IMG/VR virus record: IMGVR_UViG_3300032290_001492
Location: 1-50,526 of that record
DNA from: a virus
Lineage: Duplodnaviria > Caudoviricetes
Reading direction: 5' to 3' (one strand)
DNA: 50,526 nucleotides
Shown in pieces: positions 1 to 50,526 of the stretch. Numbering within the stretch: the stretch's first letter is position 1; each line of letters starts with the position of its first letter. The notes beneath the pieces are model-generated. The model saw nothing but the letters and a program-made list of their open reading frames with translations, had not been told where the DNA came from and did no database searches. The position numbers were made by a program, and so were the translations under genes.

Positions 1-1511
1 ACGTCGCCCGCCCCTGCAGCAGACCCGCGACCCAACAACTTGGACGCCGCCGAGACGTTCTGGATCTTGGCGTACGTCACCGCATCATTGGCGATGGTCG
101 CGGCGAACGAACCCGTGCCGGATCCAGTTACGTCTCCTGTTAGCGAAATAGTCTGGTCGCCCGTGTTGGTGCCGGAGCTGGTGCCAGAGAACGTACCGCT
201 TTGCGTGGCCAGGGTGCCGAGGCCCAGGGTCGTCCGTTGCGCCGCGGCATCCGCGTCGTCGAGCAACGCCTTGCCGGCGGCGGTGACGTCGCCGCCCATC
301 TTCGCCGTCGTGACGGCGCCGGCCGCGATTGTCGCGGCGAAGGACCCAGTGCCAGTCCCGGTGACGTCCCCGGAGAGCGAGATGGTCTGATCGCCGGTGT
401 TGGTCCCGCTCGAGGTTCCCGAGAACGTGCCGCTCTGCGTCGCCAGGGTGCCGAGGCCGAGCGTGGTCCGCTGCGCCGCGGCGTCGGCGTCGTCCAGGAG
501 GGCCTTGCCGGCTGTCGTGATGTCCTGGCCAAGCTTGGCCGTGCCGACGACGCCGTTCGCGATGGTGGTCGCGTTTGAGTTCGCGGCCGCCGTGACGTCG
601 CCGGTGAGCGCGGACCGGGTGAACGTCACCTGGCCGGCCGTGGTCCAGTTGGCCGCGACGCTGGTGCTGTCGCCGACCACCCGCTCCGCGGTCAGGGTGC
701 CGTCCGCCGTCTTGACCAGGTACTCGGCGCTGACCGGCGCTCCGCCACCACCTGCGCCGCCGAGGGCGGTGATCGCCTGTTTGATGCGGAGCGGAGAGAA
801 GGACCGGATGCCCGCCTCGGTGCCGGCCTCGGCCTCGGCTTGGCTGGCAGCCGCCTGGACCGCCTCGTACACTCCTGTGTGGAGGTGGTTGCCGGTGGCC
901 ACCTCGCCCGCGCCCGTGCCGGTGTTCTTGAGTGCCGCGTCGCCCAGGCTGGGGCGGCCGGAGAGGTCGGAGTAGGCGCCGCTGAAGCTCGAGGTGCCTG
1001 CGCCGATTACGGTGCGGGCCGCCGCGGCGTCCGCGGCGGTCAGGACCGAGCGGCCCGTGGCGGTGGAGTCAGAGATCTGGGTCGCCGGGTGCGTGTGGCT
1101 GGTGGGCGCCTTGGTGGCCAGGGCTGCAGCGATCGACGTGCCGCCCGGGTTCACGTCGGCCGAGGTGCCGTTCGTCGCCAGCTTGCCGTCCAGGGCATCC
1201 TGGAGGCCCGATACCGCGGAGATCGCGTGGGTGTGGCTAGTGGGCGCCTTGGTGGCCAGGGCGGCCGCAATCGCGGTTCCTGCGGGGTTCACGTCGGCCG
1301 CCTGGGCGGACGTCGCCAGCTTGCCGTCCAGGGCCGTCTGGAGGCCAGGGACATCGCCGAAGACGTGCGTGTGCGCGGAGACCGGGAGGTTGGCGACGGG
1401 GACGAACTTCGAGCCGTCCGTACCGAGGCTCGGCCGGACGATGTACATCAGGTCCGTCGTGAGGACTGGGGTCGAGACCTCGACCAGCTCGGTTAATTTT
1501 TTGTCGGCCAT
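1..1511 (-). CDS. Tail fibre protein, N-terminal part (runs off window start; absent from ORF track)
   Basis: ATG at 1511, 1 nt after the upstream stop; reads MADKKLTELVEVSTP...; HTH-containing repeats (SHTH..GLQxALDGK), AAAQRTTLGLG and GDVTG repeats typical of fibres; open to position 1. Confidence 0.85.
   Translation of the reverse strand, partial: MADKKLTELVEVSTPVLTTDLMYIVRPSLGTDGSKFVPVANLPVSAHTHVFGDVPGLQTALDGKLATSAQAADVNPAGTAIAAALATKAPTSHTHAISAVSGLQDALDGKLATNGTSADVNPGGTSIAAALATKAPTSHTHPATQISDSTATGRSVLTAADAAAARTVIGAGTSSFSGAYSDLSGRPSLGDAALKNTGTGAGEVATGNHLHTGVYEAVQAAASQAEAEAGTEAGIRSFSPLRIKQAITALGGAGGGGAPVSAEYLVKTADGTLTAERVVGDSTSVAANWTTAGQVTFTRSALTGDVTAAANSNATTIANGVVGTAKLGQDITTAGKALLDDADAAAQRTTLGLGTLATQSGTFSGTSSGTNTGDQTISLSGDVTGTGTGSFAATIAAGAVTTAKMGGDVTAAGKALLDDADAAAQRTTLGLGTLATQSGTFSGTSSGTNTGDQTISLTGDVTGSGTGSFAATIANDAVTYAKIQNVSAASKLLGRGSAAGAGD
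90..557. repeat. Two tandem ~234-bp (78-aa) fibre repeats
   Basis: AGKALLDDADAAAQRTTLGLGTLATQSGTFSGTSSGTNTGDQTISLxGDVT occurs twice; matching DNA at 217 and 451. Confidence 0.85.
1090..1370. repeat. Two tandem ~138-bp (46-aa) fibre repeats
   Basis: GLQxALDGKLAT...ADVNPxGTxIAAALATKAPTSHTH twice; matching DNA at 1095 and 1233. Confidence 0.85.
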
Positions 1512-1512
1512 G

Positions 1513-1917
1513 TCAGGAGATGGAGATGAAGCCCGGGTCGGTGAACTCGACCCGGAATGGGCCGTTCACCGACTGACGGTCGACACCCAGGTCGGCCACG
1601 CCCAGGACCCGGCCGCCCTTGCTCGCGTTGTAGATGATCACGCCGCGGGCGGCGATGTCGGCGTTGGTCCAGACGACCGCGTCGAAATTGATGACGGCCG
1701 AACCGCCGACCTTGTTGATCCGTCGACCAGTCAGCCGGCGACCGCCCCGCAGGTAGCCCTGGCCCACGACCTCGCCGGCGATCGGGTAACGCTCGGTCGT
1801 CGGGCCCGCGTCGGCGGCGGACGTCAGCAGCGCCAGGTAGTAGTCGTCGTCAGCCGCGTGGATCCCGTCGAGGAACTCGACCTTCGCCGACACGGGGATC
1901 GCCGTTTCGATGGGCAT
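1513..1917 (-). CDS. Fibre-associated structural protein (distant Gp80-like)
   Basis: 134 aa; YLALLTS...EVVGQGYLRGG...WTNADIAARGVIIYN pattern parallels 31709-32104; directly upstream of the fibre gene. Confidence 0.7.
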   Translation of the reverse strand: MPIETAIPVSAKVEFLDGIHAADDDYYLALLTSAADAGPTTERYPIAGEVVGQGYLRGGRRLTGRRINKVGGSAVINFDAVVWTNADIAARGVIIYNASKGGRVLGVADLGVDRQSVNGPFRVEFTDPGFISIS

Positions 1918-1922
1918 CCCGC

Positions 1923-1964
1923 AGGATAACCCACGCCCGCTAGGGGCGACAAGGGGGTAGCGGG
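1923..1964 (-). promoter_or_regulatory. Late promoter (box CCCGCTACCCCC, TTGTCG-N18-TATCCT), probably leaderless
   Basis: Shares box with four other late-gene upstream regions; ATG 5 nt after the -10. Confidence 0.6.
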
Positions 1965-4900
1965 TCAGTCTTGCCGCTCGTACCCGATGACGGCGCCGTT
2001 CTCGTCGCGCAGCAGCATGACCCGGCGCTTGGAGGTGCTCTTAGTCGGGCTTAGGACTTCGCGCAGCCGTCTGATCTGCTCGATGTCGAGCCCACGCGTC
2101 GTGGCGTCCTGGTCGCTCAATTCGCCGAGCTCACGGACGATGGCCCGGTAGCTGTCGATGCTTCGCTGAATGGAATCAGATACCCCTCGGCGATTTCCCG
2201 CCACCCCTCGATTCGCTCCGGCGTTATTGCCTCCAGCCCCTCCCGCTCCAGCACCCGTTCGATTTGGTTGAGCGTCAGGACTCTCACCCCCTCGGGTAAT
2301 TCGCTCACGGTCGGCCATGCGGCCCGGATTCTGCTCAAGCAGGCGTCGATTGTATTGTCGTCGAGAGTCATCGTCGGTGAATTCTTGGCGCAGGCGCATG
2401 AACGTCACCTGCGGTTCGGGAGTTGATGGATTCCAGCCCTCAGACTGCCAGAGGCGTAGGAGGTCTGCAAACTTAATGTCGGGGTTCTGACCAACCGCCT
2501 TCCAGTCGGCGTCAAAGTACTTCCGGTCGAAATTGACCCGGGCGCCGATCGGGCTGTCCACGTCATCCTCAAAGCCGAAGAAGTTGTACAGCTCGGGCAG
2601 GAACCCGGTCGGGTGCTTCGCGGAGAGGACCGCGAAGCAGTCGAGGTGCGTGGCCCCCTGCTCAATCGCCTTGGAGAGCACCGCGGGCGCCGCGACGCCT
2701 CGCGCGCCTGGCTCATTGTTGACGACCGAGGAGATGACCTTCTTGTCGCCGTCGTTTACGAGCGCGAAGTAGATGTCGGCGTTCTGCAGCTTGTAGACGG
2801 TCATATCGCCCGACTTCACCTTGGCCTTGACCATTTCCTCGGTGTACGGGGTTAGCGACGGCGCCGACTTGTTTTCGGCAAGGGCCCGAACAAACGCAGC
2901 GACGCCTACGCCACCTTCATTGACCGGGAGGTTGGTACTTGCCCAGGATCCGGTGGCTGCGGAAAGCGCCGCCCGCATCTGTTGCGCGTTCGTCGCAGTC
3001 ATGCTTTCAAGACGCGAAGCCGCCGCCGCCTTATCTCCGGTGATCTCTGCAACCGGCATCGACAGTGAGAACGACCGAGGGTCGGAAGACTCCGGCGAGT
3101 TTTGGGCCCGGCGGTTTTGAAAGAATTCCGAGAAGAGGATCTTGGAGGGGATGGGACGCTTGAACTTGCCCACGATCTGGCCTCGCACGCCGTAAGTATA
3201 GTCCGGGTGCTGCGGCGTGCCCTGCTCGCCAAGTTTCACCAGAGTGTTCTCGGGGTCGAGCTTGAGCACTAACAGTGCGTCGCCGTAGTCAACCCCGTGG
3301 AACTCGGGGTCCCGGACGGCGTCCAGAACCCGCTTGGACGGAGGGAATCCGTACTCCTCAAACTCAGCGCGTTCAAGCTGCCCCACAACAGCCTTGCGTG
3401 CGTCGAAGCTTAGTTCGCGAACCGCTACATTAAATGCCGGATCCGAAACCGAAGGCAGCTCAACTCCAAGATCCTTGATGGCGCGGTCTGCTTTCTTGAT
3501 TCCCTTCTGTGAGACCCGACCATCCTTGATGTATGCTTCAAGGGTGTTGATGAACGCCCGGACCGTCGAGCTGTTGCTCGCGTGGGTGTTCTGCGTCATC
3601 GCGACCACGACGGCGTAACCGTCGGTCTGCCGCATAAGATTCAGTTTCCGCGTGCCAATCCCCTTGCCTTCGTTCGCCCACACGACCCCAGCCTCTTTGT
3701 TGGGTGACATCAGTGGGAAGTTGGGCCCTCCGTACAGGTCAACAGGGACCACAGTCGCAGAGTCGATGCCCTGGTAGCGACCAACCGCAGTCAGGTCGGC
3801 TAGGATCGGGAATACCTTCTTCCCCTCGAGGTCTGACAGCGTCAACTGCGCGACACCCTGTACGTCCTTTGTGGGTGTGTAACCCTCGACCTCCGACTTT
3901 GGCTGCGTGGGGTCCGGACGGAACTGCAGCATCGCTTCCTTGATGTCGGCGTGAGACGTGTCGGTGCCCTCGAGACGGTCCCACACCGCGTGGTGGACGA
4001 TCGTCTGGTAGAACGGCTTGAGGTCCTCGGTCAGGAAGACTCCAAGGTTCGCCAGGCGGTCCCGGACCTCGAGCAGTATCTGTTTGTCGACGTTGAATTT
4101 CTGGTCGCCGTAATGGAGCTTGCGCTGACGGACGTCCACGGTCGGCAGGTCCCCGCGGCCCAGCATGCCAGACATGAATCCGACCTTCCCGAATGAGATG
4201 CCCTTGAAATTCTCACGGACAAATTCGGCGTATTCCTCAGTGGGCATGTTCTCGACGGCGTCGACGATGGCCTCTCCGACCTTCGACAGGTTCTCCGCCG
4301 CATTCCGCATGTATTCACGCTGGGTGTTGTAGAGCCCGAACGGCTTGAACTTCTCCAACATCGTGTTGGCGGCCGCTTCGTCGAACTCACCGCGCTCGGC
4401 CGCGTCCAGGAACGCTTGGCCTTCCTGGGTGCCCAGCAGTTTGGCAAAGGCATCCTCGGGGCGCAGCTTGTCCTCGTCGTGGGCGAGGTCCGACCAGCCG
4501 CCGCGGACCTTCTCGGTGGATAGTGCGCCCCGGTTGATGCTCGACGTGGTGATCAGGTAAGCCTTCACCACGTCCCGCGGGGTGATGCCCTTCGCACCCA
4601 TCTGCTGCATGAAGTAGCCGAACTTCTTGGCCCCATCGCCGACCTTTTCGAGCCCGAGTTGCTGGGCGACCTCGTCGATGTCCTTGGCCTCGGGCCGGTA
4701 GTTGAAGTCCGGGTTCTGCGGGTCGAACGTACCGACGTTGTCGGTGGCCGACTTGATCTGCGTGGGGTCGAAAGCGACGTAGAACGTCTGCGGCTCCGGA
4801 GTGATGGCGGCGTCGGCTGTGTGGTTCTTGATCACGATGCCGTCGAACCCAAGCTCTTTCATCTTGTCGACGAACTTGCGGTTTGTCTCGGGCGTACCTT

Positions 4901-7900
4901 GGTTTGTTTTGACCCCAGTAATGGATTCGTAGTCCCGGATGAGCTGCTCGAATCCCTTGTTACCCTCGTACACCGCCGGCTCCTGGATTGAGAGGTAGAC
5001 CTCGAGAAGTGGTCCGATGGTCTTGTTTCCCTGACTGTCGAACCCGCCGCGGAAGCTGTTGGCGTAGGATGGGTCTTCCGAGAACCACGACCCAATGCCG
5101 CCCCACTTCGAGTATTTAGCCTTCGATGGGTCGAAGACGGTGAACTCGGTCGGCGCCCCGTGGAAGACCCCCTTGGGCAGACCGTATCCGTCCACCACCT
5201 GAGATTTGCGAAAATAACGCTTGAACTCCGGAGTCTCGAGCTGCTCCGGCCGGTACATGTAGTCGGCCCGGTCTCCGTAGACCGGCTCCTTGACGAACAC
5301 GGTGTTGCCGATGCTCACGGCCTGCTTGCCGCCGACCACCGGCTCGTCGGTCCGCTTGTCGTAGAAGTACGAGTGGTCCAACGGGTCGAAGCCTACCGCC
5401 GTCCACTCGTTGATGTCTTTCGGAATTTCCCGGTCCGGGTTGAAGTTGCCCTCGACGGTCGCGATCGGGAACTTGTTCGACTCTCCCCGGCGGATTCGCT
5501 TCGCGCCGGCCTCGTTGGCCATGAACGTCGGGTTGTCGACGCTCACGATGTTGTCGTACCCGACGATCTTGCCGACCGTGTTGCCCTTAGCCTTCTGGTG
5601 GACCGCGACGACGTAGTTGCCCGTGCGTTGGAACGCGGGGATGTCGATACGCAGGCCAACCTCGGTCCCCGGTTCGAGCTGTCGAGCGGCACCGTACTTG
5701 GGCTTTTTCTCGGATGATAGGGCCTCCCTGGCGTCCTCGTCACTCGGAGGCACCGCGAACTCGACATTGGACCCGATGTCGCGGGAGACCTTGGGCGGTT
5801 CGGGCGACAGGTCCTTCACAAAAATCTCGCCCTTCGAGCCGTCTCGCATCTCGACGTAGGCGCGCTGCAGACCCTCGTTCTTACCCTTCGCGACGGTCAG
5901 AAGGTCGGAGATAAACTTAACCGGGGTGCCGCTCGGCGTGTACAGCACGTCGCCCGGGGAATAGTCGGTCCTCGGCGTGTTGCGGATGCGTTCCCGGATC
6001 TTCGATGCCATGTCGGCGCCGAAGCCCTCGAGCTGGCTGTTCTCCTCGGGCCGCAGGTTCTCGGAGACCCGGCCGTAGTCGGCCCGGAACGCCGAGCCCA
6101 AAATCTTCATCTGGTTGATCCGGTCGAGCCGGCGGGACTGGACGACGCCGAGCTTGCGGCCCTGGGCCTCGCTCATCCCCTGCAGCACCGGGTTGCGCTC
6201 ACGCTGCACTTGGGTGAGCTGACCGAACAGCGCATTGAGCGCGTCTCGCTTTTCTAGGCCGATGCCGTCGGCGCCCTCGCGCCCGGACACCGTGTTGTCG
6301 ATGTACCGGAGCAGGTCCGCCCGGGCGGCCCGCACGTCCCCGGCCCAAGGATTGAGCTGCCCCTTGCGGGCAAAGAACTCAAGGTTCCGCATCACCTTCT
6401 CCTGGCTGATCGTGTTGACTAGGATGCCGCCCGTGCGCGAGATCAGGATGCTGATCGGGGTCTCGACCCGGTTGGTCACCGCCCGCTGCTTGTACAGCCG
6501 GCTGCCGCGGGTCATCCCAGGCTGATAAACGAAGTGAGCCTCCGCCCCAGGCTTGTTCTTCAGCGTGTCGGTGATCATCGCCAGCATCTCAAGCTGGCGG
6601 GGGTTGTACTTGTTCTTGGCCTGGAGCGTCTCGAGGACGTCGGCCGGGATGTACTTGCCCGTGTAGATGGTCCGACCGTCCTTGGTCAGCGTTGCCCGTA
6701 CGCGGCCTGGCGAGATGTCCGGAGACGCATCCAGCGCCGTCAGCAAATCGTCGATGAACTCCTGCTCGCGGCGCTTGGCTTCCCGGGCGGTCAGGAACTT
6801 CCGCTTCCCGGTCTCCGGATCGATGTCCACGTCGAAGCCGGACGAGACCAGGTCCATCAGCTCCGGGTTGGACGCCAGCTCCTGCTCCGAGTAGATGGTC
6901 TCGATCTCCGAGAACGACTGCACCTGTCCGGCCCGCTCCGACAGGTTCATCAGGTCGTACTGCTTGACGACGTCGCGGACCGCCTTCCGCATCTCCGGAC
7001 TCATCTCCGTCTCGAACAGCCCGGTGCCCGAGGCGAATTGGCCGTCCTCACGGAACACGGCGCCGGTCGCCATAAGCATGCGCTGAAGGACGCCCGAATC
7101 CATGACCATCGGGGACCTGGCGAACTGTTCGATGATCGGGACTAGCGGGCGGGCGTTGCGGCGGAGGGCGCCGATGCCGGCGAACTCACCCGACACGTTT
7201 TGCGCCAGGAGCGAGGAGACGCCAGCCTCGGCGATGACCTCGTGCAGGATCAGCTCGGGGTTAGCCTCGTACCGGGTGGTGTCCTTGCCCGCAGCCCGGA
7301 GGGCCTGCAGGTACTCATCGCGGAACTTGGCAAAGTCGGCCTTGAACTGGACCGAGCCGTCCTTGATCTCGGTGAAGATGCCGGCGGAGTTGGTCGCCGC
7401 GTCGCCAAAGAACCGGCGGCGGATGTCTGCGGCGATGTCGGGGTTCCGGGCGATGTGGTGCGTGACCTCATGGCTCATTAGCGGCACCAGGGGGATCTTG
7501 GAGTCCAGGTCGATCGTCGCGACTCCGGTGCCGTCGGGGTTGACCACGTAGCTGCCGCCAGACCCCTTTTGCCGGACGAAGTCGATCACCAGGTTGGGGT
7601 TGGTCGCCTCGAACGTGGCAGCGGCGAGCTGCACGCCGGCCGGAGCCTCGTCGAACATGCGTTGCTGCATCCCGGTGCGACGGGAGCGGGCCTCGGCGAT
7701 GTCGCCGATCTGGCGGGCGCGAACCGCGGACGCGGACCGCTCGAGCTGGATCGTACGCAGGCCACCACCGAAGAAACCGCCGATAAAGCCCTCACCGGCG
7801 CCCTCCGCCGCGTCGCCCTGGAGCGTCCCGAACACGGCGCCGACCGCAGCGCCCTTGAACGCGCCATCGGTGGCCTCGGCTACTCCGCGGCCGATGCGGG

Positions 7901-9335
7901 AGATGAACTCGACGCGGTTCGCCTGCTGCGCTGCAAGGCGGGTCCAGCCGTCGGTCTCCTTAGCCAGGCGCTGGAAATATGGCGTCGACGACTCAGCGGT
8001 CCGCATCAGCTTGCCGGCCGTGGACACGTTCTCGCCTAGGTCCGCCACCCACTCGGCGGTCCGTTCGACGAAGCCAGGAGACACGCCCGTGGCCCGCTGC
8101 ATCATTTCGTCGCCCAGTTCCGCGGCCTCTTTGCTCTCGCCCAGGGCGCTCACCCGGCGATCACGCAACCAATCGACCGCGGCCTGGGTCTTCCGACCCG
8201 CCGTCGTGGCGGCCTCTCCGGCAAACTGGACCGCGGCGCCGGCAACCTGCTGGGAGACCGGGCGGGTGTTAGTAGCCAGGGCGGCCTCGTCGGCCCGCTT
8301 GGCCAGGTCCTGCTGGATGTTCTCGATGATGGCCTTCTGCTCGGCCATCTTGGCCGCATTCGCCGCGACGGCGTTCGTCTTCTCCAGGCTGTCGGCCATC
8401 GCATCGATCGCGATGCGCTCCTCCTGGAGGGCGGCGATCTTGCGGCCGGCCTCGGTCAGGGCGCCGAAGTTGGGGACCTTGTTGCCTGCCGCGGCGGCCG
8501 CAGCTCGGTAGAACCGGGCCTCCAGGGACCCGGCGTACTTGGTCGTGTTCTCGATCAGGTCCGCCACCTTGTCCGCGCCGACGCTGGCGGCCGCCTTCGC
8601 GGCGTTGCGGGCGCCGGCTGCGGTGACGGTGCGGCCCAGCTTCGCGCCCGCGGCGGCACCGCCGGCAAACGCCAGGTCGCCGACCTCGGCGAGGCCCGCC
8701 GCAGCCTTCATCAGCTCTTCGCGCTGCTCGGGCGCGTAGGCGCTCTGTAGGTCCATGCCACCGACCACGTAGTCGGCGATCATCAGCGCGTCCTCGGTGA
8801 TGTTGCTGATGTCGCGAAGCGTCCGGTCCCGGGCCTGCCGCACGGCGGCCACCTTGCGGCGGTTCTCGGGCGTGTCTTTGTACCCGACCGACATCTTGGT
8901 TCCGACTTCCTTGAACGCGCCCTTGACCGTCTCTCCGATGACGGGGTAGGTGCCGGCAAACATGGCGCCGGCCTGGACGGTCAGAGCGGTCTGCCGGCGG
9001 ATGGAATCCTTGAGGCCCTGGCCGTCGCCGACGATGGCGCTGCCGACGCCAGCCATGAGGTTCTGTCCGGTCATACTGGCGCCCGTGCCCAGATTGCTGA
9101 CCAGTTCGCCGGCTGCCTCGCCCGCCCGCTCCAGGAAACCCGGAGCGTTGGGGTCGCTGGCCTCCGCTTCTAGGACCGCCAGGTAGGCGTCCAGGTTCTC
9201 AGGCGCCAGGATATCCAGTTCGACCGGAGCCGGCTTGGTCAGCTCGGGAGCCAGCACCGCCAACTCTTCATCGGAGACCGGGATCGGGTCAGGACCGAGG
9301 TTGAGCTTCTGCGGGTTTTGGCTTGGTGCGTTCAT
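1965..9335 (-). CDS. Giant DNA-ejection/polyvalent protein (zincin-like peptidase, SH3-like, ART-PolyVal, HhH glycosylase-like, GNAT-like)
   Basis: 2456 aa, third gene of the ejection cluster; HEVTH at 7458-7472; VVD..G.P..VFHG...FDPTQIKSATDNVGTFDP; FKGISFGK...PTVD; GATHLDCF...LYNFFGF. Confidence 0.85.
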   Translation of the reverse strand: MNAPSQNPQKLNLGPDPIPVSDEELAVLAPELTKPAPVELDILAPENLDAYLAVLEAEASDPNAPGFLERAGEAAGELVSNLGTGASMTGQNLMAGVGSAIVGDGQGLKDSIRRQTALTVQAGAMFAGTYPVIGETVKGAFKEVGTKMSVGYKDTPENRRKVAAVRQARDRTLRDISNITEDALMIADYVVGGMDLQSAYAPEQREELMKAAAGLAEVGDLAFAGGAAAGAKLGRTVTAAGARNAAKAAASVGADKVADLIENTTKYAGSLEARFYRAAAAAAGNKVPNFGALTEAGRKIAALQEERIAIDAMADSLEKTNAVAANAAKMAEQKAIIENIQQDLAKRADEAALATNTRPVSQQVAGAAVQFAGEAATTAGRKTQAAVDWLRDRRVSALGESKEAAELGDEMMQRATGVSPGFVERTAEWVADLGENVSTAGKLMRTAESSTPYFQRLAKETDGWTRLAAQQANRVEFISRIGRGVAEATDGAFKGAAVGAVFGTLQGDAAEGAGEGFIGGFFGGGLRTIQLERSASAVRARQIGDIAEARSRRTGMQQRMFDEAPAGVQLAAATFEATNPNLVIDFVRQKGSGGSYVVNPDGTGVATIDLDSKIPLVPLMSHEVTHHIARNPDIAADIRRRFFGDAATNSAGIFTEIKDGSVQFKADFAKFRDEYLQALRAAGKDTTRYEANPELILHEVIAEAGVSSLLAQNVSGEFAGIGALRRNARPLVPIIEQFARSPMVMDSGVLQRMLMATGAVFREDGQFASGTGLFETEMSPEMRKAVRDVVKQYDLMNLSERAGQVQSFSEIETIYSEQELASNPELMDLVSSGFDVDIDPETGKRKFLTAREAKRREQEFIDDLLTALDASPDISPGRVRATLTKDGRTIYTGKYIPADVLETLQAKNKYNPRQLEMLAMITDTLKNKPGAEAHFVYQPGMTRGSRLYKQRAVTNRVETPISILISRTGGILVNTISQEKVMRNLEFFARKGQLNPWAGDVRAARADLLRYIDNTVSGREGADGIGLEKRDALNALFGQLTQVQRERNPVLQGMSEAQGRKLGVVQSRRLDRINQMKILGSAFRADYGRVSENLRPEENSQLEGFGADMASKIRERIRNTPRTDYSPGDVLYTPSGTPVKFISDLLTVAKGKNEGLQRAYVEMRDGSKGEIFVKDLSPEPPKVSRDIGSNVEFAVPPSDEDAREALSSEKKPKYGAARQLEPGTEVGLRIDIPAFQRTGNYVVAVHQKAKGNTVGKIVGYDNIVSVDNPTFMANEAGAKRIRRGESNKFPIATVEGNFNPDREIPKDINEWTAVGFDPLDHSYFYDKRTDEPVVGGKQAVSIGNTVFVKEPVYGDRADYMYRPEQLETPEFKRYFRKSQVVDGYGLPKGVFHGAPTEFTVFDPSKAKYSKWGGIGSWFSEDPSYANSFRGGFDSQGNKTIGPLLEVYLSIQEPAVYEGNKGFEQLIRDYESITGVKTNQGTPETNRKFVDKMKELGFDGIVIKNHTADAAITPEPQTFYVAFDPTQIKSATDNVGTFDPQNPDFNYRPEAKDIDEVAQQLGLEKVGDGAKKFGYFMQQMGAKGITPRDVVKAYLITTSSINRGALSTEKVRGGWSDLAHDEDKLRPEDAFAKLLGTQEGQAFLDAAERGEFDEAAANTMLEKFKPFGLYNTQREYMRNAAENLSKVGEAIVDAVENMPTEEYAEFVRENFKGISFGKVGFMSGMLGRGDLPTVDVRQRKLHYGDQKFNVDKQILLEVRDRLANLGVFLTEDLKPFYQTIVHHAVWDRLEGTDTSHADIKEAMLQFRPDPTQPKSEVEGYTPTKDVQGVAQLTLSDLEGKKVFPILADLTAVGRYQGIDSATVVPVDLYGGPNFPLMSPNKEAGVVWANEGKGIGTRKLNLMRQTDGYAVVVAMTQNTHASNSSTVRAFINTLEAYIKDGRVSQKGIKKADRAIKDLGVELPSVSDPAFNVAVRELSFDARKAVVGQLERAEFEEYGFPPSKRVLDAVRDPEFHGVDYGDALLVLKLDPENTLVKLGEQGTPQHPDYTYGVRGQIVGKFKRPIPSKILFSEFFQNRRAQNSPESSDPRSFSLSMPVAEITGDKAAAASRLESMTATNAQQMRAALSAATGSWASTNLPVNEGGVGVAAFVRALAENKSAPSLTPYTEEMVKAKVKSGDMTVYKLQNADIYFALVNDGDKKVISSVVNNEPGARGVAAPAVLSKAIEQGATHLDCFAVLSAKHPTGFLPELYNFFGFEDDVDSPIGARVNFDRKYFDADWKAVGQNPDIKFADLLRLWQSEGWNPSTPEPQVTFMRLRQEFTDDDSRRQYNRRLLEQNPGRMADRERITRGGESPDAQPNRTGAGAGGAGGNNAGANRGVAGNRRGVSDSIQRSIDSYRAIVRELGELSDQDATTRGLDIEQIRRLREVLSPTKSTSKRRVMLLRDENGAVIGYERQD
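2117..2371 (-). CDS. Nested out-of-frame small protein (candidate immunity protein)
   Basis: 84 aa, helical and acidic; third-position GC about 75% versus about 45% for the host frame over the same bases (hand count). Confidence 0.6.
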   Translation of the reverse strand: MTLDDNTIDACLSRIRAAWPTVSELPEGVRVLTLNQIERVLEREGLEAITPERIEGWREIAEGYLIPFSEASTATGPSSVSSAN

Positions 9336-10800
9336 CCGGGATTCTGAAGACTTTCTTGGTTTTAGGGTCCTGCACCAGGATCGTTCCTGGGGTCGTAGGG
9401 TCCGCTTTCAGTACTTTGTAGTTGCCGCCTTGATACGCCACGGTGTCGGAGGGTGTCGAGGGGCCGTCGGGCGAGATGCGTCGACTGCGGACGGAATCGC
9501 GATTCCAATAACGCGGGTCGACCTCGAGTCCGTTCTGCCGCGCCATAGTCGCCGTCTTGTTGAACAGTGCCTCACTGGAGGCACGATACCCAGCCTTGGC
9601 TCGAGCTCTGAAGAACGGGACCAAGGTCTTTGCGTCCGTCGGGTCTGCGGCAAACTTCTCAAGCATCGCCCACTCCGCCGGGGTCACTGCGCCAGGGCCG
9701 ACGATCGAGATTCGGTTCGTCGACTGGATCAGCTTGGCGAGCACTTCAGCCCGGCCGGCAAGTTCCGGACTAGTGATTTTCTTGGGATCCGCCTCGATCT
9801 CCTTGGCAATGTCTTCCAACTCGTAGATGAGGCCCATCGACGTTTCAGAGGCCGCGGATTCCTCGGCGATCTTGGCGGCAACGATGGCGCTGCGAGCTTT
9901 GCCGGCAAACCCAGGAACAGTCAGCGCGGTGTTGTCCTGCTCGAATTTCTGCTGCTGCATGCGCTGGTCATCAGCGGCGCGCTTGTCGGCCTCCCGCTTG
10001 CGGGCGAATTCGGTCATCGTCTGCACCGCCTTCTGGTACTCGGCCGAGAAGGTCGACCCAGGGACACGCAGGACGCTCTGGACTGCCGGATCCTGGAGGA
10101 TCGCCTCGACCTTGCTTACGTCGCCAGACACTCGGGCCACGTTCAGCAGCGACATCGCTTGTGCCTCCATCTGAGGGTCGGCCTTGCCCGTGGGGACAAA
10201 GAACATTGACGGAGGGGCGCCAGGGACTGGGCCAGGGCGCGTGATGGTCCGCAGCGCCTGCCCCGGGAACATCATCTGCGCCTCGGCCCGATTGGTGGCG
10301 TACTGGTTCGTCGAGATATAGTCCTGCAGCTTGCTGTTCTCGTTGGCGTTGATGAGCGCCTGGGTGCTCGACATCTGCTTACCCAGAATCTCCATCACCT
10401 GCGGATCCTTGGCGAACCGAGCGGCCTGCGTCTCGAGCTGGGTCAACAGCCGGCGTTGTTCAAACGGATCGGTCGTACCTTGAATAACCCGCAACGCCTC
10501 GTCGATATTCGGAGCCACGCGGTTGTACTCGCTGCGGACATCGGCCGCCTCACGCACCGTGCGCTCCGTCTCGCGGAACTTCATCTCCTGCATCGACAGT
10601 TCCGCCCGCATTTTCTGTTGCGTCAGGTCGGTGGTCGCCAGGTCTGCGGCATGTTTCTGTTGCCGCATCTCGAAATCAGTTTCGGCCATCTTGCGACGCT
10701 GCGCCCGCTCCATCAGCGAAGACGCGGCCTCCGCGGACTGAAGGGCGAATGTGGGGAGGGCGAGGCCGGCGTTGCCGGGCTGGAATTCAGCGAATGGCAT
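9289..10800 (-). CDS. Internal virion/ejection protein
   Basis: 503 aa, helical, Q/A/E-rich; lies between pilot-like and giant ejection genes. Confidence 0.7.
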   Translation of the reverse strand: MPFAEFQPGNAGLALPTFALQSAEAASSLMERAQRRKMAETDFEMRQQKHAADLATTDLTQQKMRAELSMQEMKFRETERTVREAADVRSEYNRVAPNIDEALRVIQGTTDPFEQRRLLTQLETQAARFAKDPQVMEILGKQMSSTQALINANENSKLQDYISTNQYATNRAEAQMMFPGQALRTITRPGPVPGAPPSMFFVPTGKADPQMEAQAMSLLNVARVSGDVSKVEAILQDPAVQSVLRVPGSTFSAEYQKAVQTMTEFARKREADKRAADDQRMQQQKFEQDNTALTVPGFAGKARSAIVAAKIAEESAASETSMGLIYELEDIAKEIEADPKKITSPELAGRAEVLAKLIQSTNRISIVGPGAVTPAEWAMLEKFAADPTDAKTLVPFFRARAKAGYRASSEALFNKTATMARQNGLEVDPRYWNRDSVRSRRISPDGPSTPSDTVAYQGGNYKVLKADPTTPGTILVQDPKTKKVFRIPDERTKPKPAEAQPRS

Positions 10801-10803
10801 GGT

Positions 10804-11658
10804 TTAAGGGCCCTTGAACGGAGTCGCGTTAGCCATCGGCTGGTAGTTCTGCAGCAAACCCATGCCCGAGGATCCGGTCTTGGGGGCCGCACCAACTTTG
10901 CCCTGCGCGCCCTGGCCAATACCCGCCGAGGCGAAATTCATGGCGTTCGTCACCGCACCGGCGAGCAGCATTCGGTTGTAGTTGCTCGCAGCAGCCTCGG
11001 CATTGTAGCCGGCCTGCTGCACGTTGTACGCCATCTGGTTGTTCTGCGACTGGGCACTGATGGCGGCATTGGGGTCGACCATCATGGCCATCGGGCTCAT
11101 CGGGTTCACCCGCGGCGTCATCCCGAACACGGTCGACAGCGTGTTGAGCGCCCGCGTGCGGCTGGCGTTCTTCCAGTCCATCAAATTGAACCCGAAATCC
11201 TTGACCAGGCTGAAAGAGTTGAAGTTGCCGGCGGTGCCGCGGGACACGCCCTTCTCAGCCGCGAAGCGGGAGATCTGCTGTTGGACCTCGGGCGGGAGCG
11301 TGTTCTGGCTGTTGAGGTCCTCGTTGACCTGGGCCATCATCCGCCTTTGCGCTGCTCCGAACCCGGGCATCGCCGTCTCCAGCATCCTGCTGGCCTCAGC
11401 CTGGTTGAACGTGTTGGTCTGCGACGAGAGCTGCTGCGCGCTCGCCATGTTCTGCAGGTTGCCGGAGATGGCCTGCTTTTGGGCCTCGACCACGTCGACC
11501 GGCTTGTACTCTGCCTGTTTCGGGGCCTTCTGCTTACCGAGTAGTGAGGAGCCGGCGCCGATGACCCCACCGATCACGGCGCCCCAAGGGCCGCCGATCG
11601 ACGCGCCAGCCATCGCACCCTGGGCAGCTCCTGCGAAAACTCCAGATCCGTTGGCCAT
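10804..11658 (-). CDS. DNA pilot/ejection protein
   Basis: 284 aa; Gly/Ala hydrophobic N-terminus (GAAQGAMAGASIGGPWGAVIGGVIG), Q/N/A-rich body. Confidence 0.75.
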   Translation of the reverse strand: MANGSGVFAGAAQGAMAGASIGGPWGAVIGGVIGAGSSLLGKQKAPKQAEYKPVDVVEAQKQAISGNLQNMASAQQLSSQTNTFNQAEASRMLETAMPGFGAAQRRMMAQVNEDLNSQNTLPPEVQQQISRFAAEKGVSRGTAGNFNSFSLVKDFGFNLMDWKNASRTRALNTLSTVFGMTPRVNPMSPMAMMVDPNAAISAQSQNNQMAYNVQQAGYNAEAAASNYNRMLLAGAVTNAMNFASAGIGQGAQGKVGAAPKTGSSGMGLLQNYQPMANATPFKGP

Positions 11659-11660
11659 GA

Positions 11661-12500
11661 TTAAAAGTCCTTTCGGATGAAGATCAGCGCCCGGTACGGC
11701 GGAGTGATCTTGAACGTGCCGCTGCCCACGGCGGTGAGCGAAGGCATCGCCTTGCCGTCGGCGATGACCTCGGTGCCGTCGATCGAAAGGCTCGCGATGA
11801 ACGAGGCGCTGGCCTCACGAGAACCGCCCTGGGCGCTGCGGCCCTTGGCGCTCCACGCCACAGATTCGACCCCACCGGAAGTCTGGGCCGCGTACGTGTC
11901 GGACGCGCCGACCGGGAAACGTCCGGCCATCGCCGCGTAGACAACCCACCCAGGGTTGCGGGTCAGCGCCTCGTCCTCGTCGTCGGCATCGACCATCTTG
12001 ACGTCGCCGATGGCGCCGTCGGCCGTCGACCAGCCCTGAGACGTGTACCGCAGCAGGCGGGAGATGTCGGTGTCGTAGTACAGCGAGTGGATCGAGGGGG
12101 ACTCGGGCCGCTTGGCCGTAGTCCCGGTGGGCACCAGGTTGGAGGTCCACTGGCTGCCGTCGTACACCTGCAGTCCGCCGTTCACGTCGAAGAACAGCTC
12201 GCCCTTTTTCGGCGCCGTCGGGGTCTCCTCTCCGCTCTGCACGACGAGCGGAACCGCAGTCCACTCGCCGTTGAACACATAGATCCCCAGCGGCCGGCCG
12301 CTCGACGGGTCAAGCCGAAGCCAGGCTCGATTCTGATCTTCTGCAGCAGGGCTCGACGCCGACTTGACGAAGCCCTCCAGGTTCTCGAGGCCAGAGATCG
12401 AGAGGTACGCCGCCACGAAATTCAGCATGGCCTGGGCGCTCGCCGGCGGGAACGGAGCGTCGACCGGGGCGGTGGCGGGCTGGATCGCTAGGTTGGGCAT
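11661..12500 (-). CDS. Tail protein (short fibre/needle with collar-like C-terminus)
   Basis: 279 aa; GTTAKRP..LYYDTD repeat, GRFPVGA and PPYRALIFIRK collar-like motifs. Confidence 0.65.
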   Translation of the reverse strand: MPNLAIQPATAPVDAPFPPASAQAMLNFVAAYLSISGLENLEGFVKSASSPAAEDQNRAWLRLDPSSGRPLGIYVFNGEWTAVPLVVQSGEETPTAPKKGELFFDVNGGLQVYDGSQWTSNLVPTGTTAKRPESPSIHSLYYDTDISRLLRYTSQGWSTADGAIGDVKMVDADDEDEALTRNPGWVVYAAMAGRFPVGASDTYAAQTSGGVESVAWSAKGRSAQGGSREASASFIASLSIDGTEVIADGKAMPSLTAVGSGTFKITPPYRALIFIRKDF

Positions 12501-12513
12501 TGGCGGCTGGCTG

Positions 12514-12554
12514 GTTTTATAGGATCAGGAGGTGCCCGCCAAGGGGCTGACGGG
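12514..12554 (-). promoter_or_regulatory. Late promoter (box CCCGTCAGCCCC, TTGGCG-N17-TAAAAC)
   Basis: Matches shared box and 17-nt spacing; 13 nt before ATG 12500. Confidence 0.55.
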
Positions 12555-14243
12555 GTGGGAATACCAGAAGGTCGGTGACGTGGCCCAGGAGGGGACGGTG
12601 ACGACGTCGGTCTGGCTGTTGGGAGCCTGGTTGTCGGCGTACGGCATCATCGACACCCGCTCCTGGAAGAGCTGGAGGTAATCGAGGCGGGCGAACCCGT
12701 CCCACTCCACGCGGACCTGGAATCCGGAGGCGCAGGACACCAGGCGATTGGTCGACGGGTCGACGTACTCGACCGGGGTCCTGGTGGACAGCAGGCTGCG
12801 ATGTTGCGGCACCACTCGGCCCCACGCCTGCGCGGGAGGGGCATCGACCGCGAACTGGTCCCATTGGACCCAGTGGGGATACTTGTCCGGGCGGAACAGA
12901 ACACGGACAACCAGGCCCGATCGGATGTTCGAGAACTGGACGTCGCACCGGCGCACGTTTTTGAGCACGCCAGGGGAGTCGCCGAACAGCATTCGGGTCT
13001 CGACCACTTGGGTTGGCTCGTCGCCGAGCTGCACCGAATTCTCCGGCAGCACCTCGTAGATCGCGTTGGCCCCGGCCAGGTCGCGGCCTAGGATAAAGCA
13101 CCGTTCGGTCCCGTGGACTCGGCCGGTGAACATCTGAGCGATGATGACGCCGTCCCATTCGCCGTCGTACACCGGAGGAGACTTCTGCCCTCGGCCCGAA
13201 ATGCTGTCGTAATTCAGCGCCAGGATGCCCTGCGAGAGCGACCGCGGTCCGTAGATGAATGGACTGTGCGTGACCAGCAGCCGGTTGTCGAAACAGACCA
13301 CGCTGGCGTCCTGGAGCAGGAATTGGCTGTCGTAGTCGAACCGATGCCGCACCTCGACGGAGAGCGGTGCGAGTCCCGGCGCACTGTAGTCTGCCGTCGA
13401 GGTGCGGATCGATCGGAGCCCGTCAGAGCTCCGAAAATAAAGGTCCTGGTTGACCGCAACCACGGCGTTGCCGCCGGTAATCCCGCGCGTCGGCAGCAGT
13501 ACCGTCTGAAAGCCCACCTCGCTCCAGAGGTCTCGCTCGGTGATCTGAGTCTTGAGAGTGAAGACCGAATCGTCGCAGCCGACTACCAGGGCGCCCTGGC
13601 CGGAGCCGGTGTCGATGACCGGAAGGGACGCCAGAGCCCGGACCTGGGACGGGAAGGTGAAGTCCCCGCCGCCGAGCAGGTTGTATGTCTCGGTGAACTT
13701 GAGCTCGCTCTGGTGCTCGGGCTGCCGGATGTCGCCCAGACGCACGTCCTTGCCGGTGCCGACCACCACCGCCAGCCGGCCGTTGCTGAACGCCATCGCC
13801 CGGCCGACGGGCACCTCCTTGCTTCCGGCCCGGCGGAAGTCGGCGCCGTCGTAGAGGTAAGGCCGCGACTGACCGTCCTGCATGACCAGGGTGCCGGCGG
13901 TCTCGCAGAACCAGACGCGAGGCTGCTTGGACGAATTGCGGTTGGTGTTCGACGTCTTCTCGACCGAGGTCCACTTCCGCGGATCCACCGCGTAGACCCG
14001 GCCGGAGACCGCGACCATCAGTTCCGACGTGACCGGGAACACTGCGGCGCCCTGCATCAGGCCGGCCGGGAGATTCAGCCTCTTGACGATGCGGGGGCGC
14101 GAGGAGACGCGGCCTCCGCGCACAGAGACGTTGCGGAGCAGCGATGCCTGCTGCTCCGGGAGCAGCTCCGGCTCACGGCCGCGGTTCATTCCCTCGGCCA
14201 CGGTGGCCTGGGTGTCTGCCAGCCATGTCTGGACTGCTGGCAT
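12525..14243 (-). CDS. Tail tubular/nozzle (stabilisation) protein
   Basis: 572 aa, beta-rich, follows adaptor gene as in podovirus tails. Confidence 0.7.
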   Translation of the reverse strand: MPAVQTWLADTQATVAEGMNRGREPELLPEQQASLLRNVSVRGGRVSSRPRIVKRLNLPAGLMQGAAVFPVTSELMVAVSGRVYAVDPRKWTSVEKTSNTNRNSSKQPRVWFCETAGTLVMQDGQSRPYLYDGADFRRAGSKEVPVGRAMAFSNGRLAVVVGTGKDVRLGDIRQPEHQSELKFTETYNLLGGGDFTFPSQVRALASLPVIDTGSGQGALVVGCDDSVFTLKTQITERDLWSEVGFQTVLLPTRGITGGNAVVAVNQDLYFRSSDGLRSIRTSTADYSAPGLAPLSVEVRHRFDYDSQFLLQDASVVCFDNRLLVTHSPFIYGPRSLSQGILALNYDSISGRGQKSPPVYDGEWDGVIIAQMFTGRVHGTERCFILGRDLAGANAIYEVLPENSVQLGDEPTQVVETRMLFGDSPGVLKNVRRCDVQFSNIRSGLVVRVLFRPDKYPHWVQWDQFAVDAPPAQAWGRVVPQHRSLLSTRTPVEYVDPSTNRLVSCASGFQVRVEWDGFARLDYLQLFQERVSMMPYADNQAPNSQTDVVTVPSWATSPTFWYSHPVSPLAGTS

Positions 14244-15169
14244 CAGTAGATGTCGCCGCGCTCGCTCATCGCGGAGATCTTGGTGCCAGTCACCGGCAGC
14301 GGGTGGTGGTTGCGGTACTTGGTGCCCTCGTCCCGCAGGATCTGGGCCGCCGCGGCGAACGCCAACTCGCTGGCCTGGATGTCGCCCTTGTCTAGCAGCG
14401 CCACCCCCTTCACGCCCAGGCGAAGCGCGTTGAGGTTGGTGATGAACAGCTCGTCGGTATCCGCGTCGACCTCAAACAGCCGGCGCCGCACGATCGCGTC
14501 GACCATCTTGGTCTGGTCGTCGGCGATGGCGGTGAATCGGTACAGGCGGAACGTCGGATTGACGTCGCGGGCCCGGTAATCAGCGCCCACGACCTCGTTG
14601 CCAAATTTATCGACCAGGGTCAGCACCACGTCGCCGGCGGTCTTGGGCTTAACCACCTGGGTGATGCGCGACCAGGAGGTCTCGGTGGTGGCCTCCGGCA
14701 GGGTCAGGCTCTCGGTCTTCGCCACGCCGTTGGTGTCCAGGCCAAAGACTTTGACCACGCCCGCGTCCGCGCCGTCAGTCGAGGTCACCCGCACCGTTGC
14801 GCCGGAACTCGGCGGGGCGACGTACGTCGGGTGCTCGCCCATGTCCAAGCCGTAGTTGGCCCACTCGTTTTTGATGAAAGGGCCGGGGCCGAACTCCAGG
14901 AATTCAAACCACGGCGGCTGCGTCTCGATCGGCTCCCGCTCGATCGCGGAATGGACGATCGCCTCGTACGCAGTCGGCAGCGCGATGATGCCGCCCCGCT
15001 GGCGGAACTTCACCCGCGCGAATTGGAAGGGCCATTCGCCGAGCGTGCAGAGCCGCTCCTGCACCAGATTGACCGAGAGCTTGACCCTGGCGTCGTCCAC
15101 GATCAGGCCCGTCTGGCCGGCGACCCGGCGCAGCTCATCTTTCACGTCGCCGTAGGTGCGCTTGATCAT
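14243..15169 (-). CDS. Head-tail adaptor (tail tubular protein A-like)
   Basis: 308 aa; TYGDVK..L N-terminus, NLVQERL...EW motif, position in module. Confidence 0.65.
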   Translation of the reverse strand: MIKRTYGDVKDELRRVAGQTGLIVDDARVKLSVNLVQERLCTLGEWPFQFARVKFRQRGGIIALPTAYEAIVHSAIEREPIETQPPWFEFLEFGPGPFIKNEWANYGLDMGEHPTYVAPPSSGATVRVTSTDGADAGVVKVFGLDTNGVAKTESLTLPEATTETSWSRITQVVKPKTAGDVVLTLVDKFGNEVVGADYRARDVNPTFRLYRFTAIADDQTKMVDAIVRRRLFEVDADTDELFITNLNALRLGVKGVALLDKGDIQASELAFAAAAQILRDEGTKYRNHHPLPVTGTKISAMSERGDIY

Positions 15170-15171
15170 GG

Positions 15172-16605
15172 TTACCAGTTGTAGAACGTGACGTCGATTT
15201 CGTACCGGCAGGTCACGGTGGTCGTGACGGTCCCGACGCCGTTTGCAGGTGCGACGAAGAACTCAATCTTCGAGGTGGCCGTCACTCCGCTCAGTTTTCG
15301 GAAGGCCGAGCAGATCGCATCGTTGCCGTCTCGGCTGTACCGGGCAGCCAGCGGAACGTACTGCCCGTTGTTGATCCGACAGTAGAGCAGAATGTCCCCA
15401 TAGTAGCCGATCAGTCGGCCCTGGATCTGCACCGACAGGTTGTTGCCCGAGTCCGGGCTCATGGCGGGCGCACCGTTCAGCCGCCACGACGCATTTCCAG
15501 GTCCGTAAGCAGTGACCGGGTTTGGTTGCGTGAACGTAAAAGCGGTGCCGGCCGCAAACGTGAAGTTGTCGGCGAAGGAGGTGCCAAATTCGGTCGTCCG
15601 GAAATACCGGCCAGCGTAGGCGCCGGTGATGTAAGATGGGTGGAAGATTCCGCCCGCGTACCCGATGTTCACCGACTGGATGTCGCCGGCGGAGATCTTG
15701 CCGGCCGACAGCGTCGAGATCTTTGCGTCAGTGATGGTGCCGTCGCCGATGTTCGCCGCCTGCGTGATGATCTGGTTGGCTCCAACTTTATCGGCGGTCA
15801 CCGAGTTGGCGCCGAGCTTTTGGGCGATGATCGTGCCGTCGACGATCATGGTCTGGCCGTCGATTTGGCCCACAAGGTCGCCGCTAGCGATTGCCTTGGT
15901 CCAGGACCCGCTGACGCGGCGGTACAATTTACCGTCGGTCTGGAGCCAGACAAAATCGCCATCAACGTACCCCGACGTGGGCAGGCTGGTCACCTTGACG
16001 ATCGGTCGGATCCCAGTGCCGAAATCAGAGAGGGCCAACGACCGCTGCGCCACGGTCCACTGCGTGCCGTCCCAGCGGTACATCTTGTACCCATCGTCGG
16101 TGTCGTACCAGATGTCCCCGGTCCGCAGGGCGCCACCAGAGTTGGAGGGTGCAGTGGTAGCGTACCAATTACGGTTGCCGGCGGCGTTGCCGCTCTCGAG
16201 GGCGGTCACGCGATTCCCGATTGAATCAATCTGCGCCGTGTCGGCAGTCATCCTGGCGCCAGGGACGACGCGCTTGCCGGTAGTGATGACCGTGCCGGCG
16301 GCGGCGTTGCCGGTGGCGGTCTGGGCCGTAAGCGAGAGCGAGGTCGCTGAAAGCACCGTCGCCACGACGAAGTGGCCGGCGGTCTCGATGTAGATCGGGA
16401 CGCCCGCAACCACCCAGGACGTGGCGAGCACCGTCACCGTGACCGTGCCGCCTGCGGCCGGCATGACAAACGAGGCGGTCGTCGTGGTCGACGGAGTGAC
16501 GCCGGCCGAACCGTTGGTGCCAGGGTCGCCCTTGTCCCCCTTGGGGCCGCGCGGGCCCGGGATGGTGGAAATTCGAGGGAGGGAACCGAGCGGCAGTTCG
16601 TTCAT
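15172..16605 (-). CDS. Tail fibre/spike protein
   Basis: 477 aa; collagen-like GPRGPKGDKGDPG, GDIWYDTDDGYKMYRWDG, ITDAKI/VTADK repeats. Confidence 0.75.
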   Translation of the reverse strand: MNELPLGSLPRISTIPGPRGPKGDKGDPGTNGSAGVTPSTTTTASFVMPAAGGTVTVTVLATSWVVAGVPIYIETAGHFVVATVLSATSLSLTAQTATGNAAAGTVITTGKRVVPGARMTADTAQIDSIGNRVTALESGNAAGNRNWYATTAPSNSGGALRTGDIWYDTDDGYKMYRWDGTQWTVAQRSLALSDFGTGIRPIVKVTSLPTSGYVDGDFVWLQTDGKLYRRVSGSWTKAIASGDLVGQIDGQTMIVDGTIIAQKLGANSVTADKVGANQIITQAANIGDGTITDAKISTLSAGKISAGDIQSVNIGYAGGIFHPSYITGAYAGRYFRTTEFGTSFADNFTFAAGTAFTFTQPNPVTAYGPGNASWRLNGAPAMSPDSGNNLSVQIQGRLIGYYGDILLYCRINNGQYVPLAARYSRDGNDAICSAFRKLSGVTATSKIEFFVAPANGVGTVTTTVTCRYEIDVTFYNW

Positions 16606-16606
16606 G

Positions 16607-16759
16607 TTACTTCTTCCGCAGTGACTTGAAGATCAAAATTGAAAGGTGCAGGACGGTAAGGACGCCGATCACGGCGCCGACAACGCGGTTGAATTGTTCG
16701 ACGGTCAGCATCGCCACAATGCCTCCAGCGCCTGCGAGCACTGTCTTGTGAATTTCCAT
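16607..16759 (-). CDS. Small two-TM membrane protein, holin-like (below ORF-track cutoff)
   Basis: MEIHKTVLAGAGGIVAMLTVEQFNRVVGAVIGVLTVLHLSILIFKSLRKK; two hydrophobic segments, basic C-terminus; fills the gap exactly. Confidence 0.7.
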   Translation of the reverse strand: MEIHKTVLAGAGGIVAMLTVEQFNRVVGAVIGVLTVLHLSILIFKSLRKK

Positions 16760-16795
16760 AAGGAAAGCGGGGCGCCGGAGTTACCGGCGCCCCGC
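16760..16795 (-). terminator. Hairpin terminator/attenuator after major capsid gene
   Basis: 12-bp perfect stem GCGGGGCGCCGG/CCGGCGCCCCGC, 5-nt loop, followed by TTTCCTT on the minus strand. Confidence 0.7.
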
Positions 16796-16808
16796 GGTTC
16801 ACAAACTA

Positions 16809-18014
16809 TCAGTCAGCCGTAGCCTTGGTGAGGATCGTGTAGCCGAGCTCGGGGAAGATGGGCTTCGCACCGCACCGGATGTCGGTGAGGTAGTAGCCCA
16901 GGTTGCCCCGGTCGTTGTCACCCAGGAACGTGCGCTGGTTGATCCACTGGAACTCGCCCACGTAGTTCGACGGATCGAACTTCATTCCCGAGAACTGGGT
17001 CGGGTCGACGCTCTCGAACTTGGCCTCCCAAACCTGACGGCCCAGGATCGTGGCCACCTCGTACTCAGCCAGACCACCGTTAACCCCGTTGAGGTTGTAG
17101 GTGGCGCGGGCGGTGTAGCGGCGGCCGACGGTCGCGTTGGTGTTGGTCGTCGGGTAGATGGCGTTCGTCAGGGTCAGGTCTGCAGCGGAGGCGATGCCGC
17201 CGGTCTTGCCGAACCGGATGGGGAACAGGTCCACCACCGGCAGGAAGCCGTTGACCGCGCCGTCGTAGCCGAGGATCTCGAGGTTCTTCGCGGGATCGAA
17301 AAACTTCACCTGCTCCTTGGTGTCCGAGTTGGTGAACAGGCGCCCGATGATGCCAGGGCCGGCGATCAGGGGGAGCACCGGGCGGCCGCGGCTGTCGCGA
17401 CCCACGGCCAGCTCGTCAGCGAGACCGTTCCGGCAGAGCTGCCAGTAGATCTGCTTAAGGTGCTCCATGTTCAAGAAGTCGTTCGGCAGGGAGGCGCCGA
17501 TGCCGGTGAAGTCCGCGGCCGTAGACTCGGCGACGATCAGCGCGTTCGACGCGCGGGTCACCGCCTTGTTGTTCACGTTCGCGATATTCTGCAGGCGATA
17601 CCAGTCGCCCCACCACACGTTGATGTACTCGGACAGCGCCCGCTCGAAGCCGGCAACCGTTTGAGCGGCATCCACGGCGCGTTTCAAGTCGGACAAGCAG
17701 ACGGTGTCCGTATTGAAGGCGGTCTGGAAGAGCTTGAAGGTGCGTTGCAGTTCGCCGGGCTTGATCGTGGTGGGCGTCGGCTGGCACTGGGCGTTGCCCG
17801 TGCCGGTCGACATAACCACCTCGGCCAGGGCCGACGGGTAGGAGGTCGGCAGCTCATGGGTGAGCGTCCGGACCGTGGGAGTGCGACCTTCAGAGAGGTC
17901 GAACGCACTCATGGGAACCAGAGTGCGGAATGGATTGGAGCGCCAGAGCTTCTGGTACACAGTCTTGTGGAACTGGTTCCGTCGCTCCGAGAAGTAGGTA
18001 TTGATGTCAGCCAT
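16809..18014 (-). CDS. Major capsid protein
   Basis: 401 aa, after scaffold, own promoter and terminator, strong GC3 bias. Confidence 0.8.
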   Translation of the reverse strand: MADINTYFSERRNQFHKTVYQKLWRSNPFRTLVPMSAFDLSEGRTPTVRTLTHELPTSYPSALAEVVMSTGTGNAQCQPTPTTIKPGELQRTFKLFQTAFNTDTVCLSDLKRAVDAAQTVAGFERALSEYINVWWGDWYRLQNIANVNNKAVTRASNALIVAESTAADFTGIGASLPNDFLNMEHLKQIYWQLCRNGLADELAVGRDSRGRPVLPLIAGPGIIGRLFTNSDTKEQVKFFDPAKNLEILGYDGAVNGFLPVVDLFPIRFGKTGGIASAADLTLTNAIYPTTNTNATVGRRYTARATYNLNGVNGGLAEYEVATILGRQVWEAKFESVDPTQFSGMKFDPSNYVGEFQWINQRTFLGDNDRGNLGYYLTDIRCGAKPIFPELGYTILTKATAD

Positions 18015-18140
18015 CGTCGGAAAGGATTGAGGTTTAGGTCACTGTCCGATGACCGCGTGTGCGGCCACCAGCGGGCGCCATCCGCCTTAGAAGCTTTCCG
18101 ATCGCCGGGACCGCCAGTCCCCGGGGTGCAGCTACAACCG
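18015..18140 (-). promoter_or_regulatory. Structured 5' leader of capsid mRNA (candidate cis-regulatory RNA)
   Basis: Three hairpins plus 8-bp long-range stem between 18094-18101 and 18017-18024, next to the ATG. Confidence 0.5.
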
Positions 18141-18147
18141 TGGTATC

Positions 18148-18188
18148 CGGATACAAAATACCGGCACCCCTGGCAAGGGGGTGCCGGG
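18148..18188 (-). promoter_or_regulatory. Late promoter (box CCCGGCACCCCC, TTGCCA-N17-TATCCG) overlapping a terminator-like hairpin
   Basis: Shared box; CCGGCACCCC/GGGGTGCCGG stem with the -35 in its loop, then TATTTT. Confidence 0.65.
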
Positions 18189-18197
18189 AAATCCGGG

Positions 18198-19382
18198 TCA
18201 GCGGCTGAAGTACTTCTGGGCGGCCGACAGGTGCGAGTCCGGCGCCGCCGACTCGCCCTCCGCCGGAGCCCCAGAGCCGGAGCCGACCTGCGGGCTGACC
18301 GCGCTAAGGCCCTTCACCTGCGCCTCAAGCTCGGCGATGCGGGCAGCGGTCCGCGTCAGCTCGGCGTTGTACAGCGCCGCGATGCGCGGGATGCCGTGCG
18401 CCATCGTGAACTCATAGAGCGCGGCCTTGTGCGCCAGGTCCGCGGCGCCACGGTCGTCCAGCGAGCCGAAGGCATATGTCTCAGCGCGGGCCCCGATCTG
18501 AGACAAAGCCTGGTTGTACTCAGCCGCGGCCGGGTCCGGCGACTTTTCGTCGACGGGCGCAGCCAAAAACGCGTCCTTGTAGCTCCCTGCCACCTCGTCA
18601 AACGACGCCCGGGATCGGGCGCCGCCAGTGGTCTTGAGCGCCTTCAGCGACTCGTCCGCCTGCGCGATCGCCTGATCGGCGCCGGCCTGGGCGGTGAAGT
18701 AGGCGTCGAGGCTCGCCTGGAATTTGACCCGGGCGTACGGCGTCATGCGCTCCATCACATCGCTGACCTCCTTGTTGAGAGCTTTGCCCTTGAGCGAAAG
18801 GACCTCGTCCAGGTTGACCTCGACCTCGTCGCTCTTCGCGATGTTGGCCATCGCCAGCTTGGCGTTCTCGGCCGGCACGACGTACCGGGAATGGAATTCG
18901 GGGTGTGACTTGAGGTCGAGGACCTTGAGCCGCTCGCTGAACGTCTTGTTCTGCGTCTCGAGCTCGGCCAGGCGCGCCTTGGTCGCCTCGTCGATCGGCG
19001 ATCCAGCCATCTTGAGCTTGGCCTCCAGCTCCAGGCGCAGCTTACGCTCCTCGGTGGCCCTTTTCTTGAGCTCGTCCCAGCCGGCGCGGCTCTTCGCGTT
19101 GTCGGGCGGGGCCTGGAGGCCCTTGTCGATGTCCTCTAGCGTCGGCGCCTCCGCCTGCGCGGCCGGGGCCTCTTGCTTCGCCGCAGTTTTCAGCACCGTC
19201 GCCAGGGGATCCGGCTTCACCGGCTCCTTCGCAGGCTCCTTGGGGGCCTCCTTCGTCGGTTCCTTGGCGGGCTCCTTGGCGGGAGTCTGCTGGGCCGCGA
19301 AGAACTCGTTCGCCGCGGCAAGATGATCTTCCCCACCAGCGTCAGCAGCAGGAGGGGTAGTGGGACTGGTTTCGGTGCTCAT
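18198..19382 (-). CDS. Capsid scaffolding protein
   Basis: 394 aa; KEPA repeats, coiled coil, between portal and capsid. Confidence 0.75.
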   Translation of the reverse strand: MSTETSPTTPPAADAGGEDHLAAANEFFAAQQTPAKEPAKEPTKEAPKEPAKEPVKPDPLATVLKTAAKQEAPAAQAEAPTLEDIDKGLQAPPDNAKSRAGWDELKKRATEERKLRLELEAKLKMAGSPIDEATKARLAELETQNKTFSERLKVLDLKSHPEFHSRYVVPAENAKLAMANIAKSDEVEVNLDEVLSLKGKALNKEVSDVMERMTPYARVKFQASLDAYFTAQAGADQAIAQADESLKALKTTGGARSRASFDEVAGSYKDAFLAAPVDEKSPDPAAAEYNQALSQIGARAETYAFGSLDDRGAADLAHKAALYEFTMAHGIPRIAALYNAELTRTAARIAELEAQVKGLSAVSPQVGSGSGAPAEGESAAPDSHLSAAQKYFSR

Positions 19383-19711
19383 TCGGTGAAGTTTTCAGCC
19401 GGCTCACGCTGCTCCCTAGGCGCTTCAGCGAGCTGGAGCAGCCGGTCGCGGTACATCTCCCAGCCCTTGATTCGGGAGAGGTAGGTAACCGCGGCCCGCT
19501 CGTCCCACTCGCTCCTGGCGTAGCTCGGGAAGCGCAGGTTTGTGCCGGGGTGGTGGGCCTCCATTAGACCGATGACGCGCTGGGTCATCGACGAGGCCAG
19601 CCATTCGCGGATCTCCATCCGCTCGCGGTTGGTGAGCGGATCCTTGATCGGGGCAGGGATGCGGACGATGCGTGGAGCGGAGGGGAACAGGTTGCGGAAG
19701 AAGGCTAGCAT
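19379..19711 (-). CDS. Hypothetical head-module protein
   Basis: 110 aa between portal and scaffold; ATGA overlap with scaffold. Confidence 0.65.
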   Translation of the reverse strand: MLAFFRNLFPSAPRIVRIPAPIKDPLTNRERMEIREWLASSMTQRVIGLMEAHHPGTNLRFPSYARSEWDERAAVTYLSRIKGWEMYRDRLLQLAEAPREQREPAENFTE

Positions 19712-19728
19712 GGGACTTGCGGGAAACT

Positions 19729-21810
19729 TTACTGGGGCGCCGTCGCACCCACTTGGCCGGCGGGGCTAAACCCCGCGGCGTTCGGGTCGCCCGGCGGGGC
19801 CTGCTGCGTCTGGTTGTGCATCTTCTCGACCATGCGGAAGATGCCCTCCGCCGCGGACCGGACCGCCGTGAACCGGGGCCACAGTTCGCGGTACAGGGCC
19901 TCCTGGAGCTTGTCGGCCTTGAGGAAGTTAAAGTGTGCCTCGAGGTGCGGGATGGCGTTCTGGAGGGCGATGAGACCGTTCGGATCGATGCGGCCGGTAG
20001 CGTCGTAGTTGTGGACGATGACCTCCATCGGCTGGAGGTGCTGCGGCGCGTGCGCGGCGTGGTTGTCCTGGGGATCGACTGGGAGCGGGTTACCCTCGCC
20101 CATGTCCGAGTTTTCCATCAGCGCCAGGCGCTGGCTCTTGATGTCGGCGGTGGCGTCGACCGGCAGCAGCGCCTTGGCCACCGCTTGGGAACCGAACTTA
20201 CTGGTGACCCACTTTTCCTGCATCCAGCGCCGGTTTGCCTCGGGGAGTTGCATGCCTTGCAGCGCCAGGTCGCCCTGCATCGCGAGATTCATCGCGCCAG
20301 GATCGGCGCCCGTGCGGACCGCGATTTCGCCGCTGTAGAAAACCGTCTCCGGCATGCCCATCTCCTCGATGCAGCGACGGCGGAACAGCTTCGCATCGGG
20401 GTCCGGGTTTCCGCGGGTCCGGAGGCGCCGGAACTGCTCGCTGAACAAGTTGCGGGCGATCTGGCGGAGGTACAGGGTCGCGTTGGCGACGTCGACCTGG
20501 CTCTGGATGTTGGCCAGGATGTTCGCCTGCGTCGCCGTGTCGGTCTGCTGGATCTGCTTCCCCTGGTCGCGGTAGCGCGCGTTGTTGTACGACTGCTGGG
20601 CGTCGAGCATCTCGATCGTCTCGAGGACCGAGCGCCCGGTGGGGTAGCTGCCCACCTGCTCCACGTCTTTCGGCAGGAAGTTGAACGGGCCCACCGAGGT
20701 GATCGGCACGGTCTCACGCCCACCCTCTGAGAGGTCGCGGAAGTTGAGCCCGTCGATCAGGGTCCGGTCGACCGCGCGGCTCTTGAGCCGGTTCTGCACG
20801 GTCGCGAGCTGGAAATTTTTGACCCCGAATCCCTTCGTGCCCCACCAGTCGCCATTGCCGGCGTCGAAGAACACCGCCGCCAGGGTGTGAACCATGCTTT
20901 CCGGACGGGAGTCAGAGCCGCTGTCGTCGAATAGGAACTTGTCCTGGTGCTCCTGGCCCTCGGCGAAGATCATCCGGCTGATCTTCGTGTCGTAGTCGCG
21001 CACCAGCAGGTGGACCAGCTTGACCGGGTCGTGCCCGGTCGTGACTCCGAGCGCGTTGTCGCGCATCAGCCGCTGCAGCTCCAGGACGTCCTGGCCGGTG
21101 ACCGGCGTGGACACCGCGCCGTCCTGCTTCACGAACTCACGCACCAGCATCTCCTCGATCGCCTCCGGATTCCAGCCGCGCTTCCGCGCCGTCGCTTTAG
21201 AATCCGCGGTGCGGACCAGCTCCCACAGAAAGTCGACCTCGAGCTCCTGGCGCACGCCGAACAACGTCAGCTTCTCGACGCTCGCCTTGGATCGGGTCGG
21301 CACTTCGACCTCACCGAGGCGCACCGCCTCCCACCGGGCGGACGACTTGTCGTTCCAGAACGCGACGCCCACCCCAAACGAGACGTGGTTCTGACTAAAG
21401 AGGAGGTAGTTTCGGACGTAGTCCGGGCCCCAGTCGTCGATGAATCGGTTGAAGTTGTGTTGAAAAGTCTGCTCCCATTTTTCAGCGTTCGGATCGTCCG
21501 GAGTCAGGTACTGGACCGACGCCAGGTTCGTCGTGTCATGGAGGAGGCGCCAGTAGCTGATCAGCACCTGCTCGAGCGTCGACGCCGCGTCGCGGAAATT
21601 CACGTTGCAGCGCCAGGACTGCCCCAGCTCAAGCAGCTCGCGGTTCGAGAACGGCGGCGCCCCGTCGAGCTGGTTCTGCACCTGGACCCACTTGTTCCGC
21701 CGGACCTCCGACGCCGTCCTCAACTTCAGCCAGAGGGATCGCGCCGTGGCGGCGTCGCGGATGCGGCGCTCCGACGACGTCGGCAGCGTGGAGGTCGGGT
21801 ATGAGTCCAT
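19729..21810 (-). CDS. Portal protein
   Basis: 693 aa, downstream of TerL; C-terminal PVDPQDNHAAH..H motif seen in podovirus-type portals. Confidence 0.8.
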   Translation of the reverse strand: MDSYPTSTLPTSSERRIRDAATARSLWLKLRTASEVRRNKWVQVQNQLDGAPPFSNRELLELGQSWRCNVNFRDAASTLEQVLISYWRLLHDTTNLASVQYLTPDDPNAEKWEQTFQHNFNRFIDDWGPDYVRNYLLFSQNHVSFGVGVAFWNDKSSARWEAVRLGEVEVPTRSKASVEKLTLFGVRQELEVDFLWELVRTADSKATARKRGWNPEAIEEMLVREFVKQDGAVSTPVTGQDVLELQRLMRDNALGVTTGHDPVKLVHLLVRDYDTKISRMIFAEGQEHQDKFLFDDSGSDSRPESMVHTLAAVFFDAGNGDWWGTKGFGVKNFQLATVQNRLKSRAVDRTLIDGLNFRDLSEGGRETVPITSVGPFNFLPKDVEQVGSYPTGRSVLETIEMLDAQQSYNNARYRDQGKQIQQTDTATQANILANIQSQVDVANATLYLRQIARNLFSEQFRRLRTRGNPDPDAKLFRRRCIEEMGMPETVFYSGEIAVRTGADPGAMNLAMQGDLALQGMQLPEANRRWMQEKWVTSKFGSQAVAKALLPVDATADIKSQRLALMENSDMGEGNPLPVDPQDNHAAHAPQHLQPMEVIVHNYDATGRIDPNGLIALQNAIPHLEAHFNFLKADKLQEALYRELWPRFTAVRSAAEGIFRMVEKMHNQTQQAPPGDPNAAGFSPAGQVGATAPQ

Positions 21811-21814
21811 GCGG

Positions 21815-22456
21815 TCAAGGCGTTGTATCCGAGGCAGAACTACCCTGCAAGGGGCTGCCGGGTCTCTGCCAGCACCAGGGCGGGAACACCGTGTCCGGAG
21901 AATTGCCGGAAAGGACGACGTTCAGCGGCAGATTGACCTTCGCCTGGAGGCTGCACCCGCAAGCCATGCAGACCGAGATCCCGGGGTGCTTCCGGCCGGC
22001 TGGGATCGTCGCTTCGATCGTTTTGTAGACCGCCGAGCAGGAGCAGAGGGAGGAGGGCTTATTGAACGGGCAGCCACGGCAGACGGATGCACGCGCGTGG
22101 GCCTCCTCGGGCGGGCAGAAGGGGGCCTTGCCTGCCGCCACCTCGGCGAGAGATGCCACCACCGCCCGGCCCAGGGACAGCGCCATTCCGGTGGTCAGGC
22201 TGGCAGTCAGGTCGGCTACCGGGACATGGGTCTCGCCAGGCTCAGGCTCGCACCAGGTCGTGTCCAGGCCGGCGCAGATCTGCCGCTGGACGTCGAGTTT
22301 GGTGTTCTCGGGGCTCAGGTTCTTGTACTTCCGGTGCGGGATAATCTGGGCAACCAGGCCCTCGAACGTGTCAGAGTCGAAGCGCACCGCAGTTTCCGGC
22401 TGCACGTAGCGCCAGCCGCCCGGAGGGACATCGCGGAAGGATTTGATGAGGGCCAT
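21815..22456 (-). CDS. Cys-rich putative metal-binding protein
   Basis: 213 aa from ATG 22456 (TGATG overlap with TerL); RASVCRGCP, CSC, CMACGCSLQAK, CW. Confidence 0.7.
   Translation of the reverse strand: MALIKSFRDVPPGGWRYVQPETAVRFDSDTFEGLVAQIIPHRKYKNLSPENTKLDVQRQICAGLDTTWCEPEPGETHVPVADLTASLTTGMALSLGRAVVASLAEVAAGKAPFCPPEEAHARASVCRGCPFNKPSSLCSCSAVYKTIEATIPAGRKHPGISVCMACGCSLQAKVNLPLNVVLSGNSPDTVFPPWCWQRPGSPLQGSSASDTTP
21822..21862 (-). promoter_or_regulatory. Late promoter (box CCCGGCAGCCCC, TTGCAG-N17-TACAAC)
   Basis: Shared box; 11 nt before portal ATG. Confidence 0.6.
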
Positions 22457-24201
22457 CAGGCGGTCGCGTACTCGCGCTCCGGGTTGGTGACGTTGCTGTA
22501 CTTCACGGCCCGCTTGAGCATGCGGGTGTCGCGGGATCCGACGGAACCGGCAGCCAGCGAACCGGCGACGCCACCCTTCCGGCGGAGGAGCTCGATGAGC
22601 ATGACGAACGCATCGGCCTCGTCCGGAGAGTAGCCGAGCCGCTCCTTCATCTCCTTCTTGGTCTCGATGCGGATTTTCTTGTCCTTCACCGTCTCGTACT
22701 GCCGGGCAACGAGCTGATCCCGCAGCAGTTTGAAGTCCTCGTTCAACCCGCCCACCAGTCCCTCCTCCATCCAGGCCCGGCCGGCCCACCAGAGCTCGGA
22801 AACGAAGCGGTCGAACAGCTCGGTGCAGTTTTCCAGGTCGCTTTTCTTCAGCCGGCGCTCGGTAGCGCCTCCGCCGAAGTTGCAGCGACTGATTTCCGGC
22901 GACCATTCCTTCTCCAGGATGGCAGCGACGCCGCGGCCAGCGCCCGTGACGTCCAGGATGAAGTTTTCGGGCTTCACCTCGTACTTGGCGCAGATCCGTT
23001 TGACCTCGTTGGCGATCAGGTAGTCGAGTGGCTCCGATTTGTCGGTCATCGAGACCTTGATCGGCATCGAAACGACCATGTTGAGCGCGAAAGCCGAGTT
23101 ATTGGCGCCCCCGTACTCGGCGATCGCCAGCGCACACTGGTCTCCGCCCTCAAACGCGGGATCTAGGGCCGCCACGCGCACCGGAGGCATCTGGTATTCG
23201 AGCTTTTTCTCGGCCTTCGCCAGGATCGACGACGGAAAGATGACGCCAAACAGCCCCTCGGGGGCAAACCAGCCGCGAACGAACGTCCACCACCTCGGTG
23301 AGCCCTCGCCAAAAGCCTTTGCTACGCTGTCCAGGTAGTCCTGGCGGATGAGGAACGGGAAAACGGTCTTGCCGTACTTGATGTTGGCGCTCTTGAGACC
23401 GTCCAACCTGATGCAAATGCCGCCTCGCTTGGTTTCCCAGAACTGATCGACGTCGGGATCGATGTGGCCCCAGCCGTTTTGGGGTTCGCACCAGGTTCCG
23501 AACTCCGAATAGCGCCGCGTCGGGTTGGCGAGCTGCGCCATCCGGAAGTCGGGGTCGGTCATCAAGTTCGCGGCCGCCTCGAAAATCGCCGAAGGAGTGC
23601 CCTGCGCTTCGTCGATGACGACGTACCGTCGCTTTCGCGAGTGCGTGCCCTGGATTTTTTCGACCGCATCCTGACCACGGTCCGTGGCAATACCCTCAAT
23701 GACATACTTGTCCTCCTTCGTGCCGGCCGGACGAATCGTCATGTCGTGGTTCCGGACGTCGAACATCACGCCGCCCAGAGTGCCTGGCGCAATTTGAGCG
23801 GTTCGGATCGCCGACACCGTGTCGGCCCAGAGCCGCTTGCGAAGACCTGGTAGGTGCGTCGACGTCAGCGTGATGATCGAGTTTTCCGCGTCCGCGATGT
23901 AGGACGCGGCGGCGATGTGGCCGAACGTGTGCGTCTTGGCCGCCGACGCGTGCCCGATGATTGAGACGACCCGGTACTTGCACCAGGCCCAGGTAAGCAG
24001 CTCGAGGTCGTCGCGCCACCGCGGGACGCCAGGTTCCACCTCTCCAGCGTAGAGCTGAGGCCAGAGGGCGATCATCGCGTTGCGTAAGTGCCCCTGCTGC
24101 CCCAGACCGCCTTTCTCCGGCGTGCGCCCATGCGCGAAGCAGCAGAGCTCGATCATCGCATCCGACCAGCCATCCGGGAAGTTGGCCTCGTATTTCCTCA
24201 A
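22456..24201 (-). CDS. terL: Terminase large subunit
   Basis: Walker A GHASAAKT, Walker B VVIDEA, LANP, nuclease [10 protein letters not shown] and SPDEADA; probable TTG start overlapping the upstream TGA. Confidence 0.92.
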
Positions 24202-26228
24202 GTCGGCAGCGTCTCGAAGAAGCGGACGTAGACCGTCCTGTTGTTGACCCGCATCGCCAGATAACTGCCTCCGGCTGGGGCCGGGTCTTCGCCGCACACG
24301 ATGTGGCTACTCCCGTTAGGGTGGACGTCGAAGTTGCTGCTGCTGAACCTGCCGTTCGACACGTTGCACAGCCCGTTCGTGTCGACGTGCAGACGGTCTG
24401 CGCCAGAACGGTCCCGGATCCGTACGTGGCCTGACGCCACGTTGGCGGGGGTGATGAGAACGGCGCCGGCAAACGACGGGACCGTCGGGTACTCTGAGCC
24501 AAACACGTCAAGCTGGCCGCCCTGGCCCGAGCCGTCGCCTGCGCCGCCGTTGACGCGCACGATGCCCTGCTTCCAGGTCGACGAAACCGTACACTGGTCA
24601 TTCAGCTCGATCTTGCCGCCGAGAAACCGCGGCGTGGTGAGCTGCACATTGGCCGCAATCCGGTCGCCGGTGATCGAGTTGGCCACGATCTTGTCGGCGC
24701 CGACCGTGCCATTGACCAGCAGGTTGCCGTTGATCACCGCTGTGACCGCGATCCAATTGCTGCCGTCCCAGAATCGAGTCTGAGCAAAGTTGACCCCGTT
24801 GGAGATCGTCACCTGGTCCAGCAAAACCTTGGTCAGGCCGCGGGCAGTGATTGCAGCTTCAGCCGTGGCGTCTACCCATGCCGAGCCGAGTGCGTAGAAC
24901 TGACTTGAGCCTCGCGATCCGGGAGTTCCGGAAGAACCAGCCGGTCCTTGCGGACCCGTATTCCCGGTAGAGCCCTGCGCTCCACGCTCCAGGAACAGGA
25001 CCCAGGCGCCGGCGCTGTTCTTGACGTACGAGTTTCCGTCGGTCGTGTTCTTGTAGATCGAATTGACGGCGTAGCCCGCAGAGGGTGCTGAAGCGAATGA
25101 CCCGATGTAGGTGATCGGCGGAGTCGACGCGTTGTTCGCGACGTCGCCGAGTGGGACGCCGTTGACGACCAGCGTCGAGTTGAGCGTCAGGGTGTCGCCC
25201 ACCAGGCTGAACGGGACCTTGCTCCCGTTCGCCGAGTAGATCTTGAACGCATCAGCCGCAAACGCGACTTCGCTCGTCGGGCTGATCAGGACGCGGGAGA
25301 CGCCGCCGCCCAGCAGGGTCGCCACCGCCGCAGCGCCCGTGCCACCGCCTCCGGTCAGGACCACCTTGGGTGCCACGGCATAGCCGCTGCCCGCCGCGGT
25401 CACCGTGATCGCAGTAATAGCGCCGCCCGAAATCGTCGCCACTGCGGCGGCCCCGCCGCCCGGCGTGCCGGGATGGTTCTCGAACGTGACCGTCGGCGCG
25501 GAGGTGTAGCCGCTGCCGGGCGAGAGCCCGTCGGCCGCCGTCACTGTCATTCCGGCGACCTGGCCGCCGGCGGAGACCCGCAGCGCGTACTGTCCGCTCA
25601 CTCGCCCGTCCGCCAGGGCGCGGGCCGCGGCTTCCTGGTTGACCTTTGAGGTAGCGTCGTTGGCCGCCGCGGTAATGGCCTCGGACTTCGACGAGTCCGC
25701 GTAGCCTTTGGTCGCGTAGGTCGTTTCCACCGTGTTCAGCCGGGCCTCCGCGTCTCCGACGTCGGCCACCAGGGTGTTGGTCGTCTGCGCGAGCGCCGAG
25801 GTCGCGTTTGCCTGGGCGGTAAGCTGCTGCGTGATCTGCGCCTCGCTGTTCGCGAACCTGGCCGCAAGCGTGAGCGTCTGCTGCGCCAGGGACTCGGTCG
25901 TCGACGCCGTGACCAGACGGATCTCCTCGATGCTTGCGGCGCTGGTGTTTTGACCGTCGTCGACCTTGGCCTCCAGAAGCGTCACCTGCTCGGCGAGCGC
26001 GAACCCCGGCTCGACCTGGGTCCGCAGGATCATGCCGGCGATCGCCGAAGAGTTGACCGTCTTACCATCGAGCTGCGCCGTGAGCTTCGACGCAGCCGCC
26101 AGGATCTTTTTGTCCGCGGCCGCGGTCGCCTTATCCAGGGCAGAACGAAGTTCGTCCAGAGCCGCCTGACGCGCCTCGGCTTCCCGCCTGATGCGGGACA
26201 GCAGCAGTTCGTCAGGAATCGTCGACAT
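24198..26228 (-). CDS. Tail fibre/host-specificity protein
   Basis: 676 aa; coiled-coil N-terminus, QYALRV..GQVAGM...FAADAFKI (J-like), GSGY.SAPTV repeats, collagen-like stretch. Confidence 0.75.
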
Positions 26229-26659
26229 TACTTGCCCACCTGCTTCTGGTGGCGGATCCCGATCCAGGCGTACCCGACCGCAAAGGAGAAGGTGACGATC
26301 TCAGGCTGCAGCCCGCCGAGCTGTTCGGACGGGAGGTTCCACACGTACCAGCAGGCTCCGATGACCATGACCGGACGGACCAGCTTGGTGATGCACTCGA
26401 CCACGGTCAGCATCCCGTGCGTCCATGCGGGCGCGCCCGCGGGCGGAGTGTAGGTCGAAGTGAATCCCTCCTGGGCCTTCGTGAAGGCAGCAAGCTCGCC
26501 GATCGCGATGTCCTTCTCCTTGATCGCCTGCAGCTCGGCAATGCGGCGCTTGGACGCAGACCACTCCCGCGCCTCGGACGCGAAAGTGCCGAGCAGTTGA
26601 GTGACGCCGCCGAGGACCGTGCCGCCAGCGGCCGACATCAGGAACGAGATGAGGCTCAT
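26228..26659 (-). CDS. Membrane protein, holin-like
   Basis: 143 aa from ATG 26659; hydrophobic N-terminus, LVRPV followed by two TM-like segments, basic C-terminus. Confidence 0.6.
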
Positions 26660-26958
26660 ACTTTGACCCACCAGCATTTCGCTTCGTCGAGGACCCACCC
26701 GGTCCCCGTGGGCCTCGGCGGGATGAACGCATCACGCACCGAGTCGTACGTGTAGCCGGGCTGTGCGTAGTTCTTTCGGAGCGGCGTGCCGCCATGGATG
26801 TGGACGCCGCGGCGGGTGTTGTACGAGGTCTGCAGCCAAACCCCACCGAGGCCGACGTCCTGGGACAAGAAATCGGAGCCACGGTGCTCCTGCTCGTCCG
26901 GGACGACGAGGACGCGGATCACGGTCTGGCTGGGATCTAGTTCAGCGAAGTGTGCCAT
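26656..26958 (-). CDS. Conserved phage protein following Gly-rich fibres (putative fibre chaperone)
   Basis: MAHFAELD...QTSYN...RKNYA..GYTYD..RDAFIPP motif. Confidence 0.7.
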   Translation of the reverse strand: MAHFAELDPSQTVIRVLVVPDEQEHRGSDFLSQDVGLGGVWLQTSYNTRRGVHIHGGTPLRKNYAQPGYTYDSVRDAFIPPRPTGTGWVLDEAKCWWVKV

Positions 26959-26959
26959 G

Positions 26960-27772
26960 TTATGCCGCTTGGAATGCCACGAATTTGACGATCACTATCC
27001 CAGAACCACCAAGTCCTCCTAAACCGCCGCCTGTGAACGACGATGACCCGGCAGCTCCACCGCCGCCACCGCCACCGCCGCCGCTGTTGACCCCACCGTC
27101 AGCGGCGTTCGATGCGCCAAATACTTGTGTCTGGCTGTTTTGGCCGCCCTGTCCTCCGTTGCCGCCACCGTAATTACCAGCACCGCCATTGCCGGGTTGG
27201 GTGCCGGCGTTTGCGGATCTAAAACCGCCACCGCCGCCGCCACCGCCGCCACCGCAGATTAATCGGCCCCAAGTCGAAAATAAATTTGGCCCTGCTGTTC
27301 CGTTGCTACCGTTACCACCACTGGTACTCGAACTTCCAGAACCCGATCCTTCAGCCCCGCCGGCGCCTCCGGTTACGTTCGCAGCAATAGTAAAAGGAGA
27401 TGAGGACAGGATTAAAGTGGACGTACTCTGAGCACCCCCCACCGTCGCAGCATAGTCGGTGTTTAAGCTCCAATAATCTAGCACAAGACCGGAGGTCGCG
27501 CTGTTGTACGAACCACCATACCCACCAGGTCCTCCAGGAGTTCCATCGAAACCGTCTTCTTGCTCACCGCCACCTGCGCCGCCGTTTCCTCCGTTGGCCA
27601 CAAGGACATTTACTGGAAGATTCGCCACACTTCTCTGGGTGACCCTAAAATTCCCGGTAGAAGTGAAGGTGTGGATCTGATACACGCCGTCGTAAGTGAT
27701 CGTGCCCCCAGTCGCATTAGCGACTCGGGTCAAGGCAGGAGCCCCCGAGAAAAGCATCTGCTGGATGGACAT
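26960..27772 (-). CDS. Glycine-rich fibre tip/receptor-binding protein
   Basis: ATGGTIT..YQIHTFTSTG, poly-Gly, GGSGIVIVKF terminus; visibly lower GC. Confidence 0.75.
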   Translation of the reverse strand: MSIQQMLFSGAPALTRVANATGGTITYDGVYQIHTFTSTGNFRVTQRSVANLPVNVLVANGGNGGAGGGEQEDGFDGTPGGPGGYGGSYNSATSGLVLDYWSLNTDYAATVGGAQSTSTLILSSSPFTIAANVTGGAGGAEGSGSGSSSTSGGNGSNGTAGPNLFSTWGRLICGGGGGGGGGGFRSANAGTQPGNGGAGNYGGGNGGQGGQNSQTQVFGASNAADGGVNSGGGGGGGGGAAGSSSFTGGGLGGLGGSGIVIVKFVAFQAA

Positions 27773-27773
27773 G

Positions 27774-28211
27774 TTAGGTAAGCCCGGCGCCAGAGATCAC
27801 GAACGTGTCCGACCCGACGCAAAGCACCGTGGCCACGCCCCGCTGCGCCAACGTGCGATTGCCGGTCGTCGCGGAGCCGGCCAGGTACATCGCGATGCCG
27901 CTGCCTGATGTGATGGTCTGGCTCGACGCACTGTTGTTGTAGATCGTAACCGCGTCGCCGACTGAAAAAGCCCCGGACGGGACGGTCACGCCACCAGTCG
28001 TAATCGCGACGTGCTTCCCCGCATCCGCCGCGACCAGAGGATACGCCGCAGTCCGCGCGTTCTGCGGGATCGAGCGGACGTTGCCCTTCGTGTCGCGCAG
28101 GTCGGAGAGCGGCATCCGGCGCGTGCCAAAGGCGTTGCCGTCGAGGGGGATGAAATCAGAGGTATCCGGAGTCGCGGCCTGGGAGGCGATGTCTTTGATC
28201 CGTGTGGGCAT
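27774..28211 (-). CDS. Fibre adaptor protein
   Basis: 145 aa; RIKDI N-terminus, AYPLVAADAGK..VTVPSG.FSVGD..TIYN motif common in phage fibres. Confidence 0.7.
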   Translation of the reverse strand: MPTRIKDIASQAATPDTSDFIPLDGNAFGTRRMPLSDLRDTKGNVRSIPQNARTAAYPLVAADAGKHVAITTGGVTVPSGAFSVGDAVTIYNNSASSQTITSGSGIAMYLAGSATTGNRTLAQRGVATVLCVGSDTFVISGAGLT

Positions 28212-28217
28212 GGTTGC

Positions 28218-28258
28218 AGCGTATCGATTTGGTTAGGACGAAACAAGGGTTGAGCCAG
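28218..28258 (-). promoter_or_regulatory. Putative promoter (CTGGCTCAACCC, TTGTTT-N17-TACGCT), probably leaderless
   Basis: 17-nt spacing, ATG 6 nt after the -10; resembles the TerS promoter. Confidence 0.5.
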
Positions 28259-31200
28259 CCGAGTCGACCAGGGGGTCCCCGTTGTCCAAAGTGAGCGCCT
28301 TGGGATCGACGACCGACGTGACGGTGAGCGGAGCGTTCACGGCGGTGGTGCCCGAGAAGACGCCGAAGTCGGCCACAAGCGCCGACGCATCGGAATCGAC
28401 CAGCGTGTCCCCGCCGGAGATGGCCAGGACGCCGGAGCTGATCTCGAGGACCCTGGAGACCGGAGCGGTGATCGCAGTTGACCCAGACACCGAAATAGTC
28501 GGACGCCGGACCGAGGTGAGGCTCGCGGAGTTTGCGGTGGACCCCGAAGACGGTAGGGCCGCGGGCATCGAGGCGCGGACCCCGGGAGCGAAGACCGAGC
28601 CACCCTGGATCGCGATCGCCAGCGTCGTCGACACCCGGGTGCTGACGCCGACCACGGTGCCGCCGACCACCTCGACCCCCGAACCGCTCTGCACCAGGAT
28701 CCCAAAAGTCGACACCGTCGACCCGAAGGTCTGGCCCGAGGTCCGGACCGCCGCGATGGCCGTGAATTGCGAGACCGTGGACCCAGCCTGGGCCGCGGAG
28801 ACGCGGCTCGCCGCCACGATGCTGCCGGTGACCGCCGTAGACCCCGCAATCACCAGGCCGTCGCCGACCAGGAAGTCTCCGTTCTCCAGGGCGAAGGGAT
28901 CCCCGCCCGAGGTAGCCAGCAGACCGGACTGCAGGGAGATCAGGCGGGGCACCGACGCCAGGACCGAGGTGATGCCGACCGACGCCGACGAGACCGGGGC
29001 GGTGGCCGACGCCGAGCCAAAGACAGCGGTGGAGCCAGAAGACGCGAACGACGTCCGGGACTGTGCGGCAGCCGCAAACGCGACATCCGAAGCGCCGGAC
29101 ACCGCCGCCGACGTGCGAGAGACCGCCGCCAGTGCGTTTAAGACGGATGTCGAGCCGGAGACCGCAACCGATGCCCGGGCGCTCGAGATAATGGCTCCAG
29201 AGACCGCCGTAGACCCCGCGGACGCGCTGCTGGCACGCGCCTGGCTCACCGTCGCCCCAGCCACCACAGTGGCCCCCAAGGTCGACAACGCGGAACGCCG
29301 CAGATCAAACAGGAGCGGCGATACCGCGCACGCGCCGGCGCTTGAGACCGTCAGGCGGGCCGAGGTGGAGATCGAAGAGACCACCACAGTAGTGGCCCCC
29401 AGCGTCGAGACCGGACCAGTGCCCGCGACCAGCACCAAGCCGCTTGAGTCAACGATCGCATCATTCTCTGACGTGACCAGCTCCAGAGGAGCGTCCAGAA
29501 GGATTCGGCGGTCGAACGGCGAATAGAGTGCCGTGCTTCCGAGCGACTGGAAAGAGATCGGCACCGAGGCCAGCACGGTGGCCGAGACCGCGGTCGACCC
29601 AGACGGGGCGACGAGCAGACGAGGCGACGCCATGGTCACGGTGATTGCCGTGGCCCCCGCGAAGATCATGTCGTCCCCAACCAGGATGTCCCCGCCGGAG
29701 GTGACCAGCGGATCGCCTCCGGAAGTGACCAGCTCGGAGGTTCGGAGCGTCAGCGAGACCGCACTTGACGCCGAAACCAGAGAGGTGCCAGCCGACGAGA
29801 CCGGGCCAACCGCTCGGCCGCGGAAGAGAACCGCGGAGAGCTGGGTCGCGCCGGCCGCCGAGCCCTGTGCCCGGACCTGGGATTGGATCGCCGCATAGAC
29901 TCCACTCTGCCCGGAGACCTGGGTGGGGGCGTCGCACCGGGCCGAGATTGAGGCAGCGGTGCCGCAAATCCCGGCGTGGGTGGCGGTGATTCGGTCTTGC
30001 GAGCGAAGCGCGAACGCCAGCACCGTGGATCCAGCCACCGGGACCTGCAGCGCCGTCGACTCCTCGAAGCTGGCGGACACCGACGTAGATCCGGCGGAGG
30101 GGAACGGGAGGCTGGTCCGCACCGCCACCGCGATAGAGACCGCCGTTGCGCCCGCGATCGACGGAGCCTCGCCGAACCCGATGAACGGGATGACGGACAT
30201 CGAGGTGCCGCCGACCTGGGCGCAGAACAATTCCGTCCGGACCCTCAGCGAAACCGTCGCCTGCGTTTGACCAGTTTGCTGGATCTGATCGCTGTACTCC
30301 TCTAGCCCCGATCCAGACTGGTCGACTATCAGGTCCCCCGTGTTGGTCACCAGATCCGACAGCGCGGACAGGGTGACCGCCCTGACCAGCGACGCACCGA
30401 TCGCGGAAGCACCAGCCGAATCAAGGTCGGGCCGCACGACCGCGGCAAGGGCGGCACCAACCAGGGTAGACCCAAAAACCTGCGGCCGAAGCGCCGCCCC
30501 TCCGGCCTGGACCGCCACAACCGTCGAACCAGCAACGCTCGCAGCAAAACGCACCGTGCCGGACAAATTTGCAGCGACCGAGGTTCGCCCGATGAAAAGC
30601 AGATCGGACGACTGGACCAGGAAGTCGTTGTCAGAATCGCCGAGCAGTCCGTACCCGTAGATCGACAAAAACCCGTCCTGCAGGAAGACGAACCGCGTCC
30701 CGCCGACAGTGACGTCGGTGCCGTTGATCGAGTAGACCACCAGCGGCACCGTCGACACCAGCGAGCCGGAGATCGCAGTAGACCCGCCAACCGACACTCC
30801 GAAATCCGGGTACTCCGAGACCAGCCCCACCGAGATCGCGGTGGACCCATCGAACACCATGTCCCCCGCCACCAGAGGCGGCCCATCGCTGCCGACGATG
30901 AGATCCCCACCGTCCGTCGCCATGTAGCCGCTGACGAGCGACGCACGACGATACAGCGTGGCGATCGACGAGGAAGAGCCGGAAATCAGCAGCGTCGCCT
31001 GGGAGCTCGCAACCAGCGAGGCGGTGGTCTGGGACGTGCCAGAGACGCCGGCAACCAGGCGGTCAGAAGACCGGAACGCAGGCAGGACTGACGTCTGCCC
31101 TTGCGCCGAGAACTGCAGCGTCCGCGACGCCGTGAGCGAGCATGTGACCGTGGTGGACCCCGGCGAAGACGAGACCACCGTGTACCGCGCAAGTGCCGTC

Positions 31201-31700
31201 GCCGACACCGAGGTGGCCCCGACCACCACCGGAGCCAGGACCGCCACGCGCCGAAGCGCCACGATCAGCTCACTCGAGCCCGCAATCTGAGACAATACTC
31301 GGCGCAGCACGCGCGCCACCAGAGACACCGCGGTCGACCCGCTCGACGGAGCCAGCAGGACCTTGGCGCCCAGCGAAAGGACCGCTTGCGCCGCCGCGTG
31401 CGCCAGGTCGAGAAACGCCTCGGAAGCATTGCGGACCACGCCGGCGATGCGACCGAGGCCCCAGATTGCCGAGATCCGGGACGCCGAGGACTCGGGCGCC
31501 GCGGAGACCTGGAGGGAACCTACCTGGACCGACGAGCCTCCGGCCACCAGGGAGACCGACGACCCGGGGATCGGGACGCCGGCCTCCCCGGTGCTCGGGG
31601 AGACGTGGGTGGCGGCCGCTGACCCCGCGACCACCACCGCCACGTTGTCGGGCGGATCGACCTCGACGCGGCCCGACGTGTTCTGGACGTCGGCCTGCAC
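28233..31700 (-). CDS. Long S/A/V/G-rich repeat protein (putative fibre rope)
   Basis: 1155 aa; G[SA]T[AS]V motif about every 20-21 aa; immediately downstream of the Gp80-like gene. Confidence 0.75.
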   Translation of the reverse strand: MQADVQNTSGRVEVDPPDNVAVVVAGSAAATHVSPSTGEAGVPIPGSSVSLVAGGSSVQVGSLQVSAAPESSASRISAIWGLGRIAGVVRNASEAFLDLAHAAAQAVLSLGAKVLLAPSSGSTAVSLVARVLRRVLSQIAGSSELIVALRRVAVLAPVVVGATSVSATALARYTVVSSSPGSTTVTCSLTASRTLQFSAQGQTSVLPAFRSSDRLVAGVSGTSQTTASLVASSQATLLISGSSSSIATLYRRASLVSGYMATDGGDLIVGSDGPPLVAGDMVFDGSTAISVGLVSEYPDFGVSVGGSTAISGSLVSTVPLVVYSINGTDVTVGGTRFVFLQDGFLSIYGYGLLGDSDNDFLVQSSDLLFIGRTSVAANLSGTVRFAASVAGSTVVAVQAGGAALRPQVFGSTLVGAALAAVVRPDLDSAGASAIGASLVRAVTLSALSDLVTNTGDLIVDQSGSGLEEYSDQIQQTGQTQATVSLRVRTELFCAQVGGTSMSVIPFIGFGEAPSIAGATAVSIAVAVRTSLPFPSAGSTSVSASFEESTALQVPVAGSTVLAFALRSQDRITATHAGICGTAASISARCDAPTQVSGQSGVYAAIQSQVRAQGSAAGATQLSAVLFRGRAVGPVSSAGTSLVSASSAVSLTLRTSELVTSGGDPLVTSGGDILVGDDMIFAGATAITVTMASPRLLVAPSGSTAVSATVLASVPISFQSLGSTALYSPFDRRILLDAPLELVTSENDAIVDSSGLVLVAGTGPVSTLGATTVVVSSISTSARLTVSSAGACAVSPLLFDLRRSALSTLGATVVAGATVSQARASSASAGSTAVSGAIISSARASVAVSGSTSVLNALAAVSRTSAAVSGASDVAFAAAAQSRTSFASSGSTAVFGSASATAPVSSASVGITSVLASVPRLISLQSGLLATSGGDPFALENGDFLVGDGLVIAGSTAVTGSIVAASRVSAAQAGSTVSQFTAIAAVRTSGQTFGSTVSTFGILVQSGSGVEVVGGTVVGVSTRVSTTLAIAIQGGSVFAPGVRASMPAALPSSGSTANSASLTSVRRPTISVSGSTAITAPVSRVLEISSGVLAISGGDTLVDSDASALVADFGVFSGTTAVNAPLTVTSVVDPKALTLDNGDPLVDSAGSTLVSS

Positions 31701-31708
31701 CTAGACGA

Positions 31709-32104
31709 TCAGGTCTCGGTCAGCGTGAAGTTACCGACCGGAATCGAGACCGTGTCGTTCGAGTCGACCGTCTTGGACGAGATGGTCGCAAAGTACAGGA
31801 GATTGCCGCCGGTAGCTGCGTCAAACACGCCAACGGCGACCACACTGTTCCAGGCAGCCGTCGCGGTAGGCCAGGTGATGGCCGTGGCGTTGGACTTGGC
31901 GCCGCTGGTCGCCGCAGGGAAGTTGGTCGTGTTGTTCGAGAGCGTCGCCCGCGCATACGAGCCACCCGCAACCTCCTGGCCGCCACCGCCCGCAGTGGGG
32001 GCCGAATTGTACAGGCCGAAGTACAGCGTGGCCGGGGCGGTGAAGGCAACCGCACCAACCGGGAGGTCGAGCAGCTTGTTGGCGAGGTAGGTGGATTTAG
32101 GCAT
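31709..32104 (-). CDS. Gp80-like chain-fibre subunit
   Basis: STYLANKLLD...LYFGL..APT.GGGGQEV.GGSYAR...SNATAITWPTATAAW..V..VGVFDAATGGNLL. Confidence 0.8.
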   Translation of the reverse strand: MPKSTYLANKLLDLPVGAVAFTAPATLYFGLYNSAPTAGGGGQEVAGGSYARATLSNNTTNFPAATSGAKSNATAITWPTATAAWNSVVAVGVFDAATGGNLLYFATISSKTVDSNDTVSIPVGNFTLTET

Positions 32105-32107
32105 GGG

Positions 32108-32470
32108 TCAGGAGAGGGATTCGTTGATGACGACCGGGATGTAGCCGGTCGTCGGGAAACTCTGCCTGGCGCCGCCACTAAACGTCGCGACGAACTCGCC
32201 CAGGTAGTAGCCGGTTACGGCCGTGTCGGTCGCGCTCCAGGCGAACCGCACGGCGCCGGTCAACGCATTGTCGATCGTCGCCGTTTTGGTCCAGAGCACC
32301 GAGCTCTTGGTGTACGTCACGTCGCCCGAGCACCCGTCGGTCGACGCCACCGTCGAAGCCAGGCGGAACTGCACACTCGCGCCAGTCAGGTTGACCGCGC
32401 CGGAGGCGTCCTCGAGCGTCGCGACCAGGTCGGGACGGCTGTCGTTGGCCTTGAGGGTGAAGCTCTGCAC
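32108..32470 (-). CDS. BppU N-terminal-like adaptor protein
   Basis: LKANDSRP.L..TL.D..GAVNLTGASV.F...G.V.FAW...DT...G.Y.GEF...QSFP; probable GTG start at 32470. Confidence 0.75.
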   Translation of the reverse strand: MQSFTLKANDSRPDLVATLEDASGAVNLTGASVQFRLASTVASTDGCSGDVTYTKSSVLWTKTATIDNALTGAVRFAWSATDTAVTGYYLGEFVATFSGGARQSFPTTGYIPVVINESLS

Positions 32471-32474
32471 GGGG

Positions 32475-32699
32475 TCAGGCGCTGGCGGTGCGGCCGCGCG
32501 CGACAAACACCGTCGCGCTCATCTGGGAGCCCGCGTTGCCGGCGGAGCGGGCCTTGGACTGCTGGGCGGACCACGCGGTCGCCCCGGACGCCGGCTTGCA
32601 GGAAGCCTCGGTGCAGTCCGCCTGGGCGCCGCGCTGCTCGTGGGTCATGGCCGGCTGGCAGCAGTCGGACGTGTGCATCTGGTGGGTGGAGAGCGCCAT
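32475..32699 (-). CDS. Small hypothetical protein
   Basis: 74 aa from ATG 32699, 7 nt after a promoter -10; stop 4 nt before next start. Confidence 0.55.
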   Translation of the reverse strand: MALSTHQMHTSDCCQPAMTHEQRGAQADCTEASCKPASGATAWSAQQSKARSAGNAGSQMSATVFVARGRTASA

Positions 32700-32706
32700 G
32701 GATCCG

Positions 32707-32747
32707 TGGATACAAGTTCCGGAGCGCCTGGTCAACGGGGTGCCGGG
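32707..32747 (-). promoter_or_regulatory. Late promoter (box CCCGGCACCCCG, TTGACC-N17-TATCCA)
   Basis: Shared box; near-consensus -35. Confidence 0.65.
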
Positions 32748-32986
32748 ACTAGCGAAAACGAAAAAACACACCACGCTTCGTGGCCAGGGAGCGCGAAAAG
32801 CCGGCGGCCCTGCGGGCGGGGGGCCACCCCCACCCCGGCCAGGGGGTGGGGGAGGGGTGGGTTAGTCCCATCACTACTCGCCGAGGCTGAGTGAGACCGA
32901 TACCACCCAGCACCTGACTGATACCGATGCCTGGTCGGATCGAGGTCGATACCGAGGCGAAGCGAGGCGGATCGCCGAGGCACGAG

Positions 32987-33406
32987 CTACCTGCTCGAGG
33001 TGAGCGATGCAGCAAGGTTCGCGACGCGTTCGGCGTAGCGATGCGCCATTGCCGGCGAGCGTCGATGCACGGTCGCATGCAGCCCGGAGTTCCAGGCGAG
33101 CGCGACGTGATACGCATCCTGCGGCAGCCTCGCCTTGGCGAGACCGCGGCAGATCCACGCGTGATGCAAAAGCGCCACGCGCAGCGCCTCGTCGCGATCG
33201 AGCGCCAGGCGGTGAGGCTTCGAGGTGTGCATGCGCCAGGTGGCCGCCTTAAACTGCCAGGGCCCGAGCTCGCCGGATGCGCCTGGGCGCGTGAGCTCGC
33301 GAGGGTTCTCGACCTGGCGGATCGCCTCCAGCGTCGTGCGCGCATCACTCGCGATCGCAGTGCAGGCTGCCGCGCAGGCGAGCACGCATGACAAAAGCTT
33401 ATTCAT
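32987..33406 (-). CDS. Lysozyme/lytic transglycosylase-like endolysin with N-terminal signal peptide
   Basis: MNKLLSCVLACAAACTAIA signal; AIRQVEN (catalytic Glu), GELGPWQF..ATW, ALAWNSG, YAERV. Confidence 0.75.
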   Translation of the reverse strand: MNKLLSCVLACAAACTAIASDARTTLEAIRQVENPRELTRPGASGELGPWQFKAATWRMHTSKPHRLALDRDEALRVALLHHAWICRGLAKARLPQDAYHVALAWNSGLHATVHRRSPAMAHRYAERVANLAASLTSSR

Positions 33407-33962
33407 CGTCATCGAGGTCAGAGTCATGGGCAGAGTCGCGGCCAGGGTCAGCCGAGAGCTCGACAACTGGCGTCGCCGGCAACGGAGCATCAGGGTTGTG
33501 CGCGGCGAAGTTGAACGTGTAGACGCTCGGGCCCGAACGCGTGCTCGAGGTATCGATGCCAGCAGCGCAGCGATACGTTGCGGTCAGTGACTTGAGCGCG
33601 CTGGCGGCAGCGTTGAGCGCGCGGGGGTCGCGTGCGTCGCGCACGAACGAGGCGGCGCGGTCGAGGCCGGCGACAGCACCTTCCGCGACGCGGTCCATCA
33701 CGCGTGCGTGCTGGTTGGCGAGCTCGCGCACGATGGCGCTGTCCTTCTTCTCCTCCACCGGGCCGAGCTTCTCGACGATCAGCTTGCGGCGCTTGGACCA
33801 GCCGCGCGTGTTGATCAGGCGCTGGACCTGCGTGACCGCGTAGTCGGTCTTGTACTTCGCGTTGAGGTGCGCGGTGACTTCGCTCGGCGGGAGCATCATC
33901 CGCATGTACGCATGCCGGACGAATTTGAGGTGAACCTCACTGAAGATGTTGGGACGTGCCAC
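33399..33962 (-). CDS. Putative terminase small subunit
   Basis: 187 aa from GTG 33962; HTH-like N-terminus ending RGWSKRR, helical middle, acidic tail; first late gene. Confidence 0.55.
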   Translation of the reverse strand: MARPNIFSEVHLKFVRHAYMRMMLPPSEVTAHLNAKYKTDYAVTQVQRLINTRGWSKRRKLIVEKLGPVEEKKDSAIVRELANQHARVMDRVAEGAVAGLDRAASFVRDARDPRALNAAASALKSLTATYRCAAGIDTSSTRSGPSVYTFNFAAHNPDAPLPATPVVELSADPGRDSAHDSDLDDDE

Positions 33963-33973
33963 GGGACCTGGCC

Positions 33974-34014
33974 AAAGTACCAGTCGCGCCAGGCGCAAAC
34001 AAGGGTCAGGCGAG
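33974..34014 (-). promoter_or_regulatory. Promoter of first late gene (CTCGCCTGACCC, TTGTTT-N17-TACTTT)
   Basis: 17-nt spacing; partial match to the late box. Confidence 0.55.
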
Positions 34015-34130
34015 CCGAGCAATAGGCCAAAACGGGGCGATCGGGGGCCTGAGAGGGGTAGGACCGCGGCAGGAGGGCGATCGCCCCGCAAATCGCACGC
34101 ATTCGGTGGTGATGACGCCGATGGCAGCTT

Positions 34131-34368
34131 GTGACAGAGCCTCTGTCACTACACCGGGCTTAGAGCCACAACGACTTAGCCCTCCTATGACAGAGATGAC
34201 ATATATTTTAGATATGTATATGTAGTAGTATAGTATGGTATAGGATAGGTATATATTTATATTATAGGGGTTTGGTTTTGCGTGTCATTCCGCCCGTTTG
34301 GGCCTATCCCGCGGAACATCAGCCACTAACGTATGACTTTGGCTTTGTCATCGACCTGATTTTGTCAT
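34131..34368. other. Putative replication origin
   Basis: Strongly AT-rich tract (34201-34267) flanked by TGACA repeats on the left and TGTCAT repeats on the right; palindrome GTGACAGAG-C-CTCTGTCAC. Confidence 0.65.
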
Positions 34369-34517
34369 TCCGGAAACTGGGAAAATAGGTATAAACACCC
34401 AGTACCCCTGGTCCCGCGGCTGTCCCACCCCGGTGCTACGGTTGCCTGATGACCCGCACCACCCGTCGCCCGGCCGCCAGGTTCCCCGTGACCCTGGATC
34501 CCCGTCCCCAGCGTTCC

Positions 34518-34546
34518 TTGACCCCAAAATTGGGGTTAACTACGCC
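34518..34546 (+). promoter_or_regulatory. Putative promoter TTGACC-N17-TACGCC facing the leftward RHH gene
   Basis: 17-nt spacing; overlapped by palindrome ACCCCAA-AA-TTGGGGT. Confidence 0.45.
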
Positions 34547-34683
34547 CGCCTCCGGGTTTGCGAACCACAGCAAACCAATGGGTGGATGTAGGCCCACCCC
34601 CATGCCCCGCCAGGCCTCCGCCTCCCGCCACCGAACCAAAATTCTGCTCGGCGTCGTCTCGACGCTCTGGCTCTTTGTCCCGG

Positions 34684-34938
34684 TCAACCGCCGCCAGGGC
34701 GCTCTGAGAGCCGTCGAAAGACATCTCGGGCAATCTCGTCCCGCAGCAACGCGAGGTCCTGGCGTGTCACGCCGGCCGGCCCCGCCTGATTCTTGCGCTC
34801 GGCCTCAATGAGCCGGGTCAGGAACTGCGAGAGATTTGACCCCTCCCGCGCAGCGGCTGCCTGGGCCCATTCATGGACCCGTTTGTCGAGGGAGATGTTG
34901 ATCCGTTTTTTCAGAGGCAGTGATTGGCAACGGTACAC
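34684..34938 (-). CDS. Ribbon-helix-helix regulator (repressor candidate); start uncertain
   Basis: KKRINISLDKRVHEWAQAAAAREGSNLSQFLTRLIE. Confidence 0.75.
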   Translation of the reverse strand: MYRCQSLPLKKRINISLDKRVHEWAQAAAAREGSNLSQFLTRLIEAERKNQAGPAGVTRQDLALLRDEIARDVFRRLSERPGGG

Positions 34939-35018
34939 ACGAAACGAGCTCTGGCAACTTTTTTGTTGTTCTAAAAACACACGTCGTACACACAGCGTAA
35001 GTAATTCCCTACCACGAC

Positions 35019-35216
35019 ATGCCACGAAAGCCCAAGTACACCGCGCCTCGGCGCATCAACATCATCCTCGAGGCCGCGCTCCATGAAGACGCGGTCCGTC
35101 GCGCTGACGACTTCCGCCTTGCCGGCGGCTTCAGCGAGTACGTCGCCCGCCTAATCCAGGCCGACCGGGCCCGCAAGGGTCGGGCGGTCATGAACGTCGA
35201 CCTCAACGCCGCCTGA
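35019..35216 (+). CDS. Ribbon-helix-helix regulator (Cro-position)
   Basis: RRINIILEAALHEDAVRRA...GGFSEYVARLIQAD; first early gene. Confidence 0.75.
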   Translation: MPRKPKYTAPRRINIILEAALHEDAVRRADDFRLAGGFSEYVARLIQADRARKGRAVMNVDLNAA

Positions 35217-35218
35217 CC

Positions 35219-35356
35219 ATGAGCCCCAAAGCGATTCTCGCCGGCTGCGTGATGGTCGCCGCCCTCCTAATCTTCGCCGTGATGGCGGTGATCGAAACGA
35301 TCCTCCGCGGCCGGAGCGTACTCAGCGACTGCGGTCTCGACCATGACAGCGAATAA
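35219..35356 (+). CDS. Small single-TM protein
   Basis: MSPKAILAGCVMVAALLIFAVMAVIETILRG..., 45 aa, fills operon gap. Confidence 0.55.
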   Translation: MSPKAILAGCVMVAALLIFAVMAVIETILRGRSVLSDCGLDHDSE

Positions 35357-35696
35357 CCTGCACCCTGGCGCCCCGGTTGCCCGGACGACGCTGCGCCCTC
35401 CTCACCGGGTGGTCGAGATGCTCGACTGCCACGCGCACCACAACCGCATGACGCGGTCCGAGGCGATCCGCGATGCGCTTGACCGCTATCTGACCGGCTC
35501 ACCGCTCGCCTGCGCCGGCACCTCCGGTCGGCTGTACCGGCACCTCAACTCGCGCCTGGTGCCGAGGCCGCTCCCGTTCTGCTGTGCTCCGACCAGGCTG
35601 GCGCAGTACCGGACGCAGGCCGCGCGCCTGGGTCATCAATCGCTCTGCGGTCTGGTGGCCGTGGCGATCGCCGACATCAGCGGGGTGCGGCCATGA
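35343..35696 (+). CDS. CopG-like RHH protein
   Basis: RTTLRPP..VVEMLD...MTRSEAIRDALDRYL. Confidence 0.7.
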   Translation: MTANNLHPGAPVARTTLRPPHRVVEMLDCHAHHNRMTRSEAIRDALDRYLTGSPLACAGTSGRLYRHLNSRLVPRPLPFCCAPTRLAQYRTQAARLGHQSLCGLVAVAIADISGVRP

Positions 35697-35875
35697 CGCT
35701 CCGAGATCTCGAGACCCAGATCGCCCGGCTGCGTGCCGCGGGCGCCCACCCGCTCACGCCCGTCGTGCTCCAGGACGTGGAGCACACACAGATCCCTCTG
35801 GACGAGGTGATCGAGGACGCGGGCCGCATCGTCATCCGCCCGAGCTGGCTCATGGCGCTGGAGGACGATGCCTGA
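35693..35875 (+). CDS. Hypothetical protein
   Basis: 60 aa, ATGA overlap, GC3 bias. Confidence 0.65.
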   Translation: MTLRDLETQIARLRAAGAHPLTPVVLQDVEHTQIPLDEVIEDAGRIVIRPSWLMALEDDA

Positions 35876-35905
35876 GCGACCCACTCACCCTAAAGTCCCT
35901 ACCAC

Positions 35906-36073
35906 ATGAACATCATCAACCGAATCCTGATGCGCCTCGGGCTCAAACTCGTCTCGTTGCGCGATCCGCACTCCCTAACGGCCGAGCAGTGGGCGGCGCG
36001 CGAGGCGAAGCTCCAGCACGCGCTTTGTCGCGCGTACCGCAAGACCCACTTCTGGAAGCGTCGCGCGCTATGA
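35906..36073 (+). CDS. Hypothetical protein
   Basis: MNIINRILMRLGLKL..., 55 aa, preceded by TCCCTACCAC; ATGA overlap with next gene. Confidence 0.6.
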   Translation: MNIINRILMRLGLKLVSLRDPHSLTAEQWAAREAKLQHALCRAYRKTHFWKRRAL

Positions 36074-36432
36074 GCTACCACCAGGAGGTCGCATCCTCGA
36101 CACTCCGGACGCTTGAGTACCTGGTGGCCAAGCACTGTCGGCGCCAGGAGGAGGTGCGGCCCAGGATCAGGCGCGAGGTGTTGGCGGCGATCCCTCGCAC
36201 CGCCGCGCGGAAGCCGCAGACGAGCGCGCGGATGACGCCCGCGCTGCACGATGCGATCTACGCCGAGTGCGAGGGGTACATGCCCTCGGACTTCGTCCAG
36301 GACCTGGCTGCGCGGCACGGCGTCAGCATGGCCACCGTCTGGAAGGTCCGGTCAAAGCGGCACCCGATGTACGACCGCATCCGCAGCGAGAAGGCGCGCA
36401 TCGCGCACCTGATGCGCCAGGTCGGCCAGTAA
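36070..36432 (+). CDS. Putative HTH DNA-binding protein
   Basis: 120 aa from ATG 36070; QDLAARHGVSMATVWKV helix-turn-helix. Confidence 0.65.
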   Translation: MSYHQEVASSTLRTLEYLVAKHCRRQEEVRPRIRREVLAAIPRTAARKPQTSARMTPALHDAIYAECEGYMPSDFVQDLAARHGVSMATVWKVRSKRHPMYDRIRSEKARIAHLMRQVGQ

Positions 36433-36480
36433 TACAACAACCCCCTACCGGAGGCCCCGTGGACCAGATATTCTGGGTCC

Positions 36481-36969
36481 ATGGGGCCTCACGTTTTTGT
36501 CGCTGTCGATCCCGGGGCGTCCGGTGGCTGGGTGATCCGACACCGCGACGGCTCGATCGCCTCCGTCGGCACGTACACGGGCGACGGGGACGTGCTGCAG
36601 GTCTGCGCGTTTGTCCGGCGGTGCCACCACGCCGGCTACCCGTTTGCCGCGGTGATCGAGCACGTCTGGGCCTCGCCGGTCATGGGCGTGTCGTCCGCGT
36701 TCTCGTTCGGCGAGAACTTTGGTGCCTGGTGCATGGCGTTCAAGGTGGTCGGAATCCCCGTCCACGGCGTTTTGCCGCAAGCCTGGCAGCGGGTGGTGGC
36801 CCCGGACCTCAAGGCGCAGGGGAACGAGCGGAAGCGGGCGCTGAAGGCCCTGGCGCAGGAGCGGCACCCCGGTGCCCGCGTCACCCTGGCGACCGCGGAC
36901 GCCCTCCTGATCTCTGACTACTGCGTCCAGACCGCGGCGGCCGGGCGTGAATTGGGGCCGCAGCTATGA
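36481..36969 (+). CDS. RuvC-like Holliday junction resolvase
   Basis: AVDPGASGG, VIEHV, FSFGENFG, VLPQAWQ, ADALLI. Confidence 0.85.
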   Translation: MGPHVFVAVDPGASGGWVIRHRDGSIASVGTYTGDGDVLQVCAFVRRCHHAGYPFAAVIEHVWASPVMGVSSAFSFGENFGAWCMAFKVVGIPVHGVLPQAWQRVVAPDLKAQGNERKRALKALAQERHPGARVTLATADALLISDYCVQTAAAGRELGPQL

Positions 36970-38264
36970 GTGGTACCGCGATCACCCCGCTGCCGTTCCA
37001 GGCCGACGCCGTTGCCCACCACGTCCGCCTGCTGCGCGAGCGTGGCGCCTCGGCGGAGGCGAGCGTGGCGGGTTTCGGCAAGACGTTCGTGGCGTCATTC
37101 GTCGCCCGCGAGCTCGGCTACCCGATGGTCGTGCTCTGCCCGAAGGTGGTCATCCCGCACTGGCAGCGGGCTGCGGCGGCCGTGGGCGCGCCGGCGGCGA
37201 GCATCTCGAACTACGAGCAGCACAAGCTCGGGCACACCGGGATGGGTGGGTGGGAGATCCGGAACCGGCGGTGGCGGTGGACCGTGACCAGGCCGACGCT
37301 CCTGGTGTTCGACGAGGCGCACCTGTGCAAGACCCGCACCTCGCAGAACGCGAAGCTGATGGTGGCCGCGAAGCGCCAGGGGATCCCGACGCTCGTCATG
37401 TCGGCGACCCTCGCTCAGGATCCGACGGACCTGTTTGCGGCCGGCTACCTGCTGGGCCTGCACGCGGGCGAGCACTACGACTTTTTGGGCTTCCAGGCGC
37501 GGTTCGGCGTGATCCGCGATGGGTTCGGGTGGAAGTTCGACCCGCGGCATGACCCGACGGCGCTCAGGCGGTTGAATGCCGAGCTGTTTCCGAGCCGGGG
37601 CCACCGGAAGACGTACGAGGAGATCCCTGGATTCCCGGATGCCTCGCTCGACGTGCGTGAGGTGGTCGGTGATGCCGGCCGCCTGGCCGAGATCGAGGGC
37701 GCCTGGGCGCGGGTGGCGGAGCTCGAGGCGCTGCGCGAGACCGCGGTCAACGGGGCGGTGGAGCGGCTGCGGGCCCGGCAGCTCGCCGAGCTGGCGAAGG
37801 TGCCGGCCGTGGTCGAGCTCGCCAGGGACCTGATCGGGTCGGGCCTCTCGGTGCCGATCTTCCTCAATTTCACCGCTTCGATCGACGCGGTGTCCGCCGA
37901 GCTCTGCGCCCCGGTGATCGACGGCCGGGTCGGCGACCATGAGCGGGCCGAGGCCATCGACGCATTCCAGGCCGACCGCGTCCGGTGCCTGGTGGTGCAG
38001 TCGAGCGCCGGCGGCGTCGGCATCTCGCTGCACGACACGCACGGCCGCTACCCGCGGCACTCGCTGATCTCCCCGCCCGAGAGCGCGCGAGATTTGATCC
38101 AGGTGCTCGGCCGCAATCGCCGCGTGGGGCAGAAGAGCCCGGCGTTCCGCAGCGTGATCACGCTCGCCGGCTCGATCGAGAGCAGGGTGAGCGCCGCGGT
38201 GGCCCGCAAGGCCGACCAGATCGAAACGATCAACGACGGTGACCTGGATCCACTTTCACGATGA
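36966..38264 (+). CDS. Superfamily 2 (SNF2-like) helicase
   Basis: GFGKT, FDEAH, MSAT, GGVGISL, QVLGRNRRVG. Confidence 0.88.
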   Translation: MSGTAITPLPFQADAVAHHVRLLRERGASAEASVAGFGKTFVASFVARELGYPMVVLCPKVVIPHWQRAAAAVGAPAASISNYEQHKLGHTGMGGWEIRNRRWRWTVTRPTLLVFDEAHLCKTRTSQNAKLMVAAKRQGIPTLVMSATLAQDPTDLFAAGYLLGLHAGEHYDFLGFQARFGVIRDGFGWKFDPRHDPTALRRLNAELFPSRGHRKTYEEIPGFPDASLDVREVVGDAGRLAEIEGAWARVAELEALRETAVNGAVERLRARQLAELAKVPAVVELARDLIGSGLSVPIFLNFTASIDAVSAELCAPVIDGRVGDHERAEAIDAFQADRVRCLVVQSSAGGVGISLHDTHGRYPRHSLISPPESARDLIQVLGRNRRVGQKSPAFRSVITLAGSIESRVSAAVARKADQIETINDGDLDPLSR

Positions 38265-38563
38265 GACAAAATCCGAGGCAACTGCAGCGCATCAATGAGC
38301 TGATCGACAGCACCTGTATCGAGAACGGCGATACGGTGCAGATCCCCGACGGCCTGGAGGGTGCGTTCGTCGGCATCGACGGCAACGACGGCCTGCCGCG
38401 GGCCGTTTTCTCGAGGGAGCTGGCGATCGAGATCCTCATGCGCGACGGGCAGATGCAGTACGAGGACGCGGTCGAGTACTTCGAGTTCAACGTGGCCGGC
38501 GCGTACGTCGGCGAACAGACGCCTCTATGGATCCACACGAAGGCTTACATAACGACTCTGTGA
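38261..38563 (+). CDS. Conserved phage hypothetical protein
   Basis: DGLEGAFVG...DAVEYFEFNVAGAYVGEQTP. Confidence 0.7.
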   Translation: MRQNPRQLQRINELIDSTCIENGDTVQIPDGLEGAFVGIDGNDGLPRAVFSRELAIEILMRDGQMQYEDAVEYFEFNVAGAYVGEQTPLWIHTKAYITTL

Positions 38564-38715
38564 GCGGGGCGCAGCAGCTCCACCTCCAGCTCGTCACCAT
38601 GATAAACCGCTACGGGCATGAGGCAGACCTCTCGCTCTGCGAGGTCCTCGGCGTCCTGCGCCTGGTCGAGGAGGACATCCTGCAAAAGGTCCGCGAGCGC
38701 AACGCCGCGCGGTAA
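38560..38715 (+). CDS. Hypothetical protein
   Basis: 51 aa from GTG overlapping the upstream TGA. Confidence 0.55.
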   Translation: MSGAQQLHLQLVTMINRYGHEADLSLCEVLGVLRLVEEDILQKVRERNAAR

Positions 38716-38773
38716 TACATCAGTAATACACCAACGCTCCTGACATCGCCTTTCGACCTGCTTGGTTCACACC

Positions 38774-39922
38774 ATGAGCACCGAGAGACCACACGCCGAG
38801 CGCAGCGCCAGCCAGCAGGGCGCGCTCGCGGTGTGCCCCGGCTACCGGCCCCAGGCGGCCGGCAAGCGGGCCCACTGGGTGACGGAGCAGGGCAACCGGG
38901 GACACGCCGCCCTGGAATCCGGGGACTCCGGCGAGCTGGAGTCCACGTTCGAGGAGCGCATGGTGGCCATGGCCGAGGAGTACGCATCGCGATTCACGGA
39001 GCTGGGCGCGACCGTCATCGACGAATTCCCCGTCGCGACGATCGAGGGCCGCTGGGGATACTGCGATCGCCTGATCATCAACGTGGACGGCACCGCGCAC
39101 CTTCTCGACTGGAAATTCGTCCGGGCCAAGGAGGTCGTCGACGCCGACCATAACCTCCAGGGCAAGGATTACGTCGTGGGCATTCTCGACGACGAGGCCC
39201 GCTTTGGGGCGATCGAGCGCCTGCATGTGCATTTCGTGATGCCGCGACTGGGCGCCGTCACGCGCACGACGGAGCCGTTCACGCGGGCCGACCTGCCGCG
39301 GCTCAAGCTCGAGATCCTGGCCAACCTGGCGCGGGCCCGGGCGACGGACACGAAGCGGTTCCGCGGGGCCTCGCTCCACCCCTCCTACGACGTTTGCCGG
39401 TACTGCGGCGCGGCGGGCCGCTGCGTGGCCCTCCGCCGCATCGCGGACCGCCTGGGCCGAGCGTACGACCCCGAGGGCTACGGCAAGTCGCTCCCGGTGC
39501 CGGCGCAGACGCACGCCAGCGAGGTGACCGACCCCGCCGCCCGGGCCCAGCTCCAGGAGCTGGCCGGGCTCATGGAGACCTGGGCCGCGAGCGTGCGGCA
39601 CCACAACCTGACCGCCGCCCTGGCCAGCCCGGACGCGGTCCCGACGGGCTACGTGATTGACTGGGTCAAGGGCCGACGCCGGGTGACCAGCGCCGAGGGC
39701 CTGCTCCTGGCCGCCCAGGAGTTCGGGATCTCGGCGCAGGATTTGATCGACGCGGCGTCGCTCTCCTGGACGCGGGTCGAGGAGACCCTGCGTTCCAGGG
39801 CGGCCCGCGGCGAGAAGGCCGAGATCGTGGCATCGTTTTCGCAGCGCCTGGTCGAGCTCGACGCGGTCGAGCGGCCGGAGCCTACCCCGAAGCTGGTCCG
39901 GGCCCGCCCGGCCCGCGTCTGA
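38774..39922 (+). CDS. Cas4-like PD-(D/E)XK exonuclease (DUF2800-like)
   Basis: HAERSAS...CPG, G..GHA.LE, WGYCD..LDWKF, Q..Y, CRYC....C. Confidence 0.8.
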   Translation: MSTERPHAERSASQQGALAVCPGYRPQAAGKRAHWVTEQGNRGHAALESGDSGELESTFEERMVAMAEEYASRFTELGATVIDEFPVATIEGRWGYCDRLIINVDGTAHLLDWKFVRAKEVVDADHNLQGKDYVVGILDDEARFGAIERLHVHFVMPRLGAVTRTTEPFTRADLPRLKLEILANLARARATDTKRFRGASLHPSYDVCRYCGAAGRCVALRRIADRLGRAYDPEGYGKSLPVPAQTHASEVTDPAARAQLQELAGLMETWAASVRHHNLTAALASPDAVPTGYVIDWVKGRRRVTSAEGLLLAAQEFGISAQDLIDAASLSWTRVEETLRSRAARGEKAEIVASFSQRLVELDAVERPEPTPKLVRARPARV

Positions 39923-39933
39923 CCCTCCCTACC

Positions 39934-40704
39934 ATGAGAACCAAAATCGTACCCGCCGCGGAGGAGCCTGCCTCCACCGCTGTTTCCGTGATCGAGCCGG
40001 CGCCCCTGACGCACTACAGCGCCGATACCTACGACGACGTTTCGCGCGACGTTGAGGTCCCCGTCCTCGCGCTGATCAACAACGTCGGTCCCCTGGCCAA
40101 GCAGTTCACAAATAAGGCCGGCAATTTCGTCCTGGGTGACACGCTGGTCGGCGAGTCCGTGAAGGTCATTCCCGTGCAGGTCACCAAGTACTACCGTGAG
40201 ACCGTGCGGAATGGCGCGACCATCAAGTACGGGTCGCCGGAGGATAAGGCGCGCCGAATCTTCTCGTCCGCCCAGGACGCGGCAAAGGCCGGCTACGCTG
40301 TGGATTTCGACAACCGCCACCCGAACCGGATCGAGGAGTGTGGCAAGATCGGCTACCTGGTGATCAAGCCGGCCGGCGACAAGAGCGGGGAGTTCGTGCT
40401 GAAGGCGGGCCCGCTTGAGCTCGCGTCGGCGCGGTGCTCTTACCAGCGCGGCGGCTATCGGGAGGTCTGGCGTCGGGTCTTTGAGCACGCGCATAAGCTG
40501 GCCCTTGCCAAGGGCGTGGCGACGAAGGGGCTCAACCACGGCCAAGTGTTCTACGCCGCCCAGGCGTGGACGCACGCGTGGACGCTGTCAGCGAGCCAGG
40601 TCGACGGTTCCCAGAATTCCTGGTGGGAGCCGCGGATCGCAAAGTCCGACGCGCTGCCCGCCGAGACGGTTGCATGGATCACCGCGAACTACGGTTCGCT
40701 TTGA
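39934..40704 (+). CDS. Putative ssDNA-binding/annealing protein
   Basis: 256 aa between exonuclease and PolA; DVEVPVLALIN and NSWWEP motifs; function inferred from position. Confidence 0.5.
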   Translation: MRTKIVPAAEEPASTAVSVIEPAPLTHYSADTYDDVSRDVEVPVLALINNVGPLAKQFTNKAGNFVLGDTLVGESVKVIPVQVTKYYRETVRNGATIKYGSPEDKARRIFSSAQDAAKAGYAVDFDNRHPNRIEECGKIGYLVIKPAGDKSGEFVLKAGPLELASARCSYQRGGYREVWRRVFEHAHKLALAKGVATKGLNHGQVFYAAQAWTHAWTLSASQVDGSQNSWWEPRIAKSDALPAETVAWITANYGSL

Positions 40705-40710
40705 GAGGAT

Positions 40711-40738
40711 CCGGGGAGGCGCGCTAACGCCTCCCCGG
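40711..40738 (+). terminator. 11-bp stem-loop (no U-tract)
   Basis: CCGGGGAGGCG-CGCTAA-CGCCTCCCCGG just after a stop codon. Confidence 0.5.
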
Positions 40739-40768
40739 GTGTGATCAGTAGTCCCTACCACGGAACAT

Positions 40769-40975
40769 ATGAGCACGGGCGATATCCTTTATCACATAAC
40801 CATCGCCGGCAAGGCGGAAGAGCTCGTCGAGACGATCCACGGCCAGGTCAACTACCGCGACTGGTTGATCTCTGAGCGCGAACGCATCCGCCGGAAGAGC
40901 GGCTGGCCCGTGGACATCTGGACCAACCCGTCGACTGGCGAGATCTCGCTCGTCCACCTCCGCCTCCGCCGATGA
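40769..40975 (+). CDS. Hypothetical protein
   Basis: 68 aa, preceded by TCCCTACCAC, ATGA overlap with polA. Confidence 0.65.
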   Translation: MSTGDILYHITIAGKAEELVETIHGQVNYRDWLISERERIRRKSGWPVDIWTNPSTGEISLVHLRLRR

Positions 40976-43020
40976 GAGACGAGATCTGCAGGCTGCTGGC
41001 CGAGGAGCAGGTCTCCCGGCCAGACGGGGACACGTTCGTCGCGATTGACTTCGAGACGTTCTACCGGAGCGAGAAGGTCGCCCGGCGCGAGGGTAAATCC
41101 GCATGCTCTCTTACCCTCCAGGGCAACTGGGGATACTGCCAACATCTCGACTGGGAGGCGTACATGGTGTCGATCTACGCGCCGGACGTGCAGTACGTCG
41201 GCGACCCGCGGCGGGCGCCCTGGCACAAGCTGTATCACCGCACCTGGCTGTCGCACAACGCCGGCTTCGACCGCTCGGTGTACGAGCGCCTCGTCGAGCA
41301 GGAGATCGTCCTGCCGGTGGACTACAAGGAGTGGCATTGCACCGCGGATCTGGCCGTCTTCGCCAACCTTCCGCGCGCACTCAACGACGCGTCGGTCTGC
41401 GCGTTCAACATCAAGCTCGATAAGGCGGTCCGGCGCGACATGGACGGCGTGCGTTGGGCGTCGGTGCCCGAGGCCGAGCGCCAGCGGGTCCTGGACTACG
41501 CGCTGGACGACGCGGCGCTCTGCTGGCTGCTCTGGGCCCGGTACTCCAATCGGTGGCCTGAGATCGAGCGGTGGGCGTCGCTGCACACCCGCCAGATCGA
41601 GTTCCGCGGGATCCCCGTCGATCGGGACACGGTCGACCAGGACATCGCGGTGCTCGAGTCCGCGCTCTGGGTCGCCAAAAAGCGTATCCCCTGGGTGGAT
41701 ACTGAAGACGAAAACGGTCGGCCGATCGCGCTGCGGTCGAAGGCGGCGCTGGACCGCGAGTGTCTGCGGTGCGGCGTGACGCCGCCCAAGTCGACGGCGC
41801 AGAAATCCAAAGAGTTTCTTGAGTGGGTCGACGAGTTCGGCGAGCGGGTGCCCGCGGTGCTCGAGCTCGGTCGCTACCGCCGCATCGACCGTGCGCTGTC
41901 GGTCTACCAGGCGCTCAAGGCCCGCATCCGCCCGGACGGGCGGGCCGCACTGGGCCTCAAGTACCTGGGCGCGACGAAGACCGGCCGCTGGAGCGGCGCC
42001 AATAAGTTCAACCTGCAGAACCTCATGAAGTGGCCGCTCATGTTCACCGCCAGCTACGAGTGGGCCGACTCGATTTCGGATGCGGCACACATCGTTGATG
42101 TGCGGTCCTGCATCACCGCGGGGCCCGGGCGGAAGCTGATCATCGCCGACTTGGCGCAGATCGAGCCTCGGATCCTCAACTGGATCGTCGGGAACGCCGA
42201 GTTCCTCGAGCTGTGCGCTCAGGGCATGAGCCCGTACGAGGCGCACGCCCGGAGCTCGATGGGCTGGACGGGCGGCAACTTGAAGAAGGAGGCACCCGCG
42301 ATCTACGCCCTGGCCAAGGCCCGCGTCCTGGCGCTCGGCTACGGTGCCGGCTGGCACAAGTTCATCGAGATGGCCCGCGGCTACCTGGGGTCTGAGCAGC
42401 AGTTCCTCGAGATCTTCGCCAAAAAGCCGGACGGCCAGCAGGTGGAGAAGTTTCTGTCCTACCTTCGTTGGATGCGTGACCGAATGAGCCATGCCGGCAG
42501 CAAAAAGATGCTGGCGGAGTGGGAGAGGCTGGATGACCAGACAAAACACATCTGGGTCAATTCCTGGGTCCAGGTGACCGAGTTTCGGGAGAGCAACAGC
42601 AAGATCCGCGCGTTGTGGGCCCGGCTGGACCAGGATCTGAAGCGTTCGTCGATGGAGGACGGGCACCATGAGACCCAACTCCCGTCGGGCCGCGTCCTCG
42701 CCTACTACGACGTGTCGCGCGCGCAGGGCTCGCACGCCCGTGCGAACGACCGCATGGCGCCCCCGACTCGCATCTACGGCGGGCTGATGGTCGAGAACTT
42801 GGTCCAGGCGCTGGCCCGCGACGTGTTCCTCGTCGGGATCCGCAACCTGGAGGACGCCGGCTATCGAGTCATTTTCCACGTCCACGACGAGGTGGTGGTC
42901 GAGGCGGACGCCTCGGCGTCGCGTGCCGACGTGGTGCGTCTCCTGACCACGATGCCGGACTGGGCGAAGAGCCTGCCGGTGGCGGCCGAGGCGGAAGAGA
43001 CGGAGTGCTACAAGAAATGA
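40972..43020 (+). CDS. polA: Family A DNA polymerase with 3'-5' exonuclease
   Basis: IDFET, HNAGFD, YALDDA, TGRWS, NLQN, ADLAQIEPR, AKARVLALGYG, HVHDEVV. Confidence 0.93.
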   Translation: MRDEICRLLAEEQVSRPDGDTFVAIDFETFYRSEKVARREGKSACSLTLQGNWGYCQHLDWEAYMVSIYAPDVQYVGDPRRAPWHKLYHRTWLSHNAGFDRSVYERLVEQEIVLPVDYKEWHCTADLAVFANLPRALNDASVCAFNIKLDKAVRRDMDGVRWASVPEAERQRVLDYALDDAALCWLLWARYSNRWPEIERWASLHTRQIEFRGIPVDRDTVDQDIAVLESALWVAKKRIPWVDTEDENGRPIALRSKAALDRECLRCGVTPPKSTAQKSKEFLEWVDEFGERVPAVLELGRYRRIDRALSVYQALKARIRPDGRAALGLKYLGATKTGRWSGANKFNLQNLMKWPLMFTASYEWADSISDAAHIVDVRSCITAGPGRKLIIADLAQIEPRILNWIVGNAEFLELCAQGMSPYEAHARSSMGWTGGNLKKEAPAIYALAKARVLALGYGAGWHKFIEMARGYLGSEQQFLEIFAKKPDGQQVEKFLSYLRWMRDRMSHAGSKKMLAEWERLDDQTKHIWVNSWVQVTEFRESNSKIRALWARLDQDLKRSSMEDGHHETQLPSGRVLAYYDVSRAQGSHARANDRMAPPTRIYGGLMVENLVQALARDVFLVGIRNLEDAGYRVIFHVHDEVVVEADASASRADVVRLLTTMPDWAKSLPVAAEAEETECYKK

Positions 43021-43394
43021 CGGCGCGCATAAACCTCAAGCGGCGGTGGTTTGGCCGGGCCACCGAGGCGCGGTTCATCGCGGACGCCTCGTCGCGCGGC
43101 CTGGTTGTGTCGCGCCCGTTCACGGAGGCGCCGGGCTACGACGCCGTTATCGACAACGGGCGGCGGCTGATCCGCGTGCAGATCAAGGGCTGCACGCCGA
43201 ACTGCCGCGGCGTCTGCACCATCAACATCAATCGGCACCGCCGGGCCGTCCCGAAGTACGACATCCTGGTGATCTGGGTGACCAGTATCGGGCGCTGGCT
43301 GTTCCTGCCAGGCGCGACGCGGCGCCGGCAGTACCTGCAGCTCCGCGTGTGTGGCAAGTGGGCGCGTGCCGGCTGGGAGACCTTTACCAAATGA
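43017..43394 (+). CDS. Free-standing PD-(D/E)XK endonuclease (group I intron-associated type)
   Basis: G.ATE..F...A...G.VVSRPF....YD.VIDNG..L.RVQIK. Confidence 0.78.
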   Translation: MTARINLKRRWFGRATEARFIADASSRGLVVSRPFTEAPGYDAVIDNGRRLIRVQIKGCTPNCRGVCTININRHRRAVPKYDILVIWVTSIGRWLFLPGATRRRQYLQLRVCGKWARAGWETFTK

Positions 43395-43807
43395 AACCGT
43401 TACCTGATTCGGGAGCTCGTAAGGAGTATCAGACTGGCGCCGTGCGCGACGCGGCGGAAGGGAAGGGGCACTTCCACGCGATCCCGCCCGGCGCGCTGCG
43501 GCGCATCGCCCGGCGGTTCGAGGACGGCGCCAGGAAGTACAGCCGCAATAATTGGATGAAGGGCATCGCCCTGAGCCACTACCAGGACTCGCTGTTTCGG
43601 CATCTCTTGGCGTGGGCCGAGGGCGATGCGTCGGAGGACCACATGGGTGCGATCCTGTGGAACGCCGCCGCGATGGACTGGACCGAGACCGAGATCGCCG
43701 CCGGCCGGCTGCCGGCGGAGCTCAACGACCTTCCGTACCGGGCCCCGCGCCAGACGACCACCACGGGGGGCCGCAGCATCTGCATCGAACCTATCCGCCT
43801 ACCGTGA
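43391..43807 (+). CDS. dATP/dGTP diphosphohydrolase (DUF5664-like)
   Basis: TGAVRD..EGKG....IPP.AL...A..FE.GA.KY..NNW.KG...DSLFRHL...EDH..AI.WN. Confidence 0.85.
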   Translation: MKPLPDSGARKEYQTGAVRDAAEGKGHFHAIPPGALRRIARRFEDGARKYSRNNWMKGIALSHYQDSLFRHLLAWAEGDASEDHMGAILWNAAAMDWTETEIAAGRLPAELNDLPYRAPRQTTTTGGRSICIEPIRLP

Positions 43808-45936
43808 CCGCCTTCTACATCCCAAACCACAGCACCAGCGACCTGCGCCAGGCGGAGCTGGCCACGCTGCCCACGCTGTCGCAGAGGCCAACCTTTCCGT
43901 CAAAAGCCGAGTTCGCCAAGTGGTGCCATGACCGCTCGACCCAGCATGTGTTCTACACCTTGGCCGAGCCGCAGCAGCCTTCGCTGCGCTCGTCCGGGGC
44001 CAACCCGGTCAAGTTTTTGCACGGGGTCGTCGCCGACTACGACGGCGCCGCGGACCTGGTCCAGGGCGCGCTGCGCCGGTGGACCCCCGCGGAAGGCAAA
44101 GCGCCGAGCTGGGTCACCACGACCTTCTCCAAGAAGGCCCGGCTGATCTGGGCGTTTGAGCGGCCGGTCCCGGTGTTTACCGGCGAGATCCTGGCCAAGT
44201 TCATGGCCAACCTGGCGAAGACGTTGGCGGTGAAGGACGCGGCGCCTGGGCTCGATGAAACCGCCTGGAACAATCCGCACACCCCATACGAGCTCGGCAC
44301 CGACTGGCGCCAGCCGTGGGGGGACGTGACCCTGTCCCACTCGGTGGTCATGGCCGCGATCTACGAGGCCAGCGAGAAGGTCAAGTGGAGGGCTGATGAC
44401 CTCAAGATCCCGATCGAGGCGATCGCGGCCGAGGTGGAGCGCCGGTGGCCCGGCCGGTGGGTCGGCCCGTTTGCCGAGGGCGCCCGCGGCCCGCGGTTTT
44501 GGGCCGAGAGCGCCGACAATCCGACGGGCTGCACCATCCGGGCCTCCGGCGTGCAGGCGTGGACCGGGGAGGCGCGCTTTATGGCCTGGACCGAAATTCT
44601 GGGTGCCGAGTTCGTCCAGAAATACCGGGAGAACCGGATCGGCAGCGCCATCGCTGATATTTACTACGACGGAAAGGAGTTCTGGGAGCGGAGTCCGGAC
44701 GGCATTTGGGCCTCGTACCCGGCGCACCGCACCCAGCTCCGGCTGTCAAGCGAGCGCGGTCTGTCCTCGGAGGCTCGGCGGGGTCGGGTTTCCGAGACCG
44801 CGCAGGCCCTGGCCTGCATCGAGAACACCCAGCGGGTCGACGGGGCGTTCCCGTGTCTGTACATCCCGGACACGATCGTTCGAGATCAGCAGTGGCGGTA
44901 CTTGAACATCTCCCGGGTGGGCGTTTGCCCGGCGAGCGGGAAGGTCCGCGAGTGGGGGGAAGGGTTTCCCTGGCTGGCCCGCTACCTGGACGGGCTGTTC
45001 GACCGCCAGCAGCTCGATGTGCTCCTGTCATGGATATCGCACGCGTACGTCAACGCGGCCGCCGGCAAGCCGCGCAAGGGCCACGCGCTTTTCGTCTGCG
45101 GCCATGTGTCGGCCGGAAAGACGTTCCTGAGTCAGGTCGTGATCGGCGGGCTCTTGGGTGGCCACCAGGAGGCGACCTCGTACATCACCGGGTCGACCAC
45201 GTTCAATGAGCAGTTGTTCTTTTCGCCCGTCTGGACGATCGACGATGCCACGCTGGGGGCGGACCCCAAGCGGCACGCGCTCTACTCCTCCGCGGTCAAA
45301 AAGTTCGTGGCGAACCCGTACCAGGAGTTCCACCCGAAGTTCAAGAAGGCGGTCACTTTCAAGTACAACGGCCGGCTGGTGATCACGCTGAACCGCGACG
45401 CATCCTCGATCCAGATGCTGCCCCAGATGGAGGGGTCGATCCGGGACAAGCTTGTCATCCTGGCGGCGAACAAGGCCGAGACGGACTTCAAGGACGGTGA
45501 GGCGTCCGTCCGCAGCGAGCTGCCGGCGTTCGCCGACTTTGTATCCGGCTGGCCGATACCAAGCTGGCTGCGGTCCAAAGCAGACGAGGTCGTCCGATTC
45601 GGCCACGACTCCTGGCACCATCCGGAGATGCTCGAGATCGCGTCCGACGCATCGCCCTCGGCCGCGCTGCGGGAGACGATCGAGGCGTGGCGCGTCCACT
45701 ACTTCCGCTTCTCCGACGAGCCGTCCTGGTTCGGCTCCGCGAACGACCTGGTGACCGAGATCCAGAACACCGACATCTTGCGGGGCCAGCTCCCCCGGGT
45801 CGCCGACCTCCGCAATCACGTCAAACAGCACCTCTACCACTTATGCGAGCAACGGATCTGGTGGCTCTCGCCGCACCGCACCCAGTTCAAACGGGGCTTC
45901 AAGATCGCCCGCACCTCCGAGGAGGAACTCTCGTGA
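43804..45936 (+). CDS. Primase-helicase
   Basis: 710 aa from GTG 43804; VADYD and TFS..ARL primase-like motifs; Walker A GHVSAGKT, IDD, ITLN (SF3-like). Confidence 0.82.
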   Translation: MTAFYIPNHSTSDLRQAELATLPTLSQRPTFPSKAEFAKWCHDRSTQHVFYTLAEPQQPSLRSSGANPVKFLHGVVADYDGAADLVQGALRRWTPAEGKAPSWVTTTFSKKARLIWAFERPVPVFTGEILAKFMANLAKTLAVKDAAPGLDETAWNNPHTPYELGTDWRQPWGDVTLSHSVVMAAIYEASEKVKWRADDLKIPIEAIAAEVERRWPGRWVGPFAEGARGPRFWAESADNPTGCTIRASGVQAWTGEARFMAWTEILGAEFVQKYRENRIGSAIADIYYDGKEFWERSPDGIWASYPAHRTQLRLSSERGLSSEARRGRVSETAQALACIENTQRVDGAFPCLYIPDTIVRDQQWRYLNISRVGVCPASGKVREWGEGFPWLARYLDGLFDRQQLDVLLSWISHAYVNAAAGKPRKGHALFVCGHVSAGKTFLSQVVIGGLLGGHQEATSYITGSTTFNEQLFFSPVWTIDDATLGADPKRHALYSSAVKKFVANPYQEFHPKFKKAVTFKYNGRLVITLNRDASSIQMLPQMEGSIRDKLVILAANKAETDFKDGEASVRSELPAFADFVSGWPIPSWLRSKADEVVRFGHDSWHHPEMLEIASDASPSAALRETIEAWRVHYFRFSDEPSWFGSANDLVTEIQNTDILRGQLPRVADLRNHVKQHLYHLCEQRIWWLSPHRTQFKRGFKIARTSEEELS

Positions 45937-46238
45937 AGGAGTTCGCGGCAATGGTTCCGGTCGGCGGACGACTGGTGCGGATCCACTTTGACGCGGCCGA
46001 CGAGCGCGACGCGCTGAACGTGGCGGTGGCCTGCAACGGCGGCCTGGTGCCCGGGGACTTCGAGCCCCGGCGCGATCCGGTGGCGTACGATCTCGCCCAG
46101 GCCCAGCAGCTCCTGGGTGGGCTGTCCCGGGGGACGGTGTTCGCCTGGCTGGCCGCCGGCCGGCTCGAGCGTGTCCCCGGGACGCGCCGGGTGCTGATCA
46201 CGCGGTCATCGCTCGAACGAGCGGCGAGCCAAACGTGA
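45933..46238 (+). CDS. Excisionase-like HTH protein
   Basis: YDLAQAQQLLGGLSRGTVFAWLAAGRL...RRVLITRSSLE; convergent with integrase. Confidence 0.75.
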   Translation: MKEFAAMVPVGGRLVRIHFDAADERDALNVAVACNGGLVPGDFEPRRDPVAYDLAQAQQLLGGLSRGTVFAWLAAGRLERVPGTRRVLITRSSLERAASQT

Positions 46239-47397
46239 TCCTCTTTGCCGCCTCCAGGGAATGGCGGTTGCGGAGGTGTCTGTAGGTTTTAAGCAGCAGG
46301 GCGCCGCCGTCACAGTGCCCCAGCCAGTCCGACACGGTGGGGATGTCGATGCCCTCCTCGATGCACGCGGTCGCAAAGTAGTGGCGCAGGTCGTGGTGCC
46401 TCAGCCGCGGGAGGCCGAGCCGGTCGCACGCGCGCTGCAAGGCGTAAATGCTGTGACGGCAGCCGAGGATCGGGCCGGAGATCCTCCGGGTGCGGATCTG
46501 GTCGAGCAGGGCGCGCAGCGGCGGCAAGATCGGCACGACGCGCGACGAGGTCGCCGTCTTAGTGCCGCGCACGTGCAGCCAGTCGCCACGCACGTCGTCC
46601 CAGGTCGCGGCTCGGGCCTCGTTCACACGCAGCCCCGAGTAAGCGAGGAACCGGGCGTGCTCGGCGCTGTTGGCCGCGTGCAGGCTGAAATACCTCATGC
46701 GGTTGTCATCCAGCGACTCGGCGAATGGCACGCGGGCCATCTCGACGAAGATGCGTTCCATCGTGGCGTTCTCTGGGATCTCCGGCCGGCGCGTGTCGGC
46801 CGGGGCGTAAATAGACTGCCGGATCGCGCCACCCTGTTTGAAAGGATTCACCATGATCACGTTGTTGCGGACCCCGATCTCGAGCATCAGCCGAAGCGCG
46901 GTCAGAGATTGGTTCACGACTGCCGGCTTGTACCCCAGTTTGTCTGCACGCCCCGGTCTCGGCGCATGGTGCAGCAGGTGCTCCCGTAGCTGGGCAATCG
47001 ACTGACGGGTGACTAGGCGAGCCTGGGCCGAGTCGAAATCGCCGGTGAGCCAGTTCCGCCGGAGCCGCTCGATCCAAATGGAGTACGATCGTTTCGCCGC
47101 CGGCCCGCAGGAACTGGTCGCAACCTCGGCCTCCAGGGCCGCGGCGAGGGCTCCCAGGCTGCCCGAGCCAGGGATAATGGTGCCGCCCGTCTGGCGAGCG
47201 AACTCAACCTGCCCCGTCTGGCGCGCGTGGCGGAGCTTGGCCACCGACAAAGTCTCGGTGTTCAGCCGCCGGAATGTGCGCCTCCCGTTGAGAGAGAAGC
47301 GGCTATAGTACTGTCCGCCGCGTCGGCGGTAGAGTCCGGGAGTGCCGGTTCGCTCCCATTCGCGGGCGGGGGTGGTGGGTGTGGTAGGGACGTCCAT
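46198..47397 (-). CDS. int: Tyrosine integrase
   Basis: SGLRVNE, GTKT, HHDLRH, WLGH, KTY; arm-binding-like N-terminus; start 47397 preferred over 47439. Confidence 0.93.
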   Translation of the reverse strand: MDVPTTPTTPAREWERTGTPGLYRRRGGQYYSRFSLNGRRTFRRLNTETLSVAKLRHARQTGQVEFARQTGGTIIPGSGSLGALAAALEAEVATSSCGPAAKRSYSIWIERLRRNWLTGDFDSAQARLVTRQSIAQLREHLLHHAPRPGRADKLGYKPAVVNQSLTALRLMLEIGVRNNVIMVNPFKQGGAIRQSIYAPADTRRPEIPENATMERIFVEMARVPFAESLDDNRMRYFSLHAANSAEHARFLAYSGLRVNEARAATWDDVRGDWLHVRGTKTATSSRVVPILPPLRALLDQIRTRRISGPILGCRHSIYALQRACDRLGLPRLRHHDLRHYFATACIEEGIDIPTVSDWLGHCDGGALLLKTYRHLRNRHSLEAAKRITFGSPLVRAMTA

Positions 47398-47411
47398 TGG
47401 CGAATTGGAAC

Positions 47412-47586
47412 TGGTATCAAAAGTGGTATCAAGCCCCATTTCTCATAGGAGTACTGAAAGTAGGTGATGGACCGGAACAGACGTTCACGGACGTCCACCA
47501 GCAACTAAAATGGGGTCAGGCGACGAGGACTTGAGCACCCAAAACGACCGACGCGCAGGGCAAATGGTATCGCGGAGTGGTATCGC
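47412..47586. other. attP: four TGGTATC arm-type repeats around a tRNA-3'-end-like core (47514-47534)
   Basis: TGGTATC at 47412, 47424, 47565, 47578; minus strand core TCAAGT-CCTCG-TCGCCTG-A-CC. Confidence 0.7.
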
Positions 47587-47657
47587 CGAACGATTTCTCT
47601 AAATATGTATTGCAGTTATTCGGGAGGCCCCCATGCTGGTCGTCGTCCCTACCACAC

Positions 47658-48485
47658 ATGAACATCATCACCATCGATGACGTCCGTCGGCGCGCGCCGG
47701 CGGCTTTCACCAACAGTCCGGTCAGCTCGCTGACCGACTCCTACGCCCATGTGACCACGGCACATGTCCTGGACGCCCTCCAGCAGGACGGCTGGCAGAT
47801 CACCACCGCGGCCCAGCGCCGGGCCCGCACGGGCGTGACCGGAGAGCACGGCCGGCATGAGATCGGCCTGACCCACCCGGCCCTGCCGACCCACGCCGAG
47901 GGCGCCCCGGTGCTCCGGCTCTCCAACTCCTCGGACGGCAGCCACGCCTTCCGCCTGATCGGCGGGTTCCTGCGGTTCGCCTGCACGAACCAGCTCTACG
48001 CCGGCATCAAGTGCGTCGGCGGCGTGTTCCACCACCGCGGCGGCTCCCTGGAGGACCGCATCGTCGCCGGCGCCCGCGAGGCCCGCAACAACTTCGACCG
48101 GGTCATCTCCCGCGTCGACCTCTGGCGCCAGCTTGAGCTGTCCCCGGCCCAGCAGGCTGACTTCGTCGCCGCGGCGGTCGCCGCCCGCTGGCCGGGCGAC
48201 ACGCGCCCCCAGGTGTGTGAGAGCGAGATCCTGGCGCCCCGGCGCCAGGAGGACCTGGGCCGCAGCGTCTGGACCACCTTCAACCAGGCCCAGGAGGCCC
48301 TCATCCGCGGCGGGTTCGTCGGCAACTTCCGCGTCTACAACCCGGAGGGGCAGCTTGCCGGCTGGGAGCGCCGCCGGGTCCGCCGGATCACCGGCATCAC
48401 CGCGAACCAGCGCATCAACACCGCCCTCTGGTCCCACGCCGAGGAGGTCGCCGCGTCGATCACTGGCGCCGCCATCGCCGCATGA
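47658..48485 (+). CDS. DUF932/DUF945-family protein
   Basis: SYAHVTT..VL.AL..DGW, NSSDGS.AF.L.GG.LRF.C.N, PRR.ED...VW.TFN..QE.LIRGG. Confidence 0.85.
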   Translation: MNIITIDDVRRRAPAAFTNSPVSSLTDSYAHVTTAHVLDALQQDGWQITTAAQRRARTGVTGEHGRHEIGLTHPALPTHAEGAPVLRLSNSSDGSHAFRLIGGFLRFACTNQLYAGIKCVGGVFHHRGGSLEDRIVAGAREARNNFDRVISRVDLWRQLELSPAQQADFVAAAVAARWPGDTRPQVCESEILAPRRQEDLGRSVWTTFNQAQEALIRGGFVGNFRVYNPEGQLAGWERRRVRRITGITANQRINTALWSHAEEVAASITGAAIAA

Positions 48486-48658
48486 GCCCGCCGGGACGCC
48501 CTTTCAAGCAGCCTGAGCTCGGGCGTCGCGTTGCGATCACCGTCCGCGTCCCGGAGAGCGTCCGGGACGCCCTGGTCGAGCGGGCCCGGCGGGAGGGGCG
48601 ATCCCAGGCGGACGTCCTGATCGAGCTCATCTCCGCGGCGCCACGCCGCAAAAAGTGA
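48482..48658 (+). CDS. RHH protein (below ORF-track cutoff)
   Basis: GRP...RVAITVRVPESVRDALVERARREGRSQADVLIELI, 58 aa, ATGA overlap. Confidence 0.75.
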   Translation: MSPPGRPFKQPELGRRVAITVRVPESVRDALVERARREGRSQADVLIELISAAPRRKK

Positions 48659-48663
48659 CCGAG

Positions 48664-48689
48664 GGCCCCGGGAAACCGGGGCCTTTTTT
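48664..48689 (+). terminator. Rho-independent terminator
   Basis: GGCCCCGG-GAAA-CCGGGGCC-TTTTTT. Confidence 0.9.
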
Positions 48690-48818
48690 GTGCCCAGAGG
48701 GGCTCCAACCCTCATCTTCGCCGCACCCCCGGTTGGCCATTCTCCGGCTGTTGGAGCCGGAAGTCCGGTGGGCCGCTAGCGTCCTAGCAGGCGAAATGCT
48801 ATGCCTTGCACCATGGGC

Positions 48819-49337
48819 TTAGAGCTCATCCTCGCCGAAAAGTTCGGCCACCGCAAGTGCTAGCTCCTCGTCTGTCGGATTCCGAACGCCCCGGGCGCCC
48901 GGCGGCCTGGCGCGGAGGGTCATTCCGACGCGCTGGGCGCGAGATGTCGCCCCGGCCCCTGTCCTGACCCGTCCGAACTCGATTCGGGCTTTTAGAGGCG
49001 AAAGAACGCCGAACCCCGTGCGCCGGCGGACCGGGCGACCGGAGCTGGTGGCCACCTCCGGCTCGGGCGTCGGGGGCACCGGGATCTCGATGCCCTCGAG
49101 CAGCAGGCGCCCGCCGTCCTCCAGGAGGAGGTTGCTGCCGTCCTCCAGGAGCAGGCCCGGGTCTCCGAGGGTGAGCTCGGCGGACTCGAGCAAAAGCCGC
49201 TCACCGTCTTCGAGCAGCAGCAGGTTCCCGTCCTGGAGCCGGAGCCGCCCGGTCCAGGTGCCGACGGCCGACTCCAGCACCAGGAGCGAGCCATCCTGGA
49301 GTCGCAGGCGGCTGCCGTCCTGGAGCCGTAGGTACAC
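48819..49337 (-). CDS. Fibre-associated protein with LxL[QE]DG repeats
   Basis: 172 aa; three blocks of LxL[QE]DGxxLxL[QE]DGxxLxLE; last gene of the late operon. Confidence 0.7.
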   Translation of the reverse strand: MYLRLQDGSRLRLQDGSLLVLESAVGTWTGRLRLQDGNLLLLEDGERLLLESAELTLGDPGLLLEDGSNLLLEDGGRLLLEGIEIPVPPTPEPEVATSSGRPVRRRTGFGVLSPLKARIEFGRVRTGAGATSRAQRVGMTLRARPPGARGVRNPTDEELALAVAELFGEDEL

Positions 49338-49338
49338 G

Positions 49339-49695
49339 TCAGGTCAGGTAGGGATCCGGCGCGAGGATAACCGCAGGGTCGAGGCCAAGCTGCTGGCACA
49401 TCGCGATGATCGTGGGGTTCGTGCTCCAGAACCAAGAGAAGCCGCCCCAAAGGAACTGCTGCTCGGGGGTGAGGCTTGCGATCAGCGCCATCAGGTCGGC
49501 CACCTTGCCGGATTCAACTACCCGCGAGGTGATGGTGTCCTTGCTCACTCGGTACGGCGGAACGTAAGCAGTGGGGTCCCAGCCTCCAGCGCGCAAGGCG
49601 TTGAACTCCTCGATCGTGACCTGCTGCCAGCCGTCACCGGGCGGCATTGAGTTTCCGAAGTAACACTGGTTCGTCGTGAGATTTATGTAGGCCAT
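49339..49695 (-). CDS. Putative fibre chaperone/assembly protein
   Basis: 118 aa directly after the Gly-rich fibre tip. Confidence 0.55.
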   Translation of the reverse strand: MAYINLTTNQCYFGNSMPPGDGWQQVTIEEFNALRAGGWDPTAYVPPYRVSKDTITSRVVESGKVADLMALIASLTPEQQFLWGGFSWFWSTNPTIIAMCQQLGLDPAVILAPDPYLT

Positions 49696-49697
49696 TG

Positions 49698-50526
49698 TCA
49701 GAAATAGGTGATAAAGATTGCACGCCCAGCGCCGCCTGTTCCGCCAGTTCCGCCGGTATTGGTTGCGCCGATGCCGGAACCGCCACCACCGCCCCCGCCG
49801 GAAGGGAATCCGCCGGCTCCGCCAGCCAAACCATTACCAGCGGCCAACAATCGCCCCCCGCCGCTGCCGCCGCCGCCGCTGAAAGGGCAGGTGGTGCCTG
49901 CATTAGAGCCGGGGTTACCGGCGGCTCCAATGGCGGTTATCGCCCCGCCACCAGAAACGCCGGAGCCGTAATTTAAAGGGCCGGTGCCGCCACCAGCGGC
50001 GCCATTATGGCCTTGGGTAGTGCCTTGCCCCCCACCGGGTCCACCCCCGCCACCGCCCCAAACAGACCAAGCCCCGCTGAATGAGTTTTGGCTGGTCGGA
50101 TAGTTCCCGTTCCCGCCGCCGCCGCCCCATTCCGCGCGTATTCCAGAATTTCCGGCCCAGCCGGCCCCGCCTTGCCCAGAGATAGCGTTAATACCAACGC
50201 CGCCAGTTTGGGGTAGCCCGCCTACGCCGGACGCAGTGGTTGCCGTCCCGCCCTGTCCTGCGGTTCCGCCTCCGCCTCCTCCGGTCTCATTAGTTGAACT
50301 CACCGCTCCTCTGCCCCCGCCACCACCGCCGGCCATTAAAATGATACCGCTGGTTGGCGGGTTGGTGTTGTTTGTCGCAACGGTGGTGTTGCCGCCAGCT
50401 CCTCCCGTCGTCCCATTGGCCGCTCCGCTGGCGCCCGCACCACCCGCGCCGCTAGCTCCTACGATCACGTACAACGCCGAGGGAAGCTGATCGGCAAAAA
50501 ACGTCTGCTGATTGGCGGCGCCGCCA
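49698..50526 (-). CDS. Glycine-rich fibre C-terminal part (5'-truncated by window end)
   Basis: Frame open from 50525 (GGAANQQTFFADQLPSALYVIVG...) to stop at 49698; poly-Gly; lower GC. Confidence 0.8.
   Translation of the reverse strand, partial: GGAANQQTFFADQLPSALYVIVGASGAGGAGASGAANGTTGGAGGNTTVATNNTNPPTSGIILMAGGGGGGRGAVSSTNETGGGGGGTAGQGGTATTASGVGGLPQTGGVGINAISGQGGAGWAGNSGIRAEWGGGGGNGNYPTSQNSFSGAWSVWGGGGGGPGGGQGTTQGHNGAAGGGTGPLNYGSGVSGGGAITAIGAAGNPGSNAGTTCPFSGGGGSGGGRLLAAGNGLAGGAGGFPSGGGGGGGSGIGATNTGGTGGTGGAGRAIFITYF

Follow-up and report, generated by a model that had tools for sequence, protein, structure and literature searches.

A recurrent junction peptide at the boundaries of exchangeable modules in a zincin-like polyvalent protein of a podophage-like virus

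This locus raises the question of why one very large viral protein repeats a short peptide, Phi-RP[ED] (Phi being L, Y or F in this protein), along its C-terminal half. The preliminary description of the window (the whole 50,526-nt stretch of DNA analysed here) had proposed that the product is a virion-delivered set of effectors and that the peptide marks cleavage sites for a built-in peptidase, recombination joints for cassette swapping, or both. This interpretation is partly supported by the analyses presented below.

Genomic setting and domain architecture

The coordinates given earlier for the reading frame, the HEVTH and HEVIAE motifs and four copies of the junction peptide are all exact (Table 1). 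As had also been proposed, the gene lies among the virion genes of a podophage-like genome. Its setting, a virion module of a short-tailed phage close to genes for tail and internal proteins, is that of an ejection protein, and this gene context suggests that the product is probably packaged in the virion and ejected. Between the putative portal and capsid genes, a 394-aa protein resembles a coiled-coil scaffold (weak matches only). When the whole protein, its core and P0110 were compared by tblastn with 50,697 deposited phage genomes, only module-level matches appeared, and the putative portal matched none of these records. A pattern scan of IMG/VR with the single protein yielded no relative.

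The protein resembles podovirus ejection proteins (T7 gp14-16, cyanophage A4 gp26-29 and phi24B gp47) in being very large, in being encoded after the head/tail-tube genes and in adjoining internal-virion-like genes. In phi24B, gp47 is described as a polyvalent protein of 2811 aa that includes a metallopeptidase domain, was detected in virions by MS and is proposed to be an ejection protein (10.64898/2026.04.10.717836). In the pre-ejectosome of cyanophage A4 (PMC12002296), a region of chain B is structurally similar to the ART module of our protein (Z 8.1, 130 aligned). The core, on the other hand, has no sequence similarity to any solved chain, and neither a lytic transglycosylase nor an M23 domain was seen.

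Table 1. Features of the reading frame and of neighbouring genes (residues of P0001, nucleotide positions in the window)
Feature	Residues	Positions	Strand	Basis
Whole open reading frame (P0001), polyvalent, probably virion-internal (ejection) protein	2456 aa	1965-9335	(-)	open frame
Ala-rich, mostly helical N-terminal region, conserved in the family	1-560	7656-9335	(-)	close homologues
Zincin-like metallopeptidase domain	~566-803	6927-7640	(-)	AF2 model, VIA-align
HEVTH (H622, E623, H626), candidate zinc-binding/catalytic motif	622-626	7458-7472	(-)	alignments
HEVIAE	698-703	7227-7244	(-)	sequence
E699 in HEVIAE, candidate third zinc ligand	699	7239-7241	(-)	alignments, AF2 model
Second half of the core, predicted WYL/Sm-like small beta-barrel	~850-1093	6057-6788	(-)	VIA-align
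Junction 1, LRPE, end of the conserved core	1094-1097	6045-6056	(-)	alignment, HSP ends, pLDDT drop
Module 1, small beta domain	1098-1179	5799-6044	(-)	homology breakpoints, AF2
Module 2, all-beta domain with Phage_L5_gp82 match	1180-1360	5256-5798	(-)	Pfam
Junction 2, YRPE	1361-1364	5244-5255	(-)	HSP boundaries, pLDDT
Module 3, ART-PolyVal ADP-ribosyltransferase domain	1365-1545	4701-5243	(-)	Pfam, Foldseek, VIA-align
Junction 3, YRPE	1546-1549	4689-4700	(-)	HSP ends, pLDDT
Module 4, helical domain, no assigned function	1550-1804	3924-4688	(-)	AF2
Internal non-junction LRPEDAF in module 4 (LRPE at 1624-1627)	1624-1630	4455-4466 (LRPE)	(-)	pLDDT, HSPs
Junction 4, FRPD	1805-1808	3912-3923	(-)	relatives, pLDDT
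Module 5, alpha/beta region without internal junction motif	1809-2123	2967-3911	(-)	AF2
Module 6, GNAT-fold domain	2124-2274	2514-2966	(-)	VIA-align, Foldseek, PHROG
Gly/Asn/Arg-rich low-complexity stretch and conserved C-terminal tail	2275-2456	1968-2513	(-)	HSPs
Tail or fibre-like genes		3-1511 and 24198-26228		
Internal-virion-protein-like gene		10804-11658		
TerL		22456-24297		
Podophage GP4 fibre gp80 domain		31709-32104		E 4e-38

Downstream of the core, the AF2 model shows the part previously called SH3-like as a small beta domain. This part is followed by an all-beta domain that matches Phage_L5_gp82 (Pfam PF25735, E 1.3e-6, and 4.8e-8 on the fragment), a module common to many other polyvalent proteins at 53-62% identity. 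The ART-PolyVal domain anticipated next is recovered over the complete model of PF18760, a family defined on polyvalent proteins (model positions 1-140 of 140, residues 1382-1537, E 7.7e-23, 82.3 bits against a cut-off of 31.2), and Foldseek matches it at the domain level to PARP/tankyrase and exotoxin A catalytic domains (prob 0.9-0.99; whole-model E 0.03-0.09). The sequence FHGAP is visible at the start of this domain. The HhH-like assignment of residues 1550-1808 is not confirmed, the region being helical in the AF2 model with no Pfam match better than E 0.05, and a search of the ESM Atlas with residues 1809-2140 gave no usable match. A GNAT-like fold for residues 2124-2274, as had been suggested, is borne out by VIA-align (Z 7.5-9.2, 116-137 aligned, 49/50 rows GNAT or GNAT-like), by Foldseek (3mgd, prob 0.98; 2pdo, prob 0.90) and by PHROG 2563 (E 9e-4); Pfam scans of residues 1809-2230 and 2231-2456 returned no curated GNAT model, only noise. 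AF2 modelling of the module region ends at residue 2290, and in the C-terminal tail the HSPs of P0002-5, 7, 9 and 14-16 extend to query residues 2428-2456.

With zincin-like, ART-PolyVal, L5-gp82-like and GNAT domains on one chain of a virus contig, the protein fits the polyvalent type, and its earlier description as one that combines ART and GNAT-like modules with a zincin-type N-terminal half is upheld. Polyvalent proteins as delineated in 2017 by Iyer, Burroughs, Anand, de Souza and Aravind (PMC5512222) likewise join a zincin-like metallopeptidase to disparate enzyme modules, ART-PolyVal and GNAT among them, are phage-encoded and adjoin virion genes. They differ from P0001 in their LPD, MuF and ArdC-N hub domains, which were not found here, and Pfam misses the core of our protein.

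The conserved core and its zincin-like domain

The N-terminal 1097 residues constitute a core represented in 399 clusters (at least 399 at 50% identity). This core of about 1100 aa, which has a defined end motif at its C-terminus, makes up a separate family. Its N-terminal region contains a weak glycine-zipper match at residues 486-527 (7755-7880; Pfam Gly-zipper_OmpA, E 6.8e-4, under the gathering score).

Alignments, the AF2 model and zincin structural neighbours all point to a conserved zincin-type HExxH...E domain in the N-terminal half, where the preliminary description had noted HEVTH and HEVIAE. H622 and E623 are invariant in 97/97 and 64/64 aligned relatives, H626 is invariant in alignment A2 and kept in at least 90% of alignment A1, and E699 (column E160) is invariant in both; a single HExxH was found in 59/66 and 136/146 proteins. 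In the AF2 model (pLDDT 81), the domain is laid out as a helix, a three-stranded sheet, the HExxH helix, an insert and the Glu helix (H27-39, E43-48, E55-59, E65-70, H77-90 ... H154-175 in model numbering, with HExxH in 77-90 and E699 in 154-175). The same succession of helix, three-stranded sheet, HExxH helix and Glu helix is described for the MPTases of polyvalent proteins (PMC5512222). By its HExxH on a helix, its putative Glu ligand on a later helix and its predicted fold, the domain is a candidate peptidase of the gluzincin type.

The best structural neighbours of residues 540-803 are M34-type or regulator-cleaving zincins, namely anthrax lethal factor, Pro-Pro endopeptidases (PPEPs), CapP, PprI/IrrE and the ArdC C-domain (Z 5.2-7.1). 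VIA-align matched the anthrax LF catalytic domain (Z 7.1, 147 aligned) and the ArdC metalloprotease domain (Z 6.9, 131 aligned), and further PprI (Z 6.2), PPEP-3 (5.8) and CapP (5.6), all within the range of 5-7.5 on the core that is middling by the tool's own scale. These zincins nonetheless differ from the core in that identity is 8-17%, there is no sequence-level membership and their specificity is not transferable. Since PPEPs are described as cleaving between adjacent prolines, a proline at the scissile bond would be compatible with a zincin fold. Pfam detected no peptidase family in residues 540-1100 at E<=5, including the polyvalent-protein metallopeptidase model (MPTase-PolyVal), a PDB profile search with the core found no relative (its sole peptidase match being M48, E 0.058 over 25 positions), and Foldseek on both AF2 models (core and module region) returned nothing at E<=1e-3.

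The second half of the core matches the small barrels of BrxR (Z 7.5), PafBC (7.4), CapW (7.0-7.1) and DriD (6.2-6.4) over about 90 aligned residues, values that are middling for a common fold. By analogy with CapP/CapW or PprI-type systems, the WYL/Sm-like barrel might be a sensor that restrains the protease until DNA ejection, a role that we regard as quite doubtful.

The junction motif and the exchange of modules

The protein contains five RP[ED] tripeptides where 1.13 are expected from composition. All five are preceded by L, Y or F, for which pattern ([LYF]RP[ED]) 0.16 copies are expected, and all are confined to the C-terminal 1363 residues, with none in the first 1093. As a control, a single Phi-RP[ED] was counted in the remaining 37 predicted proteins of the window (12,604 aa), with 0.75 expected. 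The motif is enriched beyond chance. Four copies had been listed and are present as stated; the fifth, the unlisted LRPE at residues 1624-1627, lies inside a folded domain.

The RP[ED] motif as first described is present but too narrow, the family-wide form being [N/Q]-Phi-x-P-[E/D/G]. When tripeptides were counted without bias in the C-terminal extensions of 103 representative relatives, FMP (65 versus 4.2), MPE (75 versus 7.3) and YMP (45 versus 3.3) led, and FRP (38 versus 10.9) and RPE (54 versus 19.1) were also raised; none of the five is among the 15 tripeptides listed as most over-represented in the cores. RP[ED] is the variant of the clade of P0001 only, and most relatives use [FY]MP. 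The core itself ends in N-Phi-x-P-[EDG], here NLRPE, with P kept in 93/97 relatives and N at -3 in 79/97, and the first four boundaries repeat it as [Q/M/N]-[Y/F]-R-P-[E/D]. Some proteins stop there: 21/123 relatives with a recognisable core end terminate within 50 aa past the motif.

Homology breakpoints and predicted folds bear out the placement of the motif at module boundaries. Among 199 BLASTP HSP ends in residues 1080-2416, 115 fall within 6 aa of a motif end, in windows that make up about 5% of the region. Junction 1 accounts for 71 HSP ends, junction 2 for 27 ends and 21 starts, and junction 3 for 16 ends, all within the same 6 aa, while junction 4 is kept as MLQFRPD in P0002-5, 7, 9, 14 and 15. 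In the AF2 models, the four junction motifs lie in low-confidence linkers between confident blocks: pLDDT drops at junction 1 and is below 50 at residues 1357-1370 (junction 2), 1530-1551 (junction 3) and 1800-1814 (junction 4). By contrast, pLDDT is about 77 around residue 1624 in the internal LRPEDAF, and none of the 199 HSP ends marks a boundary at the LRPE ending at 1627. Some domain boundaries are without the motif, the one near residue 1180 carrying nothing but the degenerate DLSPE (1175-1179) that closes module 1, and no junction motif occurring in the C-terminal 648 residues, which include two domains or more.

Comparison of homologues further indicates that modules are exchanged with breakpoints clustering at the motifs. 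Module 1 is missing in P0002 and, across the motif, one upstream module precedes differing downstream modules in relatives, the converse also being seen. The suggestion of cassette swapping at these points is supported, and that of a joint at the DNA level is not. The proposed consensus YWS CGK CCS GAS fits the four listed copies, but the fifth has CGC; a DNA-level repeat or recombination joint was rejected, the five copies varying at synonymous sites with unrelated flanks.

Within one protein, the core end and the junctions that follow it agree in their variable residue x (R, M, L or S). Downstream of core ends with R (28 proteins) there are 45 Phi-RP versus 4 Phi-MP, and downstream of those with M (39 proteins) 85 Phi-MP versus 15 Phi-RP; in the L and S classes, too, the class's own residue is the most frequent downstream. 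In P0001 the gp82-like module closes with ...YRPE, whereas its counterparts in other proteins, at 53-62% identity, end in ...FMPS, ...FKPS or ...YMPQ, and the ART module of P0023 (84% identity), a protein that gave no match to the P0001 core, ends in ...DIRY without RP. The variable residue tracks the resident protein, not the module. As the covariation of R and M largely reflects one or two deep clade splits and hence only one or two phylogenetically independent contrasts, the concordance in 42/44 is without statistical weight by itself. Covariation with a specificity pocket was also considered and set aside: the independent-pairs test had one or two contrasts only, and the R and M classes, being clades, are told apart by many core columns (938, 958 and 979, for example).

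Candidate roles of the junction peptide

The reading that we prefer, while placing it just short of probable, is that the built-in zincin of a virion-packaged polyvalent ejection protein processes it at these motifs. The gene encodes a polyvalent protein that is probably carried inside the capsid and delivered into the host cell by ejection. The core of this protein (residues 1-1097), comprising the helical N-terminus, the putative zincin (H622-E623-xx-H626 plus E699) and the small beta-barrel and ending in NLRPE, is followed by the exchangeable modules (small beta, L5-gp82-like, ART-PolyVal, helical, unassigned and GNAT-like), with the first four boundaries repeating the core-end motif. The protein's own zincin, if active, would recognise the motifs and cleave them, at whichever bond, so that the polyprotein would be processed to the core and free modules, which may be the host-takeover or anti-defence effectors first proposed, either inside the capsid or after ejection.

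Autoprocessing by embedded zincins has been an existing hypothesis for polyvalent proteins since 2017 (PMC5512222). The consulted passages of that paper name no cleavage or junction motif, although its supplements might hold more. No defined cleavage site for polyvalent proteins was found in the accessible parts of the literature searched, nor any junction motif in the available text of the papers on A4 (PMC12002296) and phi24B (10.64898/2026.04.10.717836). Against processing, N4 vRNAP, ArdC and TraC1 are described as bearing such peptidases yet travelling unprocessed (PMC5512222). A stand-alone relative of module 4 in MW202675.1 keeps WRP about 27 residues from its N-terminus, so that the motif might in part be a piece of the module that follows it. 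The predicted complex of a 46-aa junction peptide (1340-1385) with the core (540-1090) scored 0.00 and carries no weight either way.

Several other explanations were weighed against self-processing. That the pattern is a chance one, selected post hoc, has practically no probability left: the motif was indeed defined after the sequence had been viewed, but the count over 103 proteins ranks its variants at the top, the within-genome control is at expectation and breakpoints and linkers coincide with the motif, so that this reading is already contradicted. The exact coincidence of exchange with the motif would also be produced if the motif were a footprint of cassette insertion, either a recombination joint or a duplicated piece at the C-terminal end of the core, with no function at the protein level; as the motif is the ancestral core end, adding a module plus a copy of that end would spread it. 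We consider such a footprint very unlikely. Besides the synonymous differences and dissimilar flanks of the five DNA copies, 12 bases are too short for homologous recombination, and the peptide is retained across proteins with at most 25% identity, and shared modules have switched x to that of the resident protein, which indicates selection on the peptide.

A protein-level role without cleavage is possible but on balance unlikely. The peptide could cap modules or dock to a common partner, such as the core beta-barrel, an internal virion protein or the capsid/portal interior, the module string thereby being packed and threaded in order. As the natural C-terminus of core-only proteins, the motif has a role even where no module follows it; several zincin-bearing polyvalent proteins are described as travelling uncut (PMC5512222), and a shared, co-evolving binding partner would also account for the clade-specific x. 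Yet the junction copies lie in low-confidence linkers rather than packed on domains in the AF2 models, no partner was identified, and a six-residue consensus with an invariant peptidase in one chain is more simply explained as a substrate site. In T4, the prohead protease trims head-internal proteins, an ADP-ribosyltransferase among them, at a short motif. With this trimming as precedent, the motif could instead be cut by another protease, of the host or an unrecognised phage maturation protease, and the zincin could act on host proteins or on peptidoglycan, a cell-wall role having been suggested for the phi24B metallopeptidase (10.64898/2026.04.10.717836). This seems improbable: Pfam/PHROG scans of 33/37 other predicted proteins (E-value cut-offs of 0.001, 5 or 0.01, varying by scan) found no protease family, prohead or other, and an x that follows the clade of the core is hard to reconcile with a host enzyme.

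Self-processing by the built-in zincin can be put in a broader and somewhat more tentative form, in which [N/Q]-Phi-x-P-[E/D] would be the self-processing code of a large podophage ejection-polyprotein superfamily (at 50% identity, 399 clusters or more), the zincin would cut every junction, and x (R, M, L or S) would determine specificity and co-evolve with each clade's protease. The mature effector sets of hundreds of uncultured phages would then be readable from sequence. A junction motif that is short and both position- and clade-specific makes the processing idea of 2017 directly testable. Its confirmation would supply a rule that delimits the mature injected proteins (ART, GNAT-like and many unassigned modules) of a large group of uncultured phages, and would show how phages swap effector cassettes yet keep them processable.

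Short border peptides are also familiar from polymorphic toxins, in which VENN in CdiA and DPxGL in Rhs mark the border between the constant region and the exchangeable C-terminal cassette. The Rhs motif is also a self-cleavage site, and these toxins have one border per protein. A short conserved peptide at a constant/exchangeable border is common to both systems, by analogy only; in contrast, the motif here recurs at up to six successive borders of a phage protein, probably of the virion, and is paired with a zincin and not with an aspartyl or Rhs-cage mechanism. Viral polyproteins with embedded proteases, a comparison already drawn for polyvalent proteins (PMC5512222), resemble the present case in having several enzymes per chain that are separated by short consensus sites, with the protease in cis. 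They differ in that here the virus is a DNA phage, the protease is a predicted metalloprotease and the gene product probably enters the host as protein together with the genome instead of being translated there.

A conserved core with a predicted zincin-like domain

The reading frame at 1965-9335 (-) is a single open frame of 2456 codons, with a third-position G+C as high as that of real genes of the same genome, in a 50.5-kb window rated about 93% complete; the same start is called in close homologues of its product, P0001. The frame's ATG at 9335 falls inside the upstream 503-aa gene (9289-10800), so that the last 47 bases of that gene are shared. The same-strand neighbours are virion genes, listed in the table, and the gene position fits a podovirus ejection protein, as the preliminary description had proposed. 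At that position P0001 adds a member to the class of polyvalent proteins. Packaging has its nearest experimental precedent in phi24B gp47, a polyvalent protein of 2811 aa that includes a metallopeptidase domain and is reported from virions (bioRxiv 10.64898/2026.04.10.717836), whereas for P0001 we infer packaging from gene position.

Residues 540-1100, from the core (the N-terminal 1097 residues), retrieve 399 representative clusters at E<=1e-3 from a library of 1.84 billion proteins, 198 of them at E<=1e-10; no member of the core family was detected at tblastn sensitivity in 50,697 deposited phage genomes. H622, E623 and E699 are invariant in core alignments of 97 and 64 members, and H626 is invariant in the smaller and present in at least 90% of the larger. 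Exactly one HExxH occurs in 59 of 66 and 136 of 146 collected proteins, the others being mostly fragments, with P0184 and P0211 full length. An AlphaFold2 (AF2) model of residues 540-1120 (pLDDT 81) is ordered as helix, three-stranded sheet, HExxH helix, insert and E699 helix, the layout given for polyvalent-protein metallopeptidases in PMC5512222. Full-library structural comparison places model residues 1-264 near the catalytic domain of anthrax lethal factor (Z 7.1), the ArdC metalloprotease domain (Z 6.9), PprI (Z 6.2), Pro-Pro endopeptidases (PPEPs; Z 5.2-5.8) and CapP (Z 5.6), and model residues 311-555 near WYL/Sm-like barrels (Z 7.0-7.5, about 90 aligned). Because the Z values of both halves are middling, Foldseek returned no match to the core model at E<=1e-3 and Pfam peptidase models did not match the core, the domain is a predicted zincin by signature and fold rather than a member of a curated family. 

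The barrel half (residues ~850-1093, window 6057-6788 (-)) resembles BrxR, PafBC, CapW and DriD (Z 7.0-7.5) and adjoins a zincin whose neighbours CapP and PprI are peptidases that cut such regulators. Such a pairing could point to a protease gated by a ligand or by DNA, although this is a widespread fold with middling scores.

Exchangeable modules and their boundaries

Positions previously assigned to HEVTH, HEVIAE and four RP[ED] copies were all exact on re-checking, and the table adds a fifth copy. All five RP[ED] tripeptides in P0001 follow L, Y or F, against 1.13 RP[ED] and 0.16 [LYF]RP[ED] expected from composition, and the first 1093 residues contain none. The rest of the phage proteome (37 predicted proteins, 12,604 aa) contains one Phi-RP[ED] (Phi, an L/Y/F-type residue) against 0.75 expected.

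Features of the giant reading frame and its neighbourhood (HSP ends, ends of BLASTP aligned segments near the motif end)
Feature	Window	Residues of P0001	HSP ends	DNA
HEVTH		622-626		
HEVIAE		698-703		
LRPE		1094-1097	71	CTG CGG CCC GAG
YRPE		1361-1364	27	TAC CGG CCG GAG
YRPE		1546-1549	16	TAC CGG CCC GAG
LRPE (fifth copy)	4455-4466	1624-1627	0	CTG CGC CCC GAG
FRPD		1805-1808	1	TTC CGT CCG GAC
Fibre-like gene, downstream	3-1511			
Protein weakly similar to internal virion protein	10804-11658			
Large terminase	22456-24297			
Putative portal (693 aa)	virion-gene neighbourhood			
Tail-like and fibre-like proteins	virion-gene neighbourhood			

Comparison of homologues bore out module exchange at the motif. 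Close relatives have cores 65-97% identical and different module sets behind them; alignments to P0001 stop at 1097 in five proteins, and many more start or end at 1361-1367 and 1546-1549. The set of all collected proteins gives 199 informative HSP ends in 1080-2416, of which 115 fall within 6 residues of a motif end, in windows covering about 5% of that region. In relatives, at least five unrelated sequences come after the ART end ...NPDIQYRPE, and the same holds for the gp82-like end ...QFQYRPE. The four junction copies lie in AF2 segments with pLDDT <50 (1092-1122, 1357-1370, 1530-1551 and 1800-1814), whereas the fifth, LRPEDAF at 1624, is inside a helical domain (pLDDT ~77) and conserved as part of it. 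The motif marks most junctions, not all, since the boundary at about 1180 has a degenerate DLSPE instead and the last 648 residues, with at least two domains, contain no copy. The five DNA copies have unrelated flanks, and conservation is at the peptide level. Modules are indeed exchanged at this point of the protein, but a nucleotide recombination signal finds no support.

Pfam identifies ART-PolyVal (residues 1382-1537, 7.7e-23) and Phage_L5_gp82 (1248-1344, 1.3e-6), with no further family above threshold in P0001. An AF2 model of residues 1092-2290 (mean pLDDT 66, 20-row alignment) agrees with the ART and GNAT assignments made earlier: the ART region has Foldseek matches to the catalytic domains of PARP, tankyrase and exotoxin A (probability 0.9-0.99), and for residues 2124-2274 the matches are to GNAT or GNAT-like proteins in 49 of 50 rows (Z up to 9.2). 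The ART region also has a single-row match (Z 8.1) to chain B of the cyanophage A4 pre-ejectosome, a capsid-internal assembly of solved structure (PMC12002296). The 'HhH-like' label of the helical module 1550-1804 found no support; Pfam names no family for this module, and Pfam and ESM Atlas searches gave no usable match for 1809-2123.

Deposited phages carry module relatives as separate proteins. In MW202675.1, a stand-alone 898-aa protein (5989-8685), directly after portal-like and M15 peptidase genes, begins with a relative of module 4 (residues 1550-1804; 36% identity). It keeps 'WAWRPL', some 27 residues in, as well as the internal 'IRPEGA', and the type I restriction enzyme label given to it seems doubtful. 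In Sulfitobacter phage phiGT1, a module of P0110 has a relative that stands alone, the 387-aa phiGT1_5 encoded after the portal. The depositor's note on phiGT1_16 (12957-13442) states that at this position podoviruses have a protein of acetyltransferase fold, named 'head assembly' or internal virion protein; on that ground the GNAT-like module of P0001 might correspond to a structural or assembly protein, not to an effector.

A family-wide motif with clade-specific variants

At its C-terminal end the core has a conserved N-Phi-x-P-[E/D/G]. Of the 97 rows of the larger alignment, 79 have N, 81 have L, Y, F or M as Phi and 93 have P; at x, R occurs in 28 rows, M in 27, L in 20 and S in 6. Among the 123 relatives whose core end a permissive pattern detected, 21 end at most 50 residues past the motif, a few of these assignments being doubtful. 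Longer relatives carry the motif again further on: in the C-terminal extensions of 103 representatives, the top tripeptides of an unbiased count were FMP with 65 copies (4.2 expected), MPE 75 (7.3), YMP 45 (3.3), FRP 38 (10.9) and RPE 54 (19.1), all absent from the 15 most over-represented tripeptides of the same proteins' cores. This phage's clade, in 102 distinct contexts, has [A/I/L/F]-[Q57/N21]-[F41/Y30/L22/M9]-R-P-[E52/D35]. Given these counts and contexts, RP[ED] is, at the sequence level, one clade's version of a broader junction motif.

Proteins with R at the core end (n=28) have 45 Phi-RP versus 4 Phi-MP downstream, and those with M (n=39) have 85 Phi-MP versus 15 Phi-RP; in the L and S classes the own residue is likewise commonest. 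The gp82-like module (53-62% identical) ends ...YMYRPE in P0001 and ...FAFMPS, ...ARFKPS or ...FRYMPQ elsewhere, and the ART module of P0023 (84% identical), a protein without a match to the core of P0001, ends ...DIRY, lacking RP. In these comparisons x goes with the resident protein, and shared modules adapt. The R and M classes are in essence one or two deep clades of the core tree, so that their concordance (42 of 44) comprises only 1-2 independent contrasts and is beyond statistical test.

Possible roles of the motif and genome setting

On the most economical account, the motif would be the recognition site of P0001's own zincin, and processing, in the capsid or after ejection, would release core and modules. 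We favour it because an invariant peptidase lies in the same chain, because a six-residue consensus recurs in the flexible linkers but not within the core itself, and because one position changes together with the core clade; even so, we rate such processing in cis tentatively, at slightly under an even chance. PPEPs are described as accepting proline at the scissile bond, which may offer a lead, and only a lead, on cleavage chemistry. Real weight also belongs to an uncut docking or capping peptide, in line with the report that some polyvalent proteins travel uncut (PMC5512222), and to a relic of cassette insertion. Cutting by another protease also keeps real weight, although Pfam/PHROG scans covering 33 of the 37 other predicted proteins found no protease family. 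The preliminary interpretation is supported in part, and the observation beneath it stands confirmed, with extensions. The junction motif, together with its variants by clade, appears to be new; no such site turned up in the literature searched, including the passages of PMC5512222 on cleavage and processing.

The sole other Phi-RP[ED] of the proteome, VLFRPDKYPH at residue 450 of a 572-aa virion-module protein (12525-14243 (-)), is at the chance level, but should the motif be cleaved, that protein would be a candidate for a second substrate.

The clearest tie of the contig to a described podophage group is a 131-aa protein (31709-32104 (-)) matching PF23140, podophage GP4 fibre I protein gp80 (E 4.3e-38). 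The other genome arm encodes a helicase, exonuclease, DNA polymerase and integrase; the tyrosine-integrase-like gene (46198-47439 (-); PHROG 1, E 9e-35) suggests a temperate lifestyle. The host may be actinobacterial, as one homologue of P0001, P0009, carries the label of an Ilumatobacteraceae MAG. A 1155-aa ORF at 28233-31700 (-), without a match in Pfam or PHROG and in a stretch whose AT skew is unusually high (0.24-0.27 at 28-32 kb) and that also has long opposite-strand ORFs, may encode a repetitive or fibre-like protein.

Follow-up and report, generated by a model that had tools for sequence, protein, structure and literature searches.

The overprinted genes of the phages phiX174 (B within A, E within D, and K) and MS2 (L) are found in tiny, size-limited genomes. 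Fully nested same-strand genes are seldom recognized in the tailed double-stranded DNA phages, because gene callers discard them. In phage lambda and its relatives, the secreted lipoprotein Rz1 and the membrane protein Rz belong to the lysis machinery, in which the two products cooperate. Small genes may also accompany toxins, as in the case of the antitoxins of the TacT and AtaT type, which bind DNA through a ribbon-helix-helix domain and are encoded by separate upstream genes, or the MuF-type head proteins, whose C-terminal toxin domains are followed by immunity genes in the form of separate downstream open reading frames (ORFs).

According to Iyer et al. (2017, PMC5512222), one of the two GNAT families found in phage polyvalent proteins shares its polypeptide with an ART domain. 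The giant protein analyzed here likewise combines ART-PolyVal with a GNAT-like domain, and is encoded among late structural genes. A word search of that paper found neither "frameshift" nor "overlap", and no nested gene is described in it. A full-text search of the literature outside the subscription journals likewise turned up no polyvalent or giant virion protein for which such a gene is described.

The window, that is, the whole stretch of 50,526 nucleotides analyzed here, comes from a tailed-phage record (IMG/VR, IMGVR_UViG_3300032290_001492), and includes a giant ORF with an 84-codon ORF nested in its +1 frame. Judging from the comparison of related loci, this nested ORF is very probably a genuine overlapping (overprinted) gene, in a stretch of DNA with dual coding.

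The Giant Carrier Protein

The giant ORF (P0001, 2456 aa; 1965..9335, minus strand) encodes a multi-domain polyvalent-type phage protein, which is the carrier of the nested gene. Residues 1248–1344 match the Pfam family Phage_L5_gp82 (E 1.3e-6) and residues 1382–1537 match ART-PolyVal (E 7.7e-23), while residues 622–626 form an invariant H-E-x-x-H motif. The ORFs around the giant ORF have PHROG matches to tail, head-fibre, and terminase proteins. The carrier qualifies as a polyvalent protein by uniting several conflict-type domains, including ART-PolyVal, with a GNAT-like fold. In the predicted model, its terminal portion is ordered as a GNAT-like domain, followed by a disordered linker and then by a helical C-terminal peptide that is short and conserved.

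The GNAT-like domain (2376..2849, minus strand) comprises approximately residues 2163–2320 of the giant protein, and was identified from an AF2 model and its fold neighbors. When the last 294 aa of the carrier were modeled with AF2, pLDDT was only about 70–85 across model residues 1–160, and all 50 of the neighbors listed by VIA-align are GNAT-type acyltransferases (Z 6.9–9.0, 95–127 residues aligned), the highest Z among the matches listed (9.0) being that of an uncharacterized GNAT. The toxin structures TacT2-TacA2, TacT3, and AtaT are also fold neighbors (Z 7.7, 7.5, and 6.9, respectively), but score no higher than ordinary acetyltransferases, being tied with dozens of these among the matches listed. 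The Foldseek rows are almost all GNAT, yet with E of 0.03 or worse. No Pfam family was recovered up to E 10 in the nine members searched, NCBIfam returned no match for the domain, and a profile search of the PDB found no GNAT chain, its sole rows being two chance matches to a ribosomal protein (E 0.21) over the low-complexity stretch. The name given to this domain in the first-pass annotation is thus supported by its predicted fold and not by its sequence, which curated GNAT models do not match. An invariant E-P-G-A-R-G-x-A-x-P-A-V stretch occupies the expected position of the acetyl-CoA pyrophosphate-binding loop, although it does not fit the usual pattern of this loop.

A search for solo GNAT-like domains among shorter proteins recovered only three fragments, on contigs of 1.5–2 kb, and one 795-aa protein. 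In the cultured-phage collection, the sole matches to the GNAT region of the low-GC relatives (see below) were Caron and UtzChips. The minor capsid protein of Microbacterium phage Caron (Pfam VG15) carries a C-terminal GNAT-like homologue (33% identity, 104 residues, E 1e-4) without the linker, and without a nested or downstream partner, the scaffolding gene lying 165 nt further on.

The outer-frame linker (2157..2333, minus strand) is rich in R, G, N, and A, is open across the overlap, and is predicted to be disordered from its pLDDT (below 50 at residues 173–231 of the 294-aa model). The low complexity that had been described for this frame is apparent in the first 66 outer residues, which include G13, R12, A8, N7, and D5. 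The linker is open in all nine of the close homologous proteins. The C-terminal peptide (2052..2171, minus strand) corresponds to predicted helices at model residues 227–266, has a frame-0 dN/dS of 0.44–0.51, and has counterparts in the distant loci L001–L005 and L010; its beginning shares DNA with the tail of the nested ORF, which is poorly conserved. The outer linker must stay open because this conserved peptide lies beyond it.

The Nested Open Reading Frame

The nested ORF (P0002; 2117..2371, minus strand) consists of 84 codons plus a stop codon, read in the +1 frame of the giant ORF, with its ATG at 2371 and its TGA at 2119–2117. It was found where the first-pass annotation had placed it, right after the GNAT-like domain, and encodes a protein of 84 aa, with the N-terminus MTLDDNTIDACLSRIRAAWP. 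Another TGA (2405..2407, minus strand) interrupts the +1 frame 11 codons 5' of the nested ATG, with no ATG, GTG, or TTG between them. The conserved core of the nested protein (2168..2371, minus strand) has 68 codons and is predicted to form a three-helix bundle.

The GC content at codon positions 1/2/3 is 0.58/0.52/0.72 in the nested ORF and 0.62/0.44/0.75 in its core, as against 0.72/0.58/0.52 in the outer codons over the same bases, while the GC3 of thirteen ordinary genes in the window ranges from 0.76 to 0.90. Earlier hand counts of GC3, of about 45% in the outer frame and about 75% in the nested one, were thus roughly right, and the nested protein is indeed acidic (pI 4.38; D+E 14 vs K+R 7). 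The start context CACCGACG-ATG is also, as had been claimed, equal to the TTCCGACG-ATG that precedes the ORF at 16809–18014, but the identification of the latter as the capsid gene was not confirmed, as neither PHROG nor Pfam returned a match for it. This hexamer occurs at one of the 23 minus-strand starts listed, and is not a known signal.

Part of the window is contained in 20 of the 22 runs listed, each of which is from a different study, and which are mostly freshwater or riverine metagenomes; under half of the sampled words are present in 17 of these 20 runs. The host of the phage is apparently uncultured.

Conservation in Related Loci

The related DNA was divided into the close loci L006–L009, of the high-GC clade, and the distant loci L001–L005 and L010 (the low-GC clade, GC 0.39–0.48), the DNA available covering only three lineages of the high-GC clade and about four of the low-GC clade. 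The nested ORF is intact in all four close loci, with an identical ATG position and lengths of 84, 84, 83, and 83 codons, and the identity of the nested protein to that of the window is 99, 79, and 54%. In the distant loci, where the GNAT-like region has 30–39% identity, a homologous +1 ORF of 84–86 codons from stop to stop, with a conserved Met, is found at the equivalent site in all six cases. The profile matches in these loci fall exactly in the +1 frame (E 8.7e-5, 1.4e-4, 1.8e-3, and 4.6e-3, with partial matches at 5e-3 and 0.13), and the alignment of the nested proteins of the two clades by hhalign has a probability of 92.9% (E 3.8e-7, 35 columns).

In all 10 loci, the end of the GNAT-like domain and the start of the nested gene are at most a few codons apart, and the nested ATG occupies an identical position in these loci and in the full-length family members known only as proteins. 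The nested protein has 78–84 aa in the relatives with DNA. The first-pass annotation had named stops in the nested frame of the homologues as the observation that would speak against its claim, and none was found in any of the 10 loci.

Two protein searches recovered the nested family as small proteins. In a profile search of 1.84 billion representatives, 19 of the 22 matches are small proteins of 50–160 aa, and the three long matches (P0030, P0037, and P0040), which are repeat proteins, were dropped as spurious. The domain is matched only in small proteins, and is therefore in no case an in-frame part of a giant protein. Some of the family members are located on longer contigs, of 10 kb (P0017), 13.7 kb (P0024), 12 kb (P0046), and 6 kb (P0028). 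The cultured-phage collection, searched as both DNA and protein, returned no match for the C-terminal region of the window or P0002, nor did this collection match the family members P0029, P0036, and P0023, and scans of IMG/VR with P0002, A1, A5, and A6 found no relatives.

The Switch of Selection between the Frames

The differences between the window and L007 at outer codon positions 1/2/3 number 18, 8, and 7 in the 68 codons of the core, in comparison with 44, 30, and 110 in the 248 codons of the upstream control (Fisher p for outer position 3, core vs upstream, 7e-8; 0.003 and 1.5e-4 in two other pairs). The substitutions in the core shift to the third position of the nested codons, with a 4–7 fold drop in the synonymous rate of the outer frame. 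The NG86 dN/dS of the core in three pairs is 0.19, 0.70, and 0.61 in the +1 frame, and 1.43, 1.53, and 1.96 in the outer frame, which has values of 0.19–0.24 upstream of the overlap; in the low-GC clade, the overlap has a dN/dS of 0.24–0.45 in the nested frame vs 0.88–1.59 in the outer one. In sliding windows of 68 codons, the top five windows in each of the three pairs are those of the nested core (out of 198, 162, and 162 windows).

When the overlap is taken into account, the changes that leave the outer residue as it is but alter the nested one (dSN) amount to 0.15–0.30 in the core vs 0.98–1.11 in the control, and the outer omega is 0.68–1.73 in the core vs 0.16–0.21 in the control. The nested omega is 0.19 in the closest pair, and 0.76 and 0.67 in the distant pairs, which is inside the upstream-control range (0.72–1.15); for these two more distant pairs, the case rests on the low outer-synonymous rate, together with the profile and fold evidence. 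Two sliding-window outliers near alignment columns 210–225, considered as a possible second frame switch, proved to be an artefact, given that L007 is without the ART segment of the window.

The switch is also observed in population variants from independent freshwater metagenomes, for which the contigs of four public runs from different studies were aligned to the window, and the variants listed were counted, to the exclusion of sixteen more. Eight of the 11 variants listed in the core are synonymous in the nested frame and two in the outer frame, while 15 of the 23 listed on the GNAT side are synonymous in the outer frame and one in the +1 frame. The proposal that selection acts on the nested frame, with the outer frame merely staying open, finds strong support in the comparative data, as in the dN/dS of the core (about 0.7–2 in the outer frame, 0.19–0.76 in the nested frame), and the two checks that had been suggested, frame-specific dN/dS and ORF conservation in homologues, found the nested frame to be constrained, and intact in 10 of 10 loci.

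Structure of the Nested Protein

The AF2 model of the nested protein, built from a 20-sequence alignment, has a pLDDT of 88.9 and a pTM of 0.72, with 67 of the 84 residues at 90 or above, and includes helices at residues 5–18, 27–44, and 51–74, with no strand. The protein had no match in Pfam, PHROG, PADLOC, NCBIfam, or the sequences of the PDB, and hence none to an antitoxin or immunity family. The Foldseek comparison of the model with the PDB and BFVD returned nothing at E 0.001 or better, the ESM Atlas yielded no usable match, and the best VIA-align match, a DUF1048 protein (Z 6.1), is below the chance level for helical bundles. The family is thus modeled with confidence as a three-helix bundle without known relatives. 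Weak neighbors of this fold include sigma-factor region 2 and anti-sigma complexes, at a Z of about 5, which is not significant.

The nested protein varies in net charge, from −7 in the high-GC clade and −4 in L010 to +1 to +2 in L001, L003, and L005. No charge complementarity with the GNAT side was found, this side being acidic in both clades.

Probable Expression of the Nested Gene

The RNA around the nested start (2341..2401, minus strand; 30 nt per side) is unstructured, with an MFE of −4.9 kcal/mol, which makes the nested ATG the least structured of the 70 internal ATGs in the giant ORF (median −17.6 kcal/mol); the median MFE of the sixteen annotated gene starts is −8.2. This start also ranks 1 of 31, 36, and 25 in L006, L007, and L009, respectively. 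The start region of the low-GC loci is not distinguished in this way (ranks 26/53, 3/49, 17/44, and 27/81), and GGAG is found at −12..−9 of the nested ATG in all six. The window's own genes are mostly without motifs of the Shine-Dalgarno type, and no sigma-70-type promoter was found in positions 1400–3400. The contigs of one RNA library that cover positions 2030–2317 were rejected as evidence of either transcription or translation.

In the proposed mechanism, the same strand of the linker DNA would also be read with a shift of one base, to give a small protein with its own ATG. Purifying selection would act here mainly on the nested frame, and the outer frame would be kept stop-free, hydrophilic, and flexible, allowing read-through to the C-terminal peptide. 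As both frames of one stretch are constrained, the carrier and the nested protein would both be produced from the same late mRNA. Independent initiation would be the most likely route, through the unusually unstructured start in this phage and the GGAG in the low-GC relatives. Dual coding, conservation, foldability, and start signals are all documented here, and the nested ORF is presumably translated.

Alternative Explanations and Possible Functions

The open frame might be a product of chance in GC-rich DNA, with the drop in outer-synonymous changes caused by an RNA or DNA element, or by compensated frameshift errors of assembly. In the window, an open frame is in fact expected, given that 63% of the synonymous resamplings with the outer protein fixed leave the +1 frame open, and that six +1 stop-free runs in the giant ORF equal or exceed the length of the nested one. 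The open frame alone is thus insignificant in the window, and the excess over chance is found in its conservation and in the switch of the selection signal. However, the ORF persists at a GC of 0.39, where the probability of an open +1 frame, given the outer protein, is 0.005 (L001; 0.10 in L003), and the nested run in L001 and L003 has 83 codons vs 45 and 41 in the next-longest. The probability of an open outer frame, given the nested protein, is 0.11 in the window, 0.09 in L007, and 0.05 in L008, and this frame was open in none of the 10,000 resamplings in each of L001, L003, and L010, so that the opening of both frames in the low-GC loci is far from chance. In addition, the RNA structure around the nested start is not unusual (z −0.22), the signal is frame-specific in the population variants, and a confident nested fold was obtained from 20 sequences only. 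Assembly error is ruled out because the outer frame is intact across independent assemblies (9/9 close proteins, 10/10 loci). This explanation is largely refuted, and is considered extremely improbable. If there were no separate gene, a +1 shift near 2371 could instead generate a shorter giant protein ending in the three-helix domain. Frameshifting yields alternative C-termini in several phage structural genes, and the +1 frame is open well 5' of the ATG in L007, but the ATG is conserved at its position in all 10 loci, and +1 stops lie 2–11 codons 5' of it in the nine loci other than L007 (2 codons in L008 and L009, 5 in L001–L005 and L010). Both the GGAG of the low-GC clade and the least-structured start of the high-GC clade favor initiation, and no conserved slippery motif was noticed on unsystematic inspection. 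A shift within the first nested codons would be compatible with the sequence, but frameshifting is very improbable overall, and a nested gene with its own start is the preferred reading.

The nested protein may be an immunity-like inhibitor, which would bind the GNAT-like domain and shield either the producing cell or the late synthesis of the phage until packaging. This is the most specific hypothesis and the single most likely specific mechanism, put forward here as a tentative possibility. It is consistent with the invariable start of the nested gene just after the GNAT-like domain, with the necessary co-transcription of the two products, and with the existence of GNAT toxins that small helical partners neutralize, such toxins being found among the fold neighbors. 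The nested frame, unlike the outer linker, also has the codon-position GC typical of the genome, which fits an older small gene, downstream of the GNAT domain, that was later read through, and Caron provides an example of a protein that ends with the GNAT-like domain. That an effector and its inhibitor came to occupy two frames of a virion-delivered polyvalent protein in this way, a small immunity-type gene being engulfed when the GNAT effector gene lost its stop and was extended to a downstream peptide, is nevertheless unlikely. Against the inhibitor reading, dozens of ordinary acetyltransferases score as high as the toxin structures, and the toxicity of the domain is hypothetical; no antitoxin or immunity family matches the nested protein, which is also without the strand of a ribbon-helix-helix; and the Caron domain is without a partner. 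The presence of the nested gene in all 10 linker-bearing loci is forced by its physical nesting, so that its co-occurrence with the GNAT-like domain is not independent evidence. There is about an even chance, by contrast, that the nested gene is real and has a job unrelated to GNAT inhibition, which may be host takeover, anti-defence, regulation, or the chaperoning or packaging of the C-terminal peptide. In viruses, the product of an overprinted gene is usually an accessory protein with no relation to the older frame (review PMC8227390), and the nested gene may likewise have been born by overprinting. The overlap coincides with a predicted disordered stretch, of the kind that tolerates a second frame, and the charge of the nested protein varies between clades while the GNAT side is always acidic; the sigma-factor and anti-sigma neighbors, which are not significant, would point in the same direction. 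Nothing positive favors any particular function of this kind, however, and a de novo origin is ill-suited to the finding that it is the nested frame, and not the outer one, that has the composition typical of the genome. That the nested protein serves as a chaperone or packaging aid of the GNAT module itself is doubtful.

Comparison with Known Systems

The nested gene is long (84 codons), predicted to be well folded, and widespread, and has been kept across groups in which the carrier domain is only 30–39% identical. Its product belongs to a family that has no annotation in these phage genomes, and the gene would provide a clean natural example of a disordered linker hosting a second gene. The nested protein is a candidate partner for a putative virion-delivered effector module, and, if the effector–inhibitor reading is true, the pair would be inherited as a single unit across phages of very different GC and hosts. 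The low-complexity stretches of giant phage proteins may be worth re-reading in other frames, and small "hypothetical" proteins on short metagenome contigs may often be nested genes of this type.

As in the TacT-TacA and AtaT-AtaR systems, a GNAT fold is found here beside the gene of a small, mostly helical protein, but the nested protein has three predicted helices and no strand, and no Pfam, NCBIfam, or PADLOC match. In the MuF-type proteins, too, an effector-like domain forms the end of a phage protein associated with the head, as in the minor capsid protein of Caron, while the small gene at this locus lies inside the carrier's own reading frame. The overlaps of phiX174 and MS2 are likewise in a shifted frame of the same strand, where constraint on one frame goes with relaxation of the other, but the genome considered here has at least 50 kb, and compaction is no obvious driver. 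The Rz/Rz1 pair, with which there is no relation of sequence or fold, likewise includes a whole gene that lies within a larger one of a tailed dsDNA phage, on the same strand but in the +1 frame, with its own start and one late mRNA for both, and the present locus differs from this pair in its predicted soluble three-helix product and its giant virion-type carrier.

Conservation of the Nested Frame

The nested ORF (84 codons; ATG 2371, stop 2119-2117, minus strand) is in frame +1 relative to the giant ORF, which reads as 2456 aa (9335 to 1965, minus strand), and its location, length, and frame are exactly those given in the first-pass annotation. The search of protein databases with the last 377 residues of the giant protein recovered 13 proteins, nine of them close (62-87% identity), and the outer frame runs uninterrupted through the low-complexity stretch in all nine. 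The DNA comparison covered four close loci (L006-L009) and six distant ones, five of which are viral contigs (L001-L005; 35-39% identity) and one a genome bin (L010; 30%).

The conservation of the ORF in homologues, proposed earlier as a check, is borne out in both groups. Each of the four close loci has an unbroken +1 ORF (84, 84, 83, and 83 codons) that keeps its ATG in place and shows conservative replacements in the nested protein. In each of the six distant loci (GC 0.39-0.48), a homologous +1 ORF of 84-86 codons from stop to stop immediately follows the GNAT-like domain, with the methionine conserved and the C-terminal motif recognisable. The profile of the nested family matches exactly the +1 frame of the distant loci (E 8.7e-5, 1.4e-4, 1.8e-3, and 4.6e-3), with partial matches at E 5e-3 and 0.13, and the profile-profile comparison of the nested proteins of the two clades gives a probability of 92.9% (E 3.8e-7, 35 columns).

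In the window alone, the open +1 frame is no more than would be expected by chance: it remains open in 63% of the synonymous resamplings that hold the outer protein fixed, and six +1 stop-free runs in the giant ORF equal or exceed the nested ORF in length. In the distant, low-GC loci, codon resampling leaves the +1 frame open in 0.5% (L001) and 10% (L003) of trials, and the nested run of 83 codons stands against next-longest runs of 45 and 41, respectively. When the nested protein is resampled instead, the outer frame is open in none of 10,000 trials for L001, L003, and L010, and in 5-11% in the high-GC clade (the window and its close loci). Chance openness is excluded for both frames in the low-GC loci.

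Locus L006 shares 97% identity with the window over the GNAT-like domain and the remainder of the gene, with a sharp divergence upstream, and a loose contig end followed by identical continuing sequence falls at window position 2873 in all three DNA runs; this position looks like a recombination boundary, which would make the block of GNAT-like domain, nested gene, and C-terminus a mobile module. Two outer proteins, P0004 and P0005, have identical flanks in the compared C-terminal region, and differ completely, at equal length, over a 26-residue linker stretch inside the overlap, which may represent a local exchange of the middle part of the nested gene.

Composition and Selection in the Two Frames

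The predicted nested protein is acidic, as had been noted (pI 4.38), and the overlapped outer residues do form a low-complexity stretch, rich in G, R, A, and N. The earlier GC3 values are roughly right: the nested frame, put at about 75%, measures 0.72 (0.75 in its 68-codon core, 2371-2168), and the outer frame, put at about 45%, measures 0.52. The ordinary genes of the window range from 0.76 to 0.90.

The pattern of substitution changes phase within the overlap. Between the window and L007, the differences at outer codon positions 1, 2, and 3 number 18, 8, and 7 of 68 in the core, and 44, 30, and 110 of 248 in an upstream control of 250 codons. This drop at position 3 is significant in the Fisher test for that pair (p 7e-8) and for the other two pairs (0.003 and 1.5e-4). 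In the core, the NG86 dN/dS of the three pairs is 0.19, 0.70, and 0.61 when read in the nested frame, versus 1.43, 1.53, and 1.96 in the outer frame, which has values of 0.19-0.24 upstream; in the low-GC clade, the nested frame has 0.24-0.45 versus 0.88-1.59 for the outer frame. As ordinary dN/dS is biased in overlaps, sites were also counted by their effect in both frames. Changes silent in the outer frame that alter the nested protein then reach 0.15-0.30 in the core versus 0.98-1.11 in the control, and the outer omega is 0.68-1.73 versus 0.16-0.21. The nested omega by this count is convincing for the closest pair only (0.19), with 0.76 and 0.67 in the distant pairs versus 0.72-1.15 in the control.

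When 68-codon windows are slid along the gene, the five most extreme coincide with the nested core in each of the three pairs (198, 162, and 162 windows). The only two other windows with a reversed sign, in one pair, were rejected as an alignment artefact across the non-homologous ART segment.

The stretch was wholly or partly present in 20 of 22 sequencing runs among those listed, each from a different study and mostly freshwater or riverine metagenomes, with at least half of the sampled words found in only three. Population variants were taken from contigs of four runs aligned to the stretch. Among the variants listed, which leave out 16 further ones, eight of 11 in the core leave the nested protein unchanged and two leave the outer protein unchanged; of the 23 on the GNAT side, 15 are silent for the outer frame and one for the +1 frame. 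The earlier proposal that selection acts on the nested frame while the outer frame is kept open is upheld by the phase switch, the low outer-synonymous rate, and the intact frames in all ten loci.

Probable Initiation of the Nested Gene

Shine-Dalgarno (SD) motifs are absent from most of the window's genes (33 listed ORF starts, e.g., 9335, 18014, and 12500), and the gene leaders are A/C-rich and weakly structured; these features suggest SD-independent initiation in the phage and its host. Among the 70 ATGs internal to the giant ORF, the nested one has the least structured surroundings over 61 nt (MFE -4.9 kcal/mol versus a median of -17.6) and resembles 16 real gene starts (median -8.2 kcal/mol). 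It also ranks first for least structure in L006 (of 31), L007 (of 36), and L009 (of 25). The nested start regions of the low-GC loci are not unusually open, and GGAG occupies positions -12 to -9 in all six. The nested gene would most likely be started independently, through an open start region in the high-GC clade or through GGAG in the low-GC clade. Entry by frameshifting appears unlikely, given that +1-frame stops lie 2-11 codons upstream of the nested ATG in nine of the ten loci.

The shared start context that had been pointed out is present, in that CCGACG precedes both the nested ATG and that of the ORF at 16809-18014, for which no PHROG or Pfam match supports the capsid assignment; the hexamer corresponds to no known signal. 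No promoter-like site was found near the nested gene (1400-3400), nor any unusual RNA structure around its start.

The Giant Carrier Protein

AF2 models the last 294 residues of the giant protein with a pLDDT of about 70-85 in the GNAT-like part, then with values under 50 at residues 173-231 of this segment, and then with helices. All 50 structural neighbours among those listed are GNAT-type acyltransferases (Z 6.9-9.0), and Foldseek also returns GNAT, at E 0.03 or worse; sequence models (Pfam, NCBIfam, and a PDB profile search) gave no match to this domain. Counterparts of the C-terminal helical peptide occur in the distant loci, and its frame-0 (outer-frame) dN/dS is 0.44-0.51; reaching this conserved peptide requires the outer frame to be translated across the overlap.

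The giant ORF, in a record with a GC of 65.7%, contains an ART-PolyVal domain (residues 1382-1537; Pfam, E 7.7e-23), an L5 gp82-like stretch (Pfam), and an H-E-x-x-H motif (residues 622-626) unchanged across ten homologues, and the adjoining ORFs match tail, head-fibre, and terminase PHROGs. On these features, its product appears to be a giant protein of the virion type, polyvalent as PMC5512222 uses the term.

Counted from its first ATG (9335), the giant ORF shares 47 nt (9289-9335) with the end of ORF 9289-10800, which lies upstream, and its real start may sit further in. The ART-PolyVal segment of the window (about 4900-5200) is swapped for unrelated sequence in L007, and P0004, P0006, and P0009, among the close homologues P0003-P0011, have no precomputed ART family; domains appear to be swapped inside the giant protein. 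Another of these homologues, P0008, carries a source label of an Ilumatobacteraceae metagenome bin, a pointer to the host group and no more. The ORF at 3-1511 (minus strand, one end open) carries Pfam PTR and DUF5907 repeats, head-fibre and tail PHROG matches, and near-identical blocks of ~240 nt, seen by eye at roughly 60-300 and 300-540, and is probably a fibre.

The Nested Protein and Its Putative Function

Small relatives of the nested protein were recovered in two database searches (four proteins and 22 matches). Nineteen of the 22 matches have 50-160 aa, and the other three were discarded as spurious repeat proteins. Most of the small relatives sit on short contigs, a bias that is expected if the nested ORF is called only where the giant gene is truncated; neither search found the nested domain in frame inside a long protein. 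The AF2 model, from a 20-sequence alignment, is a three-helix bundle (pLDDT 88.9, pTM 0.72), with no match among families, solved structures, or predicted viral structures. In P0020 (160 aa, known as protein only), two matched stretches correspond to tandem nested-protein domains, a probable duplication of the hidden gene in some relative.

The first-pass annotation had proposed an immunity protein, and a role as an immunity-type inhibitor of the GNAT-like domain is a tentative reading, improbable on balance. The nested gene begins a few codons after the end of that domain, the two products would be made together, and codon-position composition is genome-typical in the nested frame, and not in the linker, as expected if a small gene lying downstream had subsequently been read through. 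Under this scheme, a small gene downstream of the GNAT-like domain would have been engulfed by read-through of the giant frame. However, the toxin structures among the fold neighbours are tied with ordinary acetyltransferases, and the nested protein lacks antitoxin features. A further counter-case is the Microbacterium phage Caron: its annotated minor capsid protein (L011; record 3765-5342), with Pfam VG15 at the N-terminus, has a homologue of the GNAT-like domain at its very end, and no linker, nested ORF, or small gene comes with it. This placement supports the idea that the domain is delivered with the capsid contents. A chaperone or packaging aid is a still fainter prospect than an inhibitor, and the remaining probability, which is the larger share, falls to an unrelated accessory role.

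Comparison with Known Nested Genes

Phage genes nested on the same strand are already known, as in Rz/Rz1 and the genes of phiX174. Searches of openly available full-text literature turned up no nested gene carried by a polyvalent or giant virion protein, and the words "frameshift" and "overlap" do not occur in PMC5512222. The nested gene is best regarded as a further case of the known same-strand nesting, here within a carrier of that type; an effector and its inhibitor encoded in two frames of one DNA stretch would be a bolder and less probable reading.
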